NCBI GenBank assembly: GCA_964596875.1 | Contig: CAZQVT010000001.1 | Location: forward strand, 175,161 to 239,160 | Direction: 5' to 3' | Source of the DNA: an uncultured Candidatus Saccharibacteria bacterium | GTDB taxonomy: Bacteria > Patescibacteriota > Minisyncoccia > Phycocordibacterales > DATDWN01 | Length of the DNA: 64,000 bases | Part shown: in pieces, positions 1 through 64,000 of the stretch | How positions within the stretch are numbered: the first letter of the stretch is position 1 | How the letters are laid out: the number at the start of each line of letters is the position of its first letter | Translations under genes and position numbers: made by a program | Notes under the pieces: model-generated | What the model saw: the letters and a program-made list of their open reading frames with translations, nothing else | What the model was told of the DNA's origin: nothing | The model's database searches: none

Positions 1-48
1 AAGGCTATTTTGTTGATAATGTCGTGATTTTGTGATAGTATTGGGGTT

Positions 49-1326
49 ATGTTGATAACTCGTACTCAAAGGTTTAAAAATTTTCTAACTTCGATAAAAC
101 TAGGATTTTTCTTGGCATACAGACAGGTAAGGGGAAGTAGTATAGGTACTACTGCTCTTATTGTTTTTATTATGACCCTTACCTTCCTTAACCTTGTAGT
201 TGTGCGTGGGGTTTTGGTAGGTCTTATTCAGAGTTCTACCGACCTTTTCCGAGAAAAGTATGCCGGAGATATTTTCATATCTACTCTTCCTAAAAAAACA
301 TACATTGAAAACAGTCCTAGTGTGGTAGAGATAGTAAAAAATATGCCATGGACTAGAGTTTATTCTGTTCGGTATGTTGAGGCAGGTACTGTAGAAGGCA
401 CATACAAAGAAAGAATCGACTTTACCGAGGATGCCAACATTGCTAACGGAGTTTTTACCGGCATTGATCCAATAAAAGAAGAAGAGACAACAAATATTTC
501 ATCTATGCTTATTGCGGGTTCCATGCTTACTCCCGAAGATACGGACAGTATCCTTATTGGTGCAAACACTTTGAAAAAATATCTTCCTATCGAGGCTCCA
601 GGGCTTTTACTTTTGGAAAATGTTGATGTTGGTTCAAGAGTTCGTATAAAAATAAATGGAAACGTAAAAGAGGTTACTATAAAAGGAATCATAAAAGGCA
701 AAGGTGCTTTTGATGACAGAGTTGTTATTTTAGACTCAGTACTTCGACCACTTATTGGTAGAACAGATTACAACGTAGATGAAATCGCAATAAAAGTTAA
801 AGACGGCACAGACCCGCTTGTTGTAAAACAGGCACTCATTAGTTCAGGTGTAGACAAGGATGCAAGAGTTCAGACTGTAGACGAGGCTCTCCCAAAGTTT
901 TTGAAAGATATCCAGGCAACTTTTGGACTTTTGGGTAATGCTATTGGTTCTATTGGTTTGGTTGTTGCCTCTATCACTATTTTCATTGTTATTTATATTA
1001 ACGCTATTACTCGAAGAAAGTTTATCGGTATTTTAAAGGGTATTGGCATTGACTCTACTGCAATCGAGTTTTCATACATTTTGCAGTCTATACTGTATGC
1101 AACGATGGGAGTTTTGGTAGGACTTGCAATACTTTATGGCTTTCTAGTTCCTTATATAGATGCTCATCCGATAAACTTTCCATTTAGTGACGGAATACTT
1201 GTTGCAGAGTATTCAAACACTCTTATTCGTGCAGGTCTTTTGCTTATTGCCACTATTTTTGCGGGTTACATTCCAGCAAGAATTGTCGTAAAGCAAAACA
1301 CTCTGGATGCAATTCTGGGAAGATAA
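49..1326 (+). CDS. ABC transporter permease, FtsX/MacB family
   Basis: 425-aa ORF with N-terminal TM, large extracytoplasmic loop and C-terminal TM bundle; followed 18 nt later by an ABC ATPase. Confidence 0.75.
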   Translation: MLITRTQRFKNFLTSIKLGFFLAYRQVRGSSIGTTALIVFIMTLTFLNLVVVRGVLVGLIQSSTDLFREKYAGDIFISTLPKKTYIENSPSVVEIVKNMPWTRVYSVRYVEAGTVEGTYKERIDFTEDANIANGVFTGIDPIKEEETTNISSMLIAGSMLTPEDTDSILIGANTLKKYLPIEAPGLLLLENVDVGSRVRIKINGNVKEVTIKGIIKGKGAFDDRVVILDSVLRPLIGRTDYNVDEIAIKVKDGTDPLVVKQALISSGVDKDARVQTVDEALPKFLKDIQATFGLLGNAIGSIGLVVASITIFIVIYINAITRRKFIGILKGIGIDSTAIEFSYILQSILYATMGVLVGLAILYGFLVPYIDAHPINFPFSDGILVAEYSNTLIRAGLLLIATIFAGYIPARIVVKQNTLDAILGR

Positions 1327-1343
1327 ACTATAAATTAATTTGT

Positions 1344-2036
1344 ATGGATTCAATAATTACAGTAAAAAACTTAGTAAAATCTTTTAAGTCTGGAGACTCA
1401 GAACTTGTCGTGCTTAAAGGTTTGGAAATTTCTGTGCCAAAGGGACAGTTCCTTTCTATTACTGGTCGTTCTGGTTCAGGAAAGTCAACACTTCTTTATC
1501 AACTAGGTTTGCTAGATCATCCAAATTCTGGAGATATAAAAATCGACGGCATAGATATTTCAAAACTAAATAATGAGCAGAGAACAAAGTTTAGATTAAA
1601 CAAACTGGGGTATGTGTTTCAGGATTATGCGCTTATTCCAGAACTTACAGCAATGGAAAATGTAGCGTTGCCACTTTTGATGCAGGGTGAAACTTTAGAA
1701 GAAGCAAAAAGTAAGGCGATAGATTCTCTAAACAGAATTGGTCTAGGAGATAAAATAAATAATATTCCAAACCAACTTTCGGGAGGACAACAGCAAAGAG
1801 TTTCCATTGCAAGAGCCATAGCGCATAATCCAACAATTATTTTTGCAGACGAGCCTACGGCGAACCTAGATACCGAAACATCGGATCAAGTGTTGGAAGC
1901 ATTTATAGATCTGCATAAACAAGGGCAAACCATTATCATGGTGACCCACGAAAAAGAATATTCGGAAAGGACAGATCGGGTGGTGCTACTGTCAGACGGA
2001 AAAATTATTTCAGACATAATGAATAAGAAAAAATAA
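1344..2036 (+). CDS. ABC transporter ATP-binding protein (MacB/LolD-type)
   Basis: Walker A GRSGSGKST, ABC signature LSGGQQQR, Walker B IIFADEPT. Confidence 0.9.
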   Translation: MDSIITVKNLVKSFKSGDSELVVLKGLEISVPKGQFLSITGRSGSGKSTLLYQLGLLDHPNSGDIKIDGIDISKLNNEQRTKFRLNKLGYVFQDYALIPELTAMENVALPLLMQGETLEEAKSKAIDSLNRIGLGDKINNIPNQLSGGQQQRVSIARAIAHNPTIIFADEPTANLDTETSDQVLEAFIDLHKQGQTIIMVTHEKEYSERTDRVVLLSDGKIISDIMNKKK

Positions 2037-2040
2037 AAAT

Positions 2041-3522
2041 ATGAAAACAAAAATACAAAACACAAAAAATTATATAATGACCCACAAGAAAACTTCAGTA
2101 GTTATTTTCTTGGTCCTTGCTTTTATCGCTTACAAAGTTTTTTCACCAAGTAGTTCTAAAACAGACCAATACCTAGTAAAAAGATCTGACATTGTTCAAA
2201 AAGTTATTGTAAACGGGAACACAAAAGCGATTCGGGACTCAAGTCTGGCTTTTGAAGTAAATGGAACAGTGAGAACAACACAAGTTTCTGTTGGTTCAAG
2301 AGTTGTTGTTGGACAAGCACTAGTAAGTCTTGACCAGTCAACACTGTATGCAGATTTACTAAAAGCACAGGCAAACGTTGCTAGTGAGCAGGCTAGATTG
2401 GACGAACTGAAAAAGGGTAGTAGACCAGAAGATATTGCTATTTCAGAAACAGAAGTTGCAAATGCAAAAGTAACTCTGGAAGATGCAGAAAGAAACTTAC
2501 AAAACAAAGTTGTCGATATTGTAAACAATAATATAGACCAGTTTTTCAGTAATCCAAAAACAGCAAACCCACAGTTCAATCTTGTGGTAAATGATACTCA
2601 GTTAAAAAATAATATAAATACTGGAAGATTTTTAGTTGAGGCTGTTATCCAAAATTGGACAAGTGCAGATATCGACAAAAACCTACCGCAAGTCGTTTCA
2701 CTTCTAGACAATGTTGCACTAGCAGTAAACTCGCAGTCACAGTCTAGTGGAGTCTCTCAAACTACAGTAGATGCATACCGAGCCTCTATTTCTAGTGCTA
2801 GATCTGCACTAACAACTGCGCGAGAAACACTAAACTCATCTAGATCAAAACTTGCACTAGCTGAAAAAAATCTTTCACTAAAGAAAAGTGGTAGTACTCC
2901 AGAGGCAATAAAAGCCCAAGAAGCAAAAGTTTTACAAAACGAAGCCCAGGTAGAAAGTGTACAAGCTCAACTAAGTAAAATGACACTTCGCTCACCACAA
3001 AATGGTGTTGTTACAAAACAAGACGCAAAAGTAGGTGAAATAGTGACTCCAGGAAAGGTTGTTGTTTCTGTAATTTCAGACAGCGATCTAGAAATCGAGT
3101 CTAATGTTTCAGAAGTAAGTATTGGAAAGGTGGCAGTAGGAAACTCAGTTGTTATTACTTTTGATGCATTTCCAGGAGAAACATTTTCAGGAAAAGTTTC
3201 ATATATCGAACCAGGGGAAACAGTTGTGGATGGTGTAGTAAACTACAAAGTGACAGTGGCTTTCAACGAAAAATATCCACAGATAAAATCTGGTTTAACA
3301 TCTAGACTTGAAATAATTACAGCAGAAAAGAAAGAAGTTATTTCTGTCCCAGAATACGCTGTTACAAAAAATGAGACTGGTTCATTTGTTACAAAAATAA
3401 ACGGAAAAACAACTTCACAAGTTCCAGTAACATTGGGTATACGAGGTCAGGATGGTTTTGTTGAGGTTGTGAGTGGTTTAAATGTGGGTGATTCGATAGA
3501 AACAGTCGCACAAGTAAAATAA
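2041..3522 (+). CDS. HlyD-family periplasmic adaptor (membrane fusion protein) of the efflux system
   Basis: N-terminal TM, long coiled-coil segment, C-terminal beta-rich domain; third gene of permease-ATPase-adaptor operon. Confidence 0.7.
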   Translation: MKTKIQNTKNYIMTHKKTSVVIFLVLAFIAYKVFSPSSSKTDQYLVKRSDIVQKVIVNGNTKAIRDSSLAFEVNGTVRTTQVSVGSRVVVGQALVSLDQSTLYADLLKAQANVASEQARLDELKKGSRPEDIAISETEVANAKVTLEDAERNLQNKVVDIVNNNIDQFFSNPKTANPQFNLVVNDTQLKNNINTGRFLVEAVIQNWTSADIDKNLPQVVSLLDNVALAVNSQSQSSGVSQTTVDAYRASISSARSALTTARETLNSSRSKLALAEKNLSLKKSGSTPEAIKAQEAKVLQNEAQVESVQAQLSKMTLRSPQNGVVTKQDAKVGEIVTPGKVVVSVISDSDLEIESNVSEVSIGKVAVGNSVVITFDAFPGETFSGKVSYIEPGETVVDGVVNYKVTVAFNEKYPQIKSGLTSRLEIITAEKKEVISVPEYAVTKNETGSFVTKINGKTTSQVPVTLGIRGQDGFVEVVSGLNVGDSIETVAQVK

Positions 3523-3545
3523 ATAAGTTAAAATAGAAATATAGT

Positions 3546-4463
3546 ATGACGCAAGACAGTATTCCGGAATATACAATTTTACTTTTCTATAAATACGTAA
3601 ATATAGAAAATCCAGAAAAACTACGAGATGAACAAAGAGCGCTTTGTGAAAAGTTAAAACTGAAGGGAAGAATTATTACAGCCAAGGAGGGAATAAATGT
3701 AACTCTAGAGGGTAAAACTGAAGATACAGAAAAATATCTAGAAGAATTTTTAAAGGATCCACGTTTCCAAAATACTCATATAAAAAGAAGTCCTGGAATA
3801 GGTGATGCTTTTCCTAAACTTTCTGTAAAAGCTAGAAAAGAAATAGTTACTTTAGGTAAAAGTCTGACAGAAGTTAAGTCAAAGGGTAAGGTAATAAAAC
3901 CTGAAGAGTTAAAAGAGTGGTTCCAAACAAAAAAAGTAGGTGAGGATTTTTATATTGTTGACCTTCGGAACGACTACGAGTTTAAGGTCGGGAGGTTTCA
4001 AGGTTCAATGATTCCTGAAAACTTACAAAACTTTCGCGATGTTCCACATGTTTTAAACCAACTGGAACCAATGAAAGATAAGCCAATGATCACTGTCTGT
4101 ACAGGAGATGTTCGCTGTGAAAAAGCATCTGCGTATCTGCAAGATCTTGGGTTCGATAATGCATACCATTTAGATGGTGGGATAGTTACATATATGGAAA
4201 AGTTTCCAGCCCAGGAGTTTTTGGGAACTTTATACGTTTTTGATAAACGTATCACTATGGACTTTGATTCTGCCAAAGGTGTCCAAGATAAACATACAGT
4301 CGTGGGAGAATGTGAGAAATGTAATGTTAAGTCCGAGAGATATGTGAACTGTAAAAATCCTCGTTGCAATAAACATTTCATTTGCTGTTTGGAATGTAGC
4401 GAAGAGGACGGTCGTTCATTTTGTTCCGAGGTTTGTAGAGAAAAAGTTCTTACAACAAAATAA
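3546..4463 (+). CDS. rhodanese-domain protein, TrhO/YceA-like (UPF0176, tRNA U34 hydroxylase family)
   Basis: N-terminal pattern LLFYKY...L...GRI..A.EGIN typical of UPF0176, rhodanese core, Cys-rich C-terminus. Confidence 0.6.
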   Translation: MTQDSIPEYTILLFYKYVNIENPEKLRDEQRALCEKLKLKGRIITAKEGINVTLEGKTEDTEKYLEEFLKDPRFQNTHIKRSPGIGDAFPKLSVKARKEIVTLGKSLTEVKSKGKVIKPEELKEWFQTKKVGEDFYIVDLRNDYEFKVGRFQGSMIPENLQNFRDVPHVLNQLEPMKDKPMITVCTGDVRCEKASAYLQDLGFDNAYHLDGGIVTYMEKFPAQEFLGTLYVFDKRITMDFDSAKGVQDKHTVVGECEKCNVKSERYVNCKNPRCNKHFICCLECSEEDGRSFCSEVCREKVLTTK

Positions 4464-4464
4464 A

Positions 4465-5148
4465 ATGAACAGACGATTCAAGTATTACACTCCTATAGTG
4501 ATGCAGAAGCTTGGATATGTCGTGTTTTATCCTTTACATCGTTTGTTTGTGGATATGGAAATAAGAGGTCGGGAAAATTTAGTCGGTTTAAATGGCCCGA
4601 TTATTTTGGCGTCCAACCATACAGGGGAAATGGATACTATGACAGTACACATGACGTTTCCTTTTTTCTCAAGATTTTTTCCTATTTACTACATTACTTC
4701 TCCAACACTAAAATACAATACATTTGGTTGGCGTAGTTATATATATGGCCAAACTTTCTTCCAACTTTTTGGTGGTTATGCTGTGCATTCAGGTTTTAAA
4801 GATTATGCTATTTCGCTTGAAGACCATATAGATTTGTTGGAACGAGGTCACACTGTGCAAATATATCCTGAAGGAAGAATAACAACAGATGGAAATATCG
4901 GTCCTGCAAGGGGCGGTCTGGGATATATGGTTTATAAAACAGGTGCAACTGTTTTACCGGTGGCTATAGATACTTTTTATGACTTGAGTTGGTATGACTA
5001 TTTTAGAAGAAAAAGAAAAGTCGTGGTTACGATATTAAAGCCATTATCTGAAAATGAAATTGCTACGGCATTCGAGCCCACAGTAGAGGACTACAGACAC
5101 ACAGGAGATTTAGTTTTAAATAAAATACAAGAAGTATTAAAAAAATAA
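4465..5148 (+). CDS. lysophospholipid acyltransferase (PlsC-like)
   Basis: HX4D-type motif NHTGEMD, PEGRIT motif. Confidence 0.6.
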   Translation: MNRRFKYYTPIVMQKLGYVVFYPLHRLFVDMEIRGRENLVGLNGPIILASNHTGEMDTMTVHMTFPFFSRFFPIYYITSPTLKYNTFGWRSYIYGQTFFQLFGGYAVHSGFKDYAISLEDHIDLLERGHTVQIYPEGRITTDGNIGPARGGLGYMVYKTGATVLPVAIDTFYDLSWYDYFRRKRKVVVTILKPLSENEIATAFEPTVEDYRHTGDLVLNKIQEVLKK

Positions 5149-5163
5149 TTTATATTAAAAAAA

Positions 5164-5192
5164 TTGACGTTTATTTAAATAAATGATATACT
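5164..5192 (+). promoter_or_regulatory. sigma70-like promoter TTGACG-17-TATACT driving GC-rich small ORF
   Basis: near-consensus -35/-10 with 17-nt spacer ~55 nt upstream of ORF; GGGAGG RBS at ~5233. Confidence 0.55.
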
Positions 5193-5247
5193 ATATATAG
5201 GTTAATCCGCTCAAGGTTTTGCCTTGGGAGAAGGGAGGTAGATCAAA

Positions 5248-5460
5248 ATGACGCCACTTGCGAGTGAAGTACCGATCGTTCCGAGCATCATTCCTCTGTT
5301 GTTCGGTGAAGAGGGTGACTCCGGAGACGACGGAGACAACGGAAGCTCCGGAGACGACGGAGACGGCGGAACCGGTCAGGGTGATGATCCGGGGGATTCT
5401 TCGGGAGATGACTCCGGACCCGACCATGACGACTACGGTCACGACTCCGATGCCGACTAG
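5248..5460 (+). CDS. small acidic Asp/Gly/Ser-rich protein (70 aa), GC-rich minicassette 1
   Basis: ATG 9 nt downstream of GGGAGG; hydrophobic N-terminus then D/G/S low-complexity tail; internal DNA tandem repeats; GC far above flanks. Confidence 0.4.
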   Translation: MTPLASEVPIVPSIIPLLFGEEGDSGDDGDNGSSGDDGDGGTGQGDDPGDSSGDDSGPDHDDYGHDSDAD

Positions 5461-5486
5461 TTCGGCATGTGACTGACTGACGAGAG

Positions 5487-5513
5487 CGCCACTACCAATC
5501 CGGTAGTGGCGCT
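5487..5513 (+). terminator. hairpin GCGCCACTACC-AATCC-GGTAGTGGCGC after small ORF
   Basis: perfect 11-bp inverted repeat followed by short T stretch. Confidence 0.5.
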
Positions 5514-5539
5514 CGAACTTTTATATTATAATTTTACAC

Positions 5540-6820
5540 ATGAGTATATTTAGTGATTTTAATGTTGTAAGATCAGAAGATTTTCTTGAGAATGGCATTC
5601 GAGTAGTGCTTTTTAAACGTGAAGGTGCTCCAATTACTACCACAGCAATTTTAAAATCTGGTTCAAGACATGATCCCGAATCTATGCCAGGGTTATCACA
5701 TTTTATAGAACATATGATTACAAACGGGTCAAAAGTTTTTCCTACTAAGGATCTTTTGGCAGAACATATAGAATCGGTAGGTGGTGTTTATAGGGCTAGT
5801 ACAGGTCAAGATTCTATGATTGTAGACACTGAAATTTCTGATAGAGCTGATTATTCAAGGGTGGTTGATATCTTTAAGGCAACATTATGTGAACCGTTGA
5901 TGGATATAAAGGTTTTTGAGAATGAAAAAAAAGTGGTTGTGAAAGAAATTAAAAAAAGTGAGTCAAATCCATCTCAAATTGTGATAAAAACTGCAAGACA
6001 GTTATTTTTTTATGGCACTCCGCTTGAACATCCTGTTCTGGGCGATGAAAAAGCAATATTAGATTTTAAGTATGAGGATGTTTTAGATCAACATGTAAAA
6101 CTATTTGATAAATCACGAATTAGCATTATTGTATCTGGTGATATTGAGATGGATATGGTTATTGAAAAATTGAATGAAATTTCGTTTTTAGAAGGAAATA
6201 ATTTTTTGCCAAAGGCTGATAATCTGAATTTTTTAAACGAAAAAAAAATAAAATCAACTTTTTTTGATACAACTCAAACTTATATTTATTTTGGTGTCCA
6301 AGCCCCAGCCTCGTTTACTAAGGATTCTCTACATTTAAATATTCTAGGAAGCATTCTTGCCGGAGGAAGAAATTCAAGGTTAACAAAAAAATTGAGATAT
6401 GAAAAAGGATTGGTGTACAATGTTGGTTTCGGAAGAATTGGTGGAGTAAAACAGGGTTCATGGAATATAATTACTGATACCACCGAGGACAAGGTTCAAG
6501 AAGTTATTGATGAAATTATTAGTGAGATTAGTGATATTAGAAATTTTGGAGTTAAAGATTCAGAATTGGAGTTCGTTAAGAATAAGAGAATAAAATCATT
6601 GAAAAGAAATATGCAGACATCAAATGATTGGGTTGATTTTCATGCAATTGCTGAGGTTTTTTCGGAACAAACTTATAGCATAAATACTTATGTAGAAGAT
6701 ATAAAGAATACTACTGTAGAAGATATAAAAAAAGTAATAGATAAATACTTAGTTGATGACAAATGGAAATTAGCATTGTGTGGTAGAATAAAAGAAGAAT
6801 CAGTTAATATTAATTGGTAG
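5540..6820 (+). CDS. M16-family zinc peptidase (insulinase/pitrilysin-like)
   Basis: inverted zinc motif HFIEH near N-terminus, ~425 aa. Confidence 0.75.
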   Translation: MSIFSDFNVVRSEDFLENGIRVVLFKREGAPITTTAILKSGSRHDPESMPGLSHFIEHMITNGSKVFPTKDLLAEHIESVGGVYRASTGQDSMIVDTEISDRADYSRVVDIFKATLCEPLMDIKVFENEKKVVVKEIKKSESNPSQIVIKTARQLFFYGTPLEHPVLGDEKAILDFKYEDVLDQHVKLFDKSRISIIVSGDIEMDMVIEKLNEISFLEGNNFLPKADNLNFLNEKKIKSTFFDTTQTYIYFGVQAPASFTKDSLHLNILGSILAGGRNSRLTKKLRYEKGLVYNVGFGRIGGVKQGSWNIITDTTEDKVQEVIDEIISEISDIRNFGVKDSELEFVKNKRIKSLKRNMQTSNDWVDFHAIAEVFSEQTYSINTYVEDIKNTTVEDIKKVIDKYLVDDKWKLALCGRIKEESVNINW

Positions 6821-6838
6821 TATATAATGTCTGTATAA

Positions 6839-7531
6839 ATGAAAAAAGAATACACAGCAAGTGTGCATGACAATTTATTTCTTCAATTTTCATATTTTTT
6901 TATAAAAATAACACTAGGGACGCTGGTTAGGCTCATTTGGGTAAAAAAAGTAGAGGGGCTCAAAAATATTCCGAAGGATGGACCCCTAATCATAGCATTC
7001 AACCACCAAAGTTTTTTTGATTTTTTGTGTTTTGTATCAGTATCACCAAGGAAAATACACTTTTTATCTGCTGAAAAATTTTTTTCTCATATTTTATGGG
7101 GGCCATTGGTTAAATTAACAAGTCAAATAAAAGTAGAAAGACAAAGCAGTGATAAAATTGGTCTTCATAAGATCGTTTATGAACATTTATCAAACAATAA
7201 GGTTATAGGGATTTTTCCAGAAGGAACAAGATCTCCTCACGAAAAAGAAATGCTATTGGCTTTTACTGGAGTTGCAGAGTTTGCTTTGCGTGGTGGAGTT
7301 CCAGTGGTACCAGTAGGTATTAGGGGTGCGTATGAAGTAATGGCAAAACATGATAAGACGCCAAAGTTCAAAAAAATAGTTACAATACATGTTGGTGAGC
7401 CAATGCATTTTAACGAGTATCACAAATCTAAACTTGATAAAAAAACATATAGACTTGTGACAAATAAAATAATGATAGAAATAGCCAAACTTTCGGAAAA
7501 AAATTATCCATATTTACATATAGAAGAATAA
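6839..7531 (+). CDS. 1-acyl-sn-glycerol-3-phosphate acyltransferase (PlsC family)
   Basis: NHQSFFD (HX4D) and FPEGTRS motifs. Confidence 0.75.
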   Translation: MKKEYTASVHDNLFLQFSYFFIKITLGTLVRLIWVKKVEGLKNIPKDGPLIIAFNHQSFFDFLCFVSVSPRKIHFLSAEKFFSHILWGPLVKLTSQIKVERQSSDKIGLHKIVYEHLSNNKVIGIFPEGTRSPHEKEMLLAFTGVAEFALRGGVPVVPVGIRGAYEVMAKHDKTPKFKKIVTIHVGEPMHFNEYHKSKLDKKTYRLVTNKIMIEIAKLSEKNYPYLHIEE

Positions 7532-8190
7532 TGAAAAATTTAGTAATTTTCGATGTAGACAACACTATAGTCAAGGGACAGAGTCAGGCGCTATTTATTA
7601 AATATTTGTATAAAAAAAAATATGTAAGTTCCTTTTATTACTTAACTTTGATATCTTGGGTAGTTTTATACAAATTTCATTTGGTTAAAGATCCGTTACC
7701 TCCTATGAAATATGGTTTATCCTTTATCAAGGGCAAGACCGTGAATGAAGGTGAAAAAATTGTGAACAATTTTTTCGATGAAGTTTTAGTGAAATATATT
7801 TATAAACAAGCGTTAGATATTATAAAAAAATATAAAAATGAAGGTTCAGACATAATATTAGTTTCAAATGCGCCTGATATTTTAGTAAAAAAGATTGCAA
7901 ACTACTTAGGAGTTGAAAATTTTTTATCTACAAAGGTTGAATCTGAAAACGGTGTCTATACAGGAAATATATTTGGTGAGATAATGTATGGTGAACAAAA
8001 ATTAATTGCAGTTAAAAAATATATTGAAGTCTCGGGTCACACGCTAGAAAATTCTTATGCATATGGAGATCATGATTCTGATATCCATCTTTTGAAAAAT
8101 GTTGCTCATCCGTATGCTGTAAATCCATCTGGAAAGCTTAAAAAAATTGCAATTAAAAATAATTGGCCCGTACTTAACTTTAGTCTATGA
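7531..8190 (+). CDS. HAD-IB family hydrolase (phosphoserine phosphatase-like)
   Basis: DxDxT motif FDVDNTI at N-terminus, C-terminal GD..D; start overlaps previous stop. Confidence 0.7.
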   Translation: MKNLVIFDVDNTIVKGQSQALFIKYLYKKKYVSSFYYLTLISWVVLYKFHLVKDPLPPMKYGLSFIKGKTVNEGEKIVNNFFDEVLVKYIYKQALDIIKKYKNEGSDIILVSNAPDILVKKIANYLGVENFLSTKVESENGVYTGNIFGEIMYGEQKLIAVKKYIEVSGHTLENSYAYGDHDSDIHLLKNVAHPYAVNPSGKLKKIAIKNNWPVLNFSL

Positions 8191-9737
8191 ATTTATTTGG
8201 TATCACATCCATTATAATATTTTTCGCAAGTATAGGCTTTGGGCTGTTTTTGTACTCATCCAACAGAGAGTCACGAGTAAACAGGTCGTGGTTTGTCGTT
8301 TCGATATTCGTCGGACTATGGGGGCTGTCTTTATATGGAGTTACTTCAACATCAAATATTTTTATAGCAGAAAAGTGGCAGTATCTACTAGATATTTCAG
8401 CGACTCTTATTCCCGTAACGTACTTTGCGTTTGTTTGTGACTTGCTGGGCATTAATAATAGTTGGTTTAGACGTCTCATACTTTACATGGGTGCAGTCGT
8501 ATCAATTTTTAGTGTAACTCCTTATTTTAAACTTGGTGTACATGAAAAGTATGGTTTTTATTGGGTTAATCCAGGTTTTTATTATGAGGTGTTTCCATTA
8601 TTTTTTGGTGGAGTAACACTTATATGTTTAGTTTTTTTGATAATTGGATATAAAAATTCTAAAGATAGTGTGTTCAAGGCTCAAATTAGAAACACATTGT
8701 TGGCAGGGATTATAGGTTTTGGTGGTGGAATTACAAATTTTTTCCCGCAAGTTATAAATATATATCCTTTCGGTAACTATTTTGTGATTCTTTACGTTGC
8801 TTTGATGAGTTATGGAGTTTTGAGATATAAACTTTTGAGTAAAAAAATTATATCCGCTCAACTAGTGAGCGGTGCAATTGTTTTAGTATTTTTGTTTAAT
8901 CTATTACAACCATCATCCTTATTGAACTGGATAGTTAATTTGATTTTGTTTATCTTAGTTCTTATATTTTCAATCTTACTGGTTAAGGGTGTATATAATG
9001 AAATTAGTCAAAAAGAGCAGATAGAGAAACTTGCGGATGATTTGCAAACTGCGAACCAAGGACAAGTAAACCTGATCCATGTTATGAACCACCAAGTTAA
9101 GGGACATTTGGGAAATGCAAAAAATATTTTTGCTGAACTTCTAACTGACGATTATGGAGCAATGCCGGAAGATGCAAAACCACTTTTGGAAAAAGGATTA
9201 CAAGAAACGAATTTGGGAGTGGAGTATGTGCAAAACATATTGCGAGGTGCTTCTGCTGTTACTGGAACTCTGCCTTTTGATATGAAGCCAATAAACTTTA
9301 AGGAAATAGTAGAGGCTGTTTTTGAAAAACAAAAAGGCTACGCAGAAAATAAAGGGCTAAATATTTCTTTGGATATTAAGGAGGGTAAATATGATTTGAC
9401 GGGGGACAGTATACAACTTTCTGAGGCGGTTAAAAATCTTATCGATAATTCCGTGAATTATACGGAAAAAGGAAATATAGATGTAACTCTTTCTCAAGAA
9501 GATAAAATAAGTTTTGTAATAAAGGATACTGGTGTGGGAATTTCGGATGAGGACAAGCCAAAACTATTTAAGTCTGGAGGAAGAGGAACTGATTCACTAA
9601 AAATAAATATAAACTCAACTGGTTATGGTTTGGCTTTTGTAAAAGGTGTTGCTGAAGCACATAAGGGGAAAGTCTCAGCAATATCAGAGGGCGTTGGCAA
9701 AGGATCACAATTTGTACTAGAATTGCCTAAAAACTAA
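8187..9737 (+). CDS. sensor histidine kinase with multi-TM N-terminal domain (orphan)
   Basis: ~6 TM helices, H-box HVMNHQVKGHL, N/G boxes (DNSVNYT, GVGISDED, GYGLAF); ATGA overlap with upstream gene. Confidence 0.8.
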   Translation: MNLFGITSIIIFFASIGFGLFLYSSNRESRVNRSWFVVSIFVGLWGLSLYGVTSTSNIFIAEKWQYLLDISATLIPVTYFAFVCDLLGINNSWFRRLILYMGAVVSIFSVTPYFKLGVHEKYGFYWVNPGFYYEVFPLFFGGVTLICLVFLIIGYKNSKDSVFKAQIRNTLLAGIIGFGGGITNFFPQVINIYPFGNYFVILYVALMSYGVLRYKLLSKKIISAQLVSGAIVLVFLFNLLQPSSLLNWIVNLILFILVLIFSILLVKGVYNEISQKEQIEKLADDLQTANQGQVNLIHVMNHQVKGHLGNAKNIFAELLTDDYGAMPEDAKPLLEKGLQETNLGVEYVQNILRGASAVTGTLPFDMKPINFKEIVEAVFEKQKGYAENKGLNISLDIKEGKYDLTGDSIQLSEAVKNLIDNSVNYTEKGNIDVTLSQEDKISFVIKDTGVGISDEDKPKLFKSGGRGTDSLKININSTGYGLAFVKGVAEAHKGKVSAISEGVGKGSQFVLELPKN

Positions 9738-10426
9738 TGGCACAGGAACAAGTTTGGGACAGGGAATACAAAACATCAAAGCTTTTAACAAAAGACAACA
9801 AACCACAGTCAGATGTGGTGCGTTTTGTTAAATACTTAAAAAAAGATATTAGTTTTCAAATAGAAGGTGCGCAAGTTTTAGATCTTGGTTCTGGCGCAGG
9901 TAGAAACAGTTTTTATTTTGCAGAACTGGGTGCGAGTGTTGTGGGGCTTGAGATATCTAAAACTGCAGTAGAGATCGCAAATAAATACGCAACTGTGGCT
10001 GGGCTCAATATAAAATACATAAAACAAAGTATTGGAGAGACTTTTCCGGTAGAGGATAGTTCAGTAGACATTTTATTAGATATTACATCTTCAAACTCAT
10101 TAGATGAAAAAGAAAGAGAAGTTTATTTAAGCGAATCTCACAGAGTTTTGAAAAATAATGGAATATTTTTTGTAAAAGCACTTTGTTCGGAAGGGGATGA
10201 GAATGCAAAATTTTTAATAAAAAACCATCCTGGTAAGGAAAAAGATACATATATAATGCCGGAACTTGGTGTCACAGAACGTGTTTGGAGTAAGCAGGAT
10301 TTTGTAGATACTTATTCAAAATATTTCAAAGTATTGAATATGGAGAAAAAAACTAGTTATTCGAGGATGAATGGTCGCGTCTACAAACGTAACTTCTGGA
10401 TTTGTTACCTAAAAACAGAAAAATAG
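9737..10426 (+). CDS. class I SAM-dependent methyltransferase
   Basis: motif I VLDLGSGAGRN; TAATG overlap with kinase. Confidence 0.8.
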   Translation: MAQEQVWDREYKTSKLLTKDNKPQSDVVRFVKYLKKDISFQIEGAQVLDLGSGAGRNSFYFAELGASVVGLEISKTAVEIANKYATVAGLNIKYIKQSIGETFPVEDSSVDILLDITSSNSLDEKEREVYLSESHRVLKNNGIFFVKALCSEGDENAKFLIKNHPGKEKDTYIMPELGVTERVWSKQDFVDTYSKYFKVLNMEKKTSYSRMNGRVYKRNFWICYLKTEK

Positions 10427-10512
10427 CATCGTCTGCGTTGTTGCAGTTCAGTTTTGTTTGTTCACCTTACTACCTGTAAGGCTCACTCACAAAACTTCCT
10501 GCGCCTAGCATC
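10427..10512 (+). repeat. intergenic structured hairpin element, copy A (nested stems GTTTTGT/ACAAAAC and CCTTAC/GTAAGG)
   Basis: ~95% identical to copy B at 28221-28303; shares core with copies C, D, E. Confidence 0.7.
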
Positions 10513-10569
10513 CAATACTATTTATCTCCTTTTAGATTTACAAATGTTGTTTATCTGTAAAAATAAACA

Positions 10570-10597
10570 TTGACAAAATAGTTTTATTGTGTAATTT
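10570..10597 (+). promoter_or_regulatory. sigma70-like promoter TTGACA-16/17-TAATTT for GC-rich ORF
   Basis: consensus -35, AT-rich -10, AGGAGGG RBS at ~10621. Confidence 0.5.
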
Positions 10598-10633
10598 TAA
10601 TGTTGAACTGTTCCGACCCAAGGAGGGTCAAAG

Positions 10634-11305
10634 ATGGCGAAAAGCGTGAAAAAGGCTAAGGCTCGTCGAAACAACTGGAAGCGCGAAGCGACCGAAATCA
10701 TGGAGTTGCTGAAGGGCGCCAAGGCAACCATCGAGGCTCTCGAGCTCAAGCAGACTCAGTCGGATTCGGAGCTCGTCGGGGTGAAGGCCGAACTCGAATC
10801 GGCGAAGGCCGAACTCGACAAGGCCAAGGAAGAACTCGGTGCCGTGAAGGCCAAGTTGGCCGAAGTGGAGGCCGGCCTGTCGGCGCTGGAGACCACCAAC
10901 AAGGACCTGGTCAACAGGAACTTCGCTCTGGAAAGCGGCTTCTACGGCTCGCGTAGCAAGTCGCGTCGGCTCGAGAGTCGAAATCGCGAACTGCGGTTGG
11001 AAATCGACTCGCGCCGTCGGCTCGCCGGGGTTCTGGCTGTGTTTCATCACGCCAGTACCTGCACGGAGGACTGCTTAGAGGAGTTCGCGGCAGCCGGCCG
11101 GGCTGTGGGCGTCGACATCGACAAGATCGACAAGGCCCATGTGTCGGAAGCCTACAAGGCAGCCGGCCGTCGGCTTCACAAGCTGACCTGGGAGAAGGGT
11201 ATCCGCATGACCAAGTCGCACATGAGCCCTCAGTCAGCGACGGACTCACTCGAGGCTACGATCAACGCTGTCGAGCAGATGCTCGGGATGCGCGATCGGG
11301 TCTAG
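10634..11305 (+). CDS. coiled-coil hypothetical protein (223 aa), GC-rich minicassette 2
   Basis: heptad-like E/K/A/L-rich N-terminal half; strong RBS; GC ~58% vs ~35% flanks. Confidence 0.5.
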   Translation: MAKSVKKAKARRNNWKREATEIMELLKGAKATIEALELKQTQSDSELVGVKAELESAKAELDKAKEELGAVKAKLAEVEAGLSALETTNKDLVNRNFALESGFYGSRSKSRRLESRNRELRLEIDSRRRLAGVLAVFHHASTCTEDCLEEFAAAGRAVGVDIDKIDKAHVSEAYKAAGRRLHKLTWEKGIRMTKSHMSPQSATDSLEATINAVEQMLGMRDRV

Positions 11306-11323
11306 CCGAGGGGTGTAGAAGGT

Positions 11324-11358
11324 GGGGTGGCTTCGGTCGCCCCAGCTTCTTTTTTTTA
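11324..11358 (+). terminator. GC-rich hairpin + T9 run
   Basis: GGGGTGGC-TTCG-GTCGCCCC stem (with wobbles) followed by TTTTTTTTT. Confidence 0.6.
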
Positions 11359-11385
11359 TTTGAAATTTTGATATCATTTATAGTT

Positions 11386-13167
11386 ATGGAAAAAACTACT
11401 AAATCATCAAAGAACATACCGATAAGAAAAATTTTTGAGCAATATTGGATTGGTACTGAAAGTAAAAGAACTTTACTGTCTCTTTCAGTAGCCTTTTTCT
11501 TTGTTGCTCAGGTTGTGAGAGTGGTAATTCCTATTTTTTATAAAAAATTCTTTGATTTATTGAGTAGCTCAACAAATCCTGGTTCGGATGTGAATAATTT
11601 AGTTCATATTATATATATAGTATTGGGTCTAAATATTGTAAGTTGGGTTTCATGGAGAGTTGGTGTAAACATGTATAATGTAATGGAATCTCGTGTAATG
11701 GCAAAATTAAAACAAAATGCCTTTAACTACTTAACTAGACATTCATACACATTTTTCGCCAACACATTTGGAGGAAGTTTGGTTCAAAAAATAGGCCGTT
11801 TCAGTAGAGCATTTGAGGCCATACTAGATACTTTGGTGTTTAACTTGATGCCACTACTCATTGCGATTTTCGGCTCGATTTATGTAACCTGGACTATAGT
11901 TCCAGTGGTGTCTCTAATGATAATTGCCTGGGTAATAGTTTTTGTTGTGTTTAGTTTTGTTTTCTCAAATTGGAAACTTAAATACGACGAAATATCTGCC
12001 AAGGCTGACACTGCAACTACGGCATATCTTTCTGACGCTATTACAAACAGCACAGCGATGTCTTTTTTTACTGGTCATGAACACGAGTCGAACGGATTCA
12101 AAGATGTAACACAAGATCAAGCAAATAAGACATTGTTTTCTTGGAGACTTGGGGATGTTGTTGATGCTGTACAAACATTACTCATTTTAATAATAGAGTT
12201 TTTTGTATTTTATTATGCTGTCAGATACTGGAAGTCGGGTCTAGCAACTGTCGGTACTTTTGTTTTGATACAGTCTTATATCATTGGTCTTGCAAACCAA
12301 CTTTGGGGACTGAACAGAATAATCCGAAACTTGTACCAAAGTATTGCTGACTCAAAAGAAATGGTGGAGATTTTGATAACTCCATATGAAATTCAAGACA
12401 AACCAGATGCAAAAGATATTGTTGTGAAAAATGGTGAGATAAAGTTCGAGAATGTTACTTTCAATTTTGGAAAAGGGGAAGATGCCTTGAAGGAAATTAA
12501 CCTTACTATCGGTGCCGGTGAAAAAGTTGCTGTGGTTGGTCATAGTGGTGCGGGTAAAACAACTTTGGTTAGACTTATTATGCGACTTTATAATATTACT
12601 TCGGGACATCTATATATAGACAACCAAGATATTGAAGAAGTAACACAAGACAGTTTGAGAAATAACATAAGTTTTGTTCCTCAAGATCCAATACTATTTC
12701 ACAGAACTCTAATGGAAAATATTAGATATGGAAAGCGTGATGCAACAGATGAGGAAGTTATACAGGCTTCAAAACTAGCACATTGTGATGACTTTATAGA
12801 TAAACTTCCTTTGAAATACGATACATATGTTGGTGAAAGAGGTATAAAACTTTCTGGAGGTGAAAGACAAAGGGTCGCTATTGCCAGAGCTTTACTTAAA
12901 AAAGCCCCGATACTTATTTTTGATGAAGCCACGTCGTCACTCGACTCATACTCAGAGTCACTTATTCAGGATGCGTTAGAAAACCTAATGAAAAATAGTA
13001 CAACAATAGTTATAGCCCACAGACTTTCCACTATAAAGAGAATGGATAGAATTATTTCTATGGATGAAGGCAGGATTGTAGAAATCGGAACACACGAAGA
13101 ACTGGCACACAAAGAAAATGGTTTGTATAAAAAGTTGTGGGACTTACAGGTTGGTGGTTTTGTTTAG
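11386..13167 (+). CDS. ABC exporter, fused permease/ATP-binding (MsbA-like)
   Basis: 6-TM domain then Walker A GHSGAGKT, signature LSGGERQR, Walker B ILIFDEATS; ATG at 11386 preferred over TTG at 11368. Confidence 0.85.
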   Translation: MEKTTKSSKNIPIRKIFEQYWIGTESKRTLLSLSVAFFFVAQVVRVVIPIFYKKFFDLLSSSTNPGSDVNNLVHIIYIVLGLNIVSWVSWRVGVNMYNVMESRVMAKLKQNAFNYLTRHSYTFFANTFGGSLVQKIGRFSRAFEAILDTLVFNLMPLLIAIFGSIYVTWTIVPVVSLMIIAWVIVFVVFSFVFSNWKLKYDEISAKADTATTAYLSDAITNSTAMSFFTGHEHESNGFKDVTQDQANKTLFSWRLGDVVDAVQTLLILIIEFFVFYYAVRYWKSGLATVGTFVLIQSYIIGLANQLWGLNRIIRNLYQSIADSKEMVEILITPYEIQDKPDAKDIVVKNGEIKFENVTFNFGKGEDALKEINLTIGAGEKVAVVGHSGAGKTTLVRLIMRLYNITSGHLYIDNQDIEEVTQDSLRNNISFVPQDPILFHRTLMENIRYGKRDATDEEVIQASKLAHCDDFIDKLPLKYDTYVGERGIKLSGGERQRVAIARALLKKAPILIFDEATSSLDSYSESLIQDALENLMKNSTTIVIAHRLSTIKRMDRIISMDEGRIVEIGTHEELAHKENGLYKKLWDLQVGGFV

Positions 13168-13204
13168 TATTTTCGACTAAACCTAAATGTGATAATATGT
13201 TCCT

Positions 13205-14182
13205 ATGGCTAAAAAAACTTTACTGTCTGGGGTAAAACCTACTGGACGACCACATATTGGAAACTATTTTGGAGCAATGAAACAGTTTGTAGATATGCAG
13301 GAGGAGTTCAACTGTATGTGCTTTATTGCTGACTATCACGCTCTAAACTTTATTCAAGATGGCGCTGAAATGAAACAAAAAATCCTAGATTTAACACTAG
13401 ACTATCTTGCTATTGGTTTGGATCCTAAAAAAACTCTTATTTACAAACAGTCAGATGTGTCAGAACACACAGAACTAACATGGATTTTCGACACAATAAC
13501 AACCATGCCTTACCTTATGCGAGCACACGCTTACAAAGATGCTGAGGCTAAAGACAAAGAAATAAATGTTGGAACTTTTAACTACCCAATGCTAATGGCA
13601 GCAGATATTCTTTTGTATGATGCCGATGTTGTGCCTGTGGGGCAGGACCAAAAACAACACATAGAATACACACGAGATACTGCACAAAAGTTTAATGGTA
13701 CTTTTGCAAGAGAATCAGGCCGCGAAGTTTTCAAACTTCCAGATGCAAAAATATTAGACACTGTTGCGGTAGTGCCAGGAACAGATGGACAAAAAATGTC
13801 TAAAAGTTATGGAAATACTATTCCACTTTTTGCCAGTGACGAAGAAATAGAAAAAGCTGTTATGTCTATTGTTACAGACTCAAGCGCAGTAGGTGAGGGT
13901 GGACGACCAGAAAATGTTTATGCGATTCATAGACTGATAAGAAGTGAAGAAGAGCTTGCTCCTATATATGCAGAAAATATGGGTAAGTACAAAAACTTAA
14001 AAGAAGCACTCATAAAAGATTTAAAAGAATTTATAAAACCACTTCGAGAGAAAAGAGAGCAACTTGCAAGTGATCCGGACTATGTTTTGGATGTTTTGAA
14101 AGAGGGCGGAAAGAGAGCAAAGGCCATTGCAGAAAAGAAAATGGAGGAAGTTAGAGAGGCTATCGGGGTCAAACTATATTAA
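13205..14182 (+). CDS. trpS: tryptophan--tRNA ligase
   Basis: class I HIGH-like PHIGNYFG and KMSKS motifs, ~325 aa. Confidence 0.9.
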   Translation: MAKKTLLSGVKPTGRPHIGNYFGAMKQFVDMQEEFNCMCFIADYHALNFIQDGAEMKQKILDLTLDYLAIGLDPKKTLIYKQSDVSEHTELTWIFDTITTMPYLMRAHAYKDAEAKDKEINVGTFNYPMLMAADILLYDADVVPVGQDQKQHIEYTRDTAQKFNGTFARESGREVFKLPDAKILDTVAVVPGTDGQKMSKSYGNTIPLFASDEEIEKAVMSIVTDSSAVGEGGRPENVYAIHRLIRSEEELAPIYAENMGKYKNLKEALIKDLKEFIKPLREKREQLASDPDYVLDVLKEGGKRAKAIAEKKMEEVREAIGVKLY

Positions 14183-14195
14183 ATTATCTTAACAA

Positions 14196-15983
14196 ATGAA
14201 TAGTATAAAAAAATACTTCAGTAGTGTGAGGTTTAGTCTAGGATATTCTTTTTTGTTTGCAAGGAATGAAACTATGTTTCTAGGGCTAATAAATGTCGTA
14301 ATTGGTGTGATGCCGTACGCTACAGCTTTTTTTCTTGGAAAACTTGTAGACACAATAGTTTCTGGAGCAGATAATAGTTCATTTCTTGGACTATGGTCAG
14401 TTTTAATACTTTACGCAATTGTAAGTTCTTTGCCATCATTTACCGGAAACTTTCAGAGATTTATAGCTAGAAAGAGAATGTCAAAAATGCAAGTGGGTAT
14501 GGAAGTTGAGATTGTTAAAATGAGAGAAAGAGTTGATATTTCAAAGTATGAAGACCCAAAATTTTTGGATTTAATACAAAGAACCTTCAGACAGGGACCA
14601 AATCCTGTATATCAATTGGGGATATCTCAATTTGATTTAACCCAATCAGTCACAAGTTTAATTGTTGGAACAGTACTAGCAATACATTTTGACCCACTTA
14701 TTTTTATAATAGTAATTGCTACCGCAATACCAGCTTTTATCGTTGATATTAAATTTGCTGGTATGGCTTGGAGTATTTGGGCAAAAGATTCAGTAGAACA
14801 GCGTAGACTTGGGGATTTAAGACAGCATATTTTTTTGCGCCACTCGTTAATTGAAACAAAACTATTTCAATCTTCAAATAAAATATTTAAGTGGATGGAA
14901 AAGATACTTACTGATTTTTCACGCAAGCAAATGGGAGTTGAAAGAAAAATCGTATGGTACACGACAATAACTGATATTTTGTCCTTGGTAGGTTTTGGTG
15001 TCGGATTAGTGTTGGTAGTAAAAGGTAATATATCTGGTGTTACAAAAGTAGGTTCAGTAGTTTATATTATTAGTACATTATCAAGTGTTCGAAGATCAAT
15101 AGCAAATTTCTTAAAAGATATTTCAAGTCAATTTGAAAATAATCTTATCGTTCAAGATATGATCGAGGTTTACAACACTAAACCGGTTATTATTGAAAAG
15201 ACTGAACCAACTTTTATTAACTTAAGTCATGCTCCAGAAATTGTTTTTGAGAATGTTGGTTTTAAGTATCAAGGTTCGGAAAAATGGAGTTTGAGAAATG
15301 TAAATCTAACTTTCAGTGCCGGAGATAATATTGGACTAGTTGGAAACAATGGTGCAGGTAAAACTACACTCGTAAAACTTATTTGTAGAATATATGACCC
15401 AACAGAAGGCAGAATACTTATAAATGATGTGGATTTGAAAGATATTTCTACAAAAGAATGGTGGTCATATTTGGCGGTTATGTTTCAGGATTATGCCAGT
15501 TACGACTTTCTAGTTAAAGATGCAATTGGTATTGGTAGGCCTGACAAACCTACAAACTTAACAAAAGTTATAGATGCCTCAAGGGTTGCACAGTCACATG
15601 ACTTTATCATGGATTGGAAAGACAAATATGATGAGCAACTCGGAGTGGATTTCAGTGGTAAAGAACCATCAAAGGGTCAGAAACAAAAACTTTCAATTGC
15701 AAAAATACTATATAGAGATGGTTTAGTCATGATTCTTGATGAGCCTACTGCATCAGTGGATGCTGAGTCAGAAGCAAAGATTTTTGATTCTATTGAAAAC
15801 TTACCAAAAGACAGAACGGCGATACTAATTTCTCATGACTTCTCTACCATTTCACAGTGCGATAAAATTTTTGTTTTGGATAAGGGCTCATTAATAGAGG
15901 AGGGAAGTCATAAAGAATTAATGGCCAAAAAGGGTATGTATTCTGAACTTTATAATCTTCAGGCAAAAAGATTCAAAAAATAA
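14196..15983 (+). CDS. ABC exporter, fused permease/ATP-binding
   Basis: TM domain + Walker A GNNGAGKT + Walker B ILDEPTAS. Confidence 0.85.
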   Translation: MNSIKKYFSSVRFSLGYSFLFARNETMFLGLINVVIGVMPYATAFFLGKLVDTIVSGADNSSFLGLWSVLILYAIVSSLPSFTGNFQRFIARKRMSKMQVGMEVEIVKMRERVDISKYEDPKFLDLIQRTFRQGPNPVYQLGISQFDLTQSVTSLIVGTVLAIHFDPLIFIIVIATAIPAFIVDIKFAGMAWSIWAKDSVEQRRLGDLRQHIFLRHSLIETKLFQSSNKIFKWMEKILTDFSRKQMGVERKIVWYTTITDILSLVGFGVGLVLVVKGNISGVTKVGSVVYIISTLSSVRRSIANFLKDISSQFENNLIVQDMIEVYNTKPVIIEKTEPTFINLSHAPEIVFENVGFKYQGSEKWSLRNVNLTFSAGDNIGLVGNNGAGKTTLVKLICRIYDPTEGRILINDVDLKDISTKEWWSYLAVMFQDYASYDFLVKDAIGIGRPDKPTNLTKVIDASRVAQSHDFIMDWKDKYDEQLGVDFSGKEPSKGQKQKLSIAKILYRDGLVMILDEPTASVDAESEAKIFDSIENLPKDRTAILISHDFSTISQCDKIFVLDKGSLIEEGSHKELMAKKGMYSELYNLQAKRFKK

Positions 15984-15984
15984 A

Positions 15985-16518
15985 ATGAAAAATGAAATAA
16001 AAATTATAGATAAGTTGCCCGTTGAAAGATGGGAGGAGTATAAAGAGTTAAGACTAGAAGCTCTAAGGACTGACCCAAGTGCCTTTTGGGCAGACTTTGA
16101 CTCCACTGAAAAGGTGGAAGATAAGGAGTGGAAAACCGAACTGGAAAGAAATATAAATGGCGATGAAATAATTATTTTTGCTGAATACGATAATAAATTA
16201 ATTGGTATGGGTACAGTTTATTTGTATGAAAGAGAAGATTGCAAACACAACGCCACATTGAAATCATTGTACGTTTCACCTGAACATAGAGGTAAAAAAA
16301 TAGGTGAAATTCTAGTAAAAAGAAGAATAGAGCTGATTCTTGAAAAACCTTACATTAGGAATATATTTTGTGAAATATTTGGGTATAACGTTTCTTCGAT
16401 AGAGCTTCATAAAAAACTTGGATTTGAAGAGGTTGGCAAAGTTAAGGATTTTATATTGCTAGATGGTAAGTATTTTGACTCACTAACTTTTCAAAAGAGG
16501 TTTGGTCAGAGAGAATAA
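15985..16518 (+). CDS. GNAT family N-acetyltransferase
   Basis: 177 aa, acetyl-CoA motif RGKKIGEIL. Confidence 0.7.
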   Translation: MKNEIKIIDKLPVERWEEYKELRLEALRTDPSAFWADFDSTEKVEDKEWKTELERNINGDEIIIFAEYDNKLIGMGTVYLYEREDCKHNATLKSLYVSPEHRGKKIGEILVKRRIELILEKPYIRNIFCEIFGYNVSSIELHKKLGFEEVGKVKDFILLDGKYFDSLTFQKRFGQRE

Positions 16519-16538
16519 ATATGTTAGATTAGGAACAT

Positions 16539-16648
16539 ATGATCCCGTAAGAAATAGAAGGAGATCGGGATTACCATTATCAGATAATTCAAATAATTAA
16601 ATAAGGAGTAGTAATTAAATATACGATCTCCTATTTCAAACGGGATGA
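16539..16648 (+). promoter_or_regulatory. structured leader / TIR element L1 enclosing aspS start codon
   Basis: 5' arm ATGATCCCGTAAGAAAT pairs with 3' arm ATTTCAAACGGGATGA (ATG = aspS start); same arms in L2 and L3. Confidence 0.6.
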
Positions 16649-18039
16649 CAAGAATTTATATTAAAGATTTGGGGGCACATGTGGGGGAGGAGGTCACTAT
16701 TAAAGGCTGGGTAGACGTACGCCGAGACCAAGGAAAAATGGTCTTTATCGATATGCGAGATATGTCTGGCCGAGTTCAGTGTGTGGTTTTGCCAAACTAT
16801 ACAGAGGTTATTGAAAAGGTTAAAGAAGTTAGAACAGAATGGGTTCTAGAACTAAAAGGAAAAGTAAACAAAAGACCAGAAAGAAACATTAAGGCTGGTG
16901 TACTAAACGGGGATATTGAGCTAGAGGTTACTGGACTAGAAGTTCTAAACAAGTCTGACACTATCCCTTTTGATATTTCAGGAGATACAAAAGAGATAAA
17001 CGAAGAGGTGAGACTAAAATATAGATATGTAGATCTTCGTTCTGACCGAATGCAGAAAAACATTCGAAACCGTCACAAGGTAATAAAACACATACGAGAT
17101 TTTCTAGATAAAGAAAACTTTATTGAGGTGGAAACTCCAATGCTAACAAAATCTACACCAGAAGGTTCTCGAGACTATGTTGTTCCAGCTAGACTATATC
17201 CTGGAAAGTTTTATGCATTGCCACAGTCTCCACAACAGTACAAACAACTACTTATGACATCTGGAGTTGAAAAATATTTCCAAATAGCCCGATGTATGCG
17301 TGACGAGGACACTCGTGGAGACAGACAACCAGAGTTTACACAACTTGATATGGAAATATCTTTCGTTGCACGCGAGGATGTAATGGAGCTAAACGAGAAA
17401 CTACTTATAGATCTAGTTACAAAACTTTATCCAGAAAAGAAAATCCAACAGGTTCCTTTCCCACGACTTACATATGCGGAGGCAATGGAGAAATACAACT
17501 CTGACAAACCAGACCTGCGAGAAGATAAAAACGATCCGAACCTTTTGGCATTCTGCTGGGTGATAGATTTTCCTTTCTTTGAGAAAACTGACACAGGAGC
17601 ATGGACATTTACTCATAACCCATTTTCTAGACCAAAACCTGAACACATGGATTGGTTAATGAAGAAAGAAAATATTGCTGAGATACTTACAACTCAATAC
17701 GACGTTGCGCTAAACGGCTTTGAAATCGGTGGGGGAAGTATAAGAAACCATAACCCAGAGGCACTAGAAAAAGTTTTTGAAATCATGGGTCACAGTATGG
17801 AAAACATCAAAGCAAACTTTGGTCACATGCTTTCTGCATTTTCATTAGGTACTCCACCGCACGGAGGTATAGCGTGGGGACTAGATAGACTTGTTATGCT
17901 ACTACAAAACGAACCAAACATTCGTGAAGTTATTCCTTTTGCAAAAACTGGTGAAGGTAAGGACCCTATGATGGATTCTCCAAGTGAAATCTCTGACGAG
18001 CAACTGCTTGAACTAAATATCAAAACACTAAAGAAATAA
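16645..18039 (+). CDS. aspS: aspartate--tRNA ligase (short form without GAD insertion)
   Basis: class II motifs FYALPQSPQ, GGGSIRNHN; N-terminal OB fold; 464 aa. Confidence 0.8.
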   Translation: MTRIYIKDLGAHVGEEVTIKGWVDVRRDQGKMVFIDMRDMSGRVQCVVLPNYTEVIEKVKEVRTEWVLELKGKVNKRPERNIKAGVLNGDIELEVTGLEVLNKSDTIPFDISGDTKEINEEVRLKYRYVDLRSDRMQKNIRNRHKVIKHIRDFLDKENFIEVETPMLTKSTPEGSRDYVVPARLYPGKFYALPQSPQQYKQLLMTSGVEKYFQIARCMRDEDTRGDRQPEFTQLDMEISFVAREDVMELNEKLLIDLVTKLYPEKKIQQVPFPRLTYAEAMEKYNSDKPDLREDKNDPNLLAFCWVIDFPFFEKTDTGAWTFTHNPFSRPKPEHMDWLMKKENIAEILTTQYDVALNGFEIGGGSIRNHNPEALEKVFEIMGHSMENIKANFGHMLSAFSLGTPPHGGIAWGLDRLVMLLQNEPNIREVIPFAKTGEGKDPMMDSPSEISDEQLLELNIKTLKK

Positions 18040-18056
18040 TTTGGTATAATTATTTC

Positions 18057-18359
18057 ATGAACTTAGAATATTTGTTTATATTAATTTTTTTACTGCTAAC
18101 TGGATTATTTATTGAATGGAAATACAAGATACATCTTTATCACTCTCGTCGCGAAAGATTTGTAGCTACATTGGTGATGTTTGTTATTGGTGTTGCATGG
18201 GATAATTTTTCAACATGGAGAGGTCACTGGATGTTTCCAGCAGAGGGAACTATCGGTATAAAAATTGGCTTTATCCCAATTGAGGAATATTTGTTTATAT
18301 TAATTGTCCCATTTTGGGTTCTGACAGTTTATAAATTAGTTGTAAAAAAAGTAAAATAG
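18057..18359 (+). CDS. lycopene cyclase domain-containing small membrane protein
   Basis: 100 aa, 3 TM, PxEE-like IPIEEYLF motif. Confidence 0.45.
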   Translation: MNLEYLFILIFLLLTGLFIEWKYKIHLYHSRRERFVATLVMFVIGVAWDNFSTWRGHWMFPAEGTIGIKIGFIPIEEYLFILIVPFWVLTVYKLVVKKVK

Positions 18360-18360
18360 T

Positions 18361-19089
18361 ATGCCGGATGAGTTTCTAGTTAAAACACATATTTTTGAAG
18401 GTCCATTGGACACACTCCTTTCTCTTATTGAAAAAAGGAAACTTTTCATAAACGATATTTCACTTGCACAGGTTGCCGATGACTATATCGCGTATATAAA
18501 AACTCTAGAAAATTTTCCAATAGCCGACTCCTCACATTTTATTCTTATCGCATCAACCTTAGTTTTAATTAAATCAAAATCTTTACTACCAGACTTGCAA
18601 CTAACCCCCGAAGAAGAAGAAAACATTCACAACCTTGAGGATAGACTAAAGCAGTACCAAAAATATAAGGCACTTTCGCAACATTTGAAAGAAAAGTTTG
18701 GGATAAACATAGAGTACCTAAGACTTCCAAGCAAAGAAAAAAAGATCGTTTTTACTCCTGACAAAAACACTGACATCTCTAAAATGCGTGAAGCGGTAAA
18801 AATACTTATCCAAAACCTACCTAAAAAAGAATTCGTCCCAAAGGCTATAGTTCAAAAAGTTATTTCACTTGAGGAAATGATGGATAATTTGTCGGAAAGA
18901 ATCACAAAGAGTTTCAAAATGAGTTTTAAGGATTTTTCTGGACACGGCAAGGCGGAAAAGGTAAATGTGATAGTGAGTTTCCTTGCGATGCTTGAACTAG
19001 TAAAACAGGGGATAATAAATGTAAGACAAGATGCGGACTTTCATGATATTGAAATGGAGACACAATCCATCGGTGTTCCAAGGTATTAA
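18361..19089 (+). CDS. scpA: segregation and condensation protein A
   Basis: N-terminal FEGPLDxLLxLI signature. Confidence 0.85.
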   Translation: MPDEFLVKTHIFEGPLDTLLSLIEKRKLFINDISLAQVADDYIAYIKTLENFPIADSSHFILIASTLVLIKSKSLLPDLQLTPEEEENIHNLEDRLKQYQKYKALSQHLKEKFGINIEYLRLPSKEKKIVFTPDKNTDISKMREAVKILIQNLPKKEFVPKAIVQKVISLEEMMDNLSERITKSFKMSFKDFSGHGKAEKVNVIVSFLAMLELVKQGIINVRQDADFHDIEMETQSIGVPRY

Positions 19090-19090
19090 A

Positions 19091-19213
19091 ACTTCCAAAT
19101 TTGGCGATCTACTCGTTTCAAAATTGAAAATGTTCGTCACCTTACTACTTGTAAGGCTTCTCACATTTTCAATTCCTCAACTTTGTGTCTCATCCAAATT
19201 GTGAAAGTTTGTT
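19091..19213 (+). repeat. intergenic structured hairpin element, copy C
   Basis: outer stem ATTGAAAATG/CATTTTCAAT, internal loop TTCGTCA/CTTCTCA, inner stem CCTTAC/GTAAGG, 3' tail CAAATTGTGAAAGTTTG; homologous to copy D. Confidence 0.7.
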
Positions 19214-19236
19214 GTATAATAAAAATATAAAATAAA

Positions 19237-19770
19237 ATGAATTTAGAAAAACAAATTGAGGCAATACTTTTTTATACTGGGGAACCGGTGAAAATTAGTT
19301 TTTTGGCGAAAACTTTAGAAGTAAAAATAGATGCTATTCGCGAGGCGCTTCAAAACCTTGTAACTAGTTTGGAAAATAGAGGTCTAAAGATGGTGGAACA
19401 CAACGAGGAAGTCTCTCTCGTTACTTCACCTGAACTTGCACCACTTATAGAGAAAATCATAAAAGAAGAAAGAGAAAGAGAGTTGGGCAGAGTAGGGCTA
19501 GAGACTCTTACTATTGTGGCTTACAAAGGACCTATATCTAAAAAGGAAATAGAGTACATAAGAGGGGTAAACTCTCAATACGCTATACGAAACCTGCTTT
19601 TGCGTGGCCTTATAGAGCGAAATGGTGTGGATGGCAGGGTGGTTTACACTGTTACATCTGATACAATTAGATTTCTGGGACTTACAAAAATTTCAGACCT
19701 TCCAGAGTATGCAGAAATGAACAAAAGTCTAGAAGTGGCAGACGAAACAACAGATGAAGTAGAAGAGTAA
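19237..19770 (+). CDS. scpB: segregation and condensation protein B
   Basis: ScpB-like winged-helix repeats, 177 aa, downstream of scpA. Confidence 0.85.
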   Translation: MNLEKQIEAILFYTGEPVKISFLAKTLEVKIDAIREALQNLVTSLENRGLKMVEHNEEVSLVTSPELAPLIEKIIKEERERELGRVGLETLTIVAYKGPISKKEIEYIRGVNSQYAIRNLLLRGLIERNGVDGRVVYTVTSDTIRFLGLTKISDLPEYAEMNKSLEVADETTDEVEE

Positions 19771-19774
19771 AAAA

Positions 19775-20713
19775 ATGGAGCATCAAAAAATTTCTAAAAA
19801 ATTATATATATTTAATATTGTTTTGGTTTTGGCGGTAGTTTTCATGACTTTTCTTTTATACCAAAACTCTATTCAGAAAAAAGTTGAAAAAATAGTAAAA
19901 GCGAAGGTGGAGAAAAAAAGTTTGGCAATGTTTGAAAATGTAAATGTGAAAGCAAAAGCAGTTTTGGTTTACGACTTAGCTGACAACAGAGTTTTGTATG
20001 CAAAAAACGAGGGAACTCAGTTGCCACTTGCATCTATCACAAAACTAATGACGGCTTTGGTTGCTACAGAACTTTTACCAAAAGACTCCAAGATAACATT
20101 AAAAAGTGAGTTTTTGCGTGAAGAGGGGGACTCTGGCTTAGCGGTTTCAGAGTCTTGGAACCTAAAAGAGTTGCTAGACTTTTCACTTGTGACTTCTTCT
20201 AACGACGGTATGCGTTCAGTAGCGTCTGTTATAGGTGCAGTTAAACTAAACTCAAAAGACTATGACTTGGGAAGAAAAGATTTTATTGAAAAAATGAACA
20301 AGCGTGCAAAAGAGTTGGGTCTAGCACAAACTTTCTTTGTAAATGAAACAGGTCTTGATGTGGGCAATGTAAGTGGGGGATATGGCTCTGCAAATGATGT
20401 AACAAGTCTAGTAAAGTACATGATACGAAACAGACCAGAAATACTAGAAGCTACAAAGTTTCAAAAACTAACTATAGATTCTGATACAAAAAAACATACA
20501 GCAAAAAATACAAACGATATTGTAAACGAGATACCGGGACTGTTTGCATCTAAAACTGGATACACAGATATGGCCGGTGGAAACCTAGTTGTTGCTTTTG
20601 ATCCAAGTTTGGGTAAACCAATAATTGTTACTGTGTTGGGTTCTACACAAGATGGAAGGTTCACCGATGTGGAAACTCTAGTTGATGTAACACTAGATTA
20701 CTTAAACCAATAG
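19775..20713 (+). CDS. D-alanyl-D-alanine carboxypeptidase (S11, PBP5-like)
   Basis: N-terminal TM, SxxK motif SITK, SxN motif SSND, KTG motif. Confidence 0.8.
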   Translation: MEHQKISKKLYIFNIVLVLAVVFMTFLLYQNSIQKKVEKIVKAKVEKKSLAMFENVNVKAKAVLVYDLADNRVLYAKNEGTQLPLASITKLMTALVATELLPKDSKITLKSEFLREEGDSGLAVSESWNLKELLDFSLVTSSNDGMRSVASVIGAVKLNSKDYDLGRKDFIEKMNKRAKELGLAQTFFVNETGLDVGNVSGGYGSANDVTSLVKYMIRNRPEILEATKFQKLTIDSDTKKHTAKNTNDIVNEIPGLFASKTGYTDMAGGNLVVAFDPSLGKPIIVTVLGSTQDGRFTDVETLVDVTLDYLNQ

Positions 20714-20840
20714 AAAATTTTCAAATTTGGCCAATCTCATCTTCTAAATTTTCAAAATTCTCGTCACCTTAGCACTAACTAAGGCTTCTCACATTTTCAA
20801 AATTTATAAGCGACCTTGTCTCAAATTGTGAAAGTTTGAA
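20714..20840 (+). repeat. intergenic structured hairpin element, copy D
   Basis: inner stem CCTTAG/CTAAGG compensatory relative to copy C; conserved flanks and GTGAAAGTTTG tail. Confidence 0.7.
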
Positions 20841-20850
20841 AAGTTTTTGT

Positions 20851-20898
20851 AAACGAAAAGGCCGACACGATAGTCTGTATGACCTGATCGTATCGGCC
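20851..20898 (-). terminator. hairpin GGCCGA(T)ACGAT...ATCGT(G)TCGGCC + TTTTCGTTT ending GC-rich minicassette 3
   Basis: 11-bp imperfect inverted repeat followed by T run on - strand, just after stop of 20917 ORF. Confidence 0.55.
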
Positions 20899-20916
20899 GA
20901 AGCCCGTGTGTGTGGG

Positions 20917-21186
20917 CTAGAACCGCTTACTGACGTACTTGAGTGCTTCCCAGGTGAGTAACACCAGTGAGGAGTACACGATTGGCAGTGACGCCAGTCC
21001 GTACTCGTAGCTCTCGGTGAACATGGAGACCATGAGTCCCAGAGTCAGTACTCCGTGCAGAAGCAGGGGAACGAAGTACAGTACTATTGCAGGGAGAACG
21101 AGGCTAATGATTGCCCCGAACACCCTGAGCCACTTGTCGTCTCGATACCCGCCCATGAGGAGCGGGTTAAAGCCCAAGCATCCCAT
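20917..21186 (-). CDS. hypothetical small membrane protein (89 aa, ~2 TM), gene 3 of GC-rich minicassette 3
   Basis: ATG preceded by GGAGGAGCG; hydrophobic helices; GC-rich. Confidence 0.45.
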   Translation of the reverse strand: MGCLGFNPLLMGGYRDDKWLRVFGAIISLVLPAIVLYFVPLLLHGVLTLGLMVSMFTESYEYGLASLPIVYSSLVLLTWEALKYVSKRF

Positions 21187-21194
21187 CGCTCCTC

Positions 21195-21299
21195 CTACAT
21201 CTTGAAGGCGATAACCGCCAGGATTACGGCGATGCAGCCCAAGGCGAATTGGATTTCTCTTGTAGCCTTCTTGAAGTACTCGAACTGTTCTTCGGTCAT
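21195..21299 (-). CDS. 34-aa single-TM peptide (MTEEQFEYFKKATREIQFALGCIAVILAVIAFKM), gene 2 of minicassette 3
   Basis: not in ORF track (<60 aa); ATG 6 nt after TAGGAGGCT RBS; stop 8 nt before next ATG. Confidence 0.4.
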   Translation of the reverse strand: MTEEQFEYFKKATREIQFALGCIAVILAVIAFKM

Positions 21300-21309
21300 G
21301 CCTAGCCTC

Positions 21310-21735
21310 CTATCGAAGTTGGACCATCTCGCCGACCACGTCGTCCTTGCCTTCGAGGCTTTGGACGATGAAGTTGGTTGCTCCGCAGGCGTCGCAGAGG
21401 AACTTCACGACATCCATCTTCTGGATCTCGAGTTCCTCCACCTTGTCGATCGTGACGAAGTTCTTGTCGACGATCTTGCCGAGATGCACTCGGACCTTGC
21501 CCGTTGTGTTCAACTTGAACGCGATCACTCCGGGCTTGGTGTCGTACCGGAGCTTCATCCCGATGGCGCTGTGAGGCACGATGGTGAACTGGACGGAGTT
21601 TTCAAGTGCGATCGCGTACGGCTTCATGGGCTGGGTTGTTTCCACCCAGTAAACCATTGAAACTATCGCGACCGTGAGTGCGCAAATGACGAGTATTCCT
21701 CGCCAGTGGCGGGACAGAGTAGTGTCTTCGGTCAT
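21310..21735 (-). CDS. hypothetical membrane-anchored protein (141 aa, N-terminal TM), gene 1 of minicassette 3
   Basis: ATG 6 nt after GGAGGCC RBS, consensus promoter upstream. Confidence 0.5.
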   Translation of the reverse strand: MTEDTTLSRHWRGILVICALTVAIVSMVYWVETTQPMKPYAIALENSVQFTIVPHSAIGMKLRYDTKPGVIAFKLNTTGKVRVHLGKIVDKNFVTIDKVEELEIQKMDVVKFLCDACGATNFIVQSLEGKDDVVGEMVQLR

Positions 21736-21754
21736 GCTGTGGCCTCCGATATTA

Positions 21755-21782
21755 ATTATATCATTTATACAGTATAAGTCAA
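21755..21782 (-). promoter_or_regulatory. consensus sigma70 promoter TTGACT-16-TATAAT (on - strand)
   Basis: read from reverse complement; 5'UTR GTATAAATGATATAATTAATATCGGAGGCCACAGCATG is homologous to 5'UTR of cassette 6. Confidence 0.6.
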
Positions 21783-21798
21783 GGTATAAAAACCTTCA

Positions 21799-21828
21799 TT
21801 TTAGACACATTTCCGGCCTTAGGGTATA
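21799..21828 (+). promoter_or_regulatory. putative asnB promoter TTAGAC-18-TATACT, near-leaderless
   Basis: -10 element ends 8 nt before ATG at 21837; divergent from cassette 3 promoter. Confidence 0.3.
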
Positions 21829-21836
21829 CTTTGTAC

Positions 21837-23684
21837 ATGTGTGGAATATCAGGCGTTATAGGCCAAAATCTAGACGATAAAGAGGGTATTATAGGCAAAA
21901 TGGTAGAAAGGATTACTCACCGTGGACCAGACGATGATGGTTTTTATGTAGACAAAAGTGTGGGTCTTGGAATGCGTCGTCTAGCTATTATCGACCTTGA
22001 AACTGGCAGGCAACCTATAACATCCGAGGACGGCAAACTAATTATTTTTTTCAATGGGGAAATCTACAACTACAAAGAGTTGAAAAATGATTTAAAGAAA
22101 AAAGGACACAAGTTCACAACATCATCAGACACAGAAGTTATTTTGAAAATGTATGAGGAGCACGGCAAAGACATGCTACCAAAACTTCGTGGCATGTTTA
22201 CATTTTCTATATACAACACAGAAACAAAACATTTGTTTATCGCTCGAGACTTTTTTGGTATCAAGCCACTTTATTACCTGATACAAAATGAAAACATCGT
22301 GGCGTTTTCTTCGGAAATAAAATCCTTTATAGATTTCCCAGGGTTCCAAATGGAGGTAAACCACAACGCTGTTGTGAACTATCTTTCATTCCAGTACAAC
22401 CCACTTGTGGAGACATTTTTCAAAAATGTTTACAAACTTCCACCAGCACACTACCTGTCTATAGATACAGACAAAAATGAAATCGAAATCCAGAAATATT
22501 GGAGCATGTCTTTTGAACAAGACGAGACTTTGGACGAACAACTAACAGCTGACAAGATTTTGGAAACAATGAAAGACTCTGTTGAACACCACATGATAGC
22601 AGATGTTCCTGTCGGTGCTTTTCTTTCTGGAGGTATCGACAGTAGTATCATAACGACTTTGATGCAGGAAATACGCGGAGAAAAAAAGATCAAAACTTTT
22701 ACTGTTGGTTTTAACACCTTGACCGAGGGGGAAGAAGCAAAAGAAACATCTAGTTTCCTTGGCACTGACCATACTGAACTCAGTGTCGGTCCTGACGAGT
22801 ATTTTTCCGTGCTTCCAAAAGTTGTATACCATTTTGATGAACCTATTGCGGACCCATCTGCAGTTGGACTTTATTTTGTTGCACAGGAGGCGCGAAAACA
22901 TGTGAAAGTTGTACTTTCTGGTGAAGGATCGGACGAACTTTTTGGTGGATACAATATTTACCTAACTCCACAAGACTCCGACAAACTTTTATGGCTCCCA
23001 AAAAGCATTGTAAAAATGCTAACCAGTCTACCTTTTGAGTTTTACGGCAAAAACTATTTGCGACGTGTGTCTATGAAACTCGAAGACTGGTATATCGGCC
23101 AAAAGTATTTCAATGGCTCTATTTTTACACGCCAAGAAATAAAAGATTTGTGGAACGGTGGCAACGAAAAGTTTATGTCGCTTAGTTCGCTTTTCAAACA
23201 AACAAAGGGTCTGAGTGACTCTACCTCAATGCAGTTTATAGATATAAACACATGGCTGGTCGGAGATATTTTGGCAAAGGCAGACAAAATGACAATGGCA
23301 AACTCGCTTGAACTTCGAGTACCGTTTCTAGATACCGAGGTAGCAAAACTTGCTGGAACTTTGCCTGACAAATACAAATGGAAGGGTAAGGTAACAAAGT
23401 ACCTACTTCGTGAAGCTTTTAAAAATGTTATTCCAGAAAGTGCTCGAAACAGAAGAAAGCTTGGTTTTCCAACTCCTGTTAAGGACTGGTTTACAAAAGA
23501 CAGACAAGACGTGTATGACACTATTTTGCAAAACGAGTATATAAAAAAACACATGAATGTATACCGTATTCAAAATATTATTGATGACCACTTGGAAGGA
23601 AAGAGCGAAAACTCTAGAAAGATTTACACATTACTAATGCTCGCCCTATGGTACAATACTTTCATAAAAGCAAACCAAAAATAG
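21837..23684 (+). CDS. asnB: asparagine synthase (glutamine-hydrolysing), possibly peptidoglycan-amidating
   Basis: N-terminal MCGI nucleophile, SGGIDSS PP-loop; ATG 21837 preferred over TTG 21831. Confidence 0.85.
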   Translation: MCGISGVIGQNLDDKEGIIGKMVERITHRGPDDDGFYVDKSVGLGMRRLAIIDLETGRQPITSEDGKLIIFFNGEIYNYKELKNDLKKKGHKFTTSSDTEVILKMYEEHGKDMLPKLRGMFTFSIYNTETKHLFIARDFFGIKPLYYLIQNENIVAFSSEIKSFIDFPGFQMEVNHNAVVNYLSFQYNPLVETFFKNVYKLPPAHYLSIDTDKNEIEIQKYWSMSFEQDETLDEQLTADKILETMKDSVEHHMIADVPVGAFLSGGIDSSIITTLMQEIRGEKKIKTFTVGFNTLTEGEEAKETSSFLGTDHTELSVGPDEYFSVLPKVVYHFDEPIADPSAVGLYFVAQEARKHVKVVLSGEGSDELFGGYNIYLTPQDSDKLLWLPKSIVKMLTSLPFEFYGKNYLRRVSMKLEDWYIGQKYFNGSIFTRQEIKDLWNGGNEKFMSLSSLFKQTKGLSDSTSMQFIDINTWLVGDILAKADKMTMANSLELRVPFLDTEVAKLAGTLPDKYKWKGKVTKYLLREAFKNVIPESARNRRKLGFPTPVKDWFTKDRQDVYDTILQNEYIKKHMNVYRIQNIIDDHLEGKSENSRKIYTLLMLALWYNTFIKANQK

Positions 23685-23685
23685 C

Positions 23686-24741
23686 ATGACAGACGTTTTA
23701 AAAGTAGTAATCCCATCAGTTCTTACATTTCTTATAGGTATTGGTATTACTCCTTTTTTCACAAATATATTTTTTAAATATAAAATGTGGAAAAAGTCTC
23801 CTCGTACCCAAAATGCTGACGGGGTTTCAAAAGATTTTGCAGATACTCACAACACAACCGCAGAACTTTCTACGCCAAGAGTTGGAGGGGTTATTATTTG
23901 GGTTTCGGTTTTGTGTACGGTTATTATCATTTACTTTATCTCAAAGGTTTTTCCAAACGACCTTACTTTGAAACTAAACTTTTGGAGCAGAAGCCAAACA
24001 TACATACCTATAGGTACACTTATTTTTGCATCTCTTATTGGTCTTGCAGATGATCTTATGCAGATTTTTGGAAAAGGGGAGTATGCTCGAGATCCGCTTA
24101 TCTATAGAAAAATAAAAATATTTTTTATTAGTGTTATCGGGCTACTTATCGGTTTTTGGTTTTATGACAAGCTACAGTTTACCGCGATACATATTCCTTT
24201 TGACGGAGAGCTGGAACTAGGTCTGTGGTTTATTCCATTTTTGGTTGTCGTTATGCTTGGGGTTTTCTCTGGAAGTGTTATAGACGGTATGGACGGGCTT
24301 TCGGGGGGAGTAATGTCTGTTGTATTTACAGCATATTCTGTTATTGCTTTTACAAACAACCAGGTGGATATTTCTGCACTTTGTGCTGTTATTGCGGGAG
24401 GCATTTTGGCTTTTCTTTGGTTCAATATTCCACCGGCAAGGTTTTATATGGGGGAAACGGGGATACTGGGACTTACCGTAACACTTTCTGTTATAGCATT
24501 TCTAACTGACTCTGTTTTGGTTCTGCCACTTATTGCATTGCCACTAGTAGCAACTTCACTTTCAGTTGTTATACAGATAGTTGGTTACAAATATTTTAAT
24601 AAAAAAAGAGTTTTCCGTGTCGCGCCATTGCACCACCATTTTGAAGCACTAGGCTGGCCAAGGACAAAAATTGTTATGAGGTATTGGGTTATTTCCGTAG
24701 TTTGTGCAATCTCTGGGGTAATTATTTCAATAATTAGTTAG
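23686..24741 (+). CDS. mraY: phospho-N-acetylmuramoyl-pentapeptide transferase
   Basis: motifs GLADD, DGMDGLSGG, PLHHHFE; 10 TM. Confidence 0.85.
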   Translation: MTDVLKVVIPSVLTFLIGIGITPFFTNIFFKYKMWKKSPRTQNADGVSKDFADTHNTTAELSTPRVGGVIIWVSVLCTVIIIYFISKVFPNDLTLKLNFWSRSQTYIPIGTLIFASLIGLADDLMQIFGKGEYARDPLIYRKIKIFFISVIGLLIGFWFYDKLQFTAIHIPFDGELELGLWFIPFLVVVMLGVFSGSVIDGMDGLSGGVMSVVFTAYSVIAFTNNQVDISALCAVIAGGILAFLWFNIPPARFYMGETGILGLTVTLSVIAFLTDSVLVLPLIALPLVATSLSVVIQIVGYKYFNKKRVFRVAPLHHHFEALGWPRTKIVMRYWVISVVCAISGVIISIIS

Positions 24742-24746
24742 AAATT

Positions 24747-25859
24747 ATGGAGGAGTTTAGATATGAGTACGAACATGTGGGCAGAGATTCTGAAGATGTT
24801 GCAAAATCAGTAGAGTCAAAAAGAGCAGATAGAGAATTATACGATGAATTCCATGTATATTCAGTAGAGAATATTTCTGCGGCGTTAGATTCTTTGGATG
24901 AAGCAAGATTGGAAGAAGGCCTAAGTGCTGAATTAAGGGTTAAGGCACTTAACGGAAGATTAAAAAATGCTTACGCGTCTTTTATTCAAAGTTCTACATT
25001 TGAGGTTAAAAAGAGTTTAATTAGGGACTTGTCTCAAGATAGCGCCTTGCTTGATGAAATGTTAGATAAGTCGCTAGTAGTTAGTGATGTTGATGATATT
25101 CCTCCAGAAATGATTGCTAAAATTTTGAGATTAAGACTAGTTTCGAATGAAAGAAGGGAAAAAATTCTAAATGAGAAACTGGGAGAAATGTTGGGTGAAG
25201 TTAAAAAACAAATAATTGAAGGAATAAAACAAGGAATTGTTAAAAGGACTGAAGAAGAGGTGGATAAAATAATTAGTTCCTTTAGTTTTAAAACTTTTGA
25301 CCCATTTTTTATAGGTCATACAGCTTACGCACTTCATAATGCCAGTATAAGAGTTATAGAACTTGCGACAGATGTAAATGTTGAACAAGCACCTCATTTT
25401 ATTTTGCATGAAATAATGCATTCACTCTCTGGTATTACAATACTGGGAGAGAAAAATCCTATTGATGATAAGGTAGATACTATTACAAATCAAAGAGTTG
25501 GCTTGATGTTTTTTGGCTTCGATCACGAAAGCGGCAAATTAAATGGTAGAAAATTAGATTGGATAAATGAAGCTGTTACTGAAGAAATTACAATGAATTT
25601 ATCTGGGAAATCGGTGAATGTGTATTCTGTAGAAAGAAGAAAGTTAAAAAAGCTTTATGAACTAGGAGTTGATCGTGAAATAATATATAATGCATACTTT
25701 GAGGACTACAATCCTGACGATCCTGAAAGAGTTCCTCATTGGAAAAAGTTTGTAGCAGAACTAAAGAAAATTTTCCCGGATATGTCTGTTTTGCAAGCAT
25801 TGGAACATGTTAGTTCTTTGGTAGAAGAAGAGATTAAAAATGAAAAAACTCAAAGTTGA
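24747..25859 (+). CDS. hypothetical protein with HExxH motif (HEIMH) in the murD position of the dcw cluster
   Basis: 370 aa, acidic, no Mur ligase motifs. Confidence 0.45.
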   Translation: MEEFRYEYEHVGRDSEDVAKSVESKRADRELYDEFHVYSVENISAALDSLDEARLEEGLSAELRVKALNGRLKNAYASFIQSSTFEVKKSLIRDLSQDSALLDEMLDKSLVVSDVDDIPPEMIAKILRLRLVSNERREKILNEKLGEMLGEVKKQIIEGIKQGIVKRTEEEVDKIISSFSFKTFDPFFIGHTAYALHNASIRVIELATDVNVEQAPHFILHEIMHSLSGITILGEKNPIDDKVDTITNQRVGLMFFGFDHESGKLNGRKLDWINEAVTEEITMNLSGKSVNVYSVERRKLKKLYELGVDREIIYNAYFEDYNPDDPERVPHWKKFVAELKKIFPDMSVLQALEHVSSLVEEEIKNEKTQS

Positions 25860-26940
25860 TATACCATTTTTAATATCAGTTGTGATTTTGGTAGTTGGAG
25901 GCTACCTTATTTTTCGTTCTGCATCTTTGGGACTACTTTCTAAACAGTCTCTAAAGTACGCAGGTGTTGCTTTCAACCAAACTGTTTTTGGACTTATAGG
26001 TGGAACGATCATTTGTTTTATTACCTCTAAAATAGACTATAGAGTCTACCGAAAATTTGCCTTTCCTATACTTATTGGTTCTGTCATAGCCACACTTTTG
26101 GTTTTTGCACCCGGAATCGGTTTTGCTCACGGAGGTGCGCACAGATGGATAAAAATCGGTACACTTTCATTCCAACCTTCTGAGTTTCTAAAGATCGGCT
26201 ATATTATTTTTCTTGCGGCATGGTTTGCCTCGGTAAAAGATAGAGTAAAACAGTTTAAATACGGGCTTCTGCCTTTTATGATTGTGTCTGGGATTGCGGG
26301 TATAGTTTTGCTCATACAGCCGGACACAGATACTTTTATGATCACTGTGTTTGCTGGTCTTGCGATATATCTTTCTAGTGGAGGACAATGGAAACATATT
26401 TTGGTTTTGGGAATTTGTTGCGTTCTTGGTATTGGTTTACTCGCAATGCAGAGGCCGTATGTAAAAAGTAGAATCATGACTTTTATAAATCCAGCAAATG
26501 ACGCACTGGGAAGTGGTTATCAAATCCAACAGTCACTTATTGCGGTGGGAAGTGGAGGAATGTTCGGGCGAGGTTTCGGACAAAGTATTCAAAAGTTTAA
26601 TGTACTTCCGGAACCTATCGGAGATTCTATTTTTGCTGTAGCAGCGGAAGAGTTCGGTTTTGTTGGTGCTGTTGGGATAATATTTTTGTTTATATTTTTT
26701 GCTGTTCGTGGGCTTAAAATTGCCTCAAACACCACAGATGCTTTCGGTAGACTAATGGTTGTGGGAATTGTTATAATGATTTCAACTCAAGCCTTTGTAA
26801 ACATAGGTGCGATGGTGGGAGTTTTGCCACTTTCGGGTATTACTTTGCCTTTTATAAGTCATGGTGGTACGGCATTGTTTATGACACTTGCAGAGGTTGG
26901 AATCATATTAAACATTTCGAAGTTTAGGAAAAATAAATAA
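25840..26940 (+). CDS. ftsW: FtsW/RodA/SpoVE family peptidoglycan glycosyltransferase
   Basis: 10-TM SEDS protein, 366 aa. Confidence 0.85.
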   Translation: MKKLKVDIPFLISVVILVVGGYLIFRSASLGLLSKQSLKYAGVAFNQTVFGLIGGTIICFITSKIDYRVYRKFAFPILIGSVIATLLVFAPGIGFAHGGAHRWIKIGTLSFQPSEFLKIGYIIFLAAWFASVKDRVKQFKYGLLPFMIVSGIAGIVLLIQPDTDTFMITVFAGLAIYLSSGGQWKHILVLGICCVLGIGLLAMQRPYVKSRIMTFINPANDALGSGYQIQQSLIAVGSGGMFGRGFGQSIQKFNVLPEPIGDSIFAVAAEEFGFVGAVGIIFLFIFFAVRGLKIASNTTDAFGRLMVVGIVIMISTQAFVNIGAMVGVLPLSGITLPFISHGGTALFMTLAEVGIILNISKFRKNK

Positions 26941-26952
26941 CACATCCTCATT

Positions 26953-27078
26953 ATGAATCCCGTAAGAAATTATTTAGTTAAAAGGATGAATGTGGTTATG
27001 TGTGATAAAATTATTCGAACAAACATTATTATTAATTTTATATACGGAAACTAAAGTTTCCTATTTCAAACGGGATGA
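26953..27078 (+). promoter_or_regulatory. structured leader / TIR element L2 enclosing murG start codon
   Basis: 5' arm ATGAATCCCGTAAGAAAT, penultimate hairpin ACGGAAAC-TAAA-GTTTCC, 3' arm TATTTCAAACGGGATGA. Confidence 0.6.
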
Positions 27079-28208
27079 AAATATTACTTACTGGTGGAGG
27101 TAGCGCAGGACATTTTTACCCACTTGTTGCGGTTGCACAAAAACTAAATGAACTAGCAAAAGAAAACAGGCTTTTGAAACCAGAGTTGTACTATATGTCG
27201 ACTGACCCTTTTGACGAAAACCTTTTGTACGAAAACAGTATTACCTTTATAAAAGTAAACGCGGGAAAAATCCGAAAAGATAAAACACTTTCGAACAGAA
27301 TCCTAAACTTTATGGATTTGTTTAGTACTTTTCACGGAGTGCTTACAGCGCTTTGGAAAGTTTTTGTTATTTATCCAGATGTAGTTTTTGGAAAAGGGGG
27401 CTATGTGAGTTTCCCAGCACTTTTTGCAGCAAGGTTTCTAGGAATACCGGTAGTGATACACGAGTCAGACAGTAAACCTGGAAAAGTAAACGCTTGGGCT
27501 GGAAAGTTTGCAACAAAAGTTGCGGTTTCATACCCCGATGCCGCTTCATACTTTAAGGCTGAAAAAACTGCCTACACCGGTAACCCGATAAGAAAAGAAA
27601 TAGAAGACCCACAAGTTTCTGGTTCACACGAGCATTTTGGTTTCGACAGCAGTATACCTACAGTTTTTGTTATAGGTGGTTCACAGGGTGCTCGTTTCAT
27701 AAACAGCGCTATCATGGATGCTTTGCCAGAACTTGTAAAGAAATACCAAGTCATACATCAGACGGGCGTAAACAACCTTTCCGTTATTCAGGAGACTTCT
27801 GCGGTGGTGCTTTTAAACAGTGAACACAAGGAAAGATACGTGGCAATACCGTACCTAAACGCCCTAAACCTGCGTATGGCGGCGGGGGCTGCAGATGTGA
27901 TAGTATCACGAGCAGGTTCAACTATATTTGAAATAGCGAGTTGGGGCAGGGCTTCTATTATTATCCCTATCCCAGAGCCAACAAGTCATGACCAAAAAAC
28001 AAACGCTTATGCCTATGCTAGAAGTGGCGCTGCGGTTGTAATAGAAGAAAAAAACATGGCACCAGGAATACTACTAGCAGAGATACAAAGAGTAGTAACT
28101 GTTGAAAAAGAAAAAATGCAGGCTGCAGCAAAAGCATTTTCTAGAAGAGATTCTGCAAGACTCATAGCCGAAGAGTTGATAGCAATCGGCCTACAACACG
28201 AGAGATGA
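27075..28208 (+). CDS. murG: undecaprenyldiphospho-muramoylpentapeptide beta-N-acetylglucosaminyltransferase
   Basis: N-terminal ILLTGGGSAGH motif, GT28 fold. Confidence 0.85.
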   Translation: MKILLTGGGSAGHFYPLVAVAQKLNELAKENRLLKPELYYMSTDPFDENLLYENSITFIKVNAGKIRKDKTLSNRILNFMDLFSTFHGVLTALWKVFVIYPDVVFGKGGYVSFPALFAARFLGIPVVIHESDSKPGKVNAWAGKFATKVAVSYPDAASYFKAEKTAYTGNPIRKEIEDPQVSGSHEHFGFDSSIPTVFVIGGSQGARFINSAIMDALPELVKKYQVIHQTGVNNLSVIQETSAVVLLNSEHKERYVAIPYLNALNLRMAAGAADVIVSRAGSTIFEIASWGRASIIIPIPEPTSHDQKTNAYAYARSGAAVVIEEKNMAPGILLAEIQRVVTVEKEKMQAAAKAFSRRDSARLIAEELIAIGLQHER

Positions 28209-28220
28209 TTAAAATTAACT

Positions 28221-28303
28221 CATCTGCGTTGTTGCAGTTCAGTTTTGTTCGTTCACCTTACTACTTGTAAGGCTCACTCACAAAACATCCTGCGCCTAGC
28301 ATC
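28221..28303 (+). repeat. intergenic structured hairpin element, copy B
   Basis: ~95% identical to copy A over ~85 nt. Confidence 0.7.
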
Positions 28304-28336
28304 TGAACCAATTTAAATCATCTCAGAACAAATTAT

Positions 28337-29800
28337 ATGAACGATAAAAAAGTAGTAACAAGATTCGCACCTAGTCCAACTGGGTTCATGCATATAGGCG
28401 GTGTTCGCACTGCTCTTTTTGCATACTTGTACGCTAAAAAAATGAAAGGTACTTTTATACTTCGTATCGAAGACACTGATAAGGCACGAGAAGTGGAAGG
28501 TTCAATAGGTCACATACAAGAGTCGCTAAAATGGCTAGGTATCGACCCAGACATAGGTCCAAACAATCCTGGCGAGTTCGGTACTGTTATCCAGTCTGAG
28601 AGACTTCCATCATATCTAGAGTATGCAAATAAACTAATAGAAAAAGGTTTGGCATATCCTGACCCCTATACTGCAGAAGAACTAGATGCTTTTCGTAAAA
28701 AAGCTGAGGAAGAAAAAAGACCTTTTCTGTACCGTGACCACAGACCAGAAAAATTTGAAACTTGGGATGGTAAAAAACCTTTGCGTCTAAAAGTTCCAGA
28801 AATAAAAAGATACAAATGGACCGATGCTGTTCGTGGTGAACTGGAGGCGGGACCAGAAGCACTAGATGACTTTGTGCTTATCAAAGCAGACGGATATCCG
28901 ACATACAACTTTGCACATATTATAGACGACTTAAACATGGGCGTGACACATATCATGCGCGCTGATGAGTTTATTTCTAGCATGCCAAAGTTTCTTTCAC
29001 TATATGATGCACTTGAAATCCCATATCCTGTTTTTGTAACACTTCCTCCTATACTTAAAGACGACCGCACAAAAAAACTTGGTAAAAGAGACGGAGCAAA
29101 AGATATTTTAGAATACAGAACAGAGGGATATCTGCCAGAAGCCATGGCAAACTTTCTCGCACTTATCGGTTGGAACCCGGGTACAGAACAAGAAGTATTT
29201 ACAAAAGATGAACTTATAAACGCATTTGAAATAGAAAAAATTCAGAAATCTGGAGGCGCATTTAACGAGGAAAAACTAGACTGGATGAACAAAGAGCACA
29301 TGAAAAGATTGGACTTAAAAACTGTAACAGACGAGATTGTTTCTCGTCTAAAAAAGTGTGACAAGTTTCAAAATAGTGAAAAGTTTGAAGACTCTGCATT
29401 TGTAGAGAAAGTTTGTCATATAATCTTTGACCATATTTCAAAATGGGGAGATGTAGATGTACAAGCAGGGGAGGGGGAATATGACTTTTATTTCGGCATA
29501 CCCGCATATGACACTACCCTACTTTCATGGAAGGGAAGTAGTCTAGAAAACTCCAAAAAACACCTTGAGTGGGTTTTGGAGAAACTATCTAGTTTGAATG
29601 AAGTAGAGTTTGCAGACGCAGAAAAAATAAAAGCGCATATTTTTGACTATGCTACAGAACAAGGACGTGGTGATGTATTGTGGCCGCTACGAGTTTCACT
29701 TTCTGGCCTAGAAAAAAGCCCTGACCCATTTTCACTTCTTTCTATATTTGGAAAAAATGAAAGCATAAACAGAATAAAAAATGCATTAAATAAGTTGTAA
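28337..29800 (+). CDS. gltX: glutamate--tRNA ligase
   Basis: N-terminal RFAPSPTGFMHIGGVRTALF (HIGH), KLGKRDG (KMSKS-like). Confidence 0.9.
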   Translation: MNDKKVVTRFAPSPTGFMHIGGVRTALFAYLYAKKMKGTFILRIEDTDKAREVEGSIGHIQESLKWLGIDPDIGPNNPGEFGTVIQSERLPSYLEYANKLIEKGLAYPDPYTAEELDAFRKKAEEEKRPFLYRDHRPEKFETWDGKKPLRLKVPEIKRYKWTDAVRGELEAGPEALDDFVLIKADGYPTYNFAHIIDDLNMGVTHIMRADEFISSMPKFLSLYDALEIPYPVFVTLPPILKDDRTKKLGKRDGAKDILEYRTEGYLPEAMANFLALIGWNPGTEQEVFTKDELINAFEIEKIQKSGGAFNEEKLDWMNKEHMKRLDLKTVTDEIVSRLKKCDKFQNSEKFEDSAFVEKVCHIIFDHISKWGDVDVQAGEGEYDFYFGIPAYDTTLLSWKGSSLENSKKHLEWVLEKLSSLNEVEFADAEKIKAHIFDYATEQGRGDVLWPLRVSLSGLEKSPDPFSLLSIFGKNESINRIKNALNKL

Positions 29801-29805
29801 AAATA

Positions 29806-31077
29806 ATGAGATGGCAGAAATACATACTTTTTCTAATACTCCTACTTTCAACTAGTATTGCTATTGCCCAAAACGCCACAACTTCAGAAGTTCTAAAAAA
29901 CAAAATCGACGAAAGAAACAACCAGATAAAAAAACTTGAAGAAGAAATAAAAGTCTACAACAAAGAAGTAGAAACTGCTGGCAAACAAGCCAAGACTTTG
30001 CAGACTACACTAAAAACTCTTGACCTTACCAAAAAGAAAATCGAAACGGATATTTCGCTTACAGAAAACAAAATAACTAAAACTACCCTAACTATAGATC
30101 AACTTGGTCAAGAAATAGGTACTACTAGAAGCAAAATAGATGTAAACAAACAGGCTATAAGTGCGGCACTCAAAAATAGACAGTACATGGACAGTACTGA
30201 CTTTATTAGTATGATGCTGTCGAAAAAAAGTCTGGGTGAAATATGGGGCGACATAGACGACATAGAGGAAGTTCGTGAAGCGATACGTGTAAAGACTTTG
30301 GAGTTAGACTCTCTAAAGAAAAATATGGAAAACAATCAAGAAAATCTAAAAGGTGAAAAGACCAACTTGGTTACCCTAAAACAAGACCTCTCTGGTAAAA
30401 AACAAGCCGTAGAATACACAACTCAGGAAAAGGCTGCGGTGCTAGTTGAAACAAAAAATAAAGAACAAACATACAAAGAACTTGTAAAAACAAAACAACA
30501 ACAAAAAGATCAGTTCGAGAAAGAACTTTTCGAATACGAGTCACAACTAAAATATCTTATCGACCCAAACAGTTACCCTAAAGGTAGAAGCGGAATTTTT
30601 GCGTGGCCACTAGATAAAGTTATCATTACACAAAAGTTTGGTAAAACTGTTGGCGCAGAAAAACTATACGCATCTGGTAGTCACAATGGTGTAGACTTTG
30701 GCGCAAGTATTGGAACAAGAGTTAAAAATGTTTTAGACGGAGAAGTTGTGGGTACAGGGGACACAGACAAATACCCTGGCTGTTACTCTTTTGGTCGCTG
30801 GGTTATGGTAAAACACGGCAATGGTCTCTCTACAATATACGGACACCTTTCTGTGATAAGTGTGCAGAAAGGTCAAACACTTAAGACTGGAGATACGATA
30901 GGTTTTTCTGGAAACACAGGTTACTCTACTGGTCCGCATTTACATATATCTGTTTATGCGACTCAAGGTGTGCGTATAGAAAAATACGTAAATAGTAGGG
31001 GATGTAAAGAGGCGACTCTCCCACTTGCCGACATCAAAGCCTACCTAGACCCACTGGCATACTTCCCATCACTTTAG
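29806..31077 (+). CDS. M23 family metallopeptidase with N-terminal coiled coil (EnvC-like)
   Basis: signal/TM, long coiled coil, HNGVDFGA...GNTGYSTGPHLH M23 motifs. Confidence 0.85.
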   Translation: MRWQKYILFLILLLSTSIAIAQNATTSEVLKNKIDERNNQIKKLEEEIKVYNKEVETAGKQAKTLQTTLKTLDLTKKKIETDISLTENKITKTTLTIDQLGQEIGTTRSKIDVNKQAISAALKNRQYMDSTDFISMMLSKKSLGEIWGDIDDIEEVREAIRVKTLELDSLKKNMENNQENLKGEKTNLVTLKQDLSGKKQAVEYTTQEKAAVLVETKNKEQTYKELVKTKQQQKDQFEKELFEYESQLKYLIDPNSYPKGRSGIFAWPLDKVIITQKFGKTVGAEKLYASGSHNGVDFGASIGTRVKNVLDGEVVGTGDTDKYPGCYSFGRWVMVKHGNGLSTIYGHLSVISVQKGQTLKTGDTIGFSGNTGYSTGPHLHISVYATQGVRIEKYVNSRGCKEATLPLADIKAYLDPLAYFPSL

Positions 31078-31101
31078 GCATATATTTGGTATAATAAACA
31101 T

Positions 31102-31308
31102 ATGAAAAAACCTAGAACAAACCAAGGATTTGTAGTGAAAATTGTTTTGATCATCGTTGCGCTTATCTTTGTGAAATACTATTTCCATATAGATATAGTT
31201 GAATGGTATAAGTCTCCTACAGGCCAAAAGTACGTTGGAAGTATCTGGAATATGATAAAGGACTTCTACAACTGGGCCGACAACTACGCTAGGACTAAGG
31301 TGTTTTAG
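31102..31308 (+). CDS. small hypothetical membrane protein (68 aa)
   Basis: ORF only; stop abuts stop of convergent RloB-like gene. Confidence 0.25.
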   Translation: MKKPRTNQGFVVKIVLIIVALIFVKYYFHIDIVEWYKSPTGQKYVGSIWNMIKDFYNWADNYARTKVF

Positions 31309-31830
31309 TTACGAATTGAATAATTTATGTATTTCAGGAAAGTATGTTTTGAAAATAATATTGTTTGGTATTATCTTTATTAAATCAATATTTTTCATGT
31401 GTTGTGCTTCCTTGCCGAAGTGGCTCAAAAAATTCTTTTTACAGATGGATCTGAAATTTTTTGAATCGATAGTATTTTTGATTTTTTTACCCACTATTTC
31501 CAGTAAGACACCCTCTGGATTGGGGTTACATAATTGAACTTTGTGGCGAAGACCTTTTATGTATAGTGCTATTTTTTGAGAATCATCAAGATCGTAGTCC
31601 GCCATAAAAAAGAAGTGGATTTTCTCACTTAGTTTTTTTGGTTTAATTTCATACTTTCGTGTTAAGCTAGAAACTTTATTACTGAAAGTCTTTAAGTCAT
31701 TAAACCCCCCCATAATCTCATATTTAAAAGATAAGGGCTTTGAGCAAAAATAAGTTTTGAAAAATCCAAAAAGATTGTATTCTGTGGGTCCTTCACAACA
31801 TATCACATATACATCCTTGGTACTTCTCAT
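31309..31830 (-). CDS. RloB-like (TOPRIM-like) protein, AbiLii-like
   Basis: N-terminal VYVICCEGPTEYNLF matches RloB family CEGxxTExxYF signature; 14 nt downstream of AAA_21 ATPase gene. Confidence 0.6.
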   Translation of the reverse strand: MRSTKDVYVICCEGPTEYNLFGFFKTYFCSKPLSFKYEIMGGFNDLKTFSNKVSSLTRKYEIKPKKLSEKIHFFFMADYDLDDSQKIALYIKGLRHKVQLCNPNPEGVLLEIVGKKIKNTIDSKNFRSICKKNFLSHFGKEAQHMKNIDLIKIIPNNIIFKTYFPEIHKLFNS

Positions 31831-31843
31831 AAATAGTTTATTT

Positions 31844-33052
31844 TTAAATAAATTGCTTGATCATGTGTTCGAATCCAATTGTATCAGGTGTGCCTCCAAG
31901 CAAACCGAGTCTATACTTCTTCTTTAAATTATCCCTATTTTTTACATCCTTCAATTCAGATACCTTGTAAACAATTGAATTATGCTTCTCTTTTTCCACA
32001 ATAAAAGTTTGATCAAGATTCAGGAGCTCTAAGGTTTCGTGATTATGTGTCGCAAAAAAAATTTGAGCATTACCAGTATTTATATCTTTGTTTTTAAATA
32101 AAGATATAATTGATTTCTCTATTTCTGGGTGAAAATACAAATTTGTCTCGTCATAGACAACTAAACCGCCCTTTTTGAAGACAGTAAGTAAATTATATAT
32201 ATGTGCAAAAAGCTCCTTTGTTCCAGCTGATTCTTGCATTAAATCTACGCTTTCATAAAAACCTTTATGTGAAACTTTCACTGATGATGTATTGTTTTCA
32301 ATATCAAGTGATTCAATAGTGTCGTCAAATCGACTCATTATATCTCTAGTAAGTTTTATCATTTCTTCTTTCTTGTTTTTTTCAGCAGTACTTATTCGAA
32401 ATGCATGAGATATTATTCCAAAAATAGTTGGCATAGAATCTAGCTCCGCAGTTTTCGTAAACCAGGACTTTAAATCCCTAAAATAATTAAAATCTTGACC
32501 AGCCCTAAACCCCTCTATTAGATGTGATAGAAGGGTTTGGTACTCAGCAAGCTTTAAAACTGAAAAATATGATTTATGATCTTTGAAGTCTGGGCCAAAA
32601 GTTATTTTTCCATTGAGTCTGTTGAATACAAGCTTAGGTTTTCCAGATTTTAACTTTGTGTTAGTTACGAACAGAGTTTCCGAGCTAATATTTTTTCTAT
32701 CCTTAATTTCTATGTCGTATTTGTAATAGTTTTCATTCAACAAAATATCTATACCAAGCTTGGTTGGTTTATTTTTAAAAGTAGAATGAAAGTTGTTGTA
32801 GGCTAAAATAGTGTCTTTTTGTTCAGGAGTAAGTGTTGTTTTTGTATACATTAAACGTATAAGCGAACTGATTGCTTTTAAAATAGTACTTTTGCCACTA
32901 GCATTAGCACCGTAGAATCCATTTAGAAGAGAAATCTTCTGATTTTTAAAGTTTAAATATCCATCTTCAGTAGTAGAACCTCCCTTTATAAAGTTCAATT
33001 CTAGTGGTTTACCAACAGAATAAAAGTTTGCTAAACGTATTTTTGTTATCAT
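31844..33052 (-). CDS. AAA_21/ABC-type ATPase, RloA/AbiLi-like
   Basis: Walker A GANASGKST, Walker B VVYDE, H-loop ATHNHE; 402 aa; low GC. Confidence 0.7.
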   Translation of the reverse strand: MITKIRLANFYSVGKPLELNFIKGGSTTEDGYLNFKNQKISLLNGFYGANASGKSTILKAISSLIRLMYTKTTLTPEQKDTILAYNNFHSTFKNKPTKLGIDILLNENYYKYDIEIKDRKNISSETLFVTNTKLKSGKPKLVFNRLNGKITFGPDFKDHKSYFSVLKLAEYQTLLSHLIEGFRAGQDFNYFRDLKSWFTKTAELDSMPTIFGIISHAFRISTAEKNKKEEMIKLTRDIMSRFDDTIESLDIENNTSSVKVSHKGFYESVDLMQESAGTKELFAHIYNLLTVFKKGGLVVYDETNLYFHPEIEKSIISLFKNKDINTGNAQIFFATHNHETLELLNLDQTFIVEKEKHNSIVYKVSELKDVKNRDNLKKKYRLGLLGGTPDTIGFEHMIKQFI

Positions 33053-33557
33053 ATTAATATTTATGCAATAAAATGTACAATTTAAAGTATAGTACCTTAA
33101 ATTAAATACGTCAAACCTTAGGGCAGGGGACTTCCCTACAAATAATAGGAAATTTTAGAACCTCAAATAATGGGGTTCGGATGGTAAAAGGGGTGCTATC
33201 TAGGTACCTAGAAAAGAGAACTCTAAGCCAATTATTTGGTGCATTTTTATATATAAATATTTAATGAAAACCATTTAATGATTAAACTGAACAAACGAAT
33301 CTTTTGAGCAAACCCCCTTAGGGACTATGCTAAAAAGATATATTGTGCGACACGGCTATATACTCCCCCCCTCTATATAACTAACTAAAAACAATAAAAC
33401 ATTTAATTACTAAAATAATTGAATATGTAATTATTTTGCATCAAAAAAATCCCGCCCCCACCCCACCCTGGTTCAGCCGGTTTACACAAAAGTAAAAATA
33501 CATATACTTATTACGAAACACAATATCCGTTCTTTTCGGTTTCTGGAGGTTCGCGCC

Positions 33558-34007
33558 ATGAATGGCATTGAAGGAAACGTTCAGCTGGTGTTCGTGCTGA
33601 TGGGCGTGATCTCTGGTCTTTTGGGCGGAATTGCCCACGCCAAGAAACGGCACGGTTTGGGGTGCTACAAGAACGGCACTCTGAGTCTGACACCACAGTG
33701 GTACCGCTGTGGCAGTTGCTGGACTGCCGTAGTCTTCTACGCGGTTTTCATGGGCTGCATTTTTGCGCTCATGCACGACATTTACTACGCTGGCACTCAG
33801 ACAGTTGGAGGTGCCATCGGACAAGTTGTCGTCACGTTTTTTGGTGTCATATTGTCTGCCGTGTTGACGTTAGCGGTGGCACTGCTGGGCTTGCTTGCCA
33901 TCGGCTACTCGGAACATCGCTGGCCTCAGTGTCGTAAGTATAAGTGGATCTCCTACAGCTTCGCAGTCATCGTTCGAACGTATCTCTATCACCTCACTAG
34001 ATACTAG
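33558..34007 (+). CDS. hypothetical integral membrane protein (149 aa, ~4 TM, Cys-containing), GC-rich minicassette 4
   Basis: ATG 7 nt after GGAGG; GC-rich. Confidence 0.45.
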   Translation: MNGIEGNVQLVFVLMGVISGLLGGIAHAKKRHGLGCYKNGTLSLTPQWYRCGSCWTAVVFYAVFMGCIFALMHDIYYAGTQTVGGAIGQVVVTFFGVILSAVLTLAVALLGLLAIGYSEHRWPQCRKYKWISYSFAVIVRTYLYHLTRY

Positions 34008-34028
34008 GAGCGCAGACAACCACCACAC

Positions 34029-34077
34029 ATCGCAAGTCGCAAGATCCGGAGGATCGCAAGGCGACTTGCGATTTTCC
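34029..34077 (+). terminator. 12-bp perfect hairpin ATCGCAAGTCGC...GCGACTTGCGAT + TTT
   Basis: immediately after 33558-34007 ORF; two further small hairpins follow. Confidence 0.55.
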
Positions 34078-34198
34078 ATATATAAAAATACAGGCTACTT
34101 GCCTGTTTCACATAAATACAAATAGCCCTTGCGGGCCATTTGTCTAATTAGTATAACTCTGGGGCTTTTGTATAGATAGTAAGTTATGCACAGGTAAC

Positions 34199-34232
34199 AA
34201 AAGACCACCTTTCTTTCGATTGGTGGTCTTTT
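34199..34232. terminator. bidirectional hairpin AAAAGACCACC...GGTGGTCTTTT
   Basis: A-run/T-run flanked perfect 7-bp GC-containing stem, 2 nt from stop of 34235 gene. Confidence 0.55.
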
Positions 34233-34234
34233 GT

Positions 34235-34705
34235 TTATTTGTTTATGGCTATTTGATTTGAACCATCATTTAGGTATTTACCCCAACAAGGCTTTGATGA
34301 AATCCAAGGTTGTGTTCCCTGTCTCTCATACAAGTCTCGGGCGTAAGCAGTATTTCCTTCGATAGTGTAGATATCCATACCTTTGTCAGTTGCAGTATCC
34401 AAGTGGTAATACTCGTTTATCTGCATAACTCCAACATCGGCATTGTTTACTCTACCTCGGTGAATTTCTCCGTCCTCGTCTAGTTGTCTAAATGTAGACT
34501 CACAACGAGCAATCTGTACCATGATAGGAATATCTTTGAAGTACTGACGAACGTACTGTTCTGTACTCATCATCTTTTCAACTTCTTTGTTTGATATTTC
34601 TCTTACTACTTTGTATGAGGAGTTTTCTACTTTTGGCTGTGTATTTCCTAGGACCTTTACGTTTGCTGTAGTAGTACCTGTAAATGTGGAAAGAACCATG
34701 AACAA
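34235..34705 (-). CDS. secreted lysozyme-like / lytic transglycosylase domain protein
   Basis: signal peptide; CES...GVMQIN resembles SLT/GEWL catalytic Glu-Ser and MQI motifs. Confidence 0.5.
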   Translation of the reverse strand: MFMVLSTFTGTTTANVKVLGNTQPKVENSSYKVVREISNKEVEKMMSTEQYVRQYFKDIPIMVQIARCESTFRQLDEDGEIHRGRVNNADVGVMQINEYYHLDTATDKGMDIYTIEGNTAYARDLYERQGTQPWISSKPCWGKYLNDGSNQIAINK

Positions 34706-34904
34706 ACTAACTGCTGTGAAATTTAAAATATGTTTATTTTAAGTTGTAATTCAGACGTAATTGAATAGGTTGCCCTTTTCAAAAGAAAAACTCAGGAAAT
34801 CTGAGTTAGGTATATATTAGCATATCTTGGACTTCTTGTCAATATAAAACAATAGATTTGGGGTATTGGCAAGGCTTAGAAAACTCATATTTATAGCCAT
34901 ATTA

Positions 34905-34954
34905 TTGTGAAAAAACACCACACAAGAAAACCACAAATTTTGCAACTTGTGGTT
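34905..34954 (-). terminator. dnaJ intrinsic terminator (AACCACAA...TTGTGGTT + T run on - strand)
   Basis: 8-bp stem then TTTTCTTGTGTGGTGTTTTTT on - strand ~30 nt past dnaJ stop. Confidence 0.55.
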
Positions 34955-34982
34955 CCTGTTGGTTAAAAGTTTTTAACTTTTT

Positions 34983-36053
34983 CTATAGACCCTCGTTTCT
35001 AAGACCCTCTATAGTCTTTTTTGCGTCTTTTGAGAGTTTGTGAGGCATAACTATGCTTGTTATGACCAATATATCACCCCTACTTCCCCTATCTAGGGCG
35101 ACACCCTTGCCTTTGATACGAAGTATTTCTCCATGTTTTAGACCCTCTGGTACTTTTAGGGTGATATCGCCTTCTAGAGTTTTGATAACAGTTTCGCCTC
35201 CCAGGATGGCATCGGTAAGTTTGACTGGAAGATCCATGACAAGGTTTGCACCTTCTTTTCTAAAGAAAGCATGTTTTTTAACGTAAACCTTTATATACAA
35301 GTCTCCTGACTGGCCAGAGGCTATGGCTTCCCCTGCCCCAGATAGGCGGATCATTTCTCCACTTTCTATACCTGCGGGAATATGGACTTTTATCTCTGTT
35401 TCGCGTTTTAGTAGGCCCTCTCCGCGACAAGTTTCACATTTATTTTTAGGGACTTTGCCAGCACCGTGACAGACGTCACATGTTGTTTGAGTTTCAAACT
35501 GACCAAAGAATGTTCTTTTGACTTCGCGAATAGAGCCCTTGCCGTTACATTTTGAACAAGTCGCTTGTTCGCTACCTTTTTGTCCACCAGAACCATTGCA
35601 AGTCTCACATTTTGAAACCTTGTTTAGTAGAACTGTTTTGTCTACTCCAAAGACAGAGTCTTCGAAAGATATTTCAGTGTCGATAGATATGTCACGACCT
35701 CTTTTTGATTGTCTTCTTCCACCACCGCCAAATACATCACCAAAGATGTCACCAAAGTCGAACTCGAAGCCACCGTTCGCACCCTGCGTAAACTGTGAGA
35801 AGTCAAAACCTTCAAATCCGCCACCGAAACCACCTCCTCCCATGTTTGGACCGGCAGAGCCAAACTGGTCGTACTGCGCACGTTTCTGGTCATCAGAAAG
35901 AATCGAGTAAGCCTCGTTTATTTCTTTGAACTTTGCATCATCGCCAGTTTTTTTGTCCGGGTGATATTTATGGGCTAGGGTTCGAAAAGCCTTTTTGATC
36001 TCGTCTTTTGAGGCCTTTTTGTCGACGCCCAAAGTTTGGTAGTAATCTTTCAT
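34983..36053 (-). CDS. dnaJ: molecular chaperone DnaJ
   Basis: J domain with HPD, G/F region, four CxxCxGxG zinc-finger repeats; start at MKDYYQTLGV preferred over upstream extension. Confidence 0.9.
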   Translation of the reverse strand: MKDYYQTLGVDKKASKDEIKKAFRTLAHKYHPDKKTGDDAKFKEINEAYSILSDDQKRAQYDQFGSAGPNMGGGGFGGGFEGFDFSQFTQGANGGFEFDFGDIFGDVFGGGGRRQSKRGRDISIDTEISFEDSVFGVDKTVLLNKVSKCETCNGSGGQKGSEQATCSKCNGKGSIREVKRTFFGQFETQTTCDVCHGAGKVPKNKCETCRGEGLLKRETEIKVHIPAGIESGEMIRLSGAGEAIASGQSGDLYIKVYVKKHAFFRKEGANLVMDLPVKLTDAILGGETVIKTLEGDITLKVPEGLKHGEILRIKGKGVALDRGSRGDILVITSIVMPHKLSKDAKKTIEGLRNEGL

Positions 36054-36160
36054 GATTGTTATTATAAGGTTTTTTTGGGTAATGTATAGGTTTGACCACA
36101 CCCTATCTATAATGTAGTCTGTATTGTGGAATACGGGTCATCTTGGCCCACGGAGAAACC

Positions 36161-36496
36161 ATGAGCGAGTCTCTTTTGGGTGAGGTTAAGTTCCCAGTGC
36201 AGTTTGCCTGCGATATCTGCGGGCATCACTTTTCGTGCGAGCGAGAGGGCCTGAAGAGCCACGAAGTCAACAGGAGGCACTTTATCAGACTGATTCGTAC
36301 CACGGTCGTTGCGGCCTGTCCCGCGTGCGATGCAAACGTGGGCAGATCATTCGATGAGCTGCTTCCGGATGCTCCTAACACTCTCGGTGAACTGCGAGCG
36401 CAGTACAAAGTCGCCCGCGGCAACGGTGCTGGGCCTCTCGAGGCCATCGGCTTCGCCAAGTTCAAGATTCGTCTCGTCAAGCGGAGGATCGCATGA
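36161..36496 (+). CDS. hypothetical Cys4 zinc-ribbon protein 1, GC-rich minicassette 5
   Basis: CxxC...CxxC, Arg/Lys-rich tail, GGAG RBS; ATG 36161 preferred over TTG 36143. Confidence 0.4.
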   Translation: MSESLLGEVKFPVQFACDICGHHFSCEREGLKSHEVNRRHFIRLIRTTVVAACPACDANVGRSFDELLPDAPNTLGELRAQYKVARGNGAGPLEAIGFAKFKIRLVKRRIA

Positions 36497-36783
36497 ATCG
36501 TCAGCGCCATCGGTTTGTATGCAGCAATTGTAGTACCTCATTCGAACCGGAGTGTCCGGTCGTCCCAACGGAGAACGTTCGGTCTGAAGTTCCGAAGGCG
36601 AAGCTCCTGGAGGCGAGTTGTCCGCTTTGCGGTTACACGGTCAAGATGATCGTGAACGGAGTGTTGGACATCGAGAGGCTTCATAGCGATCCGGTGAAAC
36701 GTCAGTACTTCCATCACAGGCGTCGCGGAATGGATGCTCCTCTAGCCAGGCGCTTGGCGAACCGGCTCGCCACAAGAAACTAG
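36493..36783 (+). CDS. hypothetical Cys4 zinc-ribbon protein 2 (translationally coupled)
   Basis: ATGA start/stop overlap with previous ORF, GGAGG RBS, CxxC...CxxC, basic C-terminus. Confidence 0.4.
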   Translation: MNRQRHRFVCSNCSTSFEPECPVVPTENVRSEVPKAKLLEASCPLCGYTVKMIVNGVLDIERLHSDPVKRQYFHHRRRGMDAPLARRLANRLATRN

Positions 36784-36806
36784 TTCCCGCCCCTCTGGGG
36801 CATACC

Positions 36807-36841
36807 AGCCCGTGGCCGAGTTCGCTCGTCGCGGGCTTTGT
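36807..36841 (+). terminator. hairpin AGCCCG...CGGGCT + TTT after zinc-ribbon pair
   Basis: 6-bp GC stem with weak U tract; also GCCCC-TCT-GGGGC hairpin at 36789-36801. Confidence 0.4.
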
Positions 36842-36853
36842 CACATCTCTTTG

Positions 36854-38755
36854 CTATTTATTGTCTTCTGGTTTCTTTTCCTCAAAGTCCGCGTCTCGAA
36901 CATTATCCCCTTCTTGTTTTGGAGCCTCAGTTCCAGCACTAGCGTTTGCTTTGTTTATCGCCTCCCCTATTTTAGATGTTTCGTTTGAAAGATCTACAGT
37001 AGCTTTTTTAATCGCTTCTATCTCTGAAGCAGTATTTGCAAGTACATCTTTCAATGCTTTAGATTTTTCTTCTACACTTGCTTTTACATCACTAGGCACT
37101 TTGTCGCCTGCATCTTTTAATGCTTTTTCTGCTGTGTAGATAAGTTGCTCACCAATGTTTTTTGCTTCAACAAGATCTTTTTTCTTTAAGTCGTCTTGTG
37201 CGTGCATCTCTGCGTCCTTTTGCATTTTTTCTATGTCCTCTTTAGAAAGTCCAGAACGAGCCTCTATGCGAATAGACTGCTCTTTGTTTGTCGCTTTATC
37301 TTTTGCTTTTACTGATAGGATTCCGTTTGCATCTACATCAAATGAAACTTCTACCTGAGGCATACCTCTTGGTGCAGGTGGAATACCGTCTAGAATAAAT
37401 CTACCTAGGGACTTGTTGTCACTTGCCATCGCTCTTTCACCTTGAACAATGTGAATTTCTACAGAAGTTTGATTGTCGGCTGCCGTAGAGAAAACTTGTG
37501 AACGACTTGCAGGGATAGTCGTGTTTCTCTCAACTAGTTTTGTTGCAACACCTCCCATAGTTTCGATACCAAGAGAAAGTGGAATAACATCTAGAAGTAG
37601 AACGTCTTTAACATCACCAGCAAGTATTCCACCTTGGATAGCAGCACCTAGGGCTACAACTTCGTCTGGGTTTATAGACTTGTTTGGATCTTTCTGGAAG
37701 AACTCTTTAACTTTTTCTGCAATTTTTGGCATTCTTGTCTGTCCTCCTACTAGGATAACTTCATTTACTTGTGAAGTAGAAAAACCTGAAGCCTCCATAG
37801 CTCTTTTTGTGATAGCCATTGCTCGGTCAATGAATTCTGCTGTAAGCTCCTCTAGTTTTGCTCGAGTTATTTTTATAAGCAAGTGTCGTGGACCAGAAGC
37901 ATCAGATGTTATGAACGGAATATTTACTTCAGACTCCATTGCCGTAGAAAGTTCTATTTTTGCTTTCTCTGCAGCCTCATCAAGGCGCTGTAGTGCTAGA
38001 GTGTCGCCTCTTAGGTCTATACCAGATTCCTTTTTAAATTCATCTGCAAGGAAGTTAATAATTTTTTGGTCAATATCTTTACCTCCCAAGTGTGAGTCTC
38101 CGTCTGTAGATTTTACCTCTATAACAGAGTCCCCTACTTCTAGAACTGACACGTCGAATGTTCCGCCTCCAAAGTCGAACACTACGATTTTCTCTTCTTT
38201 TTTACCCTTGTCAAAACCGTATGCAAGTGCTGCGGCTGTTGGCTCGTTTATGATTCGCAATACTTCAAGACCTGCAATAGCGCCAGCGTCTTTTGTTGCC
38301 TGTCTTTGTGAGTCGTTAAAGTATGCAGGCACTGTGATGATAGCCTGTGTTACTTTCTCACCTATTTTTGCTTCTACATCTGCTTTGATTTTTGAAAGCA
38401 CCATTGCAGATATTTCTTCTGGAGAATAGTTTTTATCTCCCATCTTTACACTTACCCCGCCCGTAGAGCCTTTTGAAACAGCAAAAGGAACTATTGCTTT
38501 GTCTTTTTGAACAGCTTCATCGTCAAATGTGTGACCAATGAATCTTTTGATCCCAAAAACTGTGTTTGTTGGGTTTGTTACTGCCTGTCTTTTTGCTAAG
38601 AGGCCCACAAGTCTTTCACCAGTTTTAGATGTTGCGATGATAGAAGGTGTTGTTCTTGCACCCTCTGAGTTTTCTAATATTTTTGGTTGCCCTGCTTCCA
38701 TGATTGCGACAGCAGAGTTTGTTGTACCTAAGTCGATACCTATTATTTTTGCCAT
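36854..38755 (-). CDS. dnaK: molecular chaperone DnaK (Hsp70)
   Basis: [16 protein letters not shown], full 633-aa Hsp70. Confidence 0.95.
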
Positions 38756-38774
38756 AAATTTTGTTTGTTAGTCA

Positions 38775-38900
38775 CAGAGCTTCCATTTTTGAAAAATTTC
38801 TTTGTTGGAACTTCGGAAACTCTCGTCACCTTATACTAGATAAGGCTCCTCGCTTTTCCTTGTTCCGCCTCGAACTTTTCTCAAAAACTGAAAGCGTGTG
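38775..38900 (+). repeat. intergenic structured hairpin element, copy E (in dnaK upstream region, + orientation)
   Basis: CTCGTCA-CCTTAT-ACTAG-ATAAGG-CTCCTCGC with outer GGAAA/TTTCC; compensatory stem change vs copies C and D. Confidence 0.65.
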
Positions 38901-38931
38901 GTTGATTAAAACTAGTAAAAATAAAACAAAA

Positions 38932-39237
38932 TTAATTTGAGTTTGGGCCTCTTGGTTTAGATCCTAGTGCGTAAACAGTAGCTAGTTTATATTTTTTAGA
39001 TACAAATAAAGTTTTAACAAAGTTGAAGATAGTTGTTTCAGTCTTTGAAACAATAGAAAGTAATAGGTCTCTACCCTTTAGAAGTAGTTGTTCAGTTAAG
39101 TATACAAAATCCAGTAGTCTAGCTTTTACTCTGCTACCTTCAAGGTAAACGAAAAATCTTGCACGAATAAGTTTGCCTTCCTTGTCTCGAAGTACTTTTT
39201 CTACGATATTAACTTGTGATTTTGTGACTTGTGTCAT
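38932..39237 (-). CDS. hypothetical protein between grpE and dnaK (101 aa)
   Basis: ORF only; ATG 39237 just after grpE stop; ORF-track TTG start at 39246. Confidence 0.3.
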   Translation of the reverse strand: MTQVTKSQVNIVEKVLRDKEGKLIRARFFVYLEGSRVKARLLDFVYLTEQLLLKGRDLLLSIVSKTETTIFNFVKTLFVSKKYKLATVYALGSKPRGPNSN

Positions 39238-39238
39238 T

Positions 39239-39838
39239 TTATTCAAAGTGTGCGACTTTTACTTTGGGCGCTCTTATCTCTTTTCCATTTAGTTCATATC
39301 CTACTTGTATTACGTCCAATATTTTACCCTCGTCATCCTTGCTGTCAACTTTTACTGTTTCTATGGCCTCATCTCTCTTACTATCATACATTTGTCCAAC
39401 AGGGTTTATTACATTTAAACCATGACCTGCCAAGGCGTTTAGAAGTTGAGTTCTTATATATTCGATACCAACTCTCCAGTTTTTATCTACTTTTTCCCAA
39501 GTCTCTTTGTTTCGCATTGCGTTGTCAAAAGAGTCTAGTGCTGGAATTATCTCAGAAATAAGGTCGGCTTTTGCAAACTTTAAAAACTCAGACTTTTCAT
39601 CCGCATCTCGTTTTCTAGAGTTAAGAAACTCTGCTTTATCGCGTTGCCAAGCATCCAAAATTTCTGCATTTTTCTTTTGCAACTCCTTTATTTGGGCCTT
39701 TAGTTTTTCTGTGCGGTCTTTTATCTCAGGAGCAAGGTTTTCCGGCATATCTTCAAAAGTGACATCGTCACCTGGGTCTGTGTCTACCTCGTCTTTTGTT
39801 ACTCTATTTAACTCTTCATCTCTCTGGTCATCATTCAT
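39239..39838 (-). CDS. grpE: nucleotide exchange factor GrpE
   Basis: coiled-coil N-terminus and C-terminal beta-domain typical of GrpE; start at MNDDQRDEEL. Confidence 0.85.
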   Translation of the reverse strand: MNDDQRDEELNRVTKDEVDTDPGDDVTFEDMPENLAPEIKDRTEKLKAQIKELQKKNAEILDAWQRDKAEFLNSRKRDADEKSEFLKFAKADLISEIIPALDSFDNAMRNKETWEKVDKNWRVGIEYIRTQLLNALAGHGLNVINPVGQMYDSKRDEAIETVKVDSKDDEGKILDVIQVGYELNGKEIRAPKVKVAHFE

Positions 39839-39891
39839 AGGACTGTATTTTAACACAAAAAATATATGGGTCAAATGTAGCACTTTGATTT

Positions 39892-39913
39892 AGTCGCCAT
39901 AGTACGAGGCGGT
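39892..39913 (+). repeat. direct repeat DR1 (AGTCGCCATAGTACGAGGCGGT, extends to ~35 nt)
   Basis: identical 22-mer at 40240-40261; both followed by (T)TTTTCGT. Confidence 0.7.
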
Positions 39914-39956
39914 CATTTTCGTATAAATATGTTATGTTAATTTCGGAGGTGCACAG

Positions 39957-40220
39957 ATGGCTTTTTGTCGACTTACTCGTGTAGTAAAGAAAGATGGAAC
40001 CACCAGGGATGTACTCCAGGTGTTTTACGATGATCAAAAGATCGAACCGGTAATTCTTGAAAAAGGAGAAGGAACTCAATATGTTATAGAAGGGACCACA
40101 ACCATCTTTGGGAATTCAGAAGAAATGCTTCCCGAAGATCTCAAGGCTGAGGTGCTGGCGATTCGTGATTCGATTGAGCGTGGTGAATTCGTAGACATTG
40201 ATCACAAGCTCGACAAGTGA
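39957..40220 (+). CDS. hypothetical small protein (87 aa), minicassette 6
   Basis: GGAGG RBS 7 nt upstream; 5'UTR homologous to cassette 3; flanked by direct repeats. Confidence 0.4.
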   Translation: MAFCRLTRVVKKDGTTRDVLQVFYDDQKIEPVILEKGEGTQYVIEGTTTIFGNSEEMLPEDLKAEVLAIRDSIERGEFVDIDHKLDK

Positions 40221-40239
40221 CCGTCACGTACGGCGATTA

Positions 40240-40261
40240 AGTCGCCATAGTACGAGGCGGT
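40240..40261 (+). repeat. direct repeat DR2 (terminator-like CGCC...GGCG + T6)
   Basis: copy of DR1 348 nt downstream. Confidence 0.7.
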
Positions 40262-40460
40262 TTTTTCGTTGGGTGATCTCTTAGTCTAGAGTAATTTACT
40301 CGTCGCCACTCCTAAATTCTCTCCGACCGCTGACTCGCTTGTTTTGTTTGCTAACAAAACATAGCTCCGTCTTCGAAGAGTAAAGAAAAAGCCCCATAAA
40401 AGGGGCTGTTTTCTATCTCTTCGACCAATGTGGAACGAAAATTTATTAAAATTTTCTCCT

Positions 40461-40517
40461 GGGAAACCCACAGTTTTCCCAATCTTTCCTCCACGGGAAA
40501 ACACCCAGTTTTCCCGA
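40461..40517. repeat. two tandem near-identical hairpins (C/T)GGGAAAAC-ACCCA-GTTTTCCC
   Basis: 9-bp stems 34 nt apart, REP-like. Confidence 0.55.
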
Positions 40518-40526
40518 CCCCTTTCT

Positions 40527-40594
40527 GCACCTCAGTGGAGTAAAAGAAAAACGCCCCTAAGGGCGTTAGTCTATCTTTTACTCCACTGAGGTGC
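40527..40594 (-). terminator. 20-bp perfect inverted repeat hairpin whose one arm is the last 7 codons of rpsI, nested canonical terminator in loop
   Basis: GCACCTCAGTGGAGTAAAAG...CTTTTACTCCACTGAGGTGC; loop contains CGCCCTTAGGGGCG+T5 on - strand. Confidence 0.6.
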
Positions 40595-40972
40595 TTTTCT
40601 CGCTTTTTTCAGACCGAATTTTCTTCTTTCCTTAGATCGTGGATCTCGTTTTAGGAAACCTGCTTTCTTTAGAGTTTTTCTTAGCATTTCGTCCCCTTCT
40701 ACAAGTGCTCTTGCAATACCGTGTCGCATTGCTTCTGACTGTGAGTGGATTCCTCCACCAACTATCTTTGCAGTGATCTTGAACTTTTCAGGAGTGTCTT
40801 TCAAAGGTTCTTTAACGATGTCTTGCATTCCCTTTATAGCAAAGTATTCATGTAGGTCTTTGTCGTTTACAACAAAACTTGTTTTAGATGCAGGAGTAAG
40901 TCGAACACGCGCAACAGAAGTTTTTCTTCTTCCAACAGTTTCTATGTATTTTTCTGATTTTGTTTTTTCCAT
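40571..40972 (-). CDS. rpsI: 30S ribosomal protein S9
   Basis: C-terminal ...KARKAPQWSKR. Confidence 0.9.
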   Translation of the reverse strand: MEKTKSEKYIETVGRRKTSVARVRLTPASKTSFVVNDKDLHEYFAIKGMQDIVKEPLKDTPEKFKITAKIVGGGIHSQSEAMRHGIARALVEGDEMLRKTLKKAGFLKRDPRSKERRKFGLKKARKAPQWSKR

Positions 40973-40988
40973 ATGTTTATTCAGTCTG

Positions 40989-41333
40989 TTATTCTGTTAT
41001 GATCAAATTATTCATCATCTTTGTTCGAAGTTTGTTCTTTGGAAGCATACCTGAAACAGCCTCTTTGAAAAGTTCACTGTATCCTTTTTTAGCAATAACT
41101 TGCTCCATAGTAGGCTGTCTTAGACCTCCTGGGTATCCAGAGTATCTACTGTAAGTTTTTTGTTTTCTCTTTGAGTCAAGGATAAGAGCTTTTGAAGTGT
41201 TTTTGATTTCAACCTTTACATCTGGAATAGAGTTTTTAGCAAATGTACCTAGGTTTTTACCCATTAGAAATACTGCTGCTTGTGTAGCTATTCTTCCGAT
41301 TCTTTTGTTTTCTGCGTCTAATGTGTATTTCAT
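40989..41333 (-). CDS. rplM: 50S ribosomal protein L13
   Basis: L13 N-terminal pattern, precedes rpsI. Confidence 0.85.
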   Translation of the reverse strand: MKYTLDAENKRIGRIATQAAVFLMGKNLGTFAKNSIPDVKVEIKNTSKALILDSKRKQKTYSRYSGYPGGLRQPTMEQVIAKKGYSELFKEAVSGMLPKNKLRTKMMNNLIITE

Positions 41334-41354
41334 AAAATTATATTTACTTAAAAA

Positions 41355-41702
41355 CTATACCAACTCTACTATTGCCATCAAACTTCCATCTGAAACTCTT
41401 GCAGGAAGTTTTGTGATTCTTGTATAACCACCTTTTCTGTCTGCATACTTTGGAGCAACATCTTTTACGATTTTAGTTGCGCCGATAGCTCCTATTTGTG
41501 ATACAAGGTTTCTTCTAGACGCTACTGTTCCTAGTCTTCCCGCAGTAATAAGTTTCTCTACCATAGGTCGTAGTTCTCTAGCCTTTGCGTCTGTAGTTTT
41601 TATTTTGCCCTCTAGAACCAATGCCAAAGCCAAAGACTTCATAAGTCCGTTTCTTACTTTTCTTTCTCGTCCGAATTTTCTGTTTGCTTTGTGATGATTC
41701 AT
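41355..41702 (-). CDS. rplQ: 50S ribosomal protein L17
   Basis: MNHHKANRKFGRE... L17 signature, after rpoA. Confidence 0.9.
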   Translation of the reverse strand: MNHHKANRKFGRERKVRNGLMKSLALALVLEGKIKTTDAKARELRPMVEKLITAGRLGTVASRRNLVSQIGAIGATKIVKDVAPKYADRKGGYTRITKLPARVSDGSLMAIVELV

Positions 41703-41724
41703 GTTAATAAATTACAAATGCTAA

Positions 41725-42678
41725 TTATTTTAGTGTTATTCCAAAAGTCTCTAGAACTTCTTTGATTTCTGCTACTCCTTTTGCTCCCATTCCTTCGATA
41801 TCTAGAAGATCCTTTTCTTTTTTTCTTGCTAGACCACCTACTGTTCGAATGTTTGCGTTTGAAAGGGCGTTTAAAGTTCTTGCTGAAAGGTTTAGAGTCT
41901 CGATTCTTGTTTTAAGAGAATCTTCGTCTGCAGCACTCTTTGTGAAGGGACCCTCACTTTCAGGGCTAGATAGTACCACATCTTCCTCTTTAAAACCAAT
42001 AATAGCTTTTAGCTGAGTTATCATAGTTTCGATACTCTTTTCTAGAGCCTCTTTAGGAGAAATAGTTCCATCTGTCTCGATAAAGATTTTTAGTCTGTTG
42101 AAATCTGTTCTGTCGCCTACACGCATGTTCTCTACTTCGTATGAAACTCGTCTGATAGGTGTGAAAATAGCATCAACTGTGATAGAGCCAATATCTACTC
42201 TGTTTTTTTGTAGAACCTCCTTTGGAACGAATCCAAGTCCCTTTTCTACAGTTATTTCCATGTTTAGTTCAGCATTTTTGTCTGTAAGGTTTGCAATAAC
42301 TAGATCTGGGTTAAGAACCTCAACACCTCCAGGAAGTTTGATATCAGAAGCTTTTACTTCTTTTGCACCTTTTACTTTTAGAGTTAGTGTCTGAGGCTCG
42401 TTTCCTACCATGTTGATTCTAAGTCTCTTTAGGTTTAGAAGCATAGTAATAGCGTCTTCTTTTACACCAGAAAGTGTAGAAAATTCATGCTCAATACCGT
42501 CTATTTTTACAGAAGTAACCGCTACTCCAGGTAGAGATGAAAGAATGATTCTTCTTAGAGAGTTTCCAAGAGTGTGTCCGTATCCAGGATAAAGACCGTC
42601 TATTTCATAAGAGCCACTGAAGTCAACTTCAGATACAATTTTTGGTTTTGATGGGATAACGATTGTGTAGTCAGACAT
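41725..42678 (-). CDS. rpoA: DNA-directed RNA polymerase subunit alpha
   Basis: NTD dimerisation motifs and CTD; 317 aa. Confidence 0.9.
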   Translation of the reverse strand: MSDYTIVIPSKPKIVSEVDFSGSYEIDGLYPGYGHTLGNSLRRIILSSLPGVAVTSVKIDGIEHEFSTLSGVKEDAITMLLNLKRLRINMVGNEPQTLTLKVKGAKEVKASDIKLPGGVEVLNPDLVIANLTDKNAELNMEITVEKGLGFVPKEVLQKNRVDIGSITVDAIFTPIRRVSYEVENMRVGDRTDFNRLKIFIETDGTISPKEALEKSIETMITQLKAIIGFKEEDVVLSSPESEGPFTKSAADEDSLKTRIETLNLSARTLNALSNANIRTVGGLARKKEKDLLDIEGMGAKGVAEIKEVLETFGITLK

Positions 42679-42758
42679 ATAGGGTAAGTTATTTTTTAAT
42701 AATTATTTAATAAATTTGTGAACTATAGTATACATTAAAACAATTAAAGAATCAAGAC

Positions 42759-43370
42759 CTATCTACTGTAGAACTCGATAACAGTGTTCAAGTCGAACAT
42801 ATTATCAACTTTGTTATATATAGGCTTTCCTTGCACTTCTCCTGCTCTCTTTCCTGCATCTAGTTTTAACCATGAAGGTAGTGATGAGTTTTTGAACTTT
42901 TCATCTAGGTTTACAAACAGAGGTTTGTTTGCAGAACGGTCGTTTATCTCTACCTTGTCCCCTATTTTTAGTCTCATAGAAGGAGTATCTACTTTTCTAC
43001 CGTTTACTTTCATATGACCATGAGAAACCATTTGTCTACTACCAGAACGAGTTGTTGCGAAACCTAGTCTGTATACTACGTTGTCTAGTCTTGATTCTAG
43101 ATATTCGAAAATAAGTTGAGGAGCGTGAGAAGTTTTCTTTGCTATAGCTTCTTTAACGTAGTTTGAGAACTGCTTTTCTGAAAGGCCATAAATAAATCTA
43201 GCTTTTTGCTTTTCGTTAAGTTGTGTACCAAACTCTGACTTTGGTTTTGAAAAGCCCTTTCTAGTTTTTGACTTTCTTTCTAGATGAAGAGCGTACTTTT
43301 GAGTTTGTGTCTTCTCAAAGATTGGTGCTCCTAGTCTTCTAGCTATTTTGTATTTTGGTCCTGTTATCAT
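42759..43370 (-). CDS. rpsD: 30S ribosomal protein S4
   Basis: S4 N-terminus and S4 RNA-binding domain. Confidence 0.9.
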   Translation of the reverse strand: MITGPKYKIARRLGAPIFEKTQTQKYALHLERKSKTRKGFSKPKSEFGTQLNEKQKARFIYGLSEKQFSNYVKEAIAKKTSHAPQLIFEYLESRLDNVVYRLGFATTRSGSRQMVSHGHMKVNGRKVDTPSMRLKIGDKVEINDRSANKPLFVNLDEKFKNSSLPSWLKLDAGKRAGEVQGKPIYNKVDNMFDLNTVIEFYSR

Positions 43371-43388
43371 AATTTTTTTATGTTACTT

Positions 43389-43817
43389 TTATACTCTTCT
43401 CGGCTTTTTAGGCTTTGGTCCATTATGTGGTACAGGAGTAACGTCTTTTATAGAACTAATGTTCATTCCTTTTGAAATGAATCCTCTGATACCAGACTCT
43501 CTTCCTGATCCTACTCCTTTTACAACAACAGAAACCTCCTTCATACCCATAGTTGCTGCCTTTGCTCCTACGATTTCACCAACTTTTGCAGCTGCGAAAG
43601 GTGTACCTTTTTTAGCACCTTTGAAACCAATAGCTCCTGATGATGAAGTTGAAAGTACATTTCCTTTACTGTCTGTTAAAACGATCTGTGTGTTGTTGTA
43701 TGAAGATTGAACATACAAAATACCAACATCAACTTTCTTTTTTGATACTGTTGCAACTGGAGCATTTTTCGCTCCACCTTCACCTCCCTCTGTTTTTACA
43801 ATTCTTTTTTTACCCAT
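43389..43817 (-). CDS. rpsK: 30S ribosomal protein S11
   Basis: S11 C-terminal conserved region. Confidence 0.9.
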   Translation of the reverse strand: MGKKRIVKTEGGEGGAKNAPVATVSKKKVDVGILYVQSSYNNTQIVLTDSKGNVLSTSSSGAIGFKGAKKGTPFAAAKVGEIVGAKAATMGMKEVSVVVKGVGSGRESGIRGFISKGMNISSIKDVTPVPHNGPKPKKPRRV

Positions 43818-43833
43818 ATATTTTATTCAAATT

Positions 43834-44211
43834 TTATTTCTTATCGGCTACTTTTCTACCAGTACCCATAGTTTTCTTGGCACCTCGTTTAGTTCTGGCA
43901 TTAGTTTTAGTTCTTTGGCCTCGTACAGGAAGGTTTCGAGCGTGTCTTGTGCCTCTGTAAGTCTTGATATCTTTTAGTCTTTTAATGTTTCCAGCAACAT
44001 CTCGCTTTAGGTCTCCCTCTATTTTAAGAGTTTCAATAACCTTTCTGATAGCATTTTCTTGGTCAATAGTAATATCCTTTGGCTTTGTGCCATAGTCTAC
44101 CTTTGCCTTATCCAAAATAGTGTGAGAAAGAGAACGTCCTACACCGTAAAGCACAGTTAGTCCAATTTCAATTCTTTTCTCTTCTGGTATTGTGATTCCA
44201 AGTATTCTCAT
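43834..44211 (-). CDS. rpsM: 30S ribosomal protein S13
   Basis: MRILGITIPEEKR... S13 signature. Confidence 0.9.
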   Translation of the reverse strand: MRILGITIPEEKRIEIGLTVLYGVGRSLSHTILDKAKVDYGTKPKDITIDQENAIRKVIETLKIEGDLKRDVAGNIKRLKDIKTYRGTRHARNLPVRGQRTKTNARTKRGAKKTMGTGRKVADKK

Positions 44212-44236
44212 TTTGATATTTATTTAAATTTAGTTT

Positions 44237-44353
44237 GTTTGAGCTATTATCCTTGTCTTTGCTTGTGTCTTGCGTTTGCCGAACACACAACATAAACATA
44301 GCCCTTTCTTCGGACTACTTGGCAACTTGGACAGATTTTTTTAACAGATGATT
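44237..44353 (-). CDS. rpmJ: 50S ribosomal protein L36 (38 aa, [38 protein letters not shown])
   Basis: not in ORF track (<60 aa); hand-translated from reverse complement; zinc-ribbon CxxC...C...H pattern; between rpsM and infA. Confidence 0.8.
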
Positions 44354-44365
44354 TAACTTTCATAT

Positions 44366-44587
44366 TTATACTCTTTTTACAATCCTACCTTTTCCTCCAT
44401 ACGGATCGATTTCTACAGCGACTTTGTCGCCAACAAGAACTCGGATTCTGTGTAATCGCATTTTCCCTGAAAGATAAGTTAACATTTCCACCTCATTATC
44501 AAGTCTTTTAACCTTGAAAAACGTATTTGGAAGGGCCTCTATAACTTGGGCCAAAACAGCATCATCTTTTTTATTTTGATCCTGCAT
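44366..44587 (-). CDS. infA: translation initiation factor IF-1
   Basis: S1-like OB fold ...[28 protein letters not shown]; start at MQDQNKK. Confidence 0.85.
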
Positions 44588-44699
44588 TATTATATGTATC
44601 TTTTTTGAAAAATAACTATTAAGTAAAACCCTCAAACGCTCAAAATTTGTACAAGTAACATCCTAACAGAACTATGGGTATTAAGTCAATGCCCTAGCC

Positions 44700-46091
44700 C
44701 TATTCTAAAGTTAAGGTATTTACAAGGCTTACATCCTCTGGGTTTCTAGGTATGTTTTGGTTCCAAAAAGGCTTGGTTTCGATCCATGCTTCACTAACTG
44801 CTGGATACTGACTTATGACCACTTTTGCTGACTTTTTAGAGAGGCCAAGTAACTCAGTTTTAAGTTTGTTTTCATCAAAAACCCATACAAAATTAGCATT
44901 TCCTCCTATAGTAAACGATACTTGCTTGTCCACATCAGTAAAATTGTTTATCTTGAATTCTAGACTAGAAAGGTTAAGTATTTTTACAGCCTCAGACTCA
45001 ACATCAGGCATGAGTTTGTTTAGTAAGGCCTTTGAAAGTGCCCCCTTATCAAAAATAATAGCAGTTACTTTTGCTTTCTTTCGCAATGTCACATCTTGTT
45101 TGGTTGTGTCAGGAACTTGGACAGTATTTTCAAATTCAAATGAAAGTCCGTCTTTATACGAAACAAAATTTGCTGGTATTTGAGCTTCGATATCTTTAAG
45201 AAGAGTTGCTTCCAGTTCAGTTTTCATTTCTTTGTCTGAAGCGTCTAGTGTTTCCTTAGAAACCACTTTTTGCATACCAGAAAAACCTCCTGTCATTTCT
45301 GTCTTTGATCTAGCGTACACAGATGTATATTTAGGATCGCCCTTAAAACCAGGAATAGTAAAGTCTTTTAGGCCAATGTTGTAGGAAACTCCAGGTTTGT
45401 CTGCTTCTACAGTGACTTCTACGCTTCCCGGCACTGTTTTGCCGTCTTTTACCTCTCTACCAGGCACAGTTGCGGGAGCTATAAGTCTAAAAATAAGGCC
45501 TTCTGGGGTTTGGAAACGAGTAGTAGCAACAAGTTTTTGTGGCTGATTGTTAAAGTTGTTATAAATCACGATCTTTCCAGAACTTTTTCTATCTACTTTT
45601 TCTTCTCCAGAGGCTTTCGCTGTTTTTTCTATATCTTTAGACACGGTTACAGTCTGGAAACTTAAACCAGTCGCAACATCTTTTTTCGCGGTAAATGACT
45701 CTGAAATAGTTTTCTGTTCCTGTTTTGGAGAAATTTTTACAGTCGCTTTTTTGAAAAAAGCAGATACTGCAAATGCCAAAACTAAAATTAATACAAGTGA
45801 AGAAATGTAAAACCATTTTTTAGAAGGTTTTTTAGGTTCATTGAACTCGTATTTGTATGAAGGGGCATTGAAAGTCTCTGGAGGAGTTTTTATAAGTGGC
45901 TCTATCTTCATAGGAGCCTGTTTTATTATTGGAACTGGTCTAGAAAAGTCTTCTGCCATTTTAGGCATTTCTTCTGGCTCATCACGGTATTTTGGAGTCG
46001 GTGCCGGCTTTTCAGTTTCTCGTCTTCCAGCGAGTTTAACATTTCGAATAGATTTTTTAGGAACTACGTCCTGTACTACGTTCTTTTTCAT
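44700..46091 (-). CDS. hypothetical membrane-anchored protein (Pro/Lys-rich cytoplasmic N-terminus, one TM, large external domain); possibly PilN/O-like
   Basis: 463 aa; TM at ~aa 95-117; follows actin-like ATPase gene. Confidence 0.35.
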   Translation of the reverse strand: MKKNVVQDVVPKKSIRNVKLAGRRETEKPAPTPKYRDEPEEMPKMAEDFSRPVPIIKQAPMKIEPLIKTPPETFNAPSYKYEFNEPKKPSKKWFYISSLVLILVLAFAVSAFFKKATVKISPKQEQKTISESFTAKKDVATGLSFQTVTVSKDIEKTAKASGEEKVDRKSSGKIVIYNNFNNQPQKLVATTRFQTPEGLIFRLIAPATVPGREVKDGKTVPGSVEVTVEADKPGVSYNIGLKDFTIPGFKGDPKYTSVYARSKTEMTGGFSGMQKVVSKETLDASDKEMKTELEATLLKDIEAQIPANFVSYKDGLSFEFENTVQVPDTTKQDVTLRKKAKVTAIIFDKGALSKALLNKLMPDVESEAVKILNLSSLEFKINNFTDVDKQVSFTIGGNANFVWVFDENKLKTELLGLSKKSAKVVISQYPAVSEAWIETKPFWNQNIPRNPEDVSLVNTLTLE

Positions 46092-46153
46092 CCATTTTAT
46101 TGTAACTCAACCAAGTTGTTTTGCAAACAAAATAAACGTGGATAAATATAGAT

Positions 46154-47350
46154 TTAGTTAAAAACTTTTTTGAAAAACAGCGCGATTAGAACTATAAACT
46201 CATCCAACAAAAAGCCAGATTCATTTGTATAAAATGTGGAGGTCTTTTCTAGGTTGATATGTTCAAGTTTAAGATTTCTTCTAAAAATATTAGTTGTGTC
46301 AGTTTTTGGTATAGAAAGAAAATCTATATACATTTGTGCGACATCATTTTCAGCCGTTAAAAACATTTTACTAGGTAGATTCATGTCTGGAGAAAGTTCA
46401 GTTAGGGCGTTCTCTATATAAACTGCCCACTCACTTTCAACAGCCACAATAATATCTGCCATTTTTTTACCAGTTTCATCTTCTAGTTTTTTAGACAAGT
46501 ATAGTCTAAGAGTTGACTCGGCTATTTCGGTTGAAACGCCGAAACTTTTTGCTATCTGCCTTATAATAAAGTTTCTCCCAGACGGAATAGTTACAGTATC
46601 TGTAATAATATCCCCCCTTACCAAAGTAATGTCTGTGACTTCACCCGTCACATCCATAATAATAAAGTTTTGCTCCTTTGTGAACAAATCTCTGATAACT
46701 GAAAAAGAAATAAGTGGGAACGTATTAAAAATTACATTTTCATTTGAAACATGAGTGTGCTTGTTTAAAGCCCCCAATACTTTGTTTATAAAACTATCAC
46801 TAACAACTGACATATATAAAGATGCATCAAAAGACTTTGTATTTTTACCAATAGCATTTTCTAGGGTGTAACCGTTGATTTTACTGTGTACTATACTTCT
46901 TTCTATTACTTCAAAGTCGTGACCGGAGTCCTTATTTAGTTCGCTTTTAAGAAGTTCTACTTCTTCTGTCATTATATTGTTTAAAAACGTAGGAGTTATT
47001 ACGAACTCCTTGTCTTTTTCCAGGTGGATGCTTTTTGTTTTAGAAATAAACCATGGCGAAGAAAAAGAAACTAAAATTCTGTCGAATTTTTTCTTTTTTC
47101 CTACCCAATACTTATGCTCGAGACCTTTTTGGGTCATTGTTGAGAGCATTTCCTCTAAAAGAGCATGCATTTCCGCCTCCAACTTTTCACCCTCAACTTT
47201 TTCTGAGATAAGGAAAAACTTTTTAATTACATAAATAAACCTAGGTTTCTCATTTTTAGGAAAAACTACAATGCCGCCTGTAGTGCTACCGTTTCCAATA
47301 TCAATAAGTATCACAACTTTTTCACTTTTTGAGTTTAGAAAAGAAAACAT
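46154..47350 (-). CDS. actin-like (ASKHA) ATPase, PilM/FtsA-like
   Basis: phosphate-1 ILIDIGNGST and phosphate-2 IIMDVTGEVTDI motifs. Confidence 0.4.
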   Translation of the reverse strand: MFSFLNSKSEKVVILIDIGNGSTTGGIVVFPKNEKPRFIYVIKKFFLISEKVEGEKLEAEMHALLEEMLSTMTQKGLEHKYWVGKKKKFDRILVSFSSPWFISKTKSIHLEKDKEFVITPTFLNNIMTEEVELLKSELNKDSGHDFEVIERSIVHSKINGYTLENAIGKNTKSFDASLYMSVVSDSFINKVLGALNKHTHVSNENVIFNTFPLISFSVIRDLFTKEQNFIIMDVTGEVTDITLVRGDIITDTVTIPSGRNFIIRQIAKSFGVSTEIAESTLRLYLSKKLEDETGKKMADIIVAVESEWAVYIENALTELSPDMNLPSKMFLTAENDVAQMYIDFLSIPKTDTTNIFRRNLKLEHINLEKTSTFYTNESGFLLDEFIVLIALFFKKVFN

Positions 47351-47398
47351 GATACAAATATTCTATCACAGAGAACGATAACAAAGAAAACAGTTCGT

Positions 47399-49144
47399 CT
47401 AATTTAGTACTCCTTTTATTCTACGAACACCAGCTGATACAGCCTCCTCTTTTTGGATTTTAAATGTTCCTAGGTTTCCAATATTTTCCACATGAGGACC
47501 ACCGCAAAACTCTTTTGAAAATGCTGTGTCTAGATTCTCACCAATATAATAAACATTTACTTCATCGGGATATTTTTCGCCAAAAAAGTGCAGTGCGCCG
47601 GTTTTTTCTGCATCTTCTTTTTTCATTACAACTTTGTGCACTGGCAAAGCTTCCTTAATCTTCTCATTTACAAGATCTTCTACTTTTTGTCTTTCTTCGT
47701 CAGTTAGTTTGCGTGGAAAAGCGAAGTCAAAACGCAATCTTTCAGGAGTTATGTTACTTCCCTTTTGAGAAACCTCACCGCCTAATATATCTCGAAGTGC
47801 CTTATGCAAGAGGTGTGTGGCTGTGTGGTATTTTGTTTCCATTTCACCAGTACCAGAAAGCCCACCCTTAAACTTTTGTTCTGAACCCGCTCTAGAAAGT
47901 TCTTGGTGTTTCTCAAAGTCTTGTTTAAATTTTTCCAAATCAACATTTACCCCTCTTTCTTTTGCCAGTTCTGCCGTAAGTTCTATTGGAAAACCATAAC
48001 TAGTGAAAAGCACAAAAGCATCAGTGCCTTTTTCAAACTCCTTCATTCCAGACTCTAAAGTCTTTTCAAATTTTATTATTTCATCCTCAATAACTTTTTT
48101 TGTGTGTTCAATATCAAAACCGTATATAGAGTACAACTCATTTGAAGAAATATTTTTAGAAACCTCGATTATTTTATCTATACTTAACCCTATTTTCTTT
48201 GCGTGTATATACGCTCGCCGGAGTAGTCTTCTAAGTATATAACCTCTGTCTGTGTTTGAAGGCAAAACACCGTCGTTTATCATAAACACAGATGTTCTTA
48301 CATGATCCGCTATTATTCTTCCAGATTTATCAGTGTTTCCTATTAGATTCAAAATATAGTCAAACACATCTGTTTCAAAAACGCTTTTCTTACCCTGCAC
48401 AACAGCCACCATTCTTTCGAAACCAGCGCCAGTGTCTACATTTTTGTTTGGTAGTTCACTTACTACTTTTCCATCTTTTGATAGGTACTGCATAAAAACG
48501 TTGTTCCAAATCTCCACAACTCTTTGCTCGTCATCTGCTTTTAGGTACTCGTCTAAAGTCATTCCAGAGTTTAACTCCCCTGTAAGGTCATAGAACATTT
48601 CTGTGTCTGGGCCACAAGGGCCATTTGGACCAGCAGCCCACCAGTTCTTTTCTTTTGGTCTAAAATAAATTCTCTCGCCAGTTATATTGTTTTTAGCAAA
48701 AATTTCTTTCCAGATTTCCTCTGACTCTGTGTCTCTTGGTGCATTTTCATCTCCTTCAAAACAAGTGACATAAAGTCTTTGTGGATCAAGACCGAAACCA
48801 TAGTCTTTGTTTGTAAGTAGTTCATAACTCCAGTTTATGGATTCCTTTTTCCAGTAGTCACCTAGTGACCAGTTTCCCATCATTTCAAAAAATGTAAGGT
48901 GGGTGTTGTCCCCGACTTCGTCTATATCATTTGTTCTAACGCATTTTTGTATGTCAGCTAGCCTTTTGCCTTGAGGATGTGTTTCACCTAGCAAATAAGG
49001 TACTAAAGGTTGCATACCTGCGGTGTTAAAAAGCACAGAAGGGTCATTTTGAGGCACAAGCGAAGCCGAAGGGATAATAGAGTGCCCTCGTGTTTCGAAA
49101 AACTTTAAAAATCTCTGTCTTATTTCGTTTGATGTCATAAACAT
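47399..49144 (-). CDS. alaS: alanine--tRNA ligase (short form, lacks C-terminal C-Ala domain)
   Basis: class II AlaRS N-terminus FETRGH, FNTAGM; editing HxxxH motif HTATHLLH; 581 aa. Confidence 0.9.
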   Translation of the reverse strand: MFMTSNEIRQRFLKFFETRGHSIIPSASLVPQNDPSVLFNTAGMQPLVPYLLGETHPQGKRLADIQKCVRTNDIDEVGDNTHLTFFEMMGNWSLGDYWKKESINWSYELLTNKDYGFGLDPQRLYVTCFEGDENAPRDTESEEIWKEIFAKNNITGERIYFRPKEKNWWAAGPNGPCGPDTEMFYDLTGELNSGMTLDEYLKADDEQRVVEIWNNVFMQYLSKDGKVVSELPNKNVDTGAGFERMVAVVQGKKSVFETDVFDYILNLIGNTDKSGRIIADHVRTSVFMINDGVLPSNTDRGYILRRLLRRAYIHAKKIGLSIDKIIEVSKNISSNELYSIYGFDIEHTKKVIEDEIIKFEKTLESGMKEFEKGTDAFVLFTSYGFPIELTAELAKERGVNVDLEKFKQDFEKHQELSRAGSEQKFKGGLSGTGEMETKYHTATHLLHKALRDILGGEVSQKGSNITPERLRFDFAFPRKLTDEERQKVEDLVNEKIKEALPVHKVVMKKEDAEKTGALHFFGEKYPDEVNVYYIGENLDTAFSKEFCGGPHVENIGNLGTFKIQKEEAVSAGVRRIKGVLN

Positions 49145-49159
49145 ATATTAGCAATTAAA

Positions 49160-50947
49160 CTACTTTTTTGCAGTTTTGTTTACTATTTTTTCAAGAGTAT
49201 TTATATCTTTCTCGATTTCTTTTATCCCATTTTTCCAGAAGTCAGGATTCCTTAAGTCCAGACCAATTGCCTTAAAAGTATCCTCAGGACTTTTTGAACT
49301 GCCAGTAGAAAGGAACTGTTTGATTTTTTCTATATAGTTTTTGTCTTGTTTGTACTTAGCATATAAAACTTTACTAGTTAGTTGTCCAAACGCGTATGAG
49401 TAAACATAGAAAAAATATCGAAGATGAGGCCATCCTACAAAAAAGTATCCGTCTTTTGGTCCAAAGTTAATGTCCCCGGCATAACTTTTCATGTGCTTGT
49501 TCATGCTGTTTGCAAGTTCTTCTTTCGACATAGAACCATTTTTTCTTATTGTGTTGTGCATTTCCAACTCAAAGTTGAAACATGCTATTTGTCTAAAAAT
49601 AGTAGCTATATCGTCCTGGATTTTGTCATGCAGGGCTATTACTTTTTCCTCCTCTGACAATTTTTCAAACATTTCATAAAATAAGAAATACTCAAAAAGT
49701 GTACTTGCTACTTCTGCTGTAGACATAGAATAGCCTTCGTATATAGATGGCTGAGTTTTGGCAAACTCTGTATGTATAGCGTGACCCATTTCGTGAGCAA
49801 ATGTAGAAAGCGAGTACATATTATCCGCATGGTTTAGCATAACAAATGTTGGTGTGCCATGGTTTGGCGAACAGTATGCACCACCACGTTTGCCTACTTT
49901 TGGATATGCATCTATCTGACCATTTGTAACAAAAGTTTTCAAAATTTCAGCAAATTTTGGATCAACTTTGTTAAATATATCCTGCAAAACTTTGTACGAA
50001 GTTTCATAATCATACGAAGAGTTGGTTTTTCCAACGGAAGCCGATCTATCAGAGTAATTTAGTTTAGAAACACCCAACATTTTTGCTTTTACCTTGTAAA
50101 ACTTTTTAGATACCGCAAAGTTTTTTGTAACAACATCTACCAAACTTAGTACAGTACTTTTGTCATTTTCATATGAAAGTACTGTGGCATCATAGGCCTC
50201 CTTGAAACCACGCAATTCGTCGTCAATTTTTTTGTCTGTAACTATTGCATTCAGTTCGCTTTCAGCCATCTCTGAGATAGAAAAGTACACCTCCATTACT
50301 TTGTTTTGAAGTTCATACCTATCTTTTTGACTTGGGAGATCTTTTATAAGTGCTTCTGCCTCGGGCAAGGAAATAGTCTTGCCATTATGCTCAACAGTTC
50401 TTTTGCTTTTTATATCACCAACGGCTTTTGTCCACATACTGCTAGAAGGTAGGGACTTAAGTGAAAGTATTTTTTCTTCAGGCTCTGTTAGCAAATATCT
50501 GCTGTTTTCAAATACTTTTTTTAGATAGTAGTTGTACTTCTCTAGTTTTTTACTTTTCAAAAAAACTTTTTGTTGCTTTTGACTTACTTTTGAAAGGTTT
50601 AATTGGAAAAATAATACAGAGTTTCCAATCTTTTGTAACTTTTGTGAGACAAGGTTCATTTTAGACTTTATATCTTCGTTGAAACTGTTTATGTCTCCAG
50701 CCAAATGCAAGTAAAAATATGTTTTTGAAACAGGTAAGTCTTCAAGTGCCTCAAACTCTTTAAAAGCCTTCAGAAGCTCAACGTCGCTGGATAAGTATTT
50801 TGCATTTTTTTGGTACTTTTTAGCAAAAGCGAGATATGCTTTTTCAGCGCCATCTAGGTCCTTGTCAATTTGAGGGTCCTTAGGAGACTTGTATAGCACA
50901 GACAAATCCCACTCTTTTTTTATTTTTACATTTTCTGATTTTGCCAT
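49160..50947 (-). CDS. pepF: oligoendopeptidase F (M3B)
   Basis: HEMGH zinc motif, ~595 aa. Confidence 0.85.
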   Translation of the reverse strand: MAKSENVKIKKEWDLSVLYKSPKDPQIDKDLDGAEKAYLAFAKKYQKNAKYLSSDVELLKAFKEFEALEDLPVSKTYFYLHLAGDINSFNEDIKSKMNLVSQKLQKIGNSVLFFQLNLSKVSQKQQKVFLKSKKLEKYNYYLKKVFENSRYLLTEPEEKILSLKSLPSSSMWTKAVGDIKSKRTVEHNGKTISLPEAEALIKDLPSQKDRYELQNKVMEVYFSISEMAESELNAIVTDKKIDDELRGFKEAYDATVLSYENDKSTVLSLVDVVTKNFAVSKKFYKVKAKMLGVSKLNYSDRSASVGKTNSSYDYETSYKVLQDIFNKVDPKFAEILKTFVTNGQIDAYPKVGKRGGAYCSPNHGTPTFVMLNHADNMYSLSTFAHEMGHAIHTEFAKTQPSIYEGYSMSTAEVASTLFEYFLFYEMFEKLSEEEKVIALHDKIQDDIATIFRQIACFNFELEMHNTIRKNGSMSKEELANSMNKHMKSYAGDINFGPKDGYFFVGWPHLRYFFYVYSYAFGQLTSKVLYAKYKQDKNYIEKIKQFLSTGSSKSPEDTFKAIGLDLRNPDFWKNGIKEIEKDINTLEKIVNKTAKK

Positions 50948-50969
50948 GATTTGTAGTGAAATTTAGTTA

Positions 50970-51581
50970 TTATTTTATGTATTTGGTTAACACCTGGAAA
51001 TCCTTAAGGATAGTTTCCTTATTTGAGCCATCATACAGGGCAACGGCTGGATGGTAAAGGGGTATTATCGAAATAGGGCCGTAATTTGTTTTTGCTATAA
51101 ATTCCTTACCGTGCAACTCGCCAATAGTGCCGATTTGTTCAACAAGACCGAAATGGTTCATAACATAATCCATAGAAAATCTTCCTAGTGTTGCAATAAC
51201 CTGAGGCTGGATTATTTCTATCTGTCTGTCTAGAAATGGCGCGTACATTTTTATCTCTTCAACAGTCGGATCTCTATTTTCTTGTGGCCTATCTTTTACA
51301 ATGTTTGTTATGTAGACATCACTTCTGTTTAAATGAATGGACTCCAGCATACTATCTAAAACTTTTCCAGATTTACCACAAAAAGGTCTTCCAGTTTCTG
51401 CTTCATTTTTTCCTGGAGCCTCTCCTATAAACAATATGTGTGCAGTGTGACTTCCCTCACCTACTACAGGAAAATATTTATTCTCAATTCTGTATTCGTA
51501 TAGTGGTGATTCCTTCAGTTGCAAAAGTTCGTCTCTAATCTCTTGCATTTTTACAAACCTTTCTTCTAATGATAGTGACAT
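50970..51581 (-). CDS. uracil-DNA glycosylase family 4
   Basis: GEAPG...E...G.PF.G..G motif; start at MSLSLEE preferred. Confidence 0.8.
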   Translation of the reverse strand: MSLSLEERFVKMQEIRDELLQLKESPLYEYRIENKYFPVVGEGSHTAHILFIGEAPGKNEAETGRPFCGKSGKVLDSMLESIHLNRSDVYITNIVKDRPQENRDPTVEEIKMYAPFLDRQIEIIQPQVIATLGRFSMDYVMNHFGLVEQIGTIGELHGKEFIAKTNYGPISIIPLYHPAVALYDGSNKETILKDFQVLTKYIK

Positions 51582-51585
51582 ATTT

Positions 51586-52194
51586 TTATAGATATTTTTT
51601 CTTTCGAATAACCGAATCCTCTGGTGACCACCAGTCACTAGACTCTGTGGTCATAACAGTCCCAGCGATTTTCTTTGCTATTGGAGTTTTTAAAAGGCTT
51701 ATAGCATAATCTATTCTATCAAATGCCCTGGTGTTGCCTATATCGATTTCTTCCTTCAGAGATATTATCCACTCTAAAATGTCAGCATCTTTGACCAAAA
51801 TAGACTCCCGAGACTCTCTTTTTTCATATTCACCCAACGTATTTAGAATGTCCTTACCAAATGGAACTGAGTCAGAAATATCTTGTATAGCACTGTGTTC
51901 TTTTCTTTCTACATATTTTTGGTGAATATGGTTTAAGTCAGAAATACGAGTTTCTGAGACGTCGTGAAATAAAGCCATTTTCAAAACCTTTGACTCATCA
52001 ACATTTCCGTCTAGTTGCGAAAGTGTATATGCAATAAAAACCGTCCTACTTATATGCTCTGCTACTGACTGCTTACCTGTACCTAAAAAATGAAAACCGC
52101 TTCTTGGGGTTTTTGCGAGCATACCAACTTCGTATAAAAAGTTAGCAATATTTTTGTACTCGCTTGTGACTTTAGTTGTGCTTTTCTTTTTCAT
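51586..52194 (-). CDS. HD-domain phosphohydrolase
   Basis: H...HD...D metal-binding pattern (FHDVSE). Confidence 0.7.
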   Translation of the reverse strand: MKKKSTTKVTSEYKNIANFLYEVGMLAKTPRSGFHFLGTGKQSVAEHISRTVFIAYTLSQLDGNVDESKVLKMALFHDVSETRISDLNHIHQKYVERKEHSAIQDISDSVPFGKDILNTLGEYEKRESRESILVKDADILEWIISLKEEIDIGNTRAFDRIDYAISLLKTPIAKKIAGTVMTTESSDWWSPEDSVIRKKKYL

Positions 52195-52195
52195 A

Positions 52196-53023
52196 CTAGA
52201 GTGATTCTATTTCATCTACGACTTTTTGCGTCTTTGCAGAGTTGAAACCTAGTCCCAACAACAAATCTGGGTTAAGAAGTAAAGTTTTACAAAGCACCAC
52301 CCCCTTGTCCAACAAATATTTTTTCTCACGGCCATTTAGTGACAAAAGACATGTGAGTGGGTGAAGTTTTGACTCCAAGATCATGTCGTGAAGGTTTCCG
52401 ACGGGCGGATAGTTCCAACCTATCATTCGTAAACCTCCCTGACAAGAACCGTATTCTATGGCCGTAGAGGTAAACTTTGTGTTTGTTACAAGCCAACCTT
52501 CATCTAGTTGTCTTTCTTTACCATACCTAAATGTCATTTTTCTCAAATCATCAAAACGAGCTTTCACATATAGAGCAATTTTTAAATCAGATTTTACACC
52601 GAGTTCATTATGAAACTTTGCTTCTACCATTATTAGTTTTTCTTCATTCCACGCCACAACATCCACCTCGTGCTCCACACAAAAACCACGAACAATTTTT
52701 CCAGTTTCTGCGGTGTAACCTTTCTGTCTGAAAATCTCGGCAACAAAATCTTCGAAAGGAAAACCAGATGGCCCCAACTCCATTATCGCTCTTTTTAGGG
52801 AGTACTTTAAAGCAATAGGCTTTTCTTCTTTATGAAGTAGTTCAAAAGCGTGTTTGTAAAGTTCGTGTGTGCTAATTTCTTTCGTAAGGTGTGACTTTAT
52901 GTGTTCAATAATATCCTGAACGGACTTGCTCGATGCCCCTGCTTTTTTAAGCGAACGTTCTAGTTTTTCGACATCAAATAACTCTTTTGTTCCGTCTGCT
53001 TTTACTACGTATATAGGTCCCAT
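52196..53023 (-). CDS. ATP-cone domain fused to restriction-endonuclease-like (Mrr_cat, PD-(D/E)xK) domain
   Basis: N-terminal VVKADGTKELFDVEKL ATP-cone-like; C-terminal D...EAK nuclease-like core. Confidence 0.45.
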   Translation of the reverse strand: MGPIYVVKADGTKELFDVEKLERSLKKAGASSKSVQDIIEHIKSHLTKEISTHELYKHAFELLHKEEKPIALKYSLKRAIMELGPSGFPFEDFVAEIFRQKGYTAETGKIVRGFCVEHEVDVVAWNEEKLIMVEAKFHNELGVKSDLKIALYVKARFDDLRKMTFRYGKERQLDEGWLVTNTKFTSTAIEYGSCQGGLRMIGWNYPPVGNLHDMILESKLHPLTCLLSLNGREKKYLLDKGVVLCKTLLLNPDLLLGLGFNSAKTQKVVDEIESL

Positions 53024-53059
53024 ACAAACATTATCGCACAGAACAGTGACCAGGCAAAA

Positions 53060-54142
53060 TTAATTTGTTTTCTCTATAATTCCTCCACCTAAGCAGACTT
53101 CATCGTCATAAAATACAGCTGACTGTCCTACAGCAATAGCGCTTTGTGGTGTTTGAAACTCAATATTATATATATCTCCGTCTTTATTTATTACACACGA
53201 AACTTTTTCTTGTCTGTATCTTATCCGAACACTAGTTTTATAGGGAAACTGCATTTCCTGACCAGAACAAAAATGAAGGTTTTTGATTTCGAAACCTTTT
53301 ATATTGTTTACAGTTTCTATTTCAAGTTCTTTACTTGCAACAGTCACTGTATTTTTTTCTAAATCTTTTTTGATTACGAAAAATCTAGGATCTTCTGGAG
53401 ACTTTTTTGTTATCGTAAAGCCATGTCTTTGGCCTATAGTTAAAAACTGTGAACCTTCATGAAAACCAATAACTTCCCCGAGAGTATTTAACACATCACC
53501 TCTTTTTGCCTCTATAAAATGCGATAGAAACTCTTTTATATCGATATTTCCCATAAAGCAAAGCCCCTGGCTGTCTTTTTTAGTAGCAGTTGGTAGTTTG
53601 AAACTTTCTGCAAGCTTTCGAACTTCTGGTTTTGTTAGGTGTCCCACTGGAAACATAATGTGTTTCAGTTGGTCTTGGTTAAGAGTGTAAAGGAAATAAC
53701 TCTGGTCTTTTTCCTTGTCGACAGACTCAGTTAGATTAAACACACCATCCTTTTCAATATTTTGTGCGTAGTGACCAGTTGCGACAAAGTCAGCACCCAT
53801 TTCTTTAGCTTTGTTTAGAAACACACCAAACTTAACGTACTTGTTGCAAAAAACATCTGGGTTTGGAACTCTACCCTCTCTATACTCGCGTATCATGTAA
53901 TCCACTACCTCTTGCTTGTATTCTTTTTCACAATCTAGTGTGATAAAGGGCACATTGAGCGTTGCACAAACTCGCATTGCAGAAAGTCTTTCTTCTTTCC
54001 AGTCGCAGGGCATAAAATCTGGGTACCAAACCTTCAAAAATACGCCTGTTACATCGAAACCCTGCTCTTTTAGCAATGCCAAAGAGACGGATGAGTCCAC
54101 TCCGCCTGAAACACCCACAAAGACTTTCTTTGTTTTGTTCAT
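53060..54142 (-). CDS. mnmA: tRNA 2-thiouridine(34) synthase
   Basis: PP-loop VGVSGGVDSSV, catalytic Cys pattern. Confidence 0.9.
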   Translation of the reverse strand: MNKTKKVFVGVSGGVDSSVSLALLKEQGFDVTGVFLKVWYPDFMPCDWKEERLSAMRVCATLNVPFITLDCEKEYKQEVVDYMIREYREGRVPNPDVFCNKYVKFGVFLNKAKEMGADFVATGHYAQNIEKDGVFNLTESVDKEKDQSYFLYTLNQDQLKHIMFPVGHLTKPEVRKLAESFKLPTATKKDSQGLCFMGNIDIKEFLSHFIEAKRGDVLNTLGEVIGFHEGSQFLTIGQRHGFTITKKSPEDPRFFVIKKDLEKNTVTVASKELEIETVNNIKGFEIKNLHFCSGQEMQFPYKTSVRIRYRQEKVSCVINKDGDIYNIEFQTPQSAIAVGQSAVFYDDEVCLGGGIIEKTN

Positions 54143-54169
54143 AAGTTAAAATCTATAACACAAAAAGCA

Positions 54170-55153
54170 TTAAATGTCTAAATGTAGTCTACGGTTGGTT
54201 TTATGTTCTTCAAAATTTTTACCATAGTACATTTTGCCGTCCTGGCCAGTTAAAAAGAAAAGATACTTTGTTTTTGCTGGGTAAAGGGCTGCGACAATAG
54301 AATCCATTCCAGGGTTATTGATCGGGCTTGGTGGTAAGCCTTTATTTTTATATGTATTGTATGGAGAATCTATTTTCAAGTCGTTTAGTGTAAGTTCAAA
54401 TGTTCCCTTGCCGTTTATATACACAAAAGTCGTGTCTAGCTGCAACGGCATATCTATTTCTATTCGTTTCCAAAGTATGCCCGAAACAATATTTTTGTCC
54501 GCCTTACTTCTGGTTTCTGCTTCTATGATAGAAGCCATTGTAATTATTTCCTTTAGCGAATGCGTGGATGTCGCAATACCAGGCAACGTTTTGATTTTCG
54601 CCTCAAAGTTTTGACTCATTAAGTTTACGATTGTCTTTGGTCTTGCTGTTGAACTTATAAAATATGTGTCAGGAAAAAGATACCCCTCTTTATTCTTTGC
54701 TAGTTTTATAAATTCATCTTCATCAAAATCATTTAGTTGCTTGTTTAAACTATCGGCAATATCATAAATAGTCCATCCTTCAAAAATAGTTATCTTTCGA
54801 GTTTCCATATGAAACCTACCCTTTATAAGTCTGTATGCTATACCAACCGGCCCAGATCTTTCATCTAAAAGATAATCCCCTGCAATAACTTTTCTTTCAC
54901 CTCCTAAAATAATTACAGCACTTCTAAATACAAACTCATGTCTTATAACCCCAGATTCATGTAGATGATTCGTAATGTTTTGCAAGGACTCCCCTTGTTC
55001 GATGGTTACTACTTCGTTAAATGGAAAGTTCGAAGGTGGTCTTTGTAGGTATGCTAAAAAACTTAAAAATACAATCATTGAAGAACCAACAATATAGTAA
55101 TACTGAGTTTTCTTTGGTAGCTCTTTCCAGTTTTTATACAGTTCCTTCAGCAT
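54170..55153 (-). CDS. mltG: endolytic murein transglycosylase MltG/YceG family
   Basis: N-terminal TM + YceG-like domain. Confidence 0.75.
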   Translation of the reverse strand: MLKELYKNWKELPKKTQYYYIVGSSMIVFLSFLAYLQRPPSNFPFNEVVTIEQGESLQNITNHLHESGVIRHEFVFRSAVIILGGERKVIAGDYLLDERSGPVGIAYRLIKGRFHMETRKITIFEGWTIYDIADSLNKQLNDFDEDEFIKLAKNKEGYLFPDTYFISSTARPKTIVNLMSQNFEAKIKTLPGIATSTHSLKEIITMASIIEAETRSKADKNIVSGILWKRIEIDMPLQLDTTFVYINGKGTFELTLNDLKIDSPYNTYKNKGLPPSPINNPGMDSIVAALYPAKTKYLFFLTGQDGKMYYGKNFEEHKTNRRLHLDI

Positions 55154-55170
55154 GTAGTTTATTATCTAGT

Positions 55171-56481
55171 TTATACAGGAAGATTTGAAGGAGCCTCAGC
55201 TTTCTTAGACTCAATTCTGTTAACAGTAGGAGTAGTAGATACGACACCAGGAAAGTGAAAAAGTGTTGCCAACTCTTCAGTGTTTAGAATAAAATGTGGA
55301 CTCTGGTATGGAGCGTAATAGTAAGCACGTCTTTTAAACGCATCCAACAGATCTTGTTTCTCTTCGTTTCGTTTCTTATCGCTTCTTTTTTTCCATGCTA
55401 GAAACACATTACTGTACCTTTCGTCAGACCCTCGTGCAGGTTTGAAACCATTTAGACTAGAGTTAAAGTGAGTTATACCCCCAACTATACCTCCTAGGTT
55501 AGAAGGGTCAAATACATCGTTTGGAGCAAAATATATTGCACGAATACCCACATCGAAGCCACTTTTAGAAATACTTCGACTCAGTGCATTTATGGTTTCC
55601 TTTTCTACATCTGTAAGTTGTCTACCAGTACCAGGAATAAGTTTGCCCTCCTTGTCTTTTTCACCTTTTGTACCAGCGATTATCTTTTCTATTTGCTCCC
55701 TTGCTGCCTCTTTCCAACGCAAATCTTTTTTCTCCCATCTATCCCAAATGTCTTTTGGTCGAAATGTCTCCCATATTTTTGCATTACTCCAGGTTTTGCC
55801 TGGATCTTTTTCTTCAGCTTTGTGTGACCTCACTATGATTTGAATCCAGACTTGATGTCTAGAGTCAAGGTTACCCAAAAACTCTATAAGTGGTGTCATT
55901 GGATCTATTTTGTATTCTTCTTTTGGATCCTTATCCATTCCATAGTCAACATAGGTTTTAATTGGAAAAACATCATCTTTTGTTAGATCAAACTCTGTAG
56001 CCCACATTGTGATTTGTGTTGGGTCATAACTTACTGGAAGTGTGTAGTCTTCTACCACATGTATTTCTATACCTGGATATTGTGAATAAAGGTTTGCTTC
56101 AATATTTGCCTTAAATGCTTTTCTTGTCCAAACAAAAAACCTTACTTCACCATTTATAGATGCGATTTCCAGTGAAAAATGTGCTCGAACTTTTCCTTCC
56201 CAATACTTTTCAAACCAGTTTTTTTCACCAACAGTTTGATATAGAGATGCAATGAAAAACTCTGCAGCCTTTGGCGACTTATATACCTCGCGAGGAAGTT
56301 TTATTTCCAAAAGCAAATGTGTTTGTTTTGCCTGAAATTGTGCACGAACATACATAACCCACAAACTCCATGCTATATAAAGTATAATTGCCGGTATCCA
56401 AACATAAGCCGAGTAAAGTATAAACTTCAAAGTCATCTGCCCAACAGGCCCCTTGAAAAGATCTATATAGATTTGAAACAT
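55171..56481 (-). CDS. hypothetical membrane protein (436 aa)
   Basis: N-terminal TM pair, no recognised motifs. Confidence 0.4.
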   Translation of the reverse strand: MFQIYIDLFKGPVGQMTLKFILYSAYVWIPAIILYIAWSLWVMYVRAQFQAKQTHLLLEIKLPREVYKSPKAAEFFIASLYQTVGEKNWFEKYWEGKVRAHFSLEIASINGEVRFFVWTRKAFKANIEANLYSQYPGIEIHVVEDYTLPVSYDPTQITMWATEFDLTKDDVFPIKTYVDYGMDKDPKEEYKIDPMTPLIEFLGNLDSRHQVWIQIIVRSHKAEEKDPGKTWSNAKIWETFRPKDIWDRWEKKDLRWKEAAREQIEKIIAGTKGEKDKEGKLIPGTGRQLTDVEKETINALSRSISKSGFDVGIRAIYFAPNDVFDPSNLGGIVGGITHFNSSLNGFKPARGSDERYSNVFLAWKKRSDKKRNEEKQDLLDAFKRRAYYYAPYQSPHFILNTEELATLFHFPGVVSTTPTVNRIESKKAEAPSNLPV

Positions 56482-56543
56482 ATAAACAAATTATAACAAT
56501 TCGAAAAATAAAAAACCACCGATCGCTCGGTAGTTTTCTATTT

Positions 56544-57581
56544 TTATGCGTTACTGTATTTTCCGTCTTTAGATTTTTTGAAGAATTTTGGATTCTGAAG
56601 ATTCACCATGATTGTGTTTTCCTTTACGTATCTCTCTTTCAAAACCTTACTTACTATCTCGTCTTTAGTTAGTGGGCCGTTTTTGTCGATAATGCCTTTT
56701 ATAACATCTCGTACAACTCCTGACATATATCCCCATTCAGACAAAGCGTATAGACCTCGTCCAACCAAAACAAATCTTGGGTCCTTGATAAGTTCGTTGT
56801 GAGTAGTAGCAACATGAGCCTTTTTATTGAAAAGTTCTGTAATAAGTTTCGCTACTTCTCTAAAGTGTATTGGAGAACCGTGTCTTCTGATCACTAGGTA
56901 TGCATAGTCTCGCATGCCTTTTGCGTTAATGTTTTGAGAGTCAGACTTACCCCATTCTCCTAATGGGTTTTTGTCTATAAGTTTTGAAAGAGTTAGCCAT
57001 CTTTTCGCTATTTCTGCATTTTTGTATTTTTCTGAAACGTCTTTAATGTTTTCTAGAAACTTTTCGATCATGTCAGACTCTAAAAGAATCTCATCGTCAG
57101 AAAGCGTAGAGTAAAGTTCTCGTAGTGAAGCGTGAATTTTCTTTGAAAGTTCCTTGTCTACTGACCATCGGTGCTTGAACTCGTTGTCTTCTTTTTCCTT
57201 TGTAAAGTCTTCACCTATAACTAGTAGGAAGTGTATCTGGTTTTGTGTAGCCTTGTCTTTTGAAATATGCTTTAACAAAGCTTCCTCAGATATAGTAGAA
57301 CCAAGGTCAGTCAGAAGTTTAAATAACTCGTCAAAAGCTTCTTTTTCTTTTGCGTATTCTTTAGACTTTCTTATGTTTATTATTGAGTAGTTTTCAATCT
57401 GTCGAACTCTTTCTCGAGTTATTTTGTACTTCTTTCCAATAGCTTCTAGGGTCATTCTCTTTGTGTCATCTCCTAGTCCAAAACGAGAAACTAAAACATC
57501 TCTAGATCTGTCAGAAACAACACTAAGCAGTCTTTTGACTACTTGTTTTGGTTTGAATTTGATTGGTGTTTTTTCACTCAT
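56544..57581 (-). CDS. hypothetical protein with N-terminal sigma-70 region-4-like HTH
   Basis: LEAIGKKYKITRERVRQIENYSI resembles sigma70 r4 HTH. Confidence 0.4.
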   Translation of the reverse strand: MSEKTPIKFKPKQVVKRLLSVVSDRSRDVLVSRFGLGDDTKRMTLEAIGKKYKITRERVRQIENYSIINIRKSKEYAKEKEAFDELFKLLTDLGSTISEEALLKHISKDKATQNQIHFLLVIGEDFTKEKEDNEFKHRWSVDKELSKKIHASLRELYSTLSDDEILLESDMIEKFLENIKDVSEKYKNAEIAKRWLTLSKLIDKNPLGEWGKSDSQNINAKGMRDYAYLVIRRHGSPIHFREVAKLITELFNKKAHVATTHNELIKDPRFVLVGRGLYALSEWGYMSGVVRDVIKGIIDKNGPLTKDEIVSKVLKERYVKENTIMVNLQNPKFFKKSKDGKYSNA

Positions 57582-57718
57582 ATTTTGATAAAAGCCTAAT
57601 TTTTTAATAAATACCCTAGACTTACGTCGTCTATTTGTATCATTATACTGGTTTTAAGTCAAGCCTTGACCTTTTTCCGTATAATAGAGTTAAAAAAGAG
57701 GTTATTTGGGCCCCGAAA

Positions 57719-60082
57719 CTAGTTAATAACAAAATTTACTAGACGGTTTTTAACGTAAATAACTTTGATTATGTTTTTCCCTATAAGCCACTTATCCACA
57801 CCTGGAGCGCCTTTGGCCAGGCTAACTATTTCTTGTTCTGACATCTCGTAGTTTATATCGCATTCTCCCCTAACCTTTCCGTTTATTTGTATAGCAATTT
57901 TTACCTCTACTTCTTGTAGTTTTTTTGGATCTGCTTTTGGCCAACTTTCCAAAACGAGTAAATTTTTATTTCCTAGACTGTGCCAAATCTCTTCTGTCAT
58001 GTGTGGCGCAAAAGGAGAAAGAATTTTCAAAAATAATTCAAAACTTTTCTTTGGAACTGTCTCCGAACGCTCCATTTCATTTAGTAAAATCATCATACTC
58101 GAAACAGCAGTGTTGAAACCAAGGTTTTCTATGTCGTCAGTAACTTTTTTTATGGTTTTATTTAGCAGTATTTCAAACTTTTCAGTTGGTTTTGTGTTTG
58201 TGACCTTATCAGATAGTCTCCAAACTCTTTCAAGGAATCGTCGAACGCCAAAAATATTGTCTTCATTCCATGCTACAGACTGGTCAAAAGGTCCCATGAA
58301 CATTTCATACATTCGCAAGGTGTCCGCGCCATAATTTTTTATTATTTCATCTGGGTTTATCACATTACCAAACCTTTTCGACATTTTTCTACCATCAGAT
58401 GCGATAATAAGACCTACATTTTGAAGTTTTTTAAAAGGTTCTTTTGTAGAAACCACTCCAATATCATATAGAAACTTATGCCAGAAACGAGCATAGATAA
58501 GATGTCTGGTTGCATGTTCTGCTCCTCCTACATAAAGGTCTACCATGTTCCAGTACTTATCTTTCTTCTTGTCCACAAGTGCTTTTTTGTTGTTTGGATC
58601 CATGTATCGCAAGTAATACCATGAAGAACCCGCCCACTGGGGCATAGTATTGCTCTCTCTTTTTAGATTTTTACCTCCGACTTTTACATTCATCCACTTT
58701 GAAACTGCAACAAGTGGTGACTCAGCCTCTCCTGTAGGTTCGTATGACTTCACTTTTGGAAGTTTTACTGGAAGATCCTTTTCTTTTAGTGGAACAATGG
58801 TTGTGCCATCTCGCAAAACTGGAATAGGCTCACCCCAATATCTTTGTCGACTGAAAACCCAGTCACGAAGTTTGTATTTTGTTACTATTCTTCCACGTAC
58901 AAAACGAACTATCTCTACTTTTGCCTTTTGCGACTGCATTCCTGTAAAGTCTCCGGAGTTAACTAAAACCTCTACCCCGTCTCGATCCTCTACAACCTTG
59001 ATTATCGGCAGGTTGAATTTTTTTGCAAAAGCACCGTCACGCTCATCGTGTGCAGGTACACCCATAACAGCACCTGTTCCGTAACTCGCTAGAACATAGT
59101 CTGCTGTCCAAATAGGAATACGTTCATTGTTAACAGGGTTTACAGCATGAATACCCTTTAGTTCCACCCCTGTTTTTTCTTTTTCGTCTTTTGTTCTGTC
59201 TATTTCTGACTTATTTTTTACAGAGTTGAAATATTTTACAACCTCGTCTTTGTTTTCTATCTGAGGCCACAGTCTTTCGATGACTTCATGTTCTGGCGAA
59301 AGTACAAGGTATGTTGCGCCAAAAATAGTATCCGCTCGTGTTGTGAAAACTTTTATTTTTTCTCCAGAACGCCAAACTTCAAACTCTATTTCACTTCCAA
59401 CAGACTTTCCTATCCAATTTCTTTGGCTTTCTTTTATTGATTCTGGCCAGTCTAGAGCGTCTAGGTCAGAAAGTAGTCTTTCAGCGTAGTCAGTAATGCG
59501 CAAAACCCACTGGCGTATCGGTTTTTTTTCAACTACGGCACCGCATCTTTCACATTTACCCCCCTCTACATCTTCGTTCGATAGAACTGTTTTATCTACC
59601 GGACACCAGTTTACAGGTTCGTTTGACTCATAGGCCAAACCTTTCTCTAGAAGTTTTAAAAAGATCCATTGTGTCCATTTATAAAAGTTTGGGTCGGTTG
59701 TGTTTACTTCTCGAGACCAGTCATAGTCTAGACCGATAATTTCTAGTTGTTTTTTAAACCTTGCTACATTTTTTTTAACAGCAATTTCAGGGTTGGTTTT
59801 GTTTTTTATTGCATAGTTTTCTGCCGGTAGTCCAAACGCATCAAAACCCATAGGGTGAAGTACGTTTAACCCCTGCATTCTTTTCATTCTAGAAATAATA
59901 TCTGTCGCAATATATCCCTTTGGGTGTCCTACATGCAGACCCTCACCACTCGGGTATGGAAACATATCCAAAACATAGTATTTTTTCTTTTTGGAATTGT
60001 CCTGTGTTTTAAAGGCTTTTTTCTTAGACCATTCTCTCTGCCACTTTTTTTCAACAGCCAAATGGTTGTAATCTTTCTTCAT
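57719..60082 (-). CDS. leuS: leucine--tRNA ligase
   Basis: HVGHP HIGH motif, KMSKS (KMSKR), 787 aa. Confidence 0.95.
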   Translation of the reverse strand: MKKDYNHLAVEKKWQREWSKKKAFKTQDNSKKKKYYVLDMFPYPSGEGLHVGHPKGYIATDIISRMKRMQGLNVLHPMGFDAFGLPAENYAIKNKTNPEIAVKKNVARFKKQLEIIGLDYDWSREVNTTDPNFYKWTQWIFLKLLEKGLAYESNEPVNWCPVDKTVLSNEDVEGGKCERCGAVVEKKPIRQWVLRITDYAERLLSDLDALDWPESIKESQRNWIGKSVGSEIEFEVWRSGEKIKVFTTRADTIFGATYLVLSPEHEVIERLWPQIENKDEVVKYFNSVKNKSEIDRTKDEKEKTGVELKGIHAVNPVNNERIPIWTADYVLASYGTGAVMGVPAHDERDGAFAKKFNLPIIKVVEDRDGVEVLVNSGDFTGMQSQKAKVEIVRFVRGRIVTKYKLRDWVFSRQRYWGEPIPVLRDGTTIVPLKEKDLPVKLPKVKSYEPTGEAESPLVAVSKWMNVKVGGKNLKRESNTMPQWAGSSWYYLRYMDPNNKKALVDKKKDKYWNMVDLYVGGAEHATRHLIYARFWHKFLYDIGVVSTKEPFKKLQNVGLIIASDGRKMSKRFGNVINPDEIIKNYGADTLRMYEMFMGPFDQSVAWNEDNIFGVRRFLERVWRLSDKVTNTKPTEKFEILLNKTIKKVTDDIENLGFNTAVSSMMILLNEMERSETVPKKSFELFLKILSPFAPHMTEEIWHSLGNKNLLVLESWPKADPKKLQEVEVKIAIQINGKVRGECDINYEMSEQEIVSLAKGAPGVDKWLIGKNIIKVIYVKNRLVNFVIN

Positions 60083-60127
60083 ATAGAACTTATACTACCT
60101 AAAATCTGCTCACCTTGCAAAACAAAA

Positions 60128-61114
60128 CTAACTAGAAATGTATTTTTTGTTTATATTTATAGAAGCGTATCCTAGAGCAATAAATATCATACCAAGCAAT
60201 ATAAGTGATAGTGGCCATCCAAGAGAATCGGCAAAGTATTTTGAAGTAATATAAGAGACGTGAGCAACTAGGAAAACTGTACTTAGAACTAGAATATTTC
60301 GATTCTTAACCAAAACAGACAAGTAAATTCCAGCCAAAACTATAAAGAAGAACAGCATTTGCCAAACACCAGAGTCGAACACTTTGCTATAAGCCGCACC
60401 AAGCACTCCCAAACTTCCAAGGGCGTACAAAGATTCAGAAAGTTTTGAATTCCATGTATTAGTGAATGCATAACCAAACAACATATATGAAACACCCATA
60501 ACCATAGTCAGATTGGCATAGAAGTCAGGATGCATATAGAACTGGCCAGAAAGCATTGCATTTACAAACAAATATACAAATGCAGTCCCGTTTGCAAAAC
60601 TAAATAGTGTCAGTACTACATTCTTTTGAACCATAGTTAGTAGCACATAAAAGACTGTTAGGATTCCAAACACAGTAACCATTGGCCAATTTCCAGTTGC
60701 ATGCATTTCATATAGTAGTACACCGGCTCCAGATGGTATTAGGATCCCACCAATAGCATGGAAAACTTGTCCGATTTTGTCTTCTGGTTTTGTTGCTAAA
60801 AATACTGAGCCAGTTCCAGCAAATACCAAACCTAGTCCCAATGTAACAAGCACTCTACCTCCAGAACCAATTTCGTCCCAGATCTGTCCCACAAAAATAA
60901 CAATACCGATAACAACAATAGCAGCGCCTACAAGGTAAAGTATTCGGTTCAGAGAATAGTGTGTAGACTCCTCCTGTTTAGGCTTAATAGGAACATTTAG
61001 AATGGGTGCTGAGGGTTGTGAAGCAAATCCAAATTTGGAGGCCACTTCTTCTCTTGAAATTTCTCCTGTACTTATTTTTGCACTTAACTCTTGAAACAAT
61101 TGATCTTTATTCAT
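60128..61114 (-). CDS. hypothetical polytopic membrane protein
   Basis: 328 aa, ~8 TM. Confidence 0.4.
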   Translation of the reverse strand: MNKDQLFQELSAKISTGEISREEVASKFGFASQPSAPILNVPIKPKQEESTHYSLNRILYLVGAAIVVIGIVIFVGQIWDEIGSGGRVLVTLGLGLVFAGTGSVFLATKPEDKIGQVFHAIGGILIPSGAGVLLYEMHATGNWPMVTVFGILTVFYVLLTMVQKNVVLTLFSFANGTAFVYLFVNAMLSGQFYMHPDFYANLTMVMGVSYMLFGYAFTNTWNSKLSESLYALGSLGVLGAAYSKVFDSGVWQMLFFFIVLAGIYLSVLVKNRNILVLSTVFLVAHVSYITSKYFADSLGWPLSLILLGMIFIALGYASININKKYISS

Positions 61115-61121
61115 ATTTTTA

Positions 61122-61700
61122 TTATTTATTTTTAGTCCAGCCTAAAACTATTAGGTCGTTTTGGTAATAATATCTGTCATTGTCATTTATAAGGTTCATT
61201 TTCTTTTTATTTCTACCCTTAGACAAAAACCAACCAGAAGTATATGAACTTCCGCCAAATGGGAACATGAAATATTCACCTCCTGTAGAATCTTTTGACA
61301 AAGTAACTCCATCTGGAGAAGTGTATAGACTGTTGTCTAAAATAAGTTGCTGTTGTTCTGACAAACTTAACTCTCTACTTTCGTTTGTCTTTGTATTGTG
61401 TAGAAATAATCTAGAGTTAAACGAGATATTTTGTTGTTTATTGTATGGATCTGTAACTACCAAGTCATTGTTTGTTAGTATCTTGCTACCAAAAACTGAA
61501 TATTTTTGAGAAAGCAGACTTGAGCAGTTGTAGTTACCGTAATAGTAGTTTGTATCTGTACATGTGGCATACACAAAGTTGTAGTCTGTTTTTACAAACA
61601 AGTTTGGCAAATAAATACCAAGCGCTACTGTAAATATAAGTAGCACAGGCAACATAAACGCCACCAATACTAGCCAATTCTTTTTTAGAAAATCATTCAT
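61122..61700 (-). CDS. hypothetical secreted/membrane-anchored protein
   Basis: N-terminal TM/signal, Asn/Tyr-rich. Confidence 0.35.
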   Translation of the reverse strand: MNDFLKKNWLVLVAFMLPVLLIFTVALGIYLPNLFVKTDYNFVYATCTDTNYYYGNYNCSSLLSQKYSVFGSKILTNNDLVVTDPYNKQQNISFNSRLFLHNTKTNESRELSLSEQQQLILDNSLYTSPDGVTLSKDSTGGEYFMFPFGGSSYTSGWFLSKGRNKKKMNLINDNDRYYYQNDLIVLGWTKNK

Positions 61701-61720
61701 ATATGTTTTATTAATAATAA

Positions 61721-62137
61721 TTACTCTGTTGTTTGGCCGTCAAAGTCAGCTTCGTTTTCCACGGCATCTTGTTTAGTCTCTCGAATTATACCATCCTTGT
61801 GGTGTGGGGGCATGTATATAGTGTATAAACTAAGACGCCCACTACCAGTGTTAATTACATTATGCTCTGCGCCTTTTGGAATCACCACAGCATCACCGTC
61901 TGAAACCTCATATTCAGTTTGGTTTATTAAAACCTTGCCTGTGCCCGACTCAAATCTAAAAAACTGATCGTTGTCTGGATGAGTTTCAAGACCAATCTCT
62001 TCTCCGGGTAAAAGCGACATCAAAACTAACTGGCTTTGTTCCCCTGTGTACAAAACCTTTCTAAAACTAGTGTTTTCTGTTGTTAACTTCTCAATATTAT
62101 CCTTGTATCCTTTTTTCATAACCCAATTATACCACAA
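61721..62137 (-). CDS. cupin domain protein
   Basis: G(X)5HXH...E...G...P.G..H cupin motifs. Confidence 0.6.
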   Translation of the reverse strand: MWYNWVMKKGYKDNIEKLTTENTSFRKVLYTGEQSQLVLMSLLPGEEIGLETHPDNDQFFRFESGTGKVLINQTEYEVSDGDAVVIPKGAEHNVINTGSGRLSLYTIYMPPHHKDGIIRETKQDAVENEADFDGQTTE

Positions 62138-62196
62138 AAATCGATAGATTGAATTCTGATAGAGTTCAGAATTTAGATGAGATTCAAGGCGGACAA

Positions 62197-62240
62197 GAAA
62201 AATAACTTGAGCCTTATAAGTATAAGGTGAAAGTTATTTT
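62197..62240 (+). repeat. diverged hairpin element, possible copy F (outer AAAATAACTT/AAGTTATTTT, inner CCTTATA/TATAAGG)
   Basis: same CCTTAN...NTAAGG inner stem and GTGAAAGTT tail as copies C-E but different internal loop. Confidence 0.4.
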
Positions 62241-62264
62241 ATCGCAGTCCAACACAGAAGATCG

Positions 62265-63266
62265 CTAAATTCTGAACTCTATAACGTCGCCGTCCTTTAC
62301 AATATACTCCTTCCCCTCCGTCCTAACCTGCCCCTTCTCTCTCGCTACTGCATATGAACCAGACGCAAGTAAGCCATCGCAGTGAACAACTTCTGCACGT
62401 ATAAACTTATCTTTAAAGTCTGTATGTATTGCTGTTCCTGCCATAGGCGCGCTCCAACCTTTCTCTATAGTCCATGCGCGACTCTCGTCCTCACCTGTCG
62501 TAAAATAAGTAATTAGTCCCAAAGTTTCGTATGCTTTTTTAATTAGATCGTCGAAACCCTTTTCAAAAACTGGATCAATCTCAACAAAGTTTCCAGGGAT
62601 TCTATCTTTTACATCCAAAACATTTTCACTACTCGCCTCCGATGTGTTTAGTGCATACAAAATAGGTTTCATCGTCAAAAGGTGCATGTTTTTTACAACT
62701 TCTAGTTCTTCTTCGGTCAGCAAAAGAGTATTTGCAAGTTTGCCTTGTTTTAAAGTCTCCTGTACTTTTGTAAGAACTTCGTTTTCAAAAACAGCTTCTT
62801 TTTTGTTTTGTTTTACTTCACGCTGAATATTTCCAAGTCTTTTTGTTATAGTTTCGTCATCCGCCAAAACTAGTTCGTAGTTTATAACATCTATATCTCC
62901 TAGTGGGTCAACTTTTCCATGCACATGGATAACATCGTCGTCCTTGAATACTCGCACCATTTCAAGAATCGCATCTACCTCACGAATATTAGTCAAAAAT
63001 TTATTTCCTAGACCTTCTCCTGCTGCCGCCCCTTTTACAAGACCTGCAATATCAACAAACTCGATAACTGCTGGGATAGTTTTCGCAGATTTAGAAAGTT
63101 CTGAAAGTTTCCAAAGTCTTTCGTCTGGAACAGGCACAATACCAACAGATGGGTCGATAGTACAAAAAGGATAGTTTTCTGCCGGAACGCCTTTTTTTGT
63201 AAGTGCATTAAAAAGCGTAGATTTACCCACGTTTGGAAGGCCAACGATACCTATAGAAAGTTTCAT
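62265..63266 (-). CDS. ychF: ribosome-binding ATPase YchF (Obg family)
   Basis: G1 GLPNVGKST, C-terminal TGS domain. Confidence 0.85.
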   Translation of the reverse strand: MKLSIGIVGLPNVGKSTLFNALTKKGVPAENYPFCTIDPSVGIVPVPDERLWKLSELSKSAKTIPAVIEFVDIAGLVKGAAAGEGLGNKFLTNIREVDAILEMVRVFKDDDVIHVHGKVDPLGDIDVINYELVLADDETITKRLGNIQREVKQNKKEAVFENEVLTKVQETLKQGKLANTLLLTEEELEVVKNMHLLTMKPILYALNTSEASSENVLDVKDRIPGNFVEIDPVFEKGFDDLIKKAYETLGLITYFTTGEDESRAWTIEKGWSAPMAGTAIHTDFKDKFIRAEVVHCDGLLASGSYAVAREKGQVRTEGKEYIVKDGDVIEFRI

Positions 63267-63390
63267 CCCGTTTGAGATAGGAAACCTGTGGTTTCCGTAG
63301 TTAAATTATGTTTTATTAAATTATTTCGACCACTTAGTTATTTATAAATATATTTTTCAACATTAACCACGTAATCTCTTACGGGATCAT
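63263..63390 (-). promoter_or_regulatory. structured leader / TIR element L3 enclosing ychF start codon
   Basis: on - strand: ATGATCCCGTAAGAGAT ... ACGGAAACCACAGGTTTCC TATCTCAAACGGGATGA. Confidence 0.6.
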
Positions 63391-63406
63391 ATTTTATAAA
63401 TATGAC

Positions 63407-63949
63407 TTATTTTCTTCTGAAAATCAATTCTCCAGATACCAAAACAAAAACAAGTACTACTAAAACGGGAACAATGATAGAAAAAGGATGTTCTATTTGA
63501 GGTGCATTTGTTTTCAGTTTGTTGTTTAGAAAACCAATAACTATTGCAGTCCACCAACCTGCCTGAGAAATAGTAGACGCTAGTGTAATTCTAAATTTTG
63601 CAAGATTTGGCAAAACAGTTTCGTCTGTTACCTCTCCCATACTTTTTTTAATAATGTGAAGATATACACCATTTAAACCAACTACTAGCACTGCAAATAT
63701 TTTCAAAGTAGAAAGACCACTAACACTACCTTTCATCAAAATAAGAGGAATACCTGTTAGAACTAAAAGTGTCCAGCCTATCCAAATAAGTGGTTGAGTT
63801 ACATTTGCAACCTGATTAACAAAAGTGAGTTTCACTTTTTTAAGTAACCAAAGAAGTCCAAAAGTATCAATAACAATAACACTTCCAAAACCAACAATAA
63901 GCGAAACGAAATGTACAAACAAAACTATATGGTTAATTTCAATATTCAT
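63407..63949 (-). CDS. hypothetical membrane protein (180 aa, ~5 TM)
   Basis: ORF with hydrophobic helices. Confidence 0.4.
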   Translation of the reverse strand: MNIEINHIVLFVHFVSLIVGFGSVIVIDTFGLLWLLKKVKLTFVNQVANVTQPLIWIGWTLLVLTGIPLILMKGSVSGLSTLKIFAVLVVGLNGVYLHIIKKSMGEVTDETVLPNLAKFRITLASTISQAGWWTAIVIGFLNNKLKTNAPQIEHPFSIIVPVLVVLVFVLVSGELIFRRK

Positions 63950-64000
63950 ATAAACAGTTTACTAATAATTTGAATATAAAAAAAGAGCCCGCCCCCTCGC

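Follow-up and report, generated by a model that had tools for sequence, protein, structure and literature searches.

Genes, boundaries and base composition of the cassette

A compact unit of three small genes, designated A, S and B, lies between dac and asnB in the window, by which we mean the whole 64-kb stretch of DNA that was analysed (Table 1). The surroundings are chromosomal: scpA, scpB and dac flank the unit on one side, asnB, mraY, ftsW and murG on the other. The dac gene, encoding a Peptidase_S11 D-Ala-D-Ala carboxypeptidase, stops at position 20713 and is separated from the cassette terminator by a long imperfect hairpin. This hairpin belongs to a four-copy intergenic repeat family; it was considered as an attC-like or mobility element and rejected, since two of the four copies lie away from cassettes. 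At the other boundary stands the divergent promoter of asnB, which ends 6 nt before the start codon, so that the asnB mRNA is probably leaderless.

Table 1. Features of the cassette between dac and asnB, its boundaries and the sister cassettes (window coordinates)
Feature	Position	Strand	Description
Cassette 3	20851-21782	minus	about 0.9 kb; genes A, S and B; own promoter and terminator
Cassette promoter	21755-21782	minus	-35 TTGACT 21782-21777; -10 TATAAT 21760-21755; 16-nt spacer with TG
SD of A	21743-21747	minus	GGAGG
Gene A	21310-21735	minus	141 aa; GGAGG-led
SD of S	about 21311-21307	minus	GGAGG core
Gene S	21195-21299	minus	34 aa; GGAGG-led; GC3 0.74
SD of B	about 21197-21193	minus	GGAGG core
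Gene B	20917-21186	minus	89 aa; GGAGG-led; GC3 0.72
Intrinsic terminator	20851-20898	minus	hairpin 20898-20860 (12 + 4 bp); U-tract 20859-20851 UUUUCGUUU
Long imperfect hairpin (boundary, outside the cassette proper)	20719-20833	plus	between dac stop and cassette terminator
asnB promoter (host, divergent, boundary)	21802-21830	plus	TAGACA-17-TATACT; asnB ATG at 21837
Sister cassette 1	5164-5520	plus	TTGACG-17-TATACT; GGAGG; 70-aa acidic D/G-rich ORF 5248-5460; 13-bp-stem terminator 5484-5514
Sister cassette 2	10570-11350	plus	TTGACA promoter; GGAGG; 223-aa coiled-coil ORF 10634-11305, GC3 0.78; terminator 11323-11344
Sister cassette 4	33481-34075	plus	TTTACA-16-TATACT; GGAGG; 149-aa three-TM ORF 33558-34007; GC-rich terminator hairpin
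Sister cassette 5	36036-36840	plus	overlapping CxxC zinc-ribbon-like ORFs 36161-36496 and 36493-36783; terminator

The first-pass annotation had described a GC-rich segment of about 0.9 kb in an AT-rich genome, transcribed opposite to its neighbours and placed between the long hairpin and the asnB promoter, and its composition, orientation and position were borne out. The GC content is 0.54-0.56 over positions 20900-21700, compared with 0.30-0.40 around it and about 0.36 in the surrounding genome. The GC3 of A, S and B is 0.72-0.78, against a host-gene mean of 0.28 (range 0.20-0.38, n = 37), and codon choice is inverted, with AAG at 100% in the cassette versus 23% in the host and third-position T at 0.08 versus 0.35. 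The shift in GC coincides exactly with the ORF block; the promoter and intergenic DNA next to it are AT-rich. Translational selection was rejected as the cause of the high GC3, because the host ribosomal-protein genes and dnaK have a GC3 of 0.20-0.28 and use A/T-ending codons. The description of a self-contained, compositionally foreign three-gene unit of small membrane proteins is likewise supported.

Signals for expression

The cassette promoter scores 11/12 against the sigma-70 consensus. The exact pattern TTGACN-N15-19-TATAAT has a single match in the 64-kb window, although at least one match was obtained in 34 of 100 shuffles. A single exact match is therefore not rare by chance, and the stronger support comes from conservation in orthologous loci: a TTGACN element and a -10 box are found at the same place in L002, L003, L009, L010, L013, L016, L017 and L094. 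Transcription would start near position 21748, leaving a leader of about 13 nt.

A Shine-Dalgarno (SD) core precedes all eight ORFs of the five cassettes in the window, but none of 51 host genes, and the same contrast between cassette and host genes holds in relatives. Every intact orthologue of A, S or B keeps its upstream SD core, and SD cores also precede unrelated cassettes in other species. An exception is a GC-rich acetyltransferase gene in L095 (GC3 0.72), which has no SD. No rRNA lies within the 64-kb window or the first 96 related loci. An anti-SD motif has been detected in only 48% of Parcubacteria (PMC9297842).

The terminator shows covariation across eight orthologous loci, where 94.5% of cells are paired and three compensatory pairs occur, compared with 23-50% in slid controls. 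It was missed by a simple terminator scan because of an internal bulge. The consensus promoter, the GGAGG-type site before each of the three ORFs and the closing hairpin with its U-tract, all claimed in the earlier reading of this DNA, are thus confirmed, the promoter by its conservation at orthologous loci and the hairpin by its fold and covariation. The sequence signals imply a single predicted transcript of about 0.9 kb, from about 21748 to about 20855, that would encode three small envelope proteins, and expression of the cassette is probably constitutive and strong.

The three encoded proteins

Protein A is predicted to carry a single transmembrane (TM) segment at residues 13-29, after a short N-terminal cytoplasmic tail with R9 and R12. 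Structure prediction indicates a type-II-anchored protein with an extracytoplasmic jelly-roll beta-sandwich of about 105 aa. The full-length model was poor (pLDDT 64); modelling the ectodomain alone resolved the poor quality and gave an eight-stranded beta-sandwich superposable on known jelly-roll members. Fold searches with A returned generic jelly-roll matches only, and the predicted fold is of the kind used in receptor- or carbohydrate-binding modules. Compared with PirA, the Bdellovibrio Bd2133 fibre tip, GOLD and CBM jelly-rolls, A shows an identity of at most 10% and no profile-level match. Unlike these modules, it has an N-terminal TM anchor with almost no stalk and a family-specific invariant CDAC motif, part of the longer invariant MD..KF.CDACGA, which includes a CxxC.

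The family of A is very small. An exhaustive HMMER search of 1.84 billion proteins found four representatives, to which one further cluster is added. The A profile gave nothing against PDB sequences, even at E <=10, and a scan of metagenome contigs with the same profile recovered only the already known L002 contig.

Protein S consists of a charged N-terminal half, MTEEQFEYFKKATRE, followed by one predicted TM segment at residues 18-32. Its orthologues, beginning MT(E/Q)E(Q/E)F, are present in five genomes (loci L009/L095, L010/L011, L016 and L094), lying upstream of A in L009 and L010 and alone in L016; this 34-aa ORF, absent from the original ORF track, is accordingly a genuine gene. Protein B begins with a conserved MG....NPLLMGG and ends in the basic KYVSKRF. 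It contains a long hydrophobic stretch (about residues 22-56) and a weaker one (63-79), predicted to form two to three TM segments. Four clusters of B are known among 5.8 billion proteins, all at the dac|asnB junction. The topologies proposed from the first reading hold for the N-terminal anchor of A and the single TM segment of S, but the two-TM assignment of B has to be widened to two or three. That none of the three proteins is recognisable proved correct, as Pfam, PHROGs, PADLOC, NCBIfam and PDB sequences gave no match.

Distribution, modularity and evolution

Every homologue found lies at the same dac|asnB junction inside one genus-level clade, the carriers forming one clade on the AsnB tree. 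A search for homologues as widespread core genes at normal GC gave the opposite picture: one small clade, patchy presence and GC-rich genes everywhere. The locus is syntenic and old within the clade, and is not a recent insertion.

The gene content behind the shared promoter varies among relatives. The arrangements A-S-B, A-B, S-A-B, S-A, S-B, A alone and S alone are all found; L003, for instance, has A only, L016 S only, L094 S-B, L002 A-B and L010 S-A. In another arrangement the same strong promoter precedes B together with a 46-aa TM protein that is unrelated. These combinations show that each of the three genes is a module independent of the others and that the conserved promoter-terminator slot can be filled by any subset of them. 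Loci L002 and L009, with 97% identical flanks, differ by a segment comprising the promoter, S and the TM anchor of A, and comparison of the two shows this difference to be a recombinational swap. The identities among A proteins are also incongruent with the host tree.

The dN/dS of the cassette genes is 0.13-0.32, about 0.2 overall, which shows that A, S and B, as judged from these ratios, are all under purifying selection and are real coding sequence. For B the values are 0.17-0.23, and between L002 and L009 it has no non-synonymous and about four synonymous changes. Comparison of the window with L002 shows synonymous sites that are nearly saturated (pS 0.65, dS at least about 1.5). The orthologues have a GC3 of 0.70-0.78 in the window and L002 and of 0.52-0.54 in a sister subclade, compared with 0.19-0.36 in host genes, a range that also describes the flanking dac and asnB.

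The junction as a hotspot and the sister cassettes

Of 80 related species, most have 4-80 bp between dac and asnB; inserts of 400-1400 bp are found there in about 12. These inserts are mostly GC-rich, have unrelated ORFs and share the promoter/SD/terminator build and the orientation of the cassette. Across species, the dac|asnB junction is a hotspot at which unrelated cassettes occur. Where the site is empty, the asnB promoter element, TTTGGACA-17-TATACT, directly follows the dac stop codon. Filled and empty sites are too diverged for a target duplication or exact insertion boundaries to be defined, and no mobility gene, tRNA, integrase, transposase or recombination site was seen at the cassette.

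Five cassettes of the same build lie in the 64-kb window. Sister cassette 2 is placed between a methyltransferase gene and an ABC-transporter gene, a site that holds an unrelated 151-aa cassette in L003, and sister cassette 5 is inserted antisense between dnaJ and dnaK. No repeat is shared among the five. Scans of all eight cassette proteins against Pfam, PHROGs, PADLOC and NCBIfam gave nothing significant; the coiled-coil matches of the 223-aa protein of sister cassette 2 were rejected as compositional.

No donor for A or B was found in 15 billion proteins. Word-index searches with A, B and the B profile returned same-site relatives only. IMG/VR was scanned with five cassette proteins, A and B among them; A and B were also compared by tblastn with 50,697 phage records, and the cassette by blastn with plasmids. 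None of these searches gave a match. Neither a GC-rich organism nor a phage or plasmid yielded a homologue in any of the protein, phage, plasmid, IMG/VR or metagenome scans.

Comparison with known accessory systems

The closest points of comparison include the phage morons, such as HK97 gene 15 and lambda bor/lom, a concept of Juhala and Hendrix that is reviewed and defined in PMC3594210. Morons likewise have their own sigma-70 promoter and factor-independent terminator, are inserted between genes that are adjacent in relatives, differ in base composition from their neighbours, and often carry as accessory cargo a small lipoprotein or inner-membrane protein, superinfection exclusion being one such function. 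The cassette departs from this pattern in several ways. It stands among chromosomal housekeeping genes and not within phage or prophage DNA; its GC content far exceeds that of its host; it has been kept and diversified across a genus-level clade without ameliorating; and its translation-initiation signal, too, sets it apart from host genes. Not being located in a phage, it falls outside the strict definition of a moron.

Flexible genomic islets and replacement hotspots, such as those for surface antigens or defence, also show unrelated cargo at the same core-gene junction, patchy presence and allele exchange via homologous flanks. The cassettes differ from them in being very small (0.4-1.4 kb, one to three genes) and in having a consensus promoter, SD and terminator in each unit. 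With integron cassettes they share their small size, mostly ORFan one-gene content, defined sites and the swapping of cargo between relatives. However, no attC-type site was seen, the sole conserved 3' hairpin being the terminator with its U-tract; there is no integrase among the adjoining genes; the cassettes occupy scattered junctions instead of an array; and each brings its own promoter, which integron cassettes normally lack. Holin/antiholin systems and type I toxins resemble the cassette in their short hydrophobic proteins with charged termini and compact operon, but the cassette displays no lysin, antisense RNA or antitoxin logic, its components are separable, and it has no sequence kinship to known families of this kind. 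No description of GC-rich cassettes in CPR genomes was found in the literature.

Origin, persistence and function

The reading that we favour, with a probability of roughly 0.55, is that the cassette is a moron-like, horizontally acquired accessory envelope module. On this reading it is an autonomous accessory transcription unit in the chromosome of its host, an ultra-small, Zambryskibacteria-like CPR (Paceibacterota) bacterium. The unit would derive from a GC-richer, SD-using source and would have been transferred horizontally into an ancestor of one genus-level clade. Relatives would since have inherited or lost it, shuffled it and exchanged it with one another, as a module that is not essential. 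Its likeliest role would be at the cell envelope, where a surface or membrane ligand may be bound or masked; contact with the symbiont's host cell, or phage exclusion as in many phage morons, are candidate examples.

The persistence of its composition requires a further step. Under classical amelioration, the GC3 of transferred genes should decay to the host level. Here GC3 is undecayed despite near-saturated synonymous sites, so ancient transfer and neutral drift alone are insufficient. The persistence of alien GC3 and SDs past synonymous saturation is taken as evidence that both features are selected; one possible reason is that a structured, GC-rich mRNA depends on an SD even though initiation elsewhere in the genome does without it.

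An origin within the genome is unlikely. The cassette would then be native, part of a selectively maintained GC-rich, SD-dependent expression compartment in an AT-rich, SD-less or leaderless genome, with a separate translational regime (for example, control by anti-SD availability) or greater mRNA stability. The retention of high GC3 both in the window and L002 and, at its lower level, in the sister subclade despite saturated dS is consistent with such a compartment, as are the SDs kept before orthologues and unrelated cassettes but absent from host genes, the lack of an outside donor for A or B, and the five cassettes of one build in the window. Against it, there is no known mechanism that selects a GC3 of about 0.75 in a few genes, and highly expressed host genes prefer A/T-ending codons. 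The patchy presence and the unrelated cargo at the same site look like gain and loss, and the acetyltransferase gene of L095 is GC-rich yet has no SD.

A broader and still more doubtful extension holds that some Paceibacterota (CPR) genomes contain two stable gene "dialects" under long-term selection: an AT-rich, SD-less, largely leaderless core and GC-rich, SD-dependent accessory cassettes. If so, envelope and accessory genes would have a separate translational or mRNA-stability regime, and the present cassette, being syntenic, saturated and GGAGG-led throughout, with a GC3 of up to 0.78, would be the best-documented example. Taken to its furthest point, the idea would have the cassette signals tuned for expression in the symbiont's bacterial host and not in the symbiont itself.

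It has also been considered, at a low probability, that the high GC is a by-product of GC-biased gene conversion at a recombination hotspot and reflects neither origin nor selection. The segment swap between L002 and L009, the incongruent A identities and the recurrent use of the junction as an insertion site all point to recombination here. Nevertheless, the GC3 shift is very large (+0.45), the rise is confined exactly to the ORF block, the accompanying SDs are left unexplained, and dac and asnB, which would necessarily take part in the same exchanges, have kept their low GC3.

With regard to function, the first-pass annotation had likened the trio to holin/antiholin, bacteriocin-immunity or membrane toxin-antitoxin arrangements, which would make it a module of three interacting small membrane proteins. 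We regard this as improbable, and the likeness is not supported. All three proteins are indeed small membrane proteins from one tightly coupled operon; B is holin-like in size and has a basic C-terminus, and S is about as long as a type I toxin. The two to three hydrophobic segments of B and its KYVSKRF end are a generic property. The occurrence of A, S and B singly and in shuffled subsets behind the same promoter argues against obligate holin/antiholin or toxin/antitoxin pairing and is incompatible with an obligate killer/protector pair. The cassette contains no endolysin, bacteriocin precursor, leader-peptide motif or exporter, nor does a lysin, precursor or exporter lie close by; S and B have no holin-family match in Pfam, PHROGs or NCBIfam (PADLOC being blank as well), and there is no prophage context, the flanks being housekeeping genes and no phage relative having been found. 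As to bacteriocin immunity in particular, a leader-type motif is missing from S, and genes for export or modification are missing from the cassette.

Finally, an assembly or binning artefact, in which reads of a GC-richer organism were joined chimerically, might be suspected from the abrupt change in composition and from the source being a metagenome-assembled genome, but it is effectively refuted by the recovery of both junctions in an independent Logan assembly of the source run (L001), by orthologous cassettes of the same layout at the same junction in more than eight other, independent samples and assemblers, and by the conserved promoter and covarying terminator.

Biological implications

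The CPR/Patescibacteria make up a large, almost uncultured share of bacterial diversity, in which the gain and expression of accessory genes are poorly known. The moron-like module described here suggests a simple, repeated mode of gene gain, in which tiny promoter-to-terminator units are placed between core genes at recurrent junctions. For the most part the cassettes code for small, novel envelope proteins, and contact with host cells or phages is an obvious role to suspect for them. A, S and B represent three new, very narrowly distributed membrane-protein families, one of which (A) has a confidently predicted fold.

In evolutionary terms, the locus offers a clean natural test of the amelioration model, its alien codon usage having been kept past synonymous saturation. 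Many Parcubacteria have been reported to lack an anti-SD motif (PMC9297842), and the split in SD use within one genome, if it proves genome-wide, would bear on SD-led initiation in Parcubacteria.

Architecture of the Cassette

The cassette at 20851–21782 is a sharp GC island, with a GC content of 0.54–0.56 compared with 0.30–0.40 on either side (200-nt windows). The elements reported by the first-pass annotation are all present there, namely a GC-rich segment, a TTGACT-16-TATAAT promoter, three open reading frames (A, S and B) led by GGAGG and a hairpin terminator, and the neighbours also agree, with a long hairpin on one side and the divergent asnB promoter on the other. The promoter is the sole exact TTGACN-N15-19-TATAAT match in the window; one such match is not statistically rare, as 34 of 100 shuffled sequences also have one. 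Every orthologous locus repeats the promoter, the Shine-Dalgarno sequences (SDs) and the terminator, and this conservation is stronger evidence for the putative promoter than the consensus match. Across eight loci, 94.5% of the pairs in the terminator stem are kept, with three compensatory positions, whereas a slid register is 23–50% paired. The predicted signals delimit a self-contained tricistronic unit.

Table. Coordinates of the cassette features, the other GC-rich cassettes and the neighbouring elements in the window.
Feature	Position	Strand	Description
Promoter	21782–21755	minus	TTGACT-16-nt spacer with TG-TATAAT; score 11/12
Leader before ORF A		minus	~13 nt, contains GGAGG
ORF A	21735–21310	minus	141 aa
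ORF S	21299–21195	minus	34 aa; preceded by a 10-nt spacer with GGAGG
ORF B	21186–20917	minus	89 aa; preceded by an 8-nt spacer with GGAGG
Terminator	20898–20860	minus	bulged 16-bp hairpin, then UUUUCGUUU
asnB promoter	21802–21830	divergent from cassette	TAGACA-17-TATACT; ends 6 nt before asnB ATG
Cassette 1	~5164–5520		70-aa acidic D/G-repeat protein
Cassette 2	~10570–11350		223-aa coiled-coil protein; between methyltransferase and ABC-transporter genes
Cassette 4	~33481–34075		149-aa three-TM protein
Cassette 5	~36036–36840		two overlapping CxxC zinc-ribbon-like proteins; antisense between dnaJ and dnaK
AAA_21 gene	31844–33052	minus	402 aa, host composition; adjoins cassette 4
Non-coding stretch	33053–33440		long, AT-rich
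Leader	16530–16647	minus	
Leader	26960–27077	minus	
Leader	63264–63385	minus	
Hairpin family	10420–10536		
Hairpin family	~19095–19200		
Hairpin family	20719–20833		
Hairpin family	28211–28327		

The Host and the Insertion Site

The relatives of AsnB among 185,579 species genomes are MAGs of Zambryskibacteria, Paceibacterota, Parcubacteria and Minisyncoccia (top identity 87%), which places the AT-rich host among the CPR bacteria. Gene order around the site is scpA, scpB, dac (Peptidase_S11), cassette, asnB, mraY, ftsW and murG. Most of 80 related species have dac and asnB in the same direction with only 4–80 bp in between; where this gap measures 50–80 bp, its sole content is the asnB promoter (TTTGGACA-17-TATACT, directly next to the ATG). 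These near-empty gaps indicate that the cassette has been inserted after the dac stop codon and ahead of the -35 element of asnB.

About 12 other species harbour an insert of 400–1400 bp at the same junction, divergent from asnB and with the promoter, SD and terminator build of the cassette. Most of these inserts are GC-rich (maximum 0.53–0.62 over a 0.35–0.42 background). Their cargo is unrelated, comprising an 86-aa lipoprotein, ORFans of 101, 126, 142 and 172 aa, and a fatty-acid desaturase. In three of these species (L025, L034 and L036), a different structured element of ~120 nt separates the dac stop from the cassette terminator; it is bounded by TTTTCAGAGAC...GTCTCTGAAAAG, has a GAGGACTAAG box inside and is conserved among the three, whose cassette cargo is unrelated.

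Three Small Envelope Proteins

Searches in Pfam, PHROGs, PADLOC, NCBIfam and PDB sequences gave no match for A, S or B, in line with the first reading of the sequence, which had recognised none of them. Scanned exhaustively with HMMER, 1.84 billion representatives yielded four relatives of A, a word-index search of 5.8 billion clusters added one further, and the B profile matched four clusters. Every relative of A and B found is located at the dac–asnB junction. The carriers fall in a single clade of the AsnB tree (AsnB identity to the window of at least 75%), which includes two species with an empty site. A, S and B are three previously undescribed protein families.

The cassette encodes three constrained proteins, with dN/dS values of 0.13–0.32 for A (pairs with finite dS) and 0.17–0.23 for B; between the related loci L002 and L009, B has no non-synonymous changes at a dS of 0.06. 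The consensus of S in five genomes is MT(E/Q)E(Q/E)F(K/E)(Y/F) followed by a TM segment (18–32 in the window copy). B has a basic tail and two to three hydrophobic segments. In A, basic residues precede a single TM (13–29), so the C-terminal domain of ~105 aa should face outward. Modelled alone, this ectodomain is an 8-stranded beta-sandwich (pLDDT 81, pTM 0.70). The best-conserved stretch of A is MD..KF.CDACGA, whose CxxC, if extracytoplasmic, could form a disulfide.

Translation Initiation and the Persistence of GC-Rich Codons

An SD core of at least 4 nt is found in 0 of 51 host genes in the window. Many of these genes have a -10-like (TATAAT-like) box 6–10 nt ahead of the ATG, as in asnB, where TATACT ends 6 nt before it, and such proximity suggests that leaderless mRNAs are widespread. 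By contrast, SDs precede all eight cassette ORFs (GGAGG in seven, GGAG in one). The same contrast is repeated in three related loci (L003, L013 and L095), and SDs also mark both the orthologous cassettes and the unrelated ones that other species carry. SDs are kept where the neighbouring bases have diverged and thus appear to be under selection. The anti-SD motif has been detected in only 48% of Parcubacteria (Tsurumaki et al., PMC9297842). GC-richness and SDs do not always go together: in L095, whose genome has 38% GC, the gene for a 213-aa GNAT acetyltransferase (16477–17118) has a GC3 of 0.72 but lacks an SD.

When A and B of the window are compared with those of L002, their synonymous sites prove to be nearly saturated (pS 0.65–0.66, with a ceiling of ~0.69 at cassette composition by our own estimate; dS ~1.5 or more). 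Under a two-state amelioration model with a host equilibrium of ~0.28, neutral turnover of such extent should have erased most of the GC3 excess. Cassette GC3 is 0.72–0.78 in the window, 0.70–0.73 in L002 and 0.52–0.54 in the sister subclade, compared with 0.19–0.36 for dac, asnB, mraY and scpB in all these genomes. Simple horizontal transfer does not account for this lasting high GC3, nor for the contrast in initiation signals. Host-type translational selection was rejected as the cause, since ribosomal-protein genes and dnaK have a GC3 of 0.20–0.28 and the codon choice of the cassette is the inverse of that of the host (AAG 100% versus 23%; third-position T 0.08 versus 0.35).

The joint persistence of GC-rich codons and SDs suggests a link between them and selection for both. 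One conceivable reason is that a GC-rich transcript, being structured, depends on an SD where the cell otherwise starts translation on mRNAs that are leaderless or unstructured. That the cassettes represent a native second expression dialect, maintained by selection, is conceivable but rather unlikely. GC-biased gene conversion at a recombination hotspot is a still poorer candidate, because the flanks recombine equally yet remain AT-rich, and the edges of the GC block are sharp and aligned to the ORFs.

Modularity and Exchange of the Locus

The gene content varies behind the same promoter and ahead of the same terminator: A-S-B in the window, A-B in L002, S-A-B in L009/L095, S-A in L010/L011, S-B in L094, A alone in L003, S alone in L016, A with a truncated B in L013, and an unrelated 46-aa TM protein with B in L017. 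L002 and L009 share ~97% identity in the flanks and the 3' part of the cassette and differ by the replacement of one block, consisting of the promoter, S and the TM anchor of A. The identities of A do not follow the host tree (54% between the window and L002, 38% between L013 and L002, although L013 is the closer host). Together, these data indicate that the locus has been exchanged and reshuffled among relatives.

The first-pass annotation had likened the trio to holin/antiholin, bacteriocin-immunity or membrane toxin-antitoxin arrangements. These models have a low probability, as their partners must be co-inherited, which is hard to reconcile with genes that occur separately, and neither a lysin, a precursor peptide, an exporter nor a phage context was found. 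As for an assembly artefact, its likelihood is practically nil, since both cassette junctions recur in an independent assembly of the source run and the cassette is thus not a chimeric join.

Other Cassettes and Intergenic Elements

The window contains five GC islands with a common build (sigma-70-type promoter, GGAGG or GGAG, one or more ORFs and a GC-rich terminator) and ORF GC3 values of 0.59–0.78. The proteins of cassettes 1, 2, 4 and 5 match no known family and no phage contig. At the cassette 2 site, L003 carries a different 151-aa cassette, and more such cassettes lie at other junctions in L017, L030, L044 and L054. In a 40% GC relative, a GC-rich island (0.60; L083 8958–9575) holds a 205-aa fragment that looks, by eye, like an IS66-family transposase (motif ...CDHLPLYRQ...). 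Among the ~0.8 Mb of related loci in which GC-rich islands were sought, no other candidate mobility gene was noticed. The host-composition gene adjoining cassette 4 matches AAA_21, a putative AbiEii-toxin-type ATPase family of type IV TA and abortive-infection systems, which points to a possible defence gene beside a long AT-rich non-coding stretch.

The 5' box ATCCCGTAAGARAT is common to three leaders of ~110 nt, as is the 3' box TTTCCTATYTCAAACGGG, which runs right up to the ATG; pairing of CCCGT with ACGGG is possible and would block the start. Their downstream genes encode a class II aminoacyl-tRNA synthetase (D/K/N type), a murG-like glycosyltransferase and ychF. They have no Rfam match at the gathering threshold and could represent a cis-regulatory leader not described before. 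Long imperfect intergenic hairpins form a family with a common core, TCACCTTACTACYTGTAAGGCT, two copies being 85% identical across 117 nt. Every copy lies downstream of a plus-strand host gene; two adjoin GC-rich cassettes and two do not, and related elements occupy the same places in L002/L009 and L003. These hairpins may be REP-like elements or host terminators.

Proposed Role and Comparison with Morons

The cassette is modular in content, restricted to one lineage and located at a recurrent insertion junction. It was probably gained by horizontal transfer from a GC-richer, SD-using source, and its expression would be constitutive and strong. Its role would be accessory, at the membrane or cell surface: A would be a ligand-binding jelly-roll kept near the membrane, and S and B may be small integral partners or act on their own. 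Moron cargo suggests by analogy that the cassette could plausibly serve to exclude phages or to modulate contact with the host cell.

Morons are defined as having their own promoter and terminator and a deviating GC content, and as sitting between two genes that are neighbours in relatives (PMC3594210). The cassettes formally show all of these features but, unlike phage morons, are located in a bacterial chromosome among housekeeping genes. The architecture is already known, as moron-like or as a flexible genomic islet. No description of such GC-rich CPR cassettes was found in the searchable literature. What is new here is the chromosomal CPR setting, the GC-rich rather than AT-rich composition relative to the host, the absence of amelioration across a genus-level clade, and an SD usage that sets the cassette apart from host genes. 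This last observation, of a distinct expression dialect, would make the cassette important if it holds genome-wide.

Follow-up and report, generated by a model that had tools for sequence, protein, structure and literature searches.

Between mraY and ftsW, in the place that murD takes in the canonical dcw cluster, a gene for an HExxH-motif protein is situated in the genome of an uncultured Candidatus Saccharibacteria bacterium, and an asparagine synthase gene precedes mraY. Does the HExxH protein stand in for MurD, and what might the two genes contribute to a cell-wall operon? These questions were addressed in a 64-kb window (the whole stretch of DNA analysed) and in related loci.

Gene order of the locus

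Five genes were identified head-to-tail on the + strand by ORF and domain calls: asnB (21837..23684; TIGR01536 526 bits, GATase_7, Asn_synthase), mraY (23686..24741; PF00953, E 1.7e-21; TIGR00445 154.5 bits), the HExxH gene, hereafter X (24747..25859), the SEDS family gene ftsW (25840..26940; PF01098, E 2.4e-93; TIGR02614 330.5), and murG (27075..28208; PF03033, PF04101; TIGR01133 232 bits). This order and its coordinates, as proposed earlier by a sequence-only reading, were borne out, including a 1-nt gap between asnB and mraY (end at 23684, start at 23686) and a 20-nt overlap of X and ftsW (end at 25859, start at 25840). Judged by these domain matches, the mraY product is a divergent phospho-MurNAc-pentapeptide transferase for lipid I synthesis, which scores under the TIGR00445 cut-off of 192 and is 90-92% identical to close relatives; the ftsW product is a SEDS-family peptidoglycan polymerase (TIGR02614 cut-off 337.5) and the murG product a lipid II synthase. 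A 134-nt AT-rich spacer situated 5' of murG in the window is absent from relatives.

The gene order, including the 20-nt overlap, was also observed in the independent assemblies L002, L034, L037, L038, and L039, and in L001 as far as the ftsW start, where the contig ends. In every clade member examined, X starts 5 nt past mraY and shares its last 20 nt with ftsW. Due to this spacing X is probably co-transcribed with the mraY-ftsW operon, and ftsW translation is probably coupled to X. Promoter and terminator scans at the locus gave scores no better than shuffled sequence. Upstream of the operon, a D-Ala-D-Ala carboxypeptidase gene (Peptidase_S11, 19775..20713, + strand; PF00768, E 7.7e-36) is syntenic in relatives, and an M23 peptidoglycan endopeptidase gene (29806..31077, + strand; PF01551, E 4.7e-26), whose product has a coiled-coil N-terminal part, comes after the GluRS gene and is syntenic clade-wide.

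The mraY-ftsW junction and murD

Among 80 related loci with MraY proteins 54-91% identical, 74 were informative at the mraY/ftsW junction. In 62 of these 74, mraY is directly followed by ftsW, murG, the GluRS gene, and the M23 gene, with neither murD nor X in between. No Mur ligase was found near mraY in any of the 80 loci, and none of the large ORFs scanned across the window contains a Mur-ligase domain, so that the earlier statement that murD is missing from the cluster is supported. Because 62 of 74 loci lack both genes, murD was lost from the cluster lineage-wide and before X arrived. Hence the proposal that X sits in the murD slot did not hold. X occurs at this junction only in the closest clade of the window; outside the clade the lone independent adjacency to mraY was observed in the Doudnabacteria genome L014.

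That X is itself a highly diverged MurD or other Mur ligase has, in our estimate, practically no chance of being right. Its position between mraY and ftsW is the sole point in favour, and it is countered by the empty junction of the relatives, by the lack of any Mur_ligase, Mur_ligase_M or Mur_ligase_C match and of P-loop features (in line with the missing Mur ligase motifs recorded earlier), and by a structure of helices, a small sheet, and an HExxH helix that matches gluzincin peptidases. Moreover, L014 carries a true MurD (PF08245, PF02875, PF21799) alongside X. Fold and domain evidence thus refute this candidate.

The AsnB-type amidotransferase

The asnB ORF extends from 21831 to 23684, with the functional start at ATG 21837 giving MCGISG with the N-terminal Cys nucleophile; the PP-loop reads SGGIDSS. 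Its sequence identity is 45% with B. subtilis AsnB (verified ASNB_BACSU), 38% with C. glutamicum LtsA, and 39% with M. tuberculosis AsnB, versus 30% with E. coli AsnB. Inserts, a sequence motif, and E. coli residues serve as criteria for telling mDAP amidotransferases from asparagine synthetases (PMC8554201). Both inserts and the motif GDILxKADKxTMANSLELRVPFLD, common to the AsnB/LtsA type, are present. With respect to identity, inserts, and motif, and in comparison with the four enzymes named, the protein looks like a long AsnB/LtsA-type enzyme resembling mDAP amidotransferases and not like an E. coli-type asparagine synthetase; long paralogues that do not amidate mDAP, AsnO and AsnH, exist as well. 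It would be expected to amidate the mDAP epsilon-carboxyl on lipid-linked peptidoglycan precursors; the earlier reading had suggested peptidoglycan amidation from the gene linkage. This linkage recurs in relatives, asnB directly preceding mraY in 12 of the 74 informative loci.

It is less likely that the enzyme is an ordinary asparagine synthetase supplying Asn and that its adjacency to mraY is coincidental. The protein scores above the TIGR01536 'asparagine synthase' equivalog cut-off, asnB is located directly 5' of mraY in only 12 of the 74 related loci, and an E. coli asn auxotroph is reported to be rescued by B. subtilis AsnB (PMC8554201), indicating a promiscuous family. Against this, the nearest proteins are verified mDAP-amidating enzymes that share its inserts and motif, the Asp-binding residues D384 and R387 of E. 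coli AsnB are replaced by I and K, respectively, and the score against the E. coli AsnB model NF006949 is 366 bits with a cut-off of 499. A GatB fragment in the relative L117 together with an archaeal-length AspRS in the window suggests a tRNA-dependent route to Asn-tRNA. Regarding the earlier interpretation as a whole, the AsnB type and the absence of murD stood, while X in the murD slot did not.

Family, fold, and predicted active site of X

X was correctly described as an acidic 370-aa protein with an HEIMH motif (pI 5.06; 70 D+E versus 50 K+R). Neither a signal peptide nor any hydrophobic stretch or TM segment was found in X, and 40 family members are likewise free of TM-like stretches. 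The family is large, unannotated, and apparently Patescibacteria-centred, with members across many CPR phyla. HExxH and a downstream Glu do not vary among 40 homologues which share only 16-27% identity with X (48% in case of one close relative), so that HExxH is not a chance match; the HEIMH-position motif is likewise invariant in a set of 27 homologues. Invariant residues comprise H221, E222, and H225 of the predicted zinc-binding/catalytic motif (residues 221-225; 25407..25421), G252, W272, E275, T278, Y293, and E319, and N274 and E279 are nearly invariant. E275, the predicted third zinc ligand, lies in the WINEAVTE 'Glu helix' (25560..25583).

X was modelled twice with AF2, the first model (pLDDT 78, moderate quality) being used for the fold search and the second reaching pLDDT 94.4 and pTM 0.91; helix 271-286 around E275 is present in both. 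Foldseek with the pLDDT 78 model against the PDB returned weak matches to selecase, lethal factor, and IrrE, all with E >0.2, and the X profile gave one weak PDB match, IrrE (E 0.003), over the strand and HExxH. In hhalign, the profile of a CPR M1 aminopeptidase was matched with only 7.9% probability. The modelled fold of X is an M1-like gluzincin fold, and the protein would be soluble and cytoplasmic. Because this fold is combined with an intact HExxH...NExxTE...Y set, X is predicted to be an active, presumably zinc-dependent metallopeptidase, whose N-terminal helical domain may recognise a substrate or partner.

A hypervariable cassette in X

Proteins flanking X are 82-93% identical to those of relatives, X itself only 43-48%. 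The divergence is confined to a cassette of approximately codons 14-290 (24786..25620, approximate boundaries), which takes in the helical domain at the N-terminus as well as the sheet and loops of the catalytic part, and for which at least five deeply diverged alleles occur among seven sequences. This feature, new here, was missed by the sequence-only reading. Between L034 and L038, nucleotide identity is 93-100% in the flanks and 31-68% in the cassette, the edges being sharp, at nt ~40 and ~910; at the amino acid level MraY and FtsW show 100% identity, with a dS of 0.13-0.25, and flank dS is 0.13-0.27 compared with >1.5 in the cassette, dS being saturated for most pairs of the seven alleles. 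The reverse incongruence was observed for L002 and L039, with a dS of 0.30 for X and 1.59 for ftsW. In case of L001 and L038, 112 differences occur in X, which are patchy, mostly transitions, and without A bias, and 100 of which fall within nt 16-660, next to 3 differences in 830 nt upstream and 0 in a further 149 nt of flank. The cassette borders are also marked by breaks of the metagenome contigs L040, L120, L035, and L036. Inside the cassette omega is 0.16-0.45, indicating purifying selection. The C-terminal ~78 residues (25623..25859, the last 20 nt overlapping ftsW) lie outside the cassette, show dN of 0.03-0.15 and dS of 0.17-1.7, similar to the flanking genes, and are nearly invariant in alignment A1. 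Due to the fact that similar flanks accompany divergent cassettes in some strains and the reverse holds in others, the pattern points to old alleles shuffled between strains by recombination.

All X sequences originate from MAGs or metagenome contigs, several of which (L040, L120, L035, and L036) end at cassette borders, and one could presume chimeric assembly or binning as the source of the variability. We consider this very improbable: intact ORFs with all catalytic residues occur in seven independent assemblies (NCBI, JGI, Logan), allele P0006 is identical in three samples and P0004 represents four member sequences, the locus is spanned by contigs of 21-266 kb, and the codon-level purifying selection speaks against an artefact.

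Possible roles of X

An association of X with the cell wall, as suggested earlier, is weakly supported, since the neighbours of X in most of 31 distant loci are unrelated housekeeping genes (DEAD helicase, CTP synthase, Glu dehydrogenase, UvrD, HAD, and others). X might nevertheless be a genuine cell-wall or division factor whose operon position reflects its function. It could, e.g., be a cytoplasmic peptidase with the stem peptide of UDP-MurNAc-pentapeptide or of lipid I/II as its substrate, or act on MraY, FtsW or MurG as a protease or regulator. The invariant spacing in the clade is in agreement with this, as are the second MraY adjacency in L014 (Dac-MraY-X-...-MurD-FtsW), Dac-X in L025, FtsW near X in L017, and a DUF3298/PdaC-domain gene next to X in L003; X adjoins mraY in 2 of ~32 lineages, compared with ~0.07 expected by chance in a rough post hoc estimate. 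We nonetheless regard such a role as rather unlikely, given that the same operon lacks X in 62 of 74 close relatives, that X in L014 comes with a Phd/PIN toxin-antitoxin pair and an amidohydrolase and looks like an accessory insertion, and that ~50% amino-acid divergence between alleles is unexpected for an essential-pathway enzyme.

With a similarly low probability, X serves in conflicts, for example as a protease that senses phage or brings about abortive infection, or else in symbiosis or host interaction. Its variable helical domain would then be under frequency-dependent selection, with X only hitch-hiking in an essential operon for expression. The shuffled alleles, some of them from one metagenome project, would fit, as would the toxin-antitoxin pair of L014, which is located two genes 3' of X within one inserted block, and the IrrE/ImmA-type regulatory proteases among the fold relatives. 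Elsewhere, too, X evolves fastest in its neighbourhood (29% vs 46-65% for L022/L024; 57% vs 65-83% for L023/L033). However, PADLOC gave no match for X or six relatives, no homologue was found in IMG/VR viral contigs and no structural match in BFVD, X stands alone with no partner gene conserved across lineages, and its spread over many CPR phyla is unusual for defence genes. Furthermore, the omega values give no sign of positive selection, and a signal peptide or TM segment that would suggest an exported effector is lacking.

Proposed picture

The reading we favour, with somewhat better than even confidence, is a peptidoglycan 'membrane-steps' operon with an LtsA-type AsnB, into which X, with its recombining cassette, was inserted in one clade. 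In this Patescibacteria (CPR) lineage, MraY would make lipid I and MurG lipid II, FtsW would act as the SEDS polymerase, and AsnB would modify the lipid-linked precursors. Nowhere in the wider clade does the cluster include murD or another Mur ligase. X would have been acquired at the junction in one genus-level clade and is probably co-transcribed. Its alleles would be swapped by homologous recombination, for which the conserved mraY end on one side and the 3' end of X together with ftsW on the other serve as anchors. It is tempting to speculate that the alleles are maintained by an interaction of the helical domain that is antagonistic or specific to a partner. A cell-wall operon would hold a zinc-peptidase-like gene whose front two-thirds is exchanged between strains like a cassette.

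Comparison with known systems

With the canonical dcw cluster (mraZ-rsmH-ftsL-ftsI-murE-murF-mraY-murD-ftsW-murG-murC-...) the locus shares the mraY...ftsW-murG core on one strand with tight spacing. It differs by the absence of murD and of other mur, fts, and ddl genes nearby, in the window as in the 80 related loci, by its flanks (scpAB-dac upstream, gltX-M23 downstream), by the additional upstream asnB, and, in one clade, by X.

For asnB, the closest systems are the AsnB/LtsA enzymes (B. subtilis AsnB, C. glutamicum LtsA, L. plantarum AsnB1, L. monocytogenes AsnB), which share the Ntn Cys, the PP-loop, a 'long' architecture of ~615-640 aa, and two inserts missing from E. coli AsnB. The location beside lipid I and lipid II genes agrees with LtsA working on lipid intermediates, as described in PMC7920481. 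Unlike these enzymes, the present one comes from a Patescibacteria genome.

X resembles M1 aminopeptidases (leukotriene A4 hydrolase, aminopeptidase N, ERAP1; clan MA(E) gluzincins) in HExxH on the active-site helix, in the Glu helix (W-[LI]-N-E-A-V-T-E compared with WLNEGFA, 'WLNE'), and in a conserved downstream Tyr. The second His and the Glu, however, are 41-68 residues apart (median 49.5) instead of 18, the GxMEN exopeptidase motif is absent from 40/40 members, and a ~180-residue N-terminal helical domain is found in place of the M1 N-terminal beta-sandwich and C-terminal ARM-like domain; PF01433 matches 1/40 members, only at E 0.002. With the soluble, cytoplasmic ImmA/IrrE regulatory metalloproteases (PprI; Peptidase_M78/COG2856) X shares its solubility and location and a 'G-Y-D...I-x-I...HExxH' strand-helix unit, over which the IrrE match extends, but PF06114 matches 1/40 members below threshold, HTH or GAF partner domains and an adjoining repressor gene are lacking, and X has a different third-ligand distance and a larger C-terminal helical subdomain.

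Mosaic genes whose conserved ends enclose a hypervariable core that recombines, such as the flagellin gene fliC with its central domain and the type I R-M gene hsdS, provide an analogy only. As in these genes, identity drops sharply between conserved flanks, deep allele classes are shared across lineages and discordant with flank history, and patchy gene-conversion-like tracts occur. Unlike these examples, X is enzyme-like, soluble, and cytoplasmic, neither a surface antigen nor a DNA-specificity subunit, and its variable part includes the catalytic sheet, although no catalytic residue is lost.

Gene order at the mraY-ftsW junction

The gene order asnB-mraY-X-ftsW-murG put forward by the sequence-only reading, in which X denotes a 370-aa protein with an HEIMH motif, was recovered exactly when the coordinates were rechecked. 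All genes are located on the plus strand. The AsnB ORF (21831-23684), with its functional start at the ATG at 21837 (MCGISG), is followed after a gap of 1 nt by MraY (23686-24741), X (24747-25859), SEDS/FtsW (25840-26940), which overlaps X by 20 nt, and MurG (27075-28208). AsnB, MraY, SEDS/FtsW, and MurG were confirmed by Pfam and NCBIfam, which gave nothing significant for X. Genes encoding AspRS, ScpA, ScpB, and an S11 DD-carboxypeptidase are situated upstream of the operon, and GluRS and an M23 endopeptidase downstream. The same order with the 20-nt overlap occurs in the close relatives L002, L034, L037, L038, and L039, and in the relative L001 it is identical as far as the start of ftsW, where the contig ends. 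An AT-rich spacer of 134 nt separates ftsW and murG in the window (26941-27074); the corresponding gap is 5 nt in L034, and the two genes overlap in L002. The G+C content of the window is 37% and its relatives carry Patescibacteria/CPR labels. Rfam and ARAGORN found neither tRNAs nor Rfam families in the window, and promoter and terminator scans yielded signals no better than those of shuffled sequence.

X had also been proposed to occupy the position of murD, which turned out to be wrong. Scanning the large ORFs of the 64-kb window revealed no Mur-ligase domain, and no Mur ligase was found nearby in any of the 80 loci of a metagenome scan anchored on MraY (54-91% MraY identity), 74 of which are informative for gene order. 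In 62 of these 74, MraY is directly followed by FtsW, MurG, GluRS, and M23, with ScpA-ScpB(-Dac) upstream. Since these loci run from MraY into FtsW with neither X nor a Mur ligase, the murD-less cluster characterises the entire clade and is older than X. Among the MraY-anchored loci, X is present at the junction only in the closest one (L040, 91% MraY identity) and is already missing at 78% identity (L041). Small ORFs between mraY and ftsW in the loci L043, L050, and L057 were ruled out as remnants of X, and the 84-aa homologue P0010 is merely a fragment cut by a contig end. The annotation expectation is thereby corrected: the dcw core of the whole clade is mraY-ftsW-murG, and therefore a gene at this junction should not be read as a replacement of MurD. 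A literature search returned no paper on the X family or on the CPR dcw arrangement of the window.

The canonical order is mraY-murD-ftsW. In a Doudnabacteria MAG (L014:3970-12761) this order is broken between mraY and murD by an inserted block comprising X, a 524-aa amidohydrolase, a Phd/PIN toxin-antitoxin pair, and a 181-aa ORF. Because this block also follows mraY, insertions seem to recur at the position downstream of mraY.

A hypervariable, probably recombining cassette within X

When the window is compared with its relatives, the products of the genes around X show 82-93% identity, whereas X itself shows 43-48%. This divergence is more than simply fast evolution. In L034 and L038, MraY and FtsW show 100% aa identity and dS values of 0.13-0.25, compared to a dS of about 1.0 for X overall and about 1.8 in codons 21-210. 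Along this pair, nucleotide identity is 93-100% up to approximately nt 40 of X, 31-68% until approximately nt 900, and at least 93% from approximately nt 910 onwards. The reverse pattern is given by L002 and L039 with a dS of 0.30 for X and 1.59 for ftsW. L001 and L038 differ at 112 positions in X, versus 3 in the 830 nt upstream and none in the 149 nt downstream; 100 of the 112 differences lie within nt 16-660. The differences form patches, consist mainly of transitions, and are not biased towards adenine.

Most simply, these patterns would reflect an exchange of ancient, divergent alleles of codons ~14-290 by homologous recombination, with the conserved flanks serving as anchors. Because omega is 0.16-0.45 inside this cassette and 0.01-0.07 in the flanks, the cassette is coding and constrained, though less than its surroundings, and all catalytic residues of X are kept across its alleles. 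The C-terminal 78 residues of X, which appear "extraordinarily conserved", simply share the history of the flanks. A diversity-generating retroelement was rejected as the source of the variation, given that no repeat within 15000-35000 involves X and that the spectrum is dominated by transitions and not A-specific. Among the seven close X sequences, at least five allele classes can be distinguished; several of the sequences originate from one metagenome project. The contigs of L040, L120, L035, L036, and L001 end at or inside the cassette; L036 is a contig of 1182 nt with essentially X alone, and L120 begins at approximately residue 300 of X. When several alleles coexist in one sample the assembly graph breaks, and contig ends at the cassette are thus expected, so the cassette also accounts for the assemblies breaking at this locus. 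X is the most diverged gene of its neighbourhood also in two other lineages (L022/L024 and L023/L033), but not in L003/L006.

We consider this strain-level cassette within an essential operon the most interesting result of the analysis. A sharply bounded, recombining hypervariable segment in an otherwise 90-100% conserved essential operon is unusual, and it gives access to selection acting at the level of strains, be it through phage, host, or partner specificity, in organisms for which culture on their own is not yet possible.

The X family and its predicted fold

X is an acidic protein (pI 5.06) without hydrophobic segments; HEIMH corresponds to residues 221-225. Only seven close homologues were present in the word-indexed database, and almost nothing new came up when the family alignment or the trimmed catalytic core was used as the query. 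A pattern scan of GTDB genomes added 31 distant relatives in Saccharibacteria, Paceibacterota, Magasanik-, Nomura-, Doudna-, Kerfeld-, Kaiser-, Levy-, and Peribacteria MAGs, and in a few MAGs labelled otherwise. An exhaustive HMMER search recovered 835 cluster representatives (clusters defined at 50% identity) at E<=1e-3 and 552 at E<=1e-10. The family appears to be centred on the CPR. In alignments of 27 and 40 members, H221, E222, H225, G252, W272, E275, T278, Y293, and E319 are invariant and N274, E279, and Y317 nearly so, which results in the signature HExxH, 41-68 residues (median 49.5), W[LI]NE[AG]VTE, and then Y. None of the 40 members contains a TM-like stretch.

The AF2 model of X reached a pLDDT of 78 from nine sequences, and a pLDDT of 94.4 with a pTM of 0.91 from the 40-sequence MSA. 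The better model consists of a helical N-domain (~16-177), a five-to-seven-strand sheet, and a helical C-subdomain, with the conserved N-terminal residues 7-11 forming a strand. In both models HExxH is placed within helix 215-227 and E275 within helix 271-286, i.e., X combines an HExxH helix with a Glu on a downstream helix, as is characteristic of gluzincins, and H221, E222, H225, and E275 are invariant in all 40 homologues. The predicted mixed sheet, active-site helix, and helical lower subdomain correspond to the thermolysin-like catalytic fold. A profile search of PDB sequences retrieved IrrE at an E value of 0.003 over 36 residues only, covering the strand and HExxH. Foldseek with the pLDDT-78 model, on which the fold assignment rests, found no significant match in PDB and BFVD. 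Because of the invariant residues, the AF2 models, and the IrrE match, X is, as modelled, a gluzincin-fold protein.

Searches with the X sequence covered Pfam, NCBIfam, PHROGs, and PADLOC. For the 40 members, Pfam gave only scattered sub-threshold zincin matches (SprT-like, DUF6782, M78, M1). Likewise, Phage_Gp15 (E 5e-4, residues 281-350), phrog_706 (E 0.004), and Cas3d (E 0.008) are sub-threshold and are attributed to chance or to distant similarity of the zincin C-subdomain. Membership in peptidase family M1 was rejected: the second His and the Glu are separated by 41-68 residues (median 49.5) and not by X18, the GxMEN exopeptidase motif occurs in none of the 40 members, PF01433 is matched by a single one (E 0.0022), and hhalign against an alignment of CPR aminopeptidase N gave a probability of 7.9%, which lends M1 homology no support. 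Peptidase_M78 (ImmA/IrrE) was rejected as well, with PF06114 matched by 1 of 40 members (E 0.0023). That X might be a highly diverged MurD, an objection the sequence-only reading had raised against itself, is certainly excluded. Pfam and NCBIfam found no Mur_ligase_M, Mur_ligase_C, MurD-like N domain, or P-loop, the predicted fold is that of a gluzincin, and the same scan detected a true MurD coexisting with X in L014.

Among the gluzincin peptidases, X stands for a new variant at the family level that lacks an annotation. It is quite likely an active zinc peptidase, and the reading to which we commit is a predicted Zn-dependent endo- or oligopeptidase of the cytoplasm, in which the variable helical domain would pick the protein or peptide partner. 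With its clear catalytic signature and a high-confidence model, the family is ready for definition and biochemistry.

Possible roles of X

Across the family, X is found next to genes encoding a DEAD helicase, CTP synthase, Glu dehydrogenase, UvrD, HAD, and other proteins, and no conserved gene neighbourhood was found. X had been suggested to be a novel cell-wall-associated metalloprotein. This holds as far as an unannotated predicted gluzincin family is concerned, whereas a role specific to the cell wall appears unlikely. The family-wide neighbours are of no help here. The tight operon position in the clade of the window, the independent Dac-MraY-X arrangement of the Doudnabacteria MAG, and a Dac-X pair in the locus L025 speak for such a role, as does adjacency to mraY twice in ~32 lineages, which exceeds chance by a rough estimate made after seeing the data.

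A role specific to conflict, to which the allelic cassette and the toxin-antitoxin pair located two genes downstream of X within the inserted block of L014 would point, is just as doubtful, since PADLOC gave no meaningful match for X and six relatives, no relatives were found in IMG/VR, and the BFVD structure search was negative. The same PADLOC scan was positive elsewhere, with an AbiLi-like gene 5 kb from X. A phage-borne origin of X was rejected on the IMG/VR result. General proteolysis or another role takes the probability that is left beside the cell-wall and conflict roles.

It is tempting to speculate, at somewhat longer odds than for either specific role, that the CPR possess in X a type of polymorphic cytoplasmic protease not described before, composed of a conserved gluzincin catalytic core and C-terminal module and an allelic N-terminal recognition domain. 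Many ancient alleles of the helical recognition domain would persist and be passed between strains by homologous recombination, and an antagonistic interaction, e.g., the sensing or cleaving of phage or host-bacterium proteins, would be the driving force. Its position inside the essential lipid II operon, together with translational coupling, would make X difficult to silence or lose.

Other features of the window and its relatives

On the minus strand within 31309-33052, shortly after the M23 gene, a candidate abortive-infection pair is made up of an AbiLi-like AAA ATPase (402 aa, PADLOC E 5e-55) and a weakly AbiLii-like partner (173 aa, E 3e-4).

A 55% G+C island (20860-21740, minus strand) lies between dac and asnB, compared to 37% G+C for the window. 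It contains three minus-strand ORFs without Pfam matches, encoding a 141-aa protein with an N-terminal TM segment, a product of ~35 aa, and an 89-aa membrane protein. The island is found at 66-76% nt identity in L002 and L040 and is partly kept in L001; a strong promoter-like site (TTGACT-16-TATAAT with TG, 21782-21755) faces it. Just past the dac stop, an intergenic element of ~88 nt (20731-20818) is 82% identical to intergenic sequence of a distant CPR MAG (L006:12744-12830) and partly common to the locus L042 (1746-1802). It was undetected in the closest relatives and has no Rfam match. Its hairpin shows compensatory changes (CCTTAGCACTAACTAAGG, CCTTACAAAAAGTAAGG, CCGTACTACTGTACG), and a small RNA, a regulatory motif, and a mobile element are all conceivable.

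A 100-aa ORF between AspRS and ScpA (18057-18359) matches the lycopene cyclase domain (PF18916, E 3e-8), which is unexpected for a reduced CPR genome. On the minus strand, the ORF at 55171-56481 (436 aa) has no Pfam match, the one at 44700-46091 (463 aa) only a weak GlxA barrel match, and the one at 46154-47350 (398 aa) a weak FtsA match (E 5e-4), by which it might encode a divergent actin-like division protein.

AsnB and peptidoglycan amidation

The Ntn Cys at MCGISG and the PP-loop FLSGGIDSS of AsnB are both intact, in line with a class II glutaminase domain and an SGGxDS synthetase domain. In PMC8554201, AsnB homologues that amidate mDAP are described as clades apart from E. coli AsnB, AsnO, and AsnH, lacking an Asp-binding D and R and containing an extra loop. 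References were ASNB_BACSU, LtsA (the single AsnB homologue of C. glutamicum), M. tuberculosis AsnB, and E. coli AsnB, each verified by exact look-up. Against these references, window AsnB reaches 45% identity with the B. subtilis enzyme, 38% with LtsA, and 39% with the M. tuberculosis enzyme, compared to 30% with E. coli AsnB. It shares with the first three an insert of ~18 residues and one of ~70-80 residues, both missing from E. coli AsnB, the longer of which falls between the SGEGSDE and KADK motifs. The stretch DIxTWxxGDILxKADKxTMANSLELRVPFLD is nearly identical in window AsnB and the three amidating-type references. In the HMMER alignment to 1CT9, a K is opposite E. coli R387 and an I opposite D384, the two residues that we take to be the D and R of PMC8554201; window AsnB thus resembles the mDAP-amidating type in lacking them as well as in having the extra loop. 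The idea of peptidoglycan amidation is supported at the sequence level by these identities, inserts, motif, and missing residues, and window AsnB probably belongs to the mDAP-amidating clade, as judged from a comparison without AsnO and AsnH.

According to PMC7920481, LtsA acts on lipid-linked intermediates. Taken together with the placement of asnB beside mraY and murG, this makes it rather likely that window AsnB amidates the mDAP of lipid I/II. AspRS is of a short (464 aa), archaeal-like type (16645-18039), and GatB is encoded at the locus of a relative (L117:8037-9086), which suggests that Asn-tRNA is formed by the tRNA-dependent route and would render a biosynthetic role of AsnB less necessary.

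AsnB is located directly upstream of MraY in 12 of the 74 informative loci, all with at least 61% MraY identity. In farther relatives a Cys-rich protein of ~580 aa, a VanY/M15-like gene, or both are found in its place. The Cys-rich protein, with many CxxC pairs and sometimes two to three tandem copies, occurs in 24 loci (L060-L118, e.g., L111:2539-4272); the VanY/M15-like gene (~280 aa, minus strand) often adjoins it upstream of mraY.

To our knowledge, the cell-wall chemistry of the CPR is almost unstudied. We predict that these Patescibacteria make amidated peptidoglycan of the mDAP type, as do Bacillus and the Corynebacteriales, with the amidotransferase encoded together with the lipid I/II enzymes.

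Follow-up and report, generated by a model that had tools for sequence, protein, structure and literature searches.

A dif-like core with converging polar motifs in a conserved intergenic element at a probable replication terminus in the Patescibacteria

The intergenic gap at positions 33053-33557 of the window, the whole 64-kb stretch of DNA analysed here, holds a conserved element whose 28-bp core is probably the chromosome dif site, at which one or more Xer tyrosine recombinases would resolve dimers at the replication terminus. The core itself, the convergent genes, the GC skew, a flip in the polarity of G-rich motifs and prophages flanked by core copies in other contigs together indicate an Xer/dif site with KOPS-like motifs. 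The features that an earlier sequence-only reading had combined into one structured region are three unrelated things, namely this conserved element, an AbiL insertion on its left and a GC-rich gene unit on its right (Table 1), and the RNA-like look of the gap stems from DNA-level palindromes and polar motifs.

Table 1. Features of the region, in coordinates of the window
Feature	Position	Strand	Description
AbiLi/AbiLii abortive-infection module	31309-33052	-	context; inserted
AbiLii-like protein	31309-31830	-	173 aa, weak; PADLOC AbiLii E=3e-4
AbiLi-like AAA_21 ATPase (RloA-like)	31844-33052	-	PADLOC AbiLi E=5e-55; Pfam AAA_21
Promoter-like TTGACG-17-TATACT	33086-33114	-	upstream of AbiLi start at 33052, right edge of module; 10/12 consensus matches
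Conserved terminus element	33119-33375	+	left anchor AGGGCAGGGGACTTCCCTA, variable palindromes, dif-like core, right-hand CTCCCCCCCTCT
Left polar motif GGGCAGGGGA	33121-33130	+	matches GGGNAGGG and AGGGGA, directed at core
Palindrome ATCTTTTGAGCA...TGCTAAAAAGAT	33299-33339	.	3' arm overlaps degenerate left arm and first 3 nt of core centre
dif-like 28-mer	33326-33353	.	TATGCTAAAAA, GATATA, TTGTGCGACAC
Right polar motif	33363-33374	-	CTCCCCCCCTCT on + is AGAGGGGGGGAG on -; directed back at core
GC-rich transcription unit	33447-34076	+	self-contained; C-run 33451-33468
Promoter-like TTTACA-16-TATACT	33481-33508	+	part of GC-rich unit
Ribosome binding site GGAGG	33545-33549	+	part of GC-rich unit
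ORF149	33558-34007	+	149 aa, four hydrophobic segments (four-TM), Cys-rich loops
Terminator stem and TTTT	34029-34040/34061-34072	+	perfect 12-bp stem, ends GC-rich unit
Conserved hairpins	34090-34232	.	34090-34106, 34118-34143, 34196-34230; ancestral, outside GC-rich unit
Lytic-transglycosylase-like gene	34235-34699	-	convergent; conserved hairpins in its 3' region

Comparison with related genomes places the element in 17 Parcubacteria genomes and at least 120 metagenome contigs. As evidenced by blastn, it is 75-94% identical to its relatives, at or above the level of the adjacent coding DNA, and the distance between its left and right anchors is 187-223 nt in the 17 genomes. The invariant block of the element, AAAAGATATATTGTGCGACAC, forms the centre and right arm of a 28-bp palindromic site, for which 128 unique sites yielded the family consensus GTGTCGCAAAA-GATATA-TTGTGCGACAC, an 11+6+11 arrangement with an AT-rich 6-bp centre and arms that are inverted repeats at 10/11 positions. 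The 28-mer of this family contains TTGTGCGAC. In alignment A1, which comprises the 17 genomes, A-T-A-T-A-T-T-G-T-G-C-G-A-C is invariant, and centre and right arm are unchanged throughout genomes whose DnaJ proteins are 65-85% identical; in the metagenome loci the invariance of the core is by construction, because these loci were fetched using the core itself. The core occurs once in the window, and most loci likewise carry a single full copy.

The family consensus has the two-arm layout of dif sites, with arms of ~11 bp around a centre of 6-8 bp and a total of 28-31 bp, and its 11+6+11 spacing is a described dif layout (PMC3025954, PMC5357621). The dif criterion of Kono et al. is more than 4 complementary pairs between positions 7-12 and 17-22, and by hand count both the window (3/6 pairs) and the consensus (4/6) stay below it, with all six outer positions of the consensus, 1-6, pairing with 23-28. 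In the window's 28-mer, centre and right arm match the consensus at every position and the left arm is degenerate, with 5/11 matches to GTGTCGCAAAA and no conservation in the window's clade. This arm co-varies with the sequence upstream of it such that the two form a palindrome, and the same hairpin, with differing yet complementary stems, is found in ~23 confident loci, its mismatches (~11 G-T versus 12 A-C) being without strand asymmetry. To our knowledge, no described dif site requires a palindrome of this kind. The consensus left arm also recurs, letter for letter, at 32047-32057. We dismissed this copy as a coincidence, since it lies within abiLi, where it encodes the ATPase motif FFATH on the minus strand, and has no right arm adjacent to it. 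Among the window ORFs scanned, no Xer or FtsK genes were found.

The core is located where a dif site is expected, close to a shift in GC skew and at the probable replication terminus. Cumulative GC skew in the window reaches its maximum at ~31-31.8 kb and falls beyond, the gene strand switches there from + to -, and the 1.8-kb AbiL insertion separates this peak from the core at 33.3 kb. Among 47 loci with 2 kb or more of flanking sequence, genes converge on the element in 40 and diverge in 0, and the skew is +/- in 35, the counts of convergent genes not being independent observations because the synteny GltX-M23-site-transglycosylase is kept in many loci.

No oligomers in these genomes are more strand-polar than AGGGGA(G) and GGGNAGGG, and the orientation of both flips at the core. 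Over ~1 Mb of flanking sequence, the ratio of copies directed toward the core to those directed away is 559:38 for AGGGGA, 220:7 for AGGGGAG, 42:1 for GGGCAGGG and 66:0 for AGAGGGGA, and for GGGNAGGG it is 137:7 in the related loci alone. Within the window the same count is 50:0 for GGGGA and 25:0 for AGGGGA, the latter corresponding to 1 per 2.5 kb. Hexamers matched in composition reach only 1.4-4.9:1; the polarity holds even where the ORF is encoded on the other strand (37:7), and motif density increases toward the core. KOPS have been defined by a skew of at least 90% and at least 1 motif per 40 kb near dif (PMC3384302), and AGGGGA has the published properties of skew, frequency and a polarity beyond base skew. 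The right polar motif is the first reversed G-run beyond the core, and C/TCCCCT stands ~12-14 nt past the right arm in 17/17 genomes of A1, with relatives reading AGAGGGGAG at this position. On the upstream side, GGGGA is present within 250 nt in only 62/110 loci.

Use of the core by filamentous prophages with no detected integrase is seen for the site family in other contigs. Five contigs of 10-11 kb (L212, L214, L226, L234, L236) carry two direct core copies 5.1-5.9 kb apart, and some such prophages appear in tandem. In L212, the contig scanned, a Zot-like ATPase and a rolling-circle Rep are encoded between the two copies, and neither Pfam nor PHROGs yielded an integrase in this prophage. 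Two direct core copies around an integrase-less phage are the signature of Xer-exploiting elements, and under a strict pattern the full 28-mer was found at 22 viral-contig sites. Note that the prophage contigs represent other low-GC hosts, whose MurG is ~30% identical to that of the window. The window has no such prophage, and a megablast comparison of 31-36 kb with phage records gave no match.

We also weighed the possibility that the + strand of 33119-33375 specifies a structured non-coding RNA, which might be the 3'-terminal part of the M23-small-ORF transcript. In such an RNA, GGGGA would pair with UCCCC to enclose several hairpins, and invariant AAGAUAUAUUGUGCGAC would serve as a functional loop or binding site. 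The anchors at fixed spacing would suit such a molecule, as would stems that differ yet pair, such as ATGTTTTGTACTAC.../...GTAGTACAAAACAT in locus L002 and ATCTTTTGAGCG.../...CGCTCAAAAGAT in locus L003; the mismatches in the variable stems, however, are symmetric (34 G-T versus 35 A-C; ~11 versus 12), which fits DNA palindromes and not selection on one RNA strand. In favour of an RNA, one hairpin, ATTGTGCGATG...CGTTGCACAAT, has recurrent G-T pairs that would wobble on the + strand only. Left-arm mismatches counted with the right arm fixed are 29 G-T versus 8 A-C. For the window, folding of the + strand gives z = -2.3, but across 28 genomes, with z from mononucleotide shuffles, both strands fold about equally (mean z -3.5 versus -3.0, p=0.06). 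RNAalifold on A1, a MAFFT alignment, returned no compensatory pairs and just 12 invariant ones, since the central part of the element cannot be aligned. GGGGA/TCCCC is kept as sequence, never co-varies and is accounted for by the genome-wide motif polarity, and direct core repeats around prophages are not predicted by an RNA gene. Rfam produced no match at gathering score in the 64 kb and nothing sensible at E<=10 in 32900-34300, the best match there (E=0.73) lying well below threshold. The strand-specific structure expected of a novel ncRNA is not seen, the earlier proposal of a small RNA in the gap is not borne out, and we consider an RNA gene unlikely.

The position of the element between the 3' ends of convergent genes, with a synteny kept across many loci, would also be compatible with conserved transcription punctuation between convergent operons that has no recombination role and owes its place at the terminus to inherited synteny. 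The region holds more terminator-like hairpins than expected (5 versus 1.3), yet those within 33119-33375 have no U-runs on either strand, and terminators are not invariant over 20 nt among genomes with 65-85% identical proteins. As this explanation also leaves the 11+6+11 palindrome, the motif flip and the core-flanked prophages unaccounted for, it appears highly improbable. A cassette attachment region, as the sequence-only reading had suggested, comes closest to the evidence in that the core is Xer/dif-like, a type of site at which mobile elements without an integrase are known to attach, and prophages lie between direct copies elsewhere; it fails in the integron sense. A dedicated integrase or integron-like system that uses the core as its attachment site and has captured the GC-rich ORF unit as a cassette could draw on the slot between element and next gene, whose length in relatives is anywhere between 24 nt and 4 kb, on the long perfect inverted repeat that ends the ORF unit and on five GC-rich islands in the window that are missing in relatives. 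These islands, however, have no sequence and no boundary repeats or motifs in common, neither the ORF unit nor the AbiL module has a second core beside it in the window, and the ORF unit begins ~95 nt past the core. The window ORFs that were scanned include no integrase, nor does the scanned prophage, and neither a nearby integrase nor attC repeats, the marks of an integron cassette, are in evidence. In relatives, the larger slots contain genes for a Y-family polymerase, for pyrimidine-synthesis enzymes and for a helicase, recognised by translation alone; as housekeeping-type genes co-oriented with replication, they led us to reject these slots as mobile islands. The chance that the core serves such a system seems to us very slight.

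With the dif reading preferred, the remaining contents of the gap can be assigned. The gap had been described as long and unusual for this genome; its length is confirmed, and it is one of several, with others of 390-750 bp at 5148-5540, 36101-36854, 39883-40571 and 44211-44700. No ORF of at least 40 aa lies wholly inside 33053-33440, and the other ORFs that touch the 3' part of the gap are solely minus-strand ORFs within the GC-rich unit. The two copies of CCTTAGGG reported there are present, at 33116 and 33316, and this motif has 4 matches in the window versus 1.1 expected, a number reached by 2/100 shuffles and weak by itself. Equally, GGGGTTCGGATGG is present; the motif described as T-loop-like is one arm of a small hairpin at 33158-33178 and not a tRNA-like element, and searches for tRNA and tmRNA found none. 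Both C-runs were found as claimed, CTCCCCCCCTC at 33364-33374 and CCCGCCCCCACCCCACCC at 33451-33468. The two copies of CCTTAGGG, the T-loop-like motif and CTCCCCCCCTC belong to the ancestral conserved element. The lineage-specific GC-rich unit accounts for the other C-run together with the ORF and the 12-bp stem, and the last hairpins are part of the 3' region of the conserved neighbour gene.

On the left, the AbiL insertion spans 31309 to about 33112 and lies between the stop of a small ORF (31102-31308) and the conserved element. In locus L001 this stop is just 10 nt from the conserved anchor, and tblastn found no AbiL homolog in 156 related loci. The module pairs an AAA_21 ATPase with a small AbiLii partner, as AbiL systems do, the AbiLii match being weak, and in an independent Logan contig (L157) it adjoins the M23 peptidase gene. 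The RloA/B promoter that had been suggested for the gap is plausible for a 66-bp sliver only, where the minus-strand TTGACG-17-TATACT (33114-33086) is found in a scan that is itself weak, with 6 promoter-like sites versus 6.4 expected in shuffles of the same region.

On the right, the GC-rich membrane-protein gene with its GGAGG, as described in the sequence-only reading, is real, and it is self-contained. ORF149 has a GC content of ~52% versus ~36% for the window, and by codon position its GC is 0.52/0.42/0.64 versus 0.53/0.34/0.29 in GltX. The exact protein is not on record, and no homolog was found in 5.8 billion proteins, the word index giving none; the sole match from exhaustive HMMER, 14 short stretches of a 1078-aa repeat protein, was judged spurious. 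In Logan contig L158, ORF149 adjoins a 154-aa gene. A profile of 67-aa positional relatives recruited one further member only and matches ORF149 only in a 20-column motif, H..C..W.RC..W, with a probability of 9.7%, a likeness that is suggestive of homology without establishing it. ORF149 is an orphan except for these weak positional relatives, and because no second core copy flanks the unit, the window offers no evidence that it was moved by site-specific recombination. The perfect 12-bp stem with its TTTT and the further hairpins at 34090-34106 and 34118-34143 had been taken together and all exist; they do not form a single unit. The conserved hairpins are terminator-like sites of the minus strand, with 34115-34155 90-94% identical in loci L009 and L012 and the window aligning to L001 and L003 from 34114 on.

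Modelled on the established scheme in E. coli, B. subtilis and L. lactis, septal FtsK would translocate on the DNA and read the polar G-rich motifs AGGGGA(G)/GGGNAGGG, which would direct it to the site from both replichores. The closest inward-facing motifs, on the top strand to the left and on the bottom strand to the right, bracket the core, so that FtsK would reach the invariant right arm, presumably the XerD-type side, where it would trigger the exchange of strands over the 6 bp of the GATATA centre. Action of Xer and FtsK at this site, like the assignment of proteins to its arms, is thus predicted by analogy, and the window's own copy would presumably be active despite the degeneracy of its left arm. 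Strain-specific DNA has gathered on both flanks, as it does at other termini, with AbiLi/AbiLii on the left and the GC-rich gene on the right. A further-reaching picture, which we offer tentatively and hold to be rather doubtful, is that the site of this clade is a half-site plus hairpin, with the invariant arm and centre using a variable self-complementary palindrome as second arm and an FtsK-loading motif fixed 12-14 nt off; neighbouring arm-like palindromes might then be accessory sites or scars of attP hairpins of single-stranded phages. As a separate and equally tentative idea, the small GC-rich genes of high GC3, which relatives also have at these positions, could form a distinct fast-evolving or mobile class that inserts between the genes of these AT-rich genomes.

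A full-text literature search found no published dif site or FtsK-guiding motif for Patescibacteria or the candidate phyla radiation. A defined site would provide a terminus marker in fragmented metagenome-assembled genomes and a means to test whether reduced genomes retain the FtsK-Xer pathway; it would also tie integrase-less filamentous phages to uncultured hosts and identify a hotspot that gathers defence and orphan genes.

Among known systems, XerCD/dif of E. coli and B. subtilis shares with the present site its 28 bp in an 11+6+11 arrangement, an AT-rich 6-bp centre flanked by AA/TT and one arm that is far better conserved. Further common traits are the switch in skew and gene orientation, converging polar G-rich motifs, a single copy (here within the 64-kb window and in most loci) and the integration of filamentous phages without a detected integrase. 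The core is identical at 17/28 positions to what we take to be the E. coli dif sequence and at 15/28 to that of B. subtilis. It differs from XerCD/dif in that the consensus arms of the family are near-perfectly palindromic all the way out, a feature more usual in single-recombinase sites, in that the weaker arm is unconserved in the window's clade and forms a variable palindrome with upstream DNA, and in that an inward polar motif is fixed 12-14 nt from the conserved arm. Palindromic arms are shared with XerS/difSL, XerH/difH, XerL/dif of Legionellales and archaeal XerA/dif, and they suggest one protein binding both. As in Legionella, a mobile element bearing a copy of the site reveals the site (PMC9765430). 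In the XerS and XerH systems the recombinase gene adjoins the site (PMC5357621), whereas the neighbours here are an M23 peptidase operon and the lytic-transglycosylase-like gene, and the centre has 6 bp here versus 11 bp in difSL.

The polar motifs resemble KOPS, SRS and AIMS (GGGNAGGG, GAGAAGGG, GAAGAAG) as G-rich 6-8-mers with >90% leading-strand skew near the terminus, a frequency of 1 per 1-2.5 kb and a higher density near the site, and they include GGGNAGGG itself; in contrast to those systems, the core motif is AGGGGA(G), a candidate FtsK-gamma target. Like the IMEX phages CTXphi, VGJphi and TLCphi, the elements in L212, L214, L226, L234 and L236 are flanked by direct repeats, which consist of the centre and one arm.

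The likeliest reading of the conserved part of the gap at 33053-33557 is that it forms these bacteria's dif site, with inward-facing KOPS-like (FtsK-orienting polar) motifs on both sides, a function that we infer from its architecture, position, polarity and use by prophages; our literature searches brought up no account of a dif site from this bacterial group. The sequence-only reading had proposed a small RNA, a promoter or an attachment region here, and all the features it listed are present in the window sequence. The length of the gap is real, but it is one of several long gaps in the window, and CCTTAGGG does occur twice in it, which alone is weak evidence (4 matches in the window vs 1.1 expected). 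As evidenced by blastn of 31-36.2 kb against relatives, 33310-33400 is conserved at 75-94%, and 33185-33399 in the closest relative, L001, the identity of the element equalling or exceeding that of the flanking coding DNA. L001 has neither the ATPase pair nor the GC-rich ORF found beside the gap; its small ORF stops 10 nt from the element, which is followed by unrelated DNA and a transglycosylase-like gene. Two anchors, AGGGCAGGGGACTTCCCTA and AAAAGATATATTGTGCGACACG..TATATA..CTCCCCTCT, bound the element at a distance of 187-223 nt in 17 genomes.

Features in and around the gap
Feature	Position	Strand	Remark
FtsW, MurG		+	upstream neighbours of the gap
GltX	28337-29800	+	
M23 peptidase	29806-31077	+	
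68-aa ORF	31102-31308	+	hydrophobic, directly 3' of M23 peptidase gene
173-aa protein	31309-31830	-	weak AbiLii match
AAA_21 ATPase	31844-33052	-	AbiLi
Promoter-like site	33114-33086		for AbiL pair
GGGCAGGGGA	33121-33130	top	polar motif
GGTGCTATCTAGGTACC	33192-33208		loop-plus-stem
dif-like core	33326-33353		TATGCTAAAAA-GATATA-TTGTGCGACAC
CTCCCCCCCTCT	33363-33374	bottom (G-rich)	polar motif
Compact GC-rich unit	33447-34076		promoter-like site, GGAGG, ORF, 12-bp perfect stem + TTTT
149-aa ORF	33558-34007	+	beyond the gap
Hairpin region	34115-34155		41 nt, downstream of transglycosylase-like gene
154-aa lytic-transglycosylase-like gene	34235-34699	-	named from motifs judged by eye only
DnaJ, DnaK, GrpE		-	beyond transglycosylase-like gene
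96-aa ORF	36493-36783	+	between DnaJ and DnaK; zinc-ribbon-like CSNC...C.LCGY
Five GC-rich islands	5250-5550, 10650-11350, 20850-21750, 36150-36850, 33447-34076		all intergenic

A metagenome scan matched the invariant block in at least 120 contigs, its invariance there being by construction, as these loci were retrieved with the core itself. In the consensus of 128 unique sites, GTGTCGCAAAA-GATATA-TTGTGCGACAC, the block corresponds to the centre plus the right arm; the layout is 11+6+11, with arms that are 10/11 inverted repeats, and published dif sites are built in this way (PMC3025954, PMC5357621). The window copy is exact in centre and right arm, and its degenerate left arm is not palindromic by the published criterion. 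Among 125 sites there are two architectures: 65 show plain pairing between the two arms, while the window's group has extra palindromes of arm-like sequence inserted and shows co-variation between the left arm and a partner upstream of it. We cannot account for this second architecture, which is the main limit on our confidence. Neither a Xer nor an FtsK gene was found among the scanned ORFs of the 64-kb window.

Note that the arm-like sequences of L084 follow the order L,R,L,R,L,R; its apparent 'three-way junction' can equally well be taken for a tandem run of three dif-like sites with 6-, 10- and 6-nt spacers. In several metagenome loci the full site has a partial companion, ..ATATTGTGCGAC, in the same orientation at a distance of 0.6-1.9 kb (positions of the two: L102 2963/3594; L147 1249/1846; L135 5246/7099; L097 3555/5071; L058 818/1965; L139 533/1362), and small inserted modules may lie between the two copies. 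An exact match to the consensus left arm, GTGTCGCAAAA, is also found at 32047-32057, inside abiLi; the minus strand encodes FFATH there and no right arm lies beside it, so that this is probably a coincidence.

The organism is a candidate-phyla-radiation bacterium, its DnaJ matching, at no more than 85% identity, 36 loci of MAGs that are labelled Zambryskibacteria, Parcubacteria, Saccharibacteria and Minisyncoccia. Genes in the window lie on the plus strand before about 31 kb and on the minus strand after it, and GC skew turns from positive to negative at the same point, with a cumulative maximum at about 31-31.8 kb; the gap therefore sits at the replication terminus. Of the 47 loci that have 2 kb or more on either side, 40 show genes converging on the site and none shows divergence, and the skew changes from plus to minus across it in 35. 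Many of these loci share M23, GltX and the transglycosylase-like gene as neighbours of the site, so the counts are not independent; what they show is the retention of a terminus position. The 68-aa ORF is conserved in 16 loci and, in relatives, stops a few nucleotides before the left polar motif.

In the window, GGGGA points at the site in 50 cases and away in none. Among pentamers, GGGGA ranks highest by skew. Over flanks of about 1 Mb the ratios towards and away were 559:38 for AGGGGA, 220:7 for AGGGGAG, 66:0 for AGAGGGGA and 42:1 for GGGCAGGG; ranked by ratio, AGGGGA(G) comes first among hexamers and heptamers, and hexamers of matched composition reach only 1.4-4.9:1. Motif density rises nearer the site, and orientation flips at the core. 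The polarity is kept inside opposite-strand ORFs (AGGGGA 37:7, AGGGGAG 20:1) and thus tracks the replichore, not the coding strand. In skew and frequency these motifs conform to the published description of KOPS, whose E. coli consensus is GGGNAGGG (PMC3384302), a sequence oriented 137:7 towards the site in 129 related loci. An upstream GGGGA within 250 nt is enriched, not universal (62/110 loci vs about 23% expected from background density).

That the element might instead be a structured RNA is not supported. Many hairpins keep their complementarity despite entirely different stem sequences, which at first resembles covariation; however, searches for Rfam families, tRNA and tmRNA gave no match, and mismatches are symmetric, with 34 G-T vs 35 A-C in arm-extension stems and about 11 vs about 12 in confident ATCTTTTG...CAAAAGAT hairpins. 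Both strands fold about equally well and below shuffles (28 genomes; mean z -3.5 vs -3.0, p=0.06). The GGTGCTATCTAGGTACC hairpin appears in other genomes (L003, L008, L011) as its near reverse complement GGTAGGTAGATAGCACC, which is an inversion of a stem-flanked loop, a DNA-level event. Mismatch symmetry, two-strand folding and loop inversion are properties of DNA palindromes and speak against selection for a single RNA strand. The inverted pair GGGGA...TCCCC gave a first impression of an RNA closing helix, which the 50:0 polarity counters.

The ATPase matches AbiLi of the abortive-infection pair (E=5e-55) and its partner weakly AbiLii (E=3e-4); 156 related loci yielded no homolog of either, and the pair recurs in an independent assembly of SRR12712864. 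The 149-aa ORF, also present in an independent contig, had no detectable homolog in protein searches, and its unit has a GC3 of 0.64 vs about 0.30 in housekeeping genes. At this place and on this strand, three relatives (L003, L067, L159) have a gene for a GC-rich 67-aa two-TM protein with conserved H..C..PW.RC and C-terminal NGGF motifs, of which the 149-aa protein may be a diverged, duplicated version, a loop motif being all they share (hhalign E=0.003, probability 9.7%). No core copies flank the AbiL insertion or the GC-rich unit and neither bears a recombination signature; in relatives the slot beside the site measures 24 nt to 4 kb, the larger ones holding ordinary housekeeping-type genes, as judged from translations. 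The five islands, at 53-63% GC vs about 36% for the window, are mutually dissimilar and match relatives' DNA only at their edges, and their ORFs of 223, 201, 117 and 96 aa had no meaningful NCBIfam match. L159 carries at the position and strand of the 96-aa ORF a 105-aa ORF (8330-8647, 55% GC) with CSNC...CKCGY, alike by eye; GC-rich small genes set against replication may thus recur at fixed intergenic positions in the clade. With 90-94% identity in both L009 and L012, the hairpin region at 34115-34155 is better conserved than the transglycosylase-like gene itself (about 66-76%).

Viral contigs carry the dif-like site as well. A scan with GATATATTGTGCGAC gave 85 stretches, about chance level for a 15-mer; the full 28-mer occurs at 22 sites under a strict pattern, beyond chance, and the left-arm-like GTCG(C/T)AAAA at about 35-40 by eye, many of these sites lying on 4-6-kb contigs. 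Five 10-11-kb contigs (L212, L214, L226, L234, L236) contain two direct core copies 5.1-5.9 kb apart, of which one is a full site and the other differs in its left arm; all five have MurG on a flank, and the hosts of these elements are low in GC (31-33%). Contigs share flanks, which suggests that different elements lie in tandem arrays. Between the L212 copies are genes for a Zot-like ATPase and a rolling-circle replication initiator; neither Pfam nor PHROGs gave an integrase match in this interval, and its sole DNA relative is a 5.4-kb virus with an annotated Zot protein. A filamentous prophage in which no integrase is detected, set between direct repeats of the centre and one arm, is what marks out elements exploiting Xer (PMC5357621, PMC9765430).
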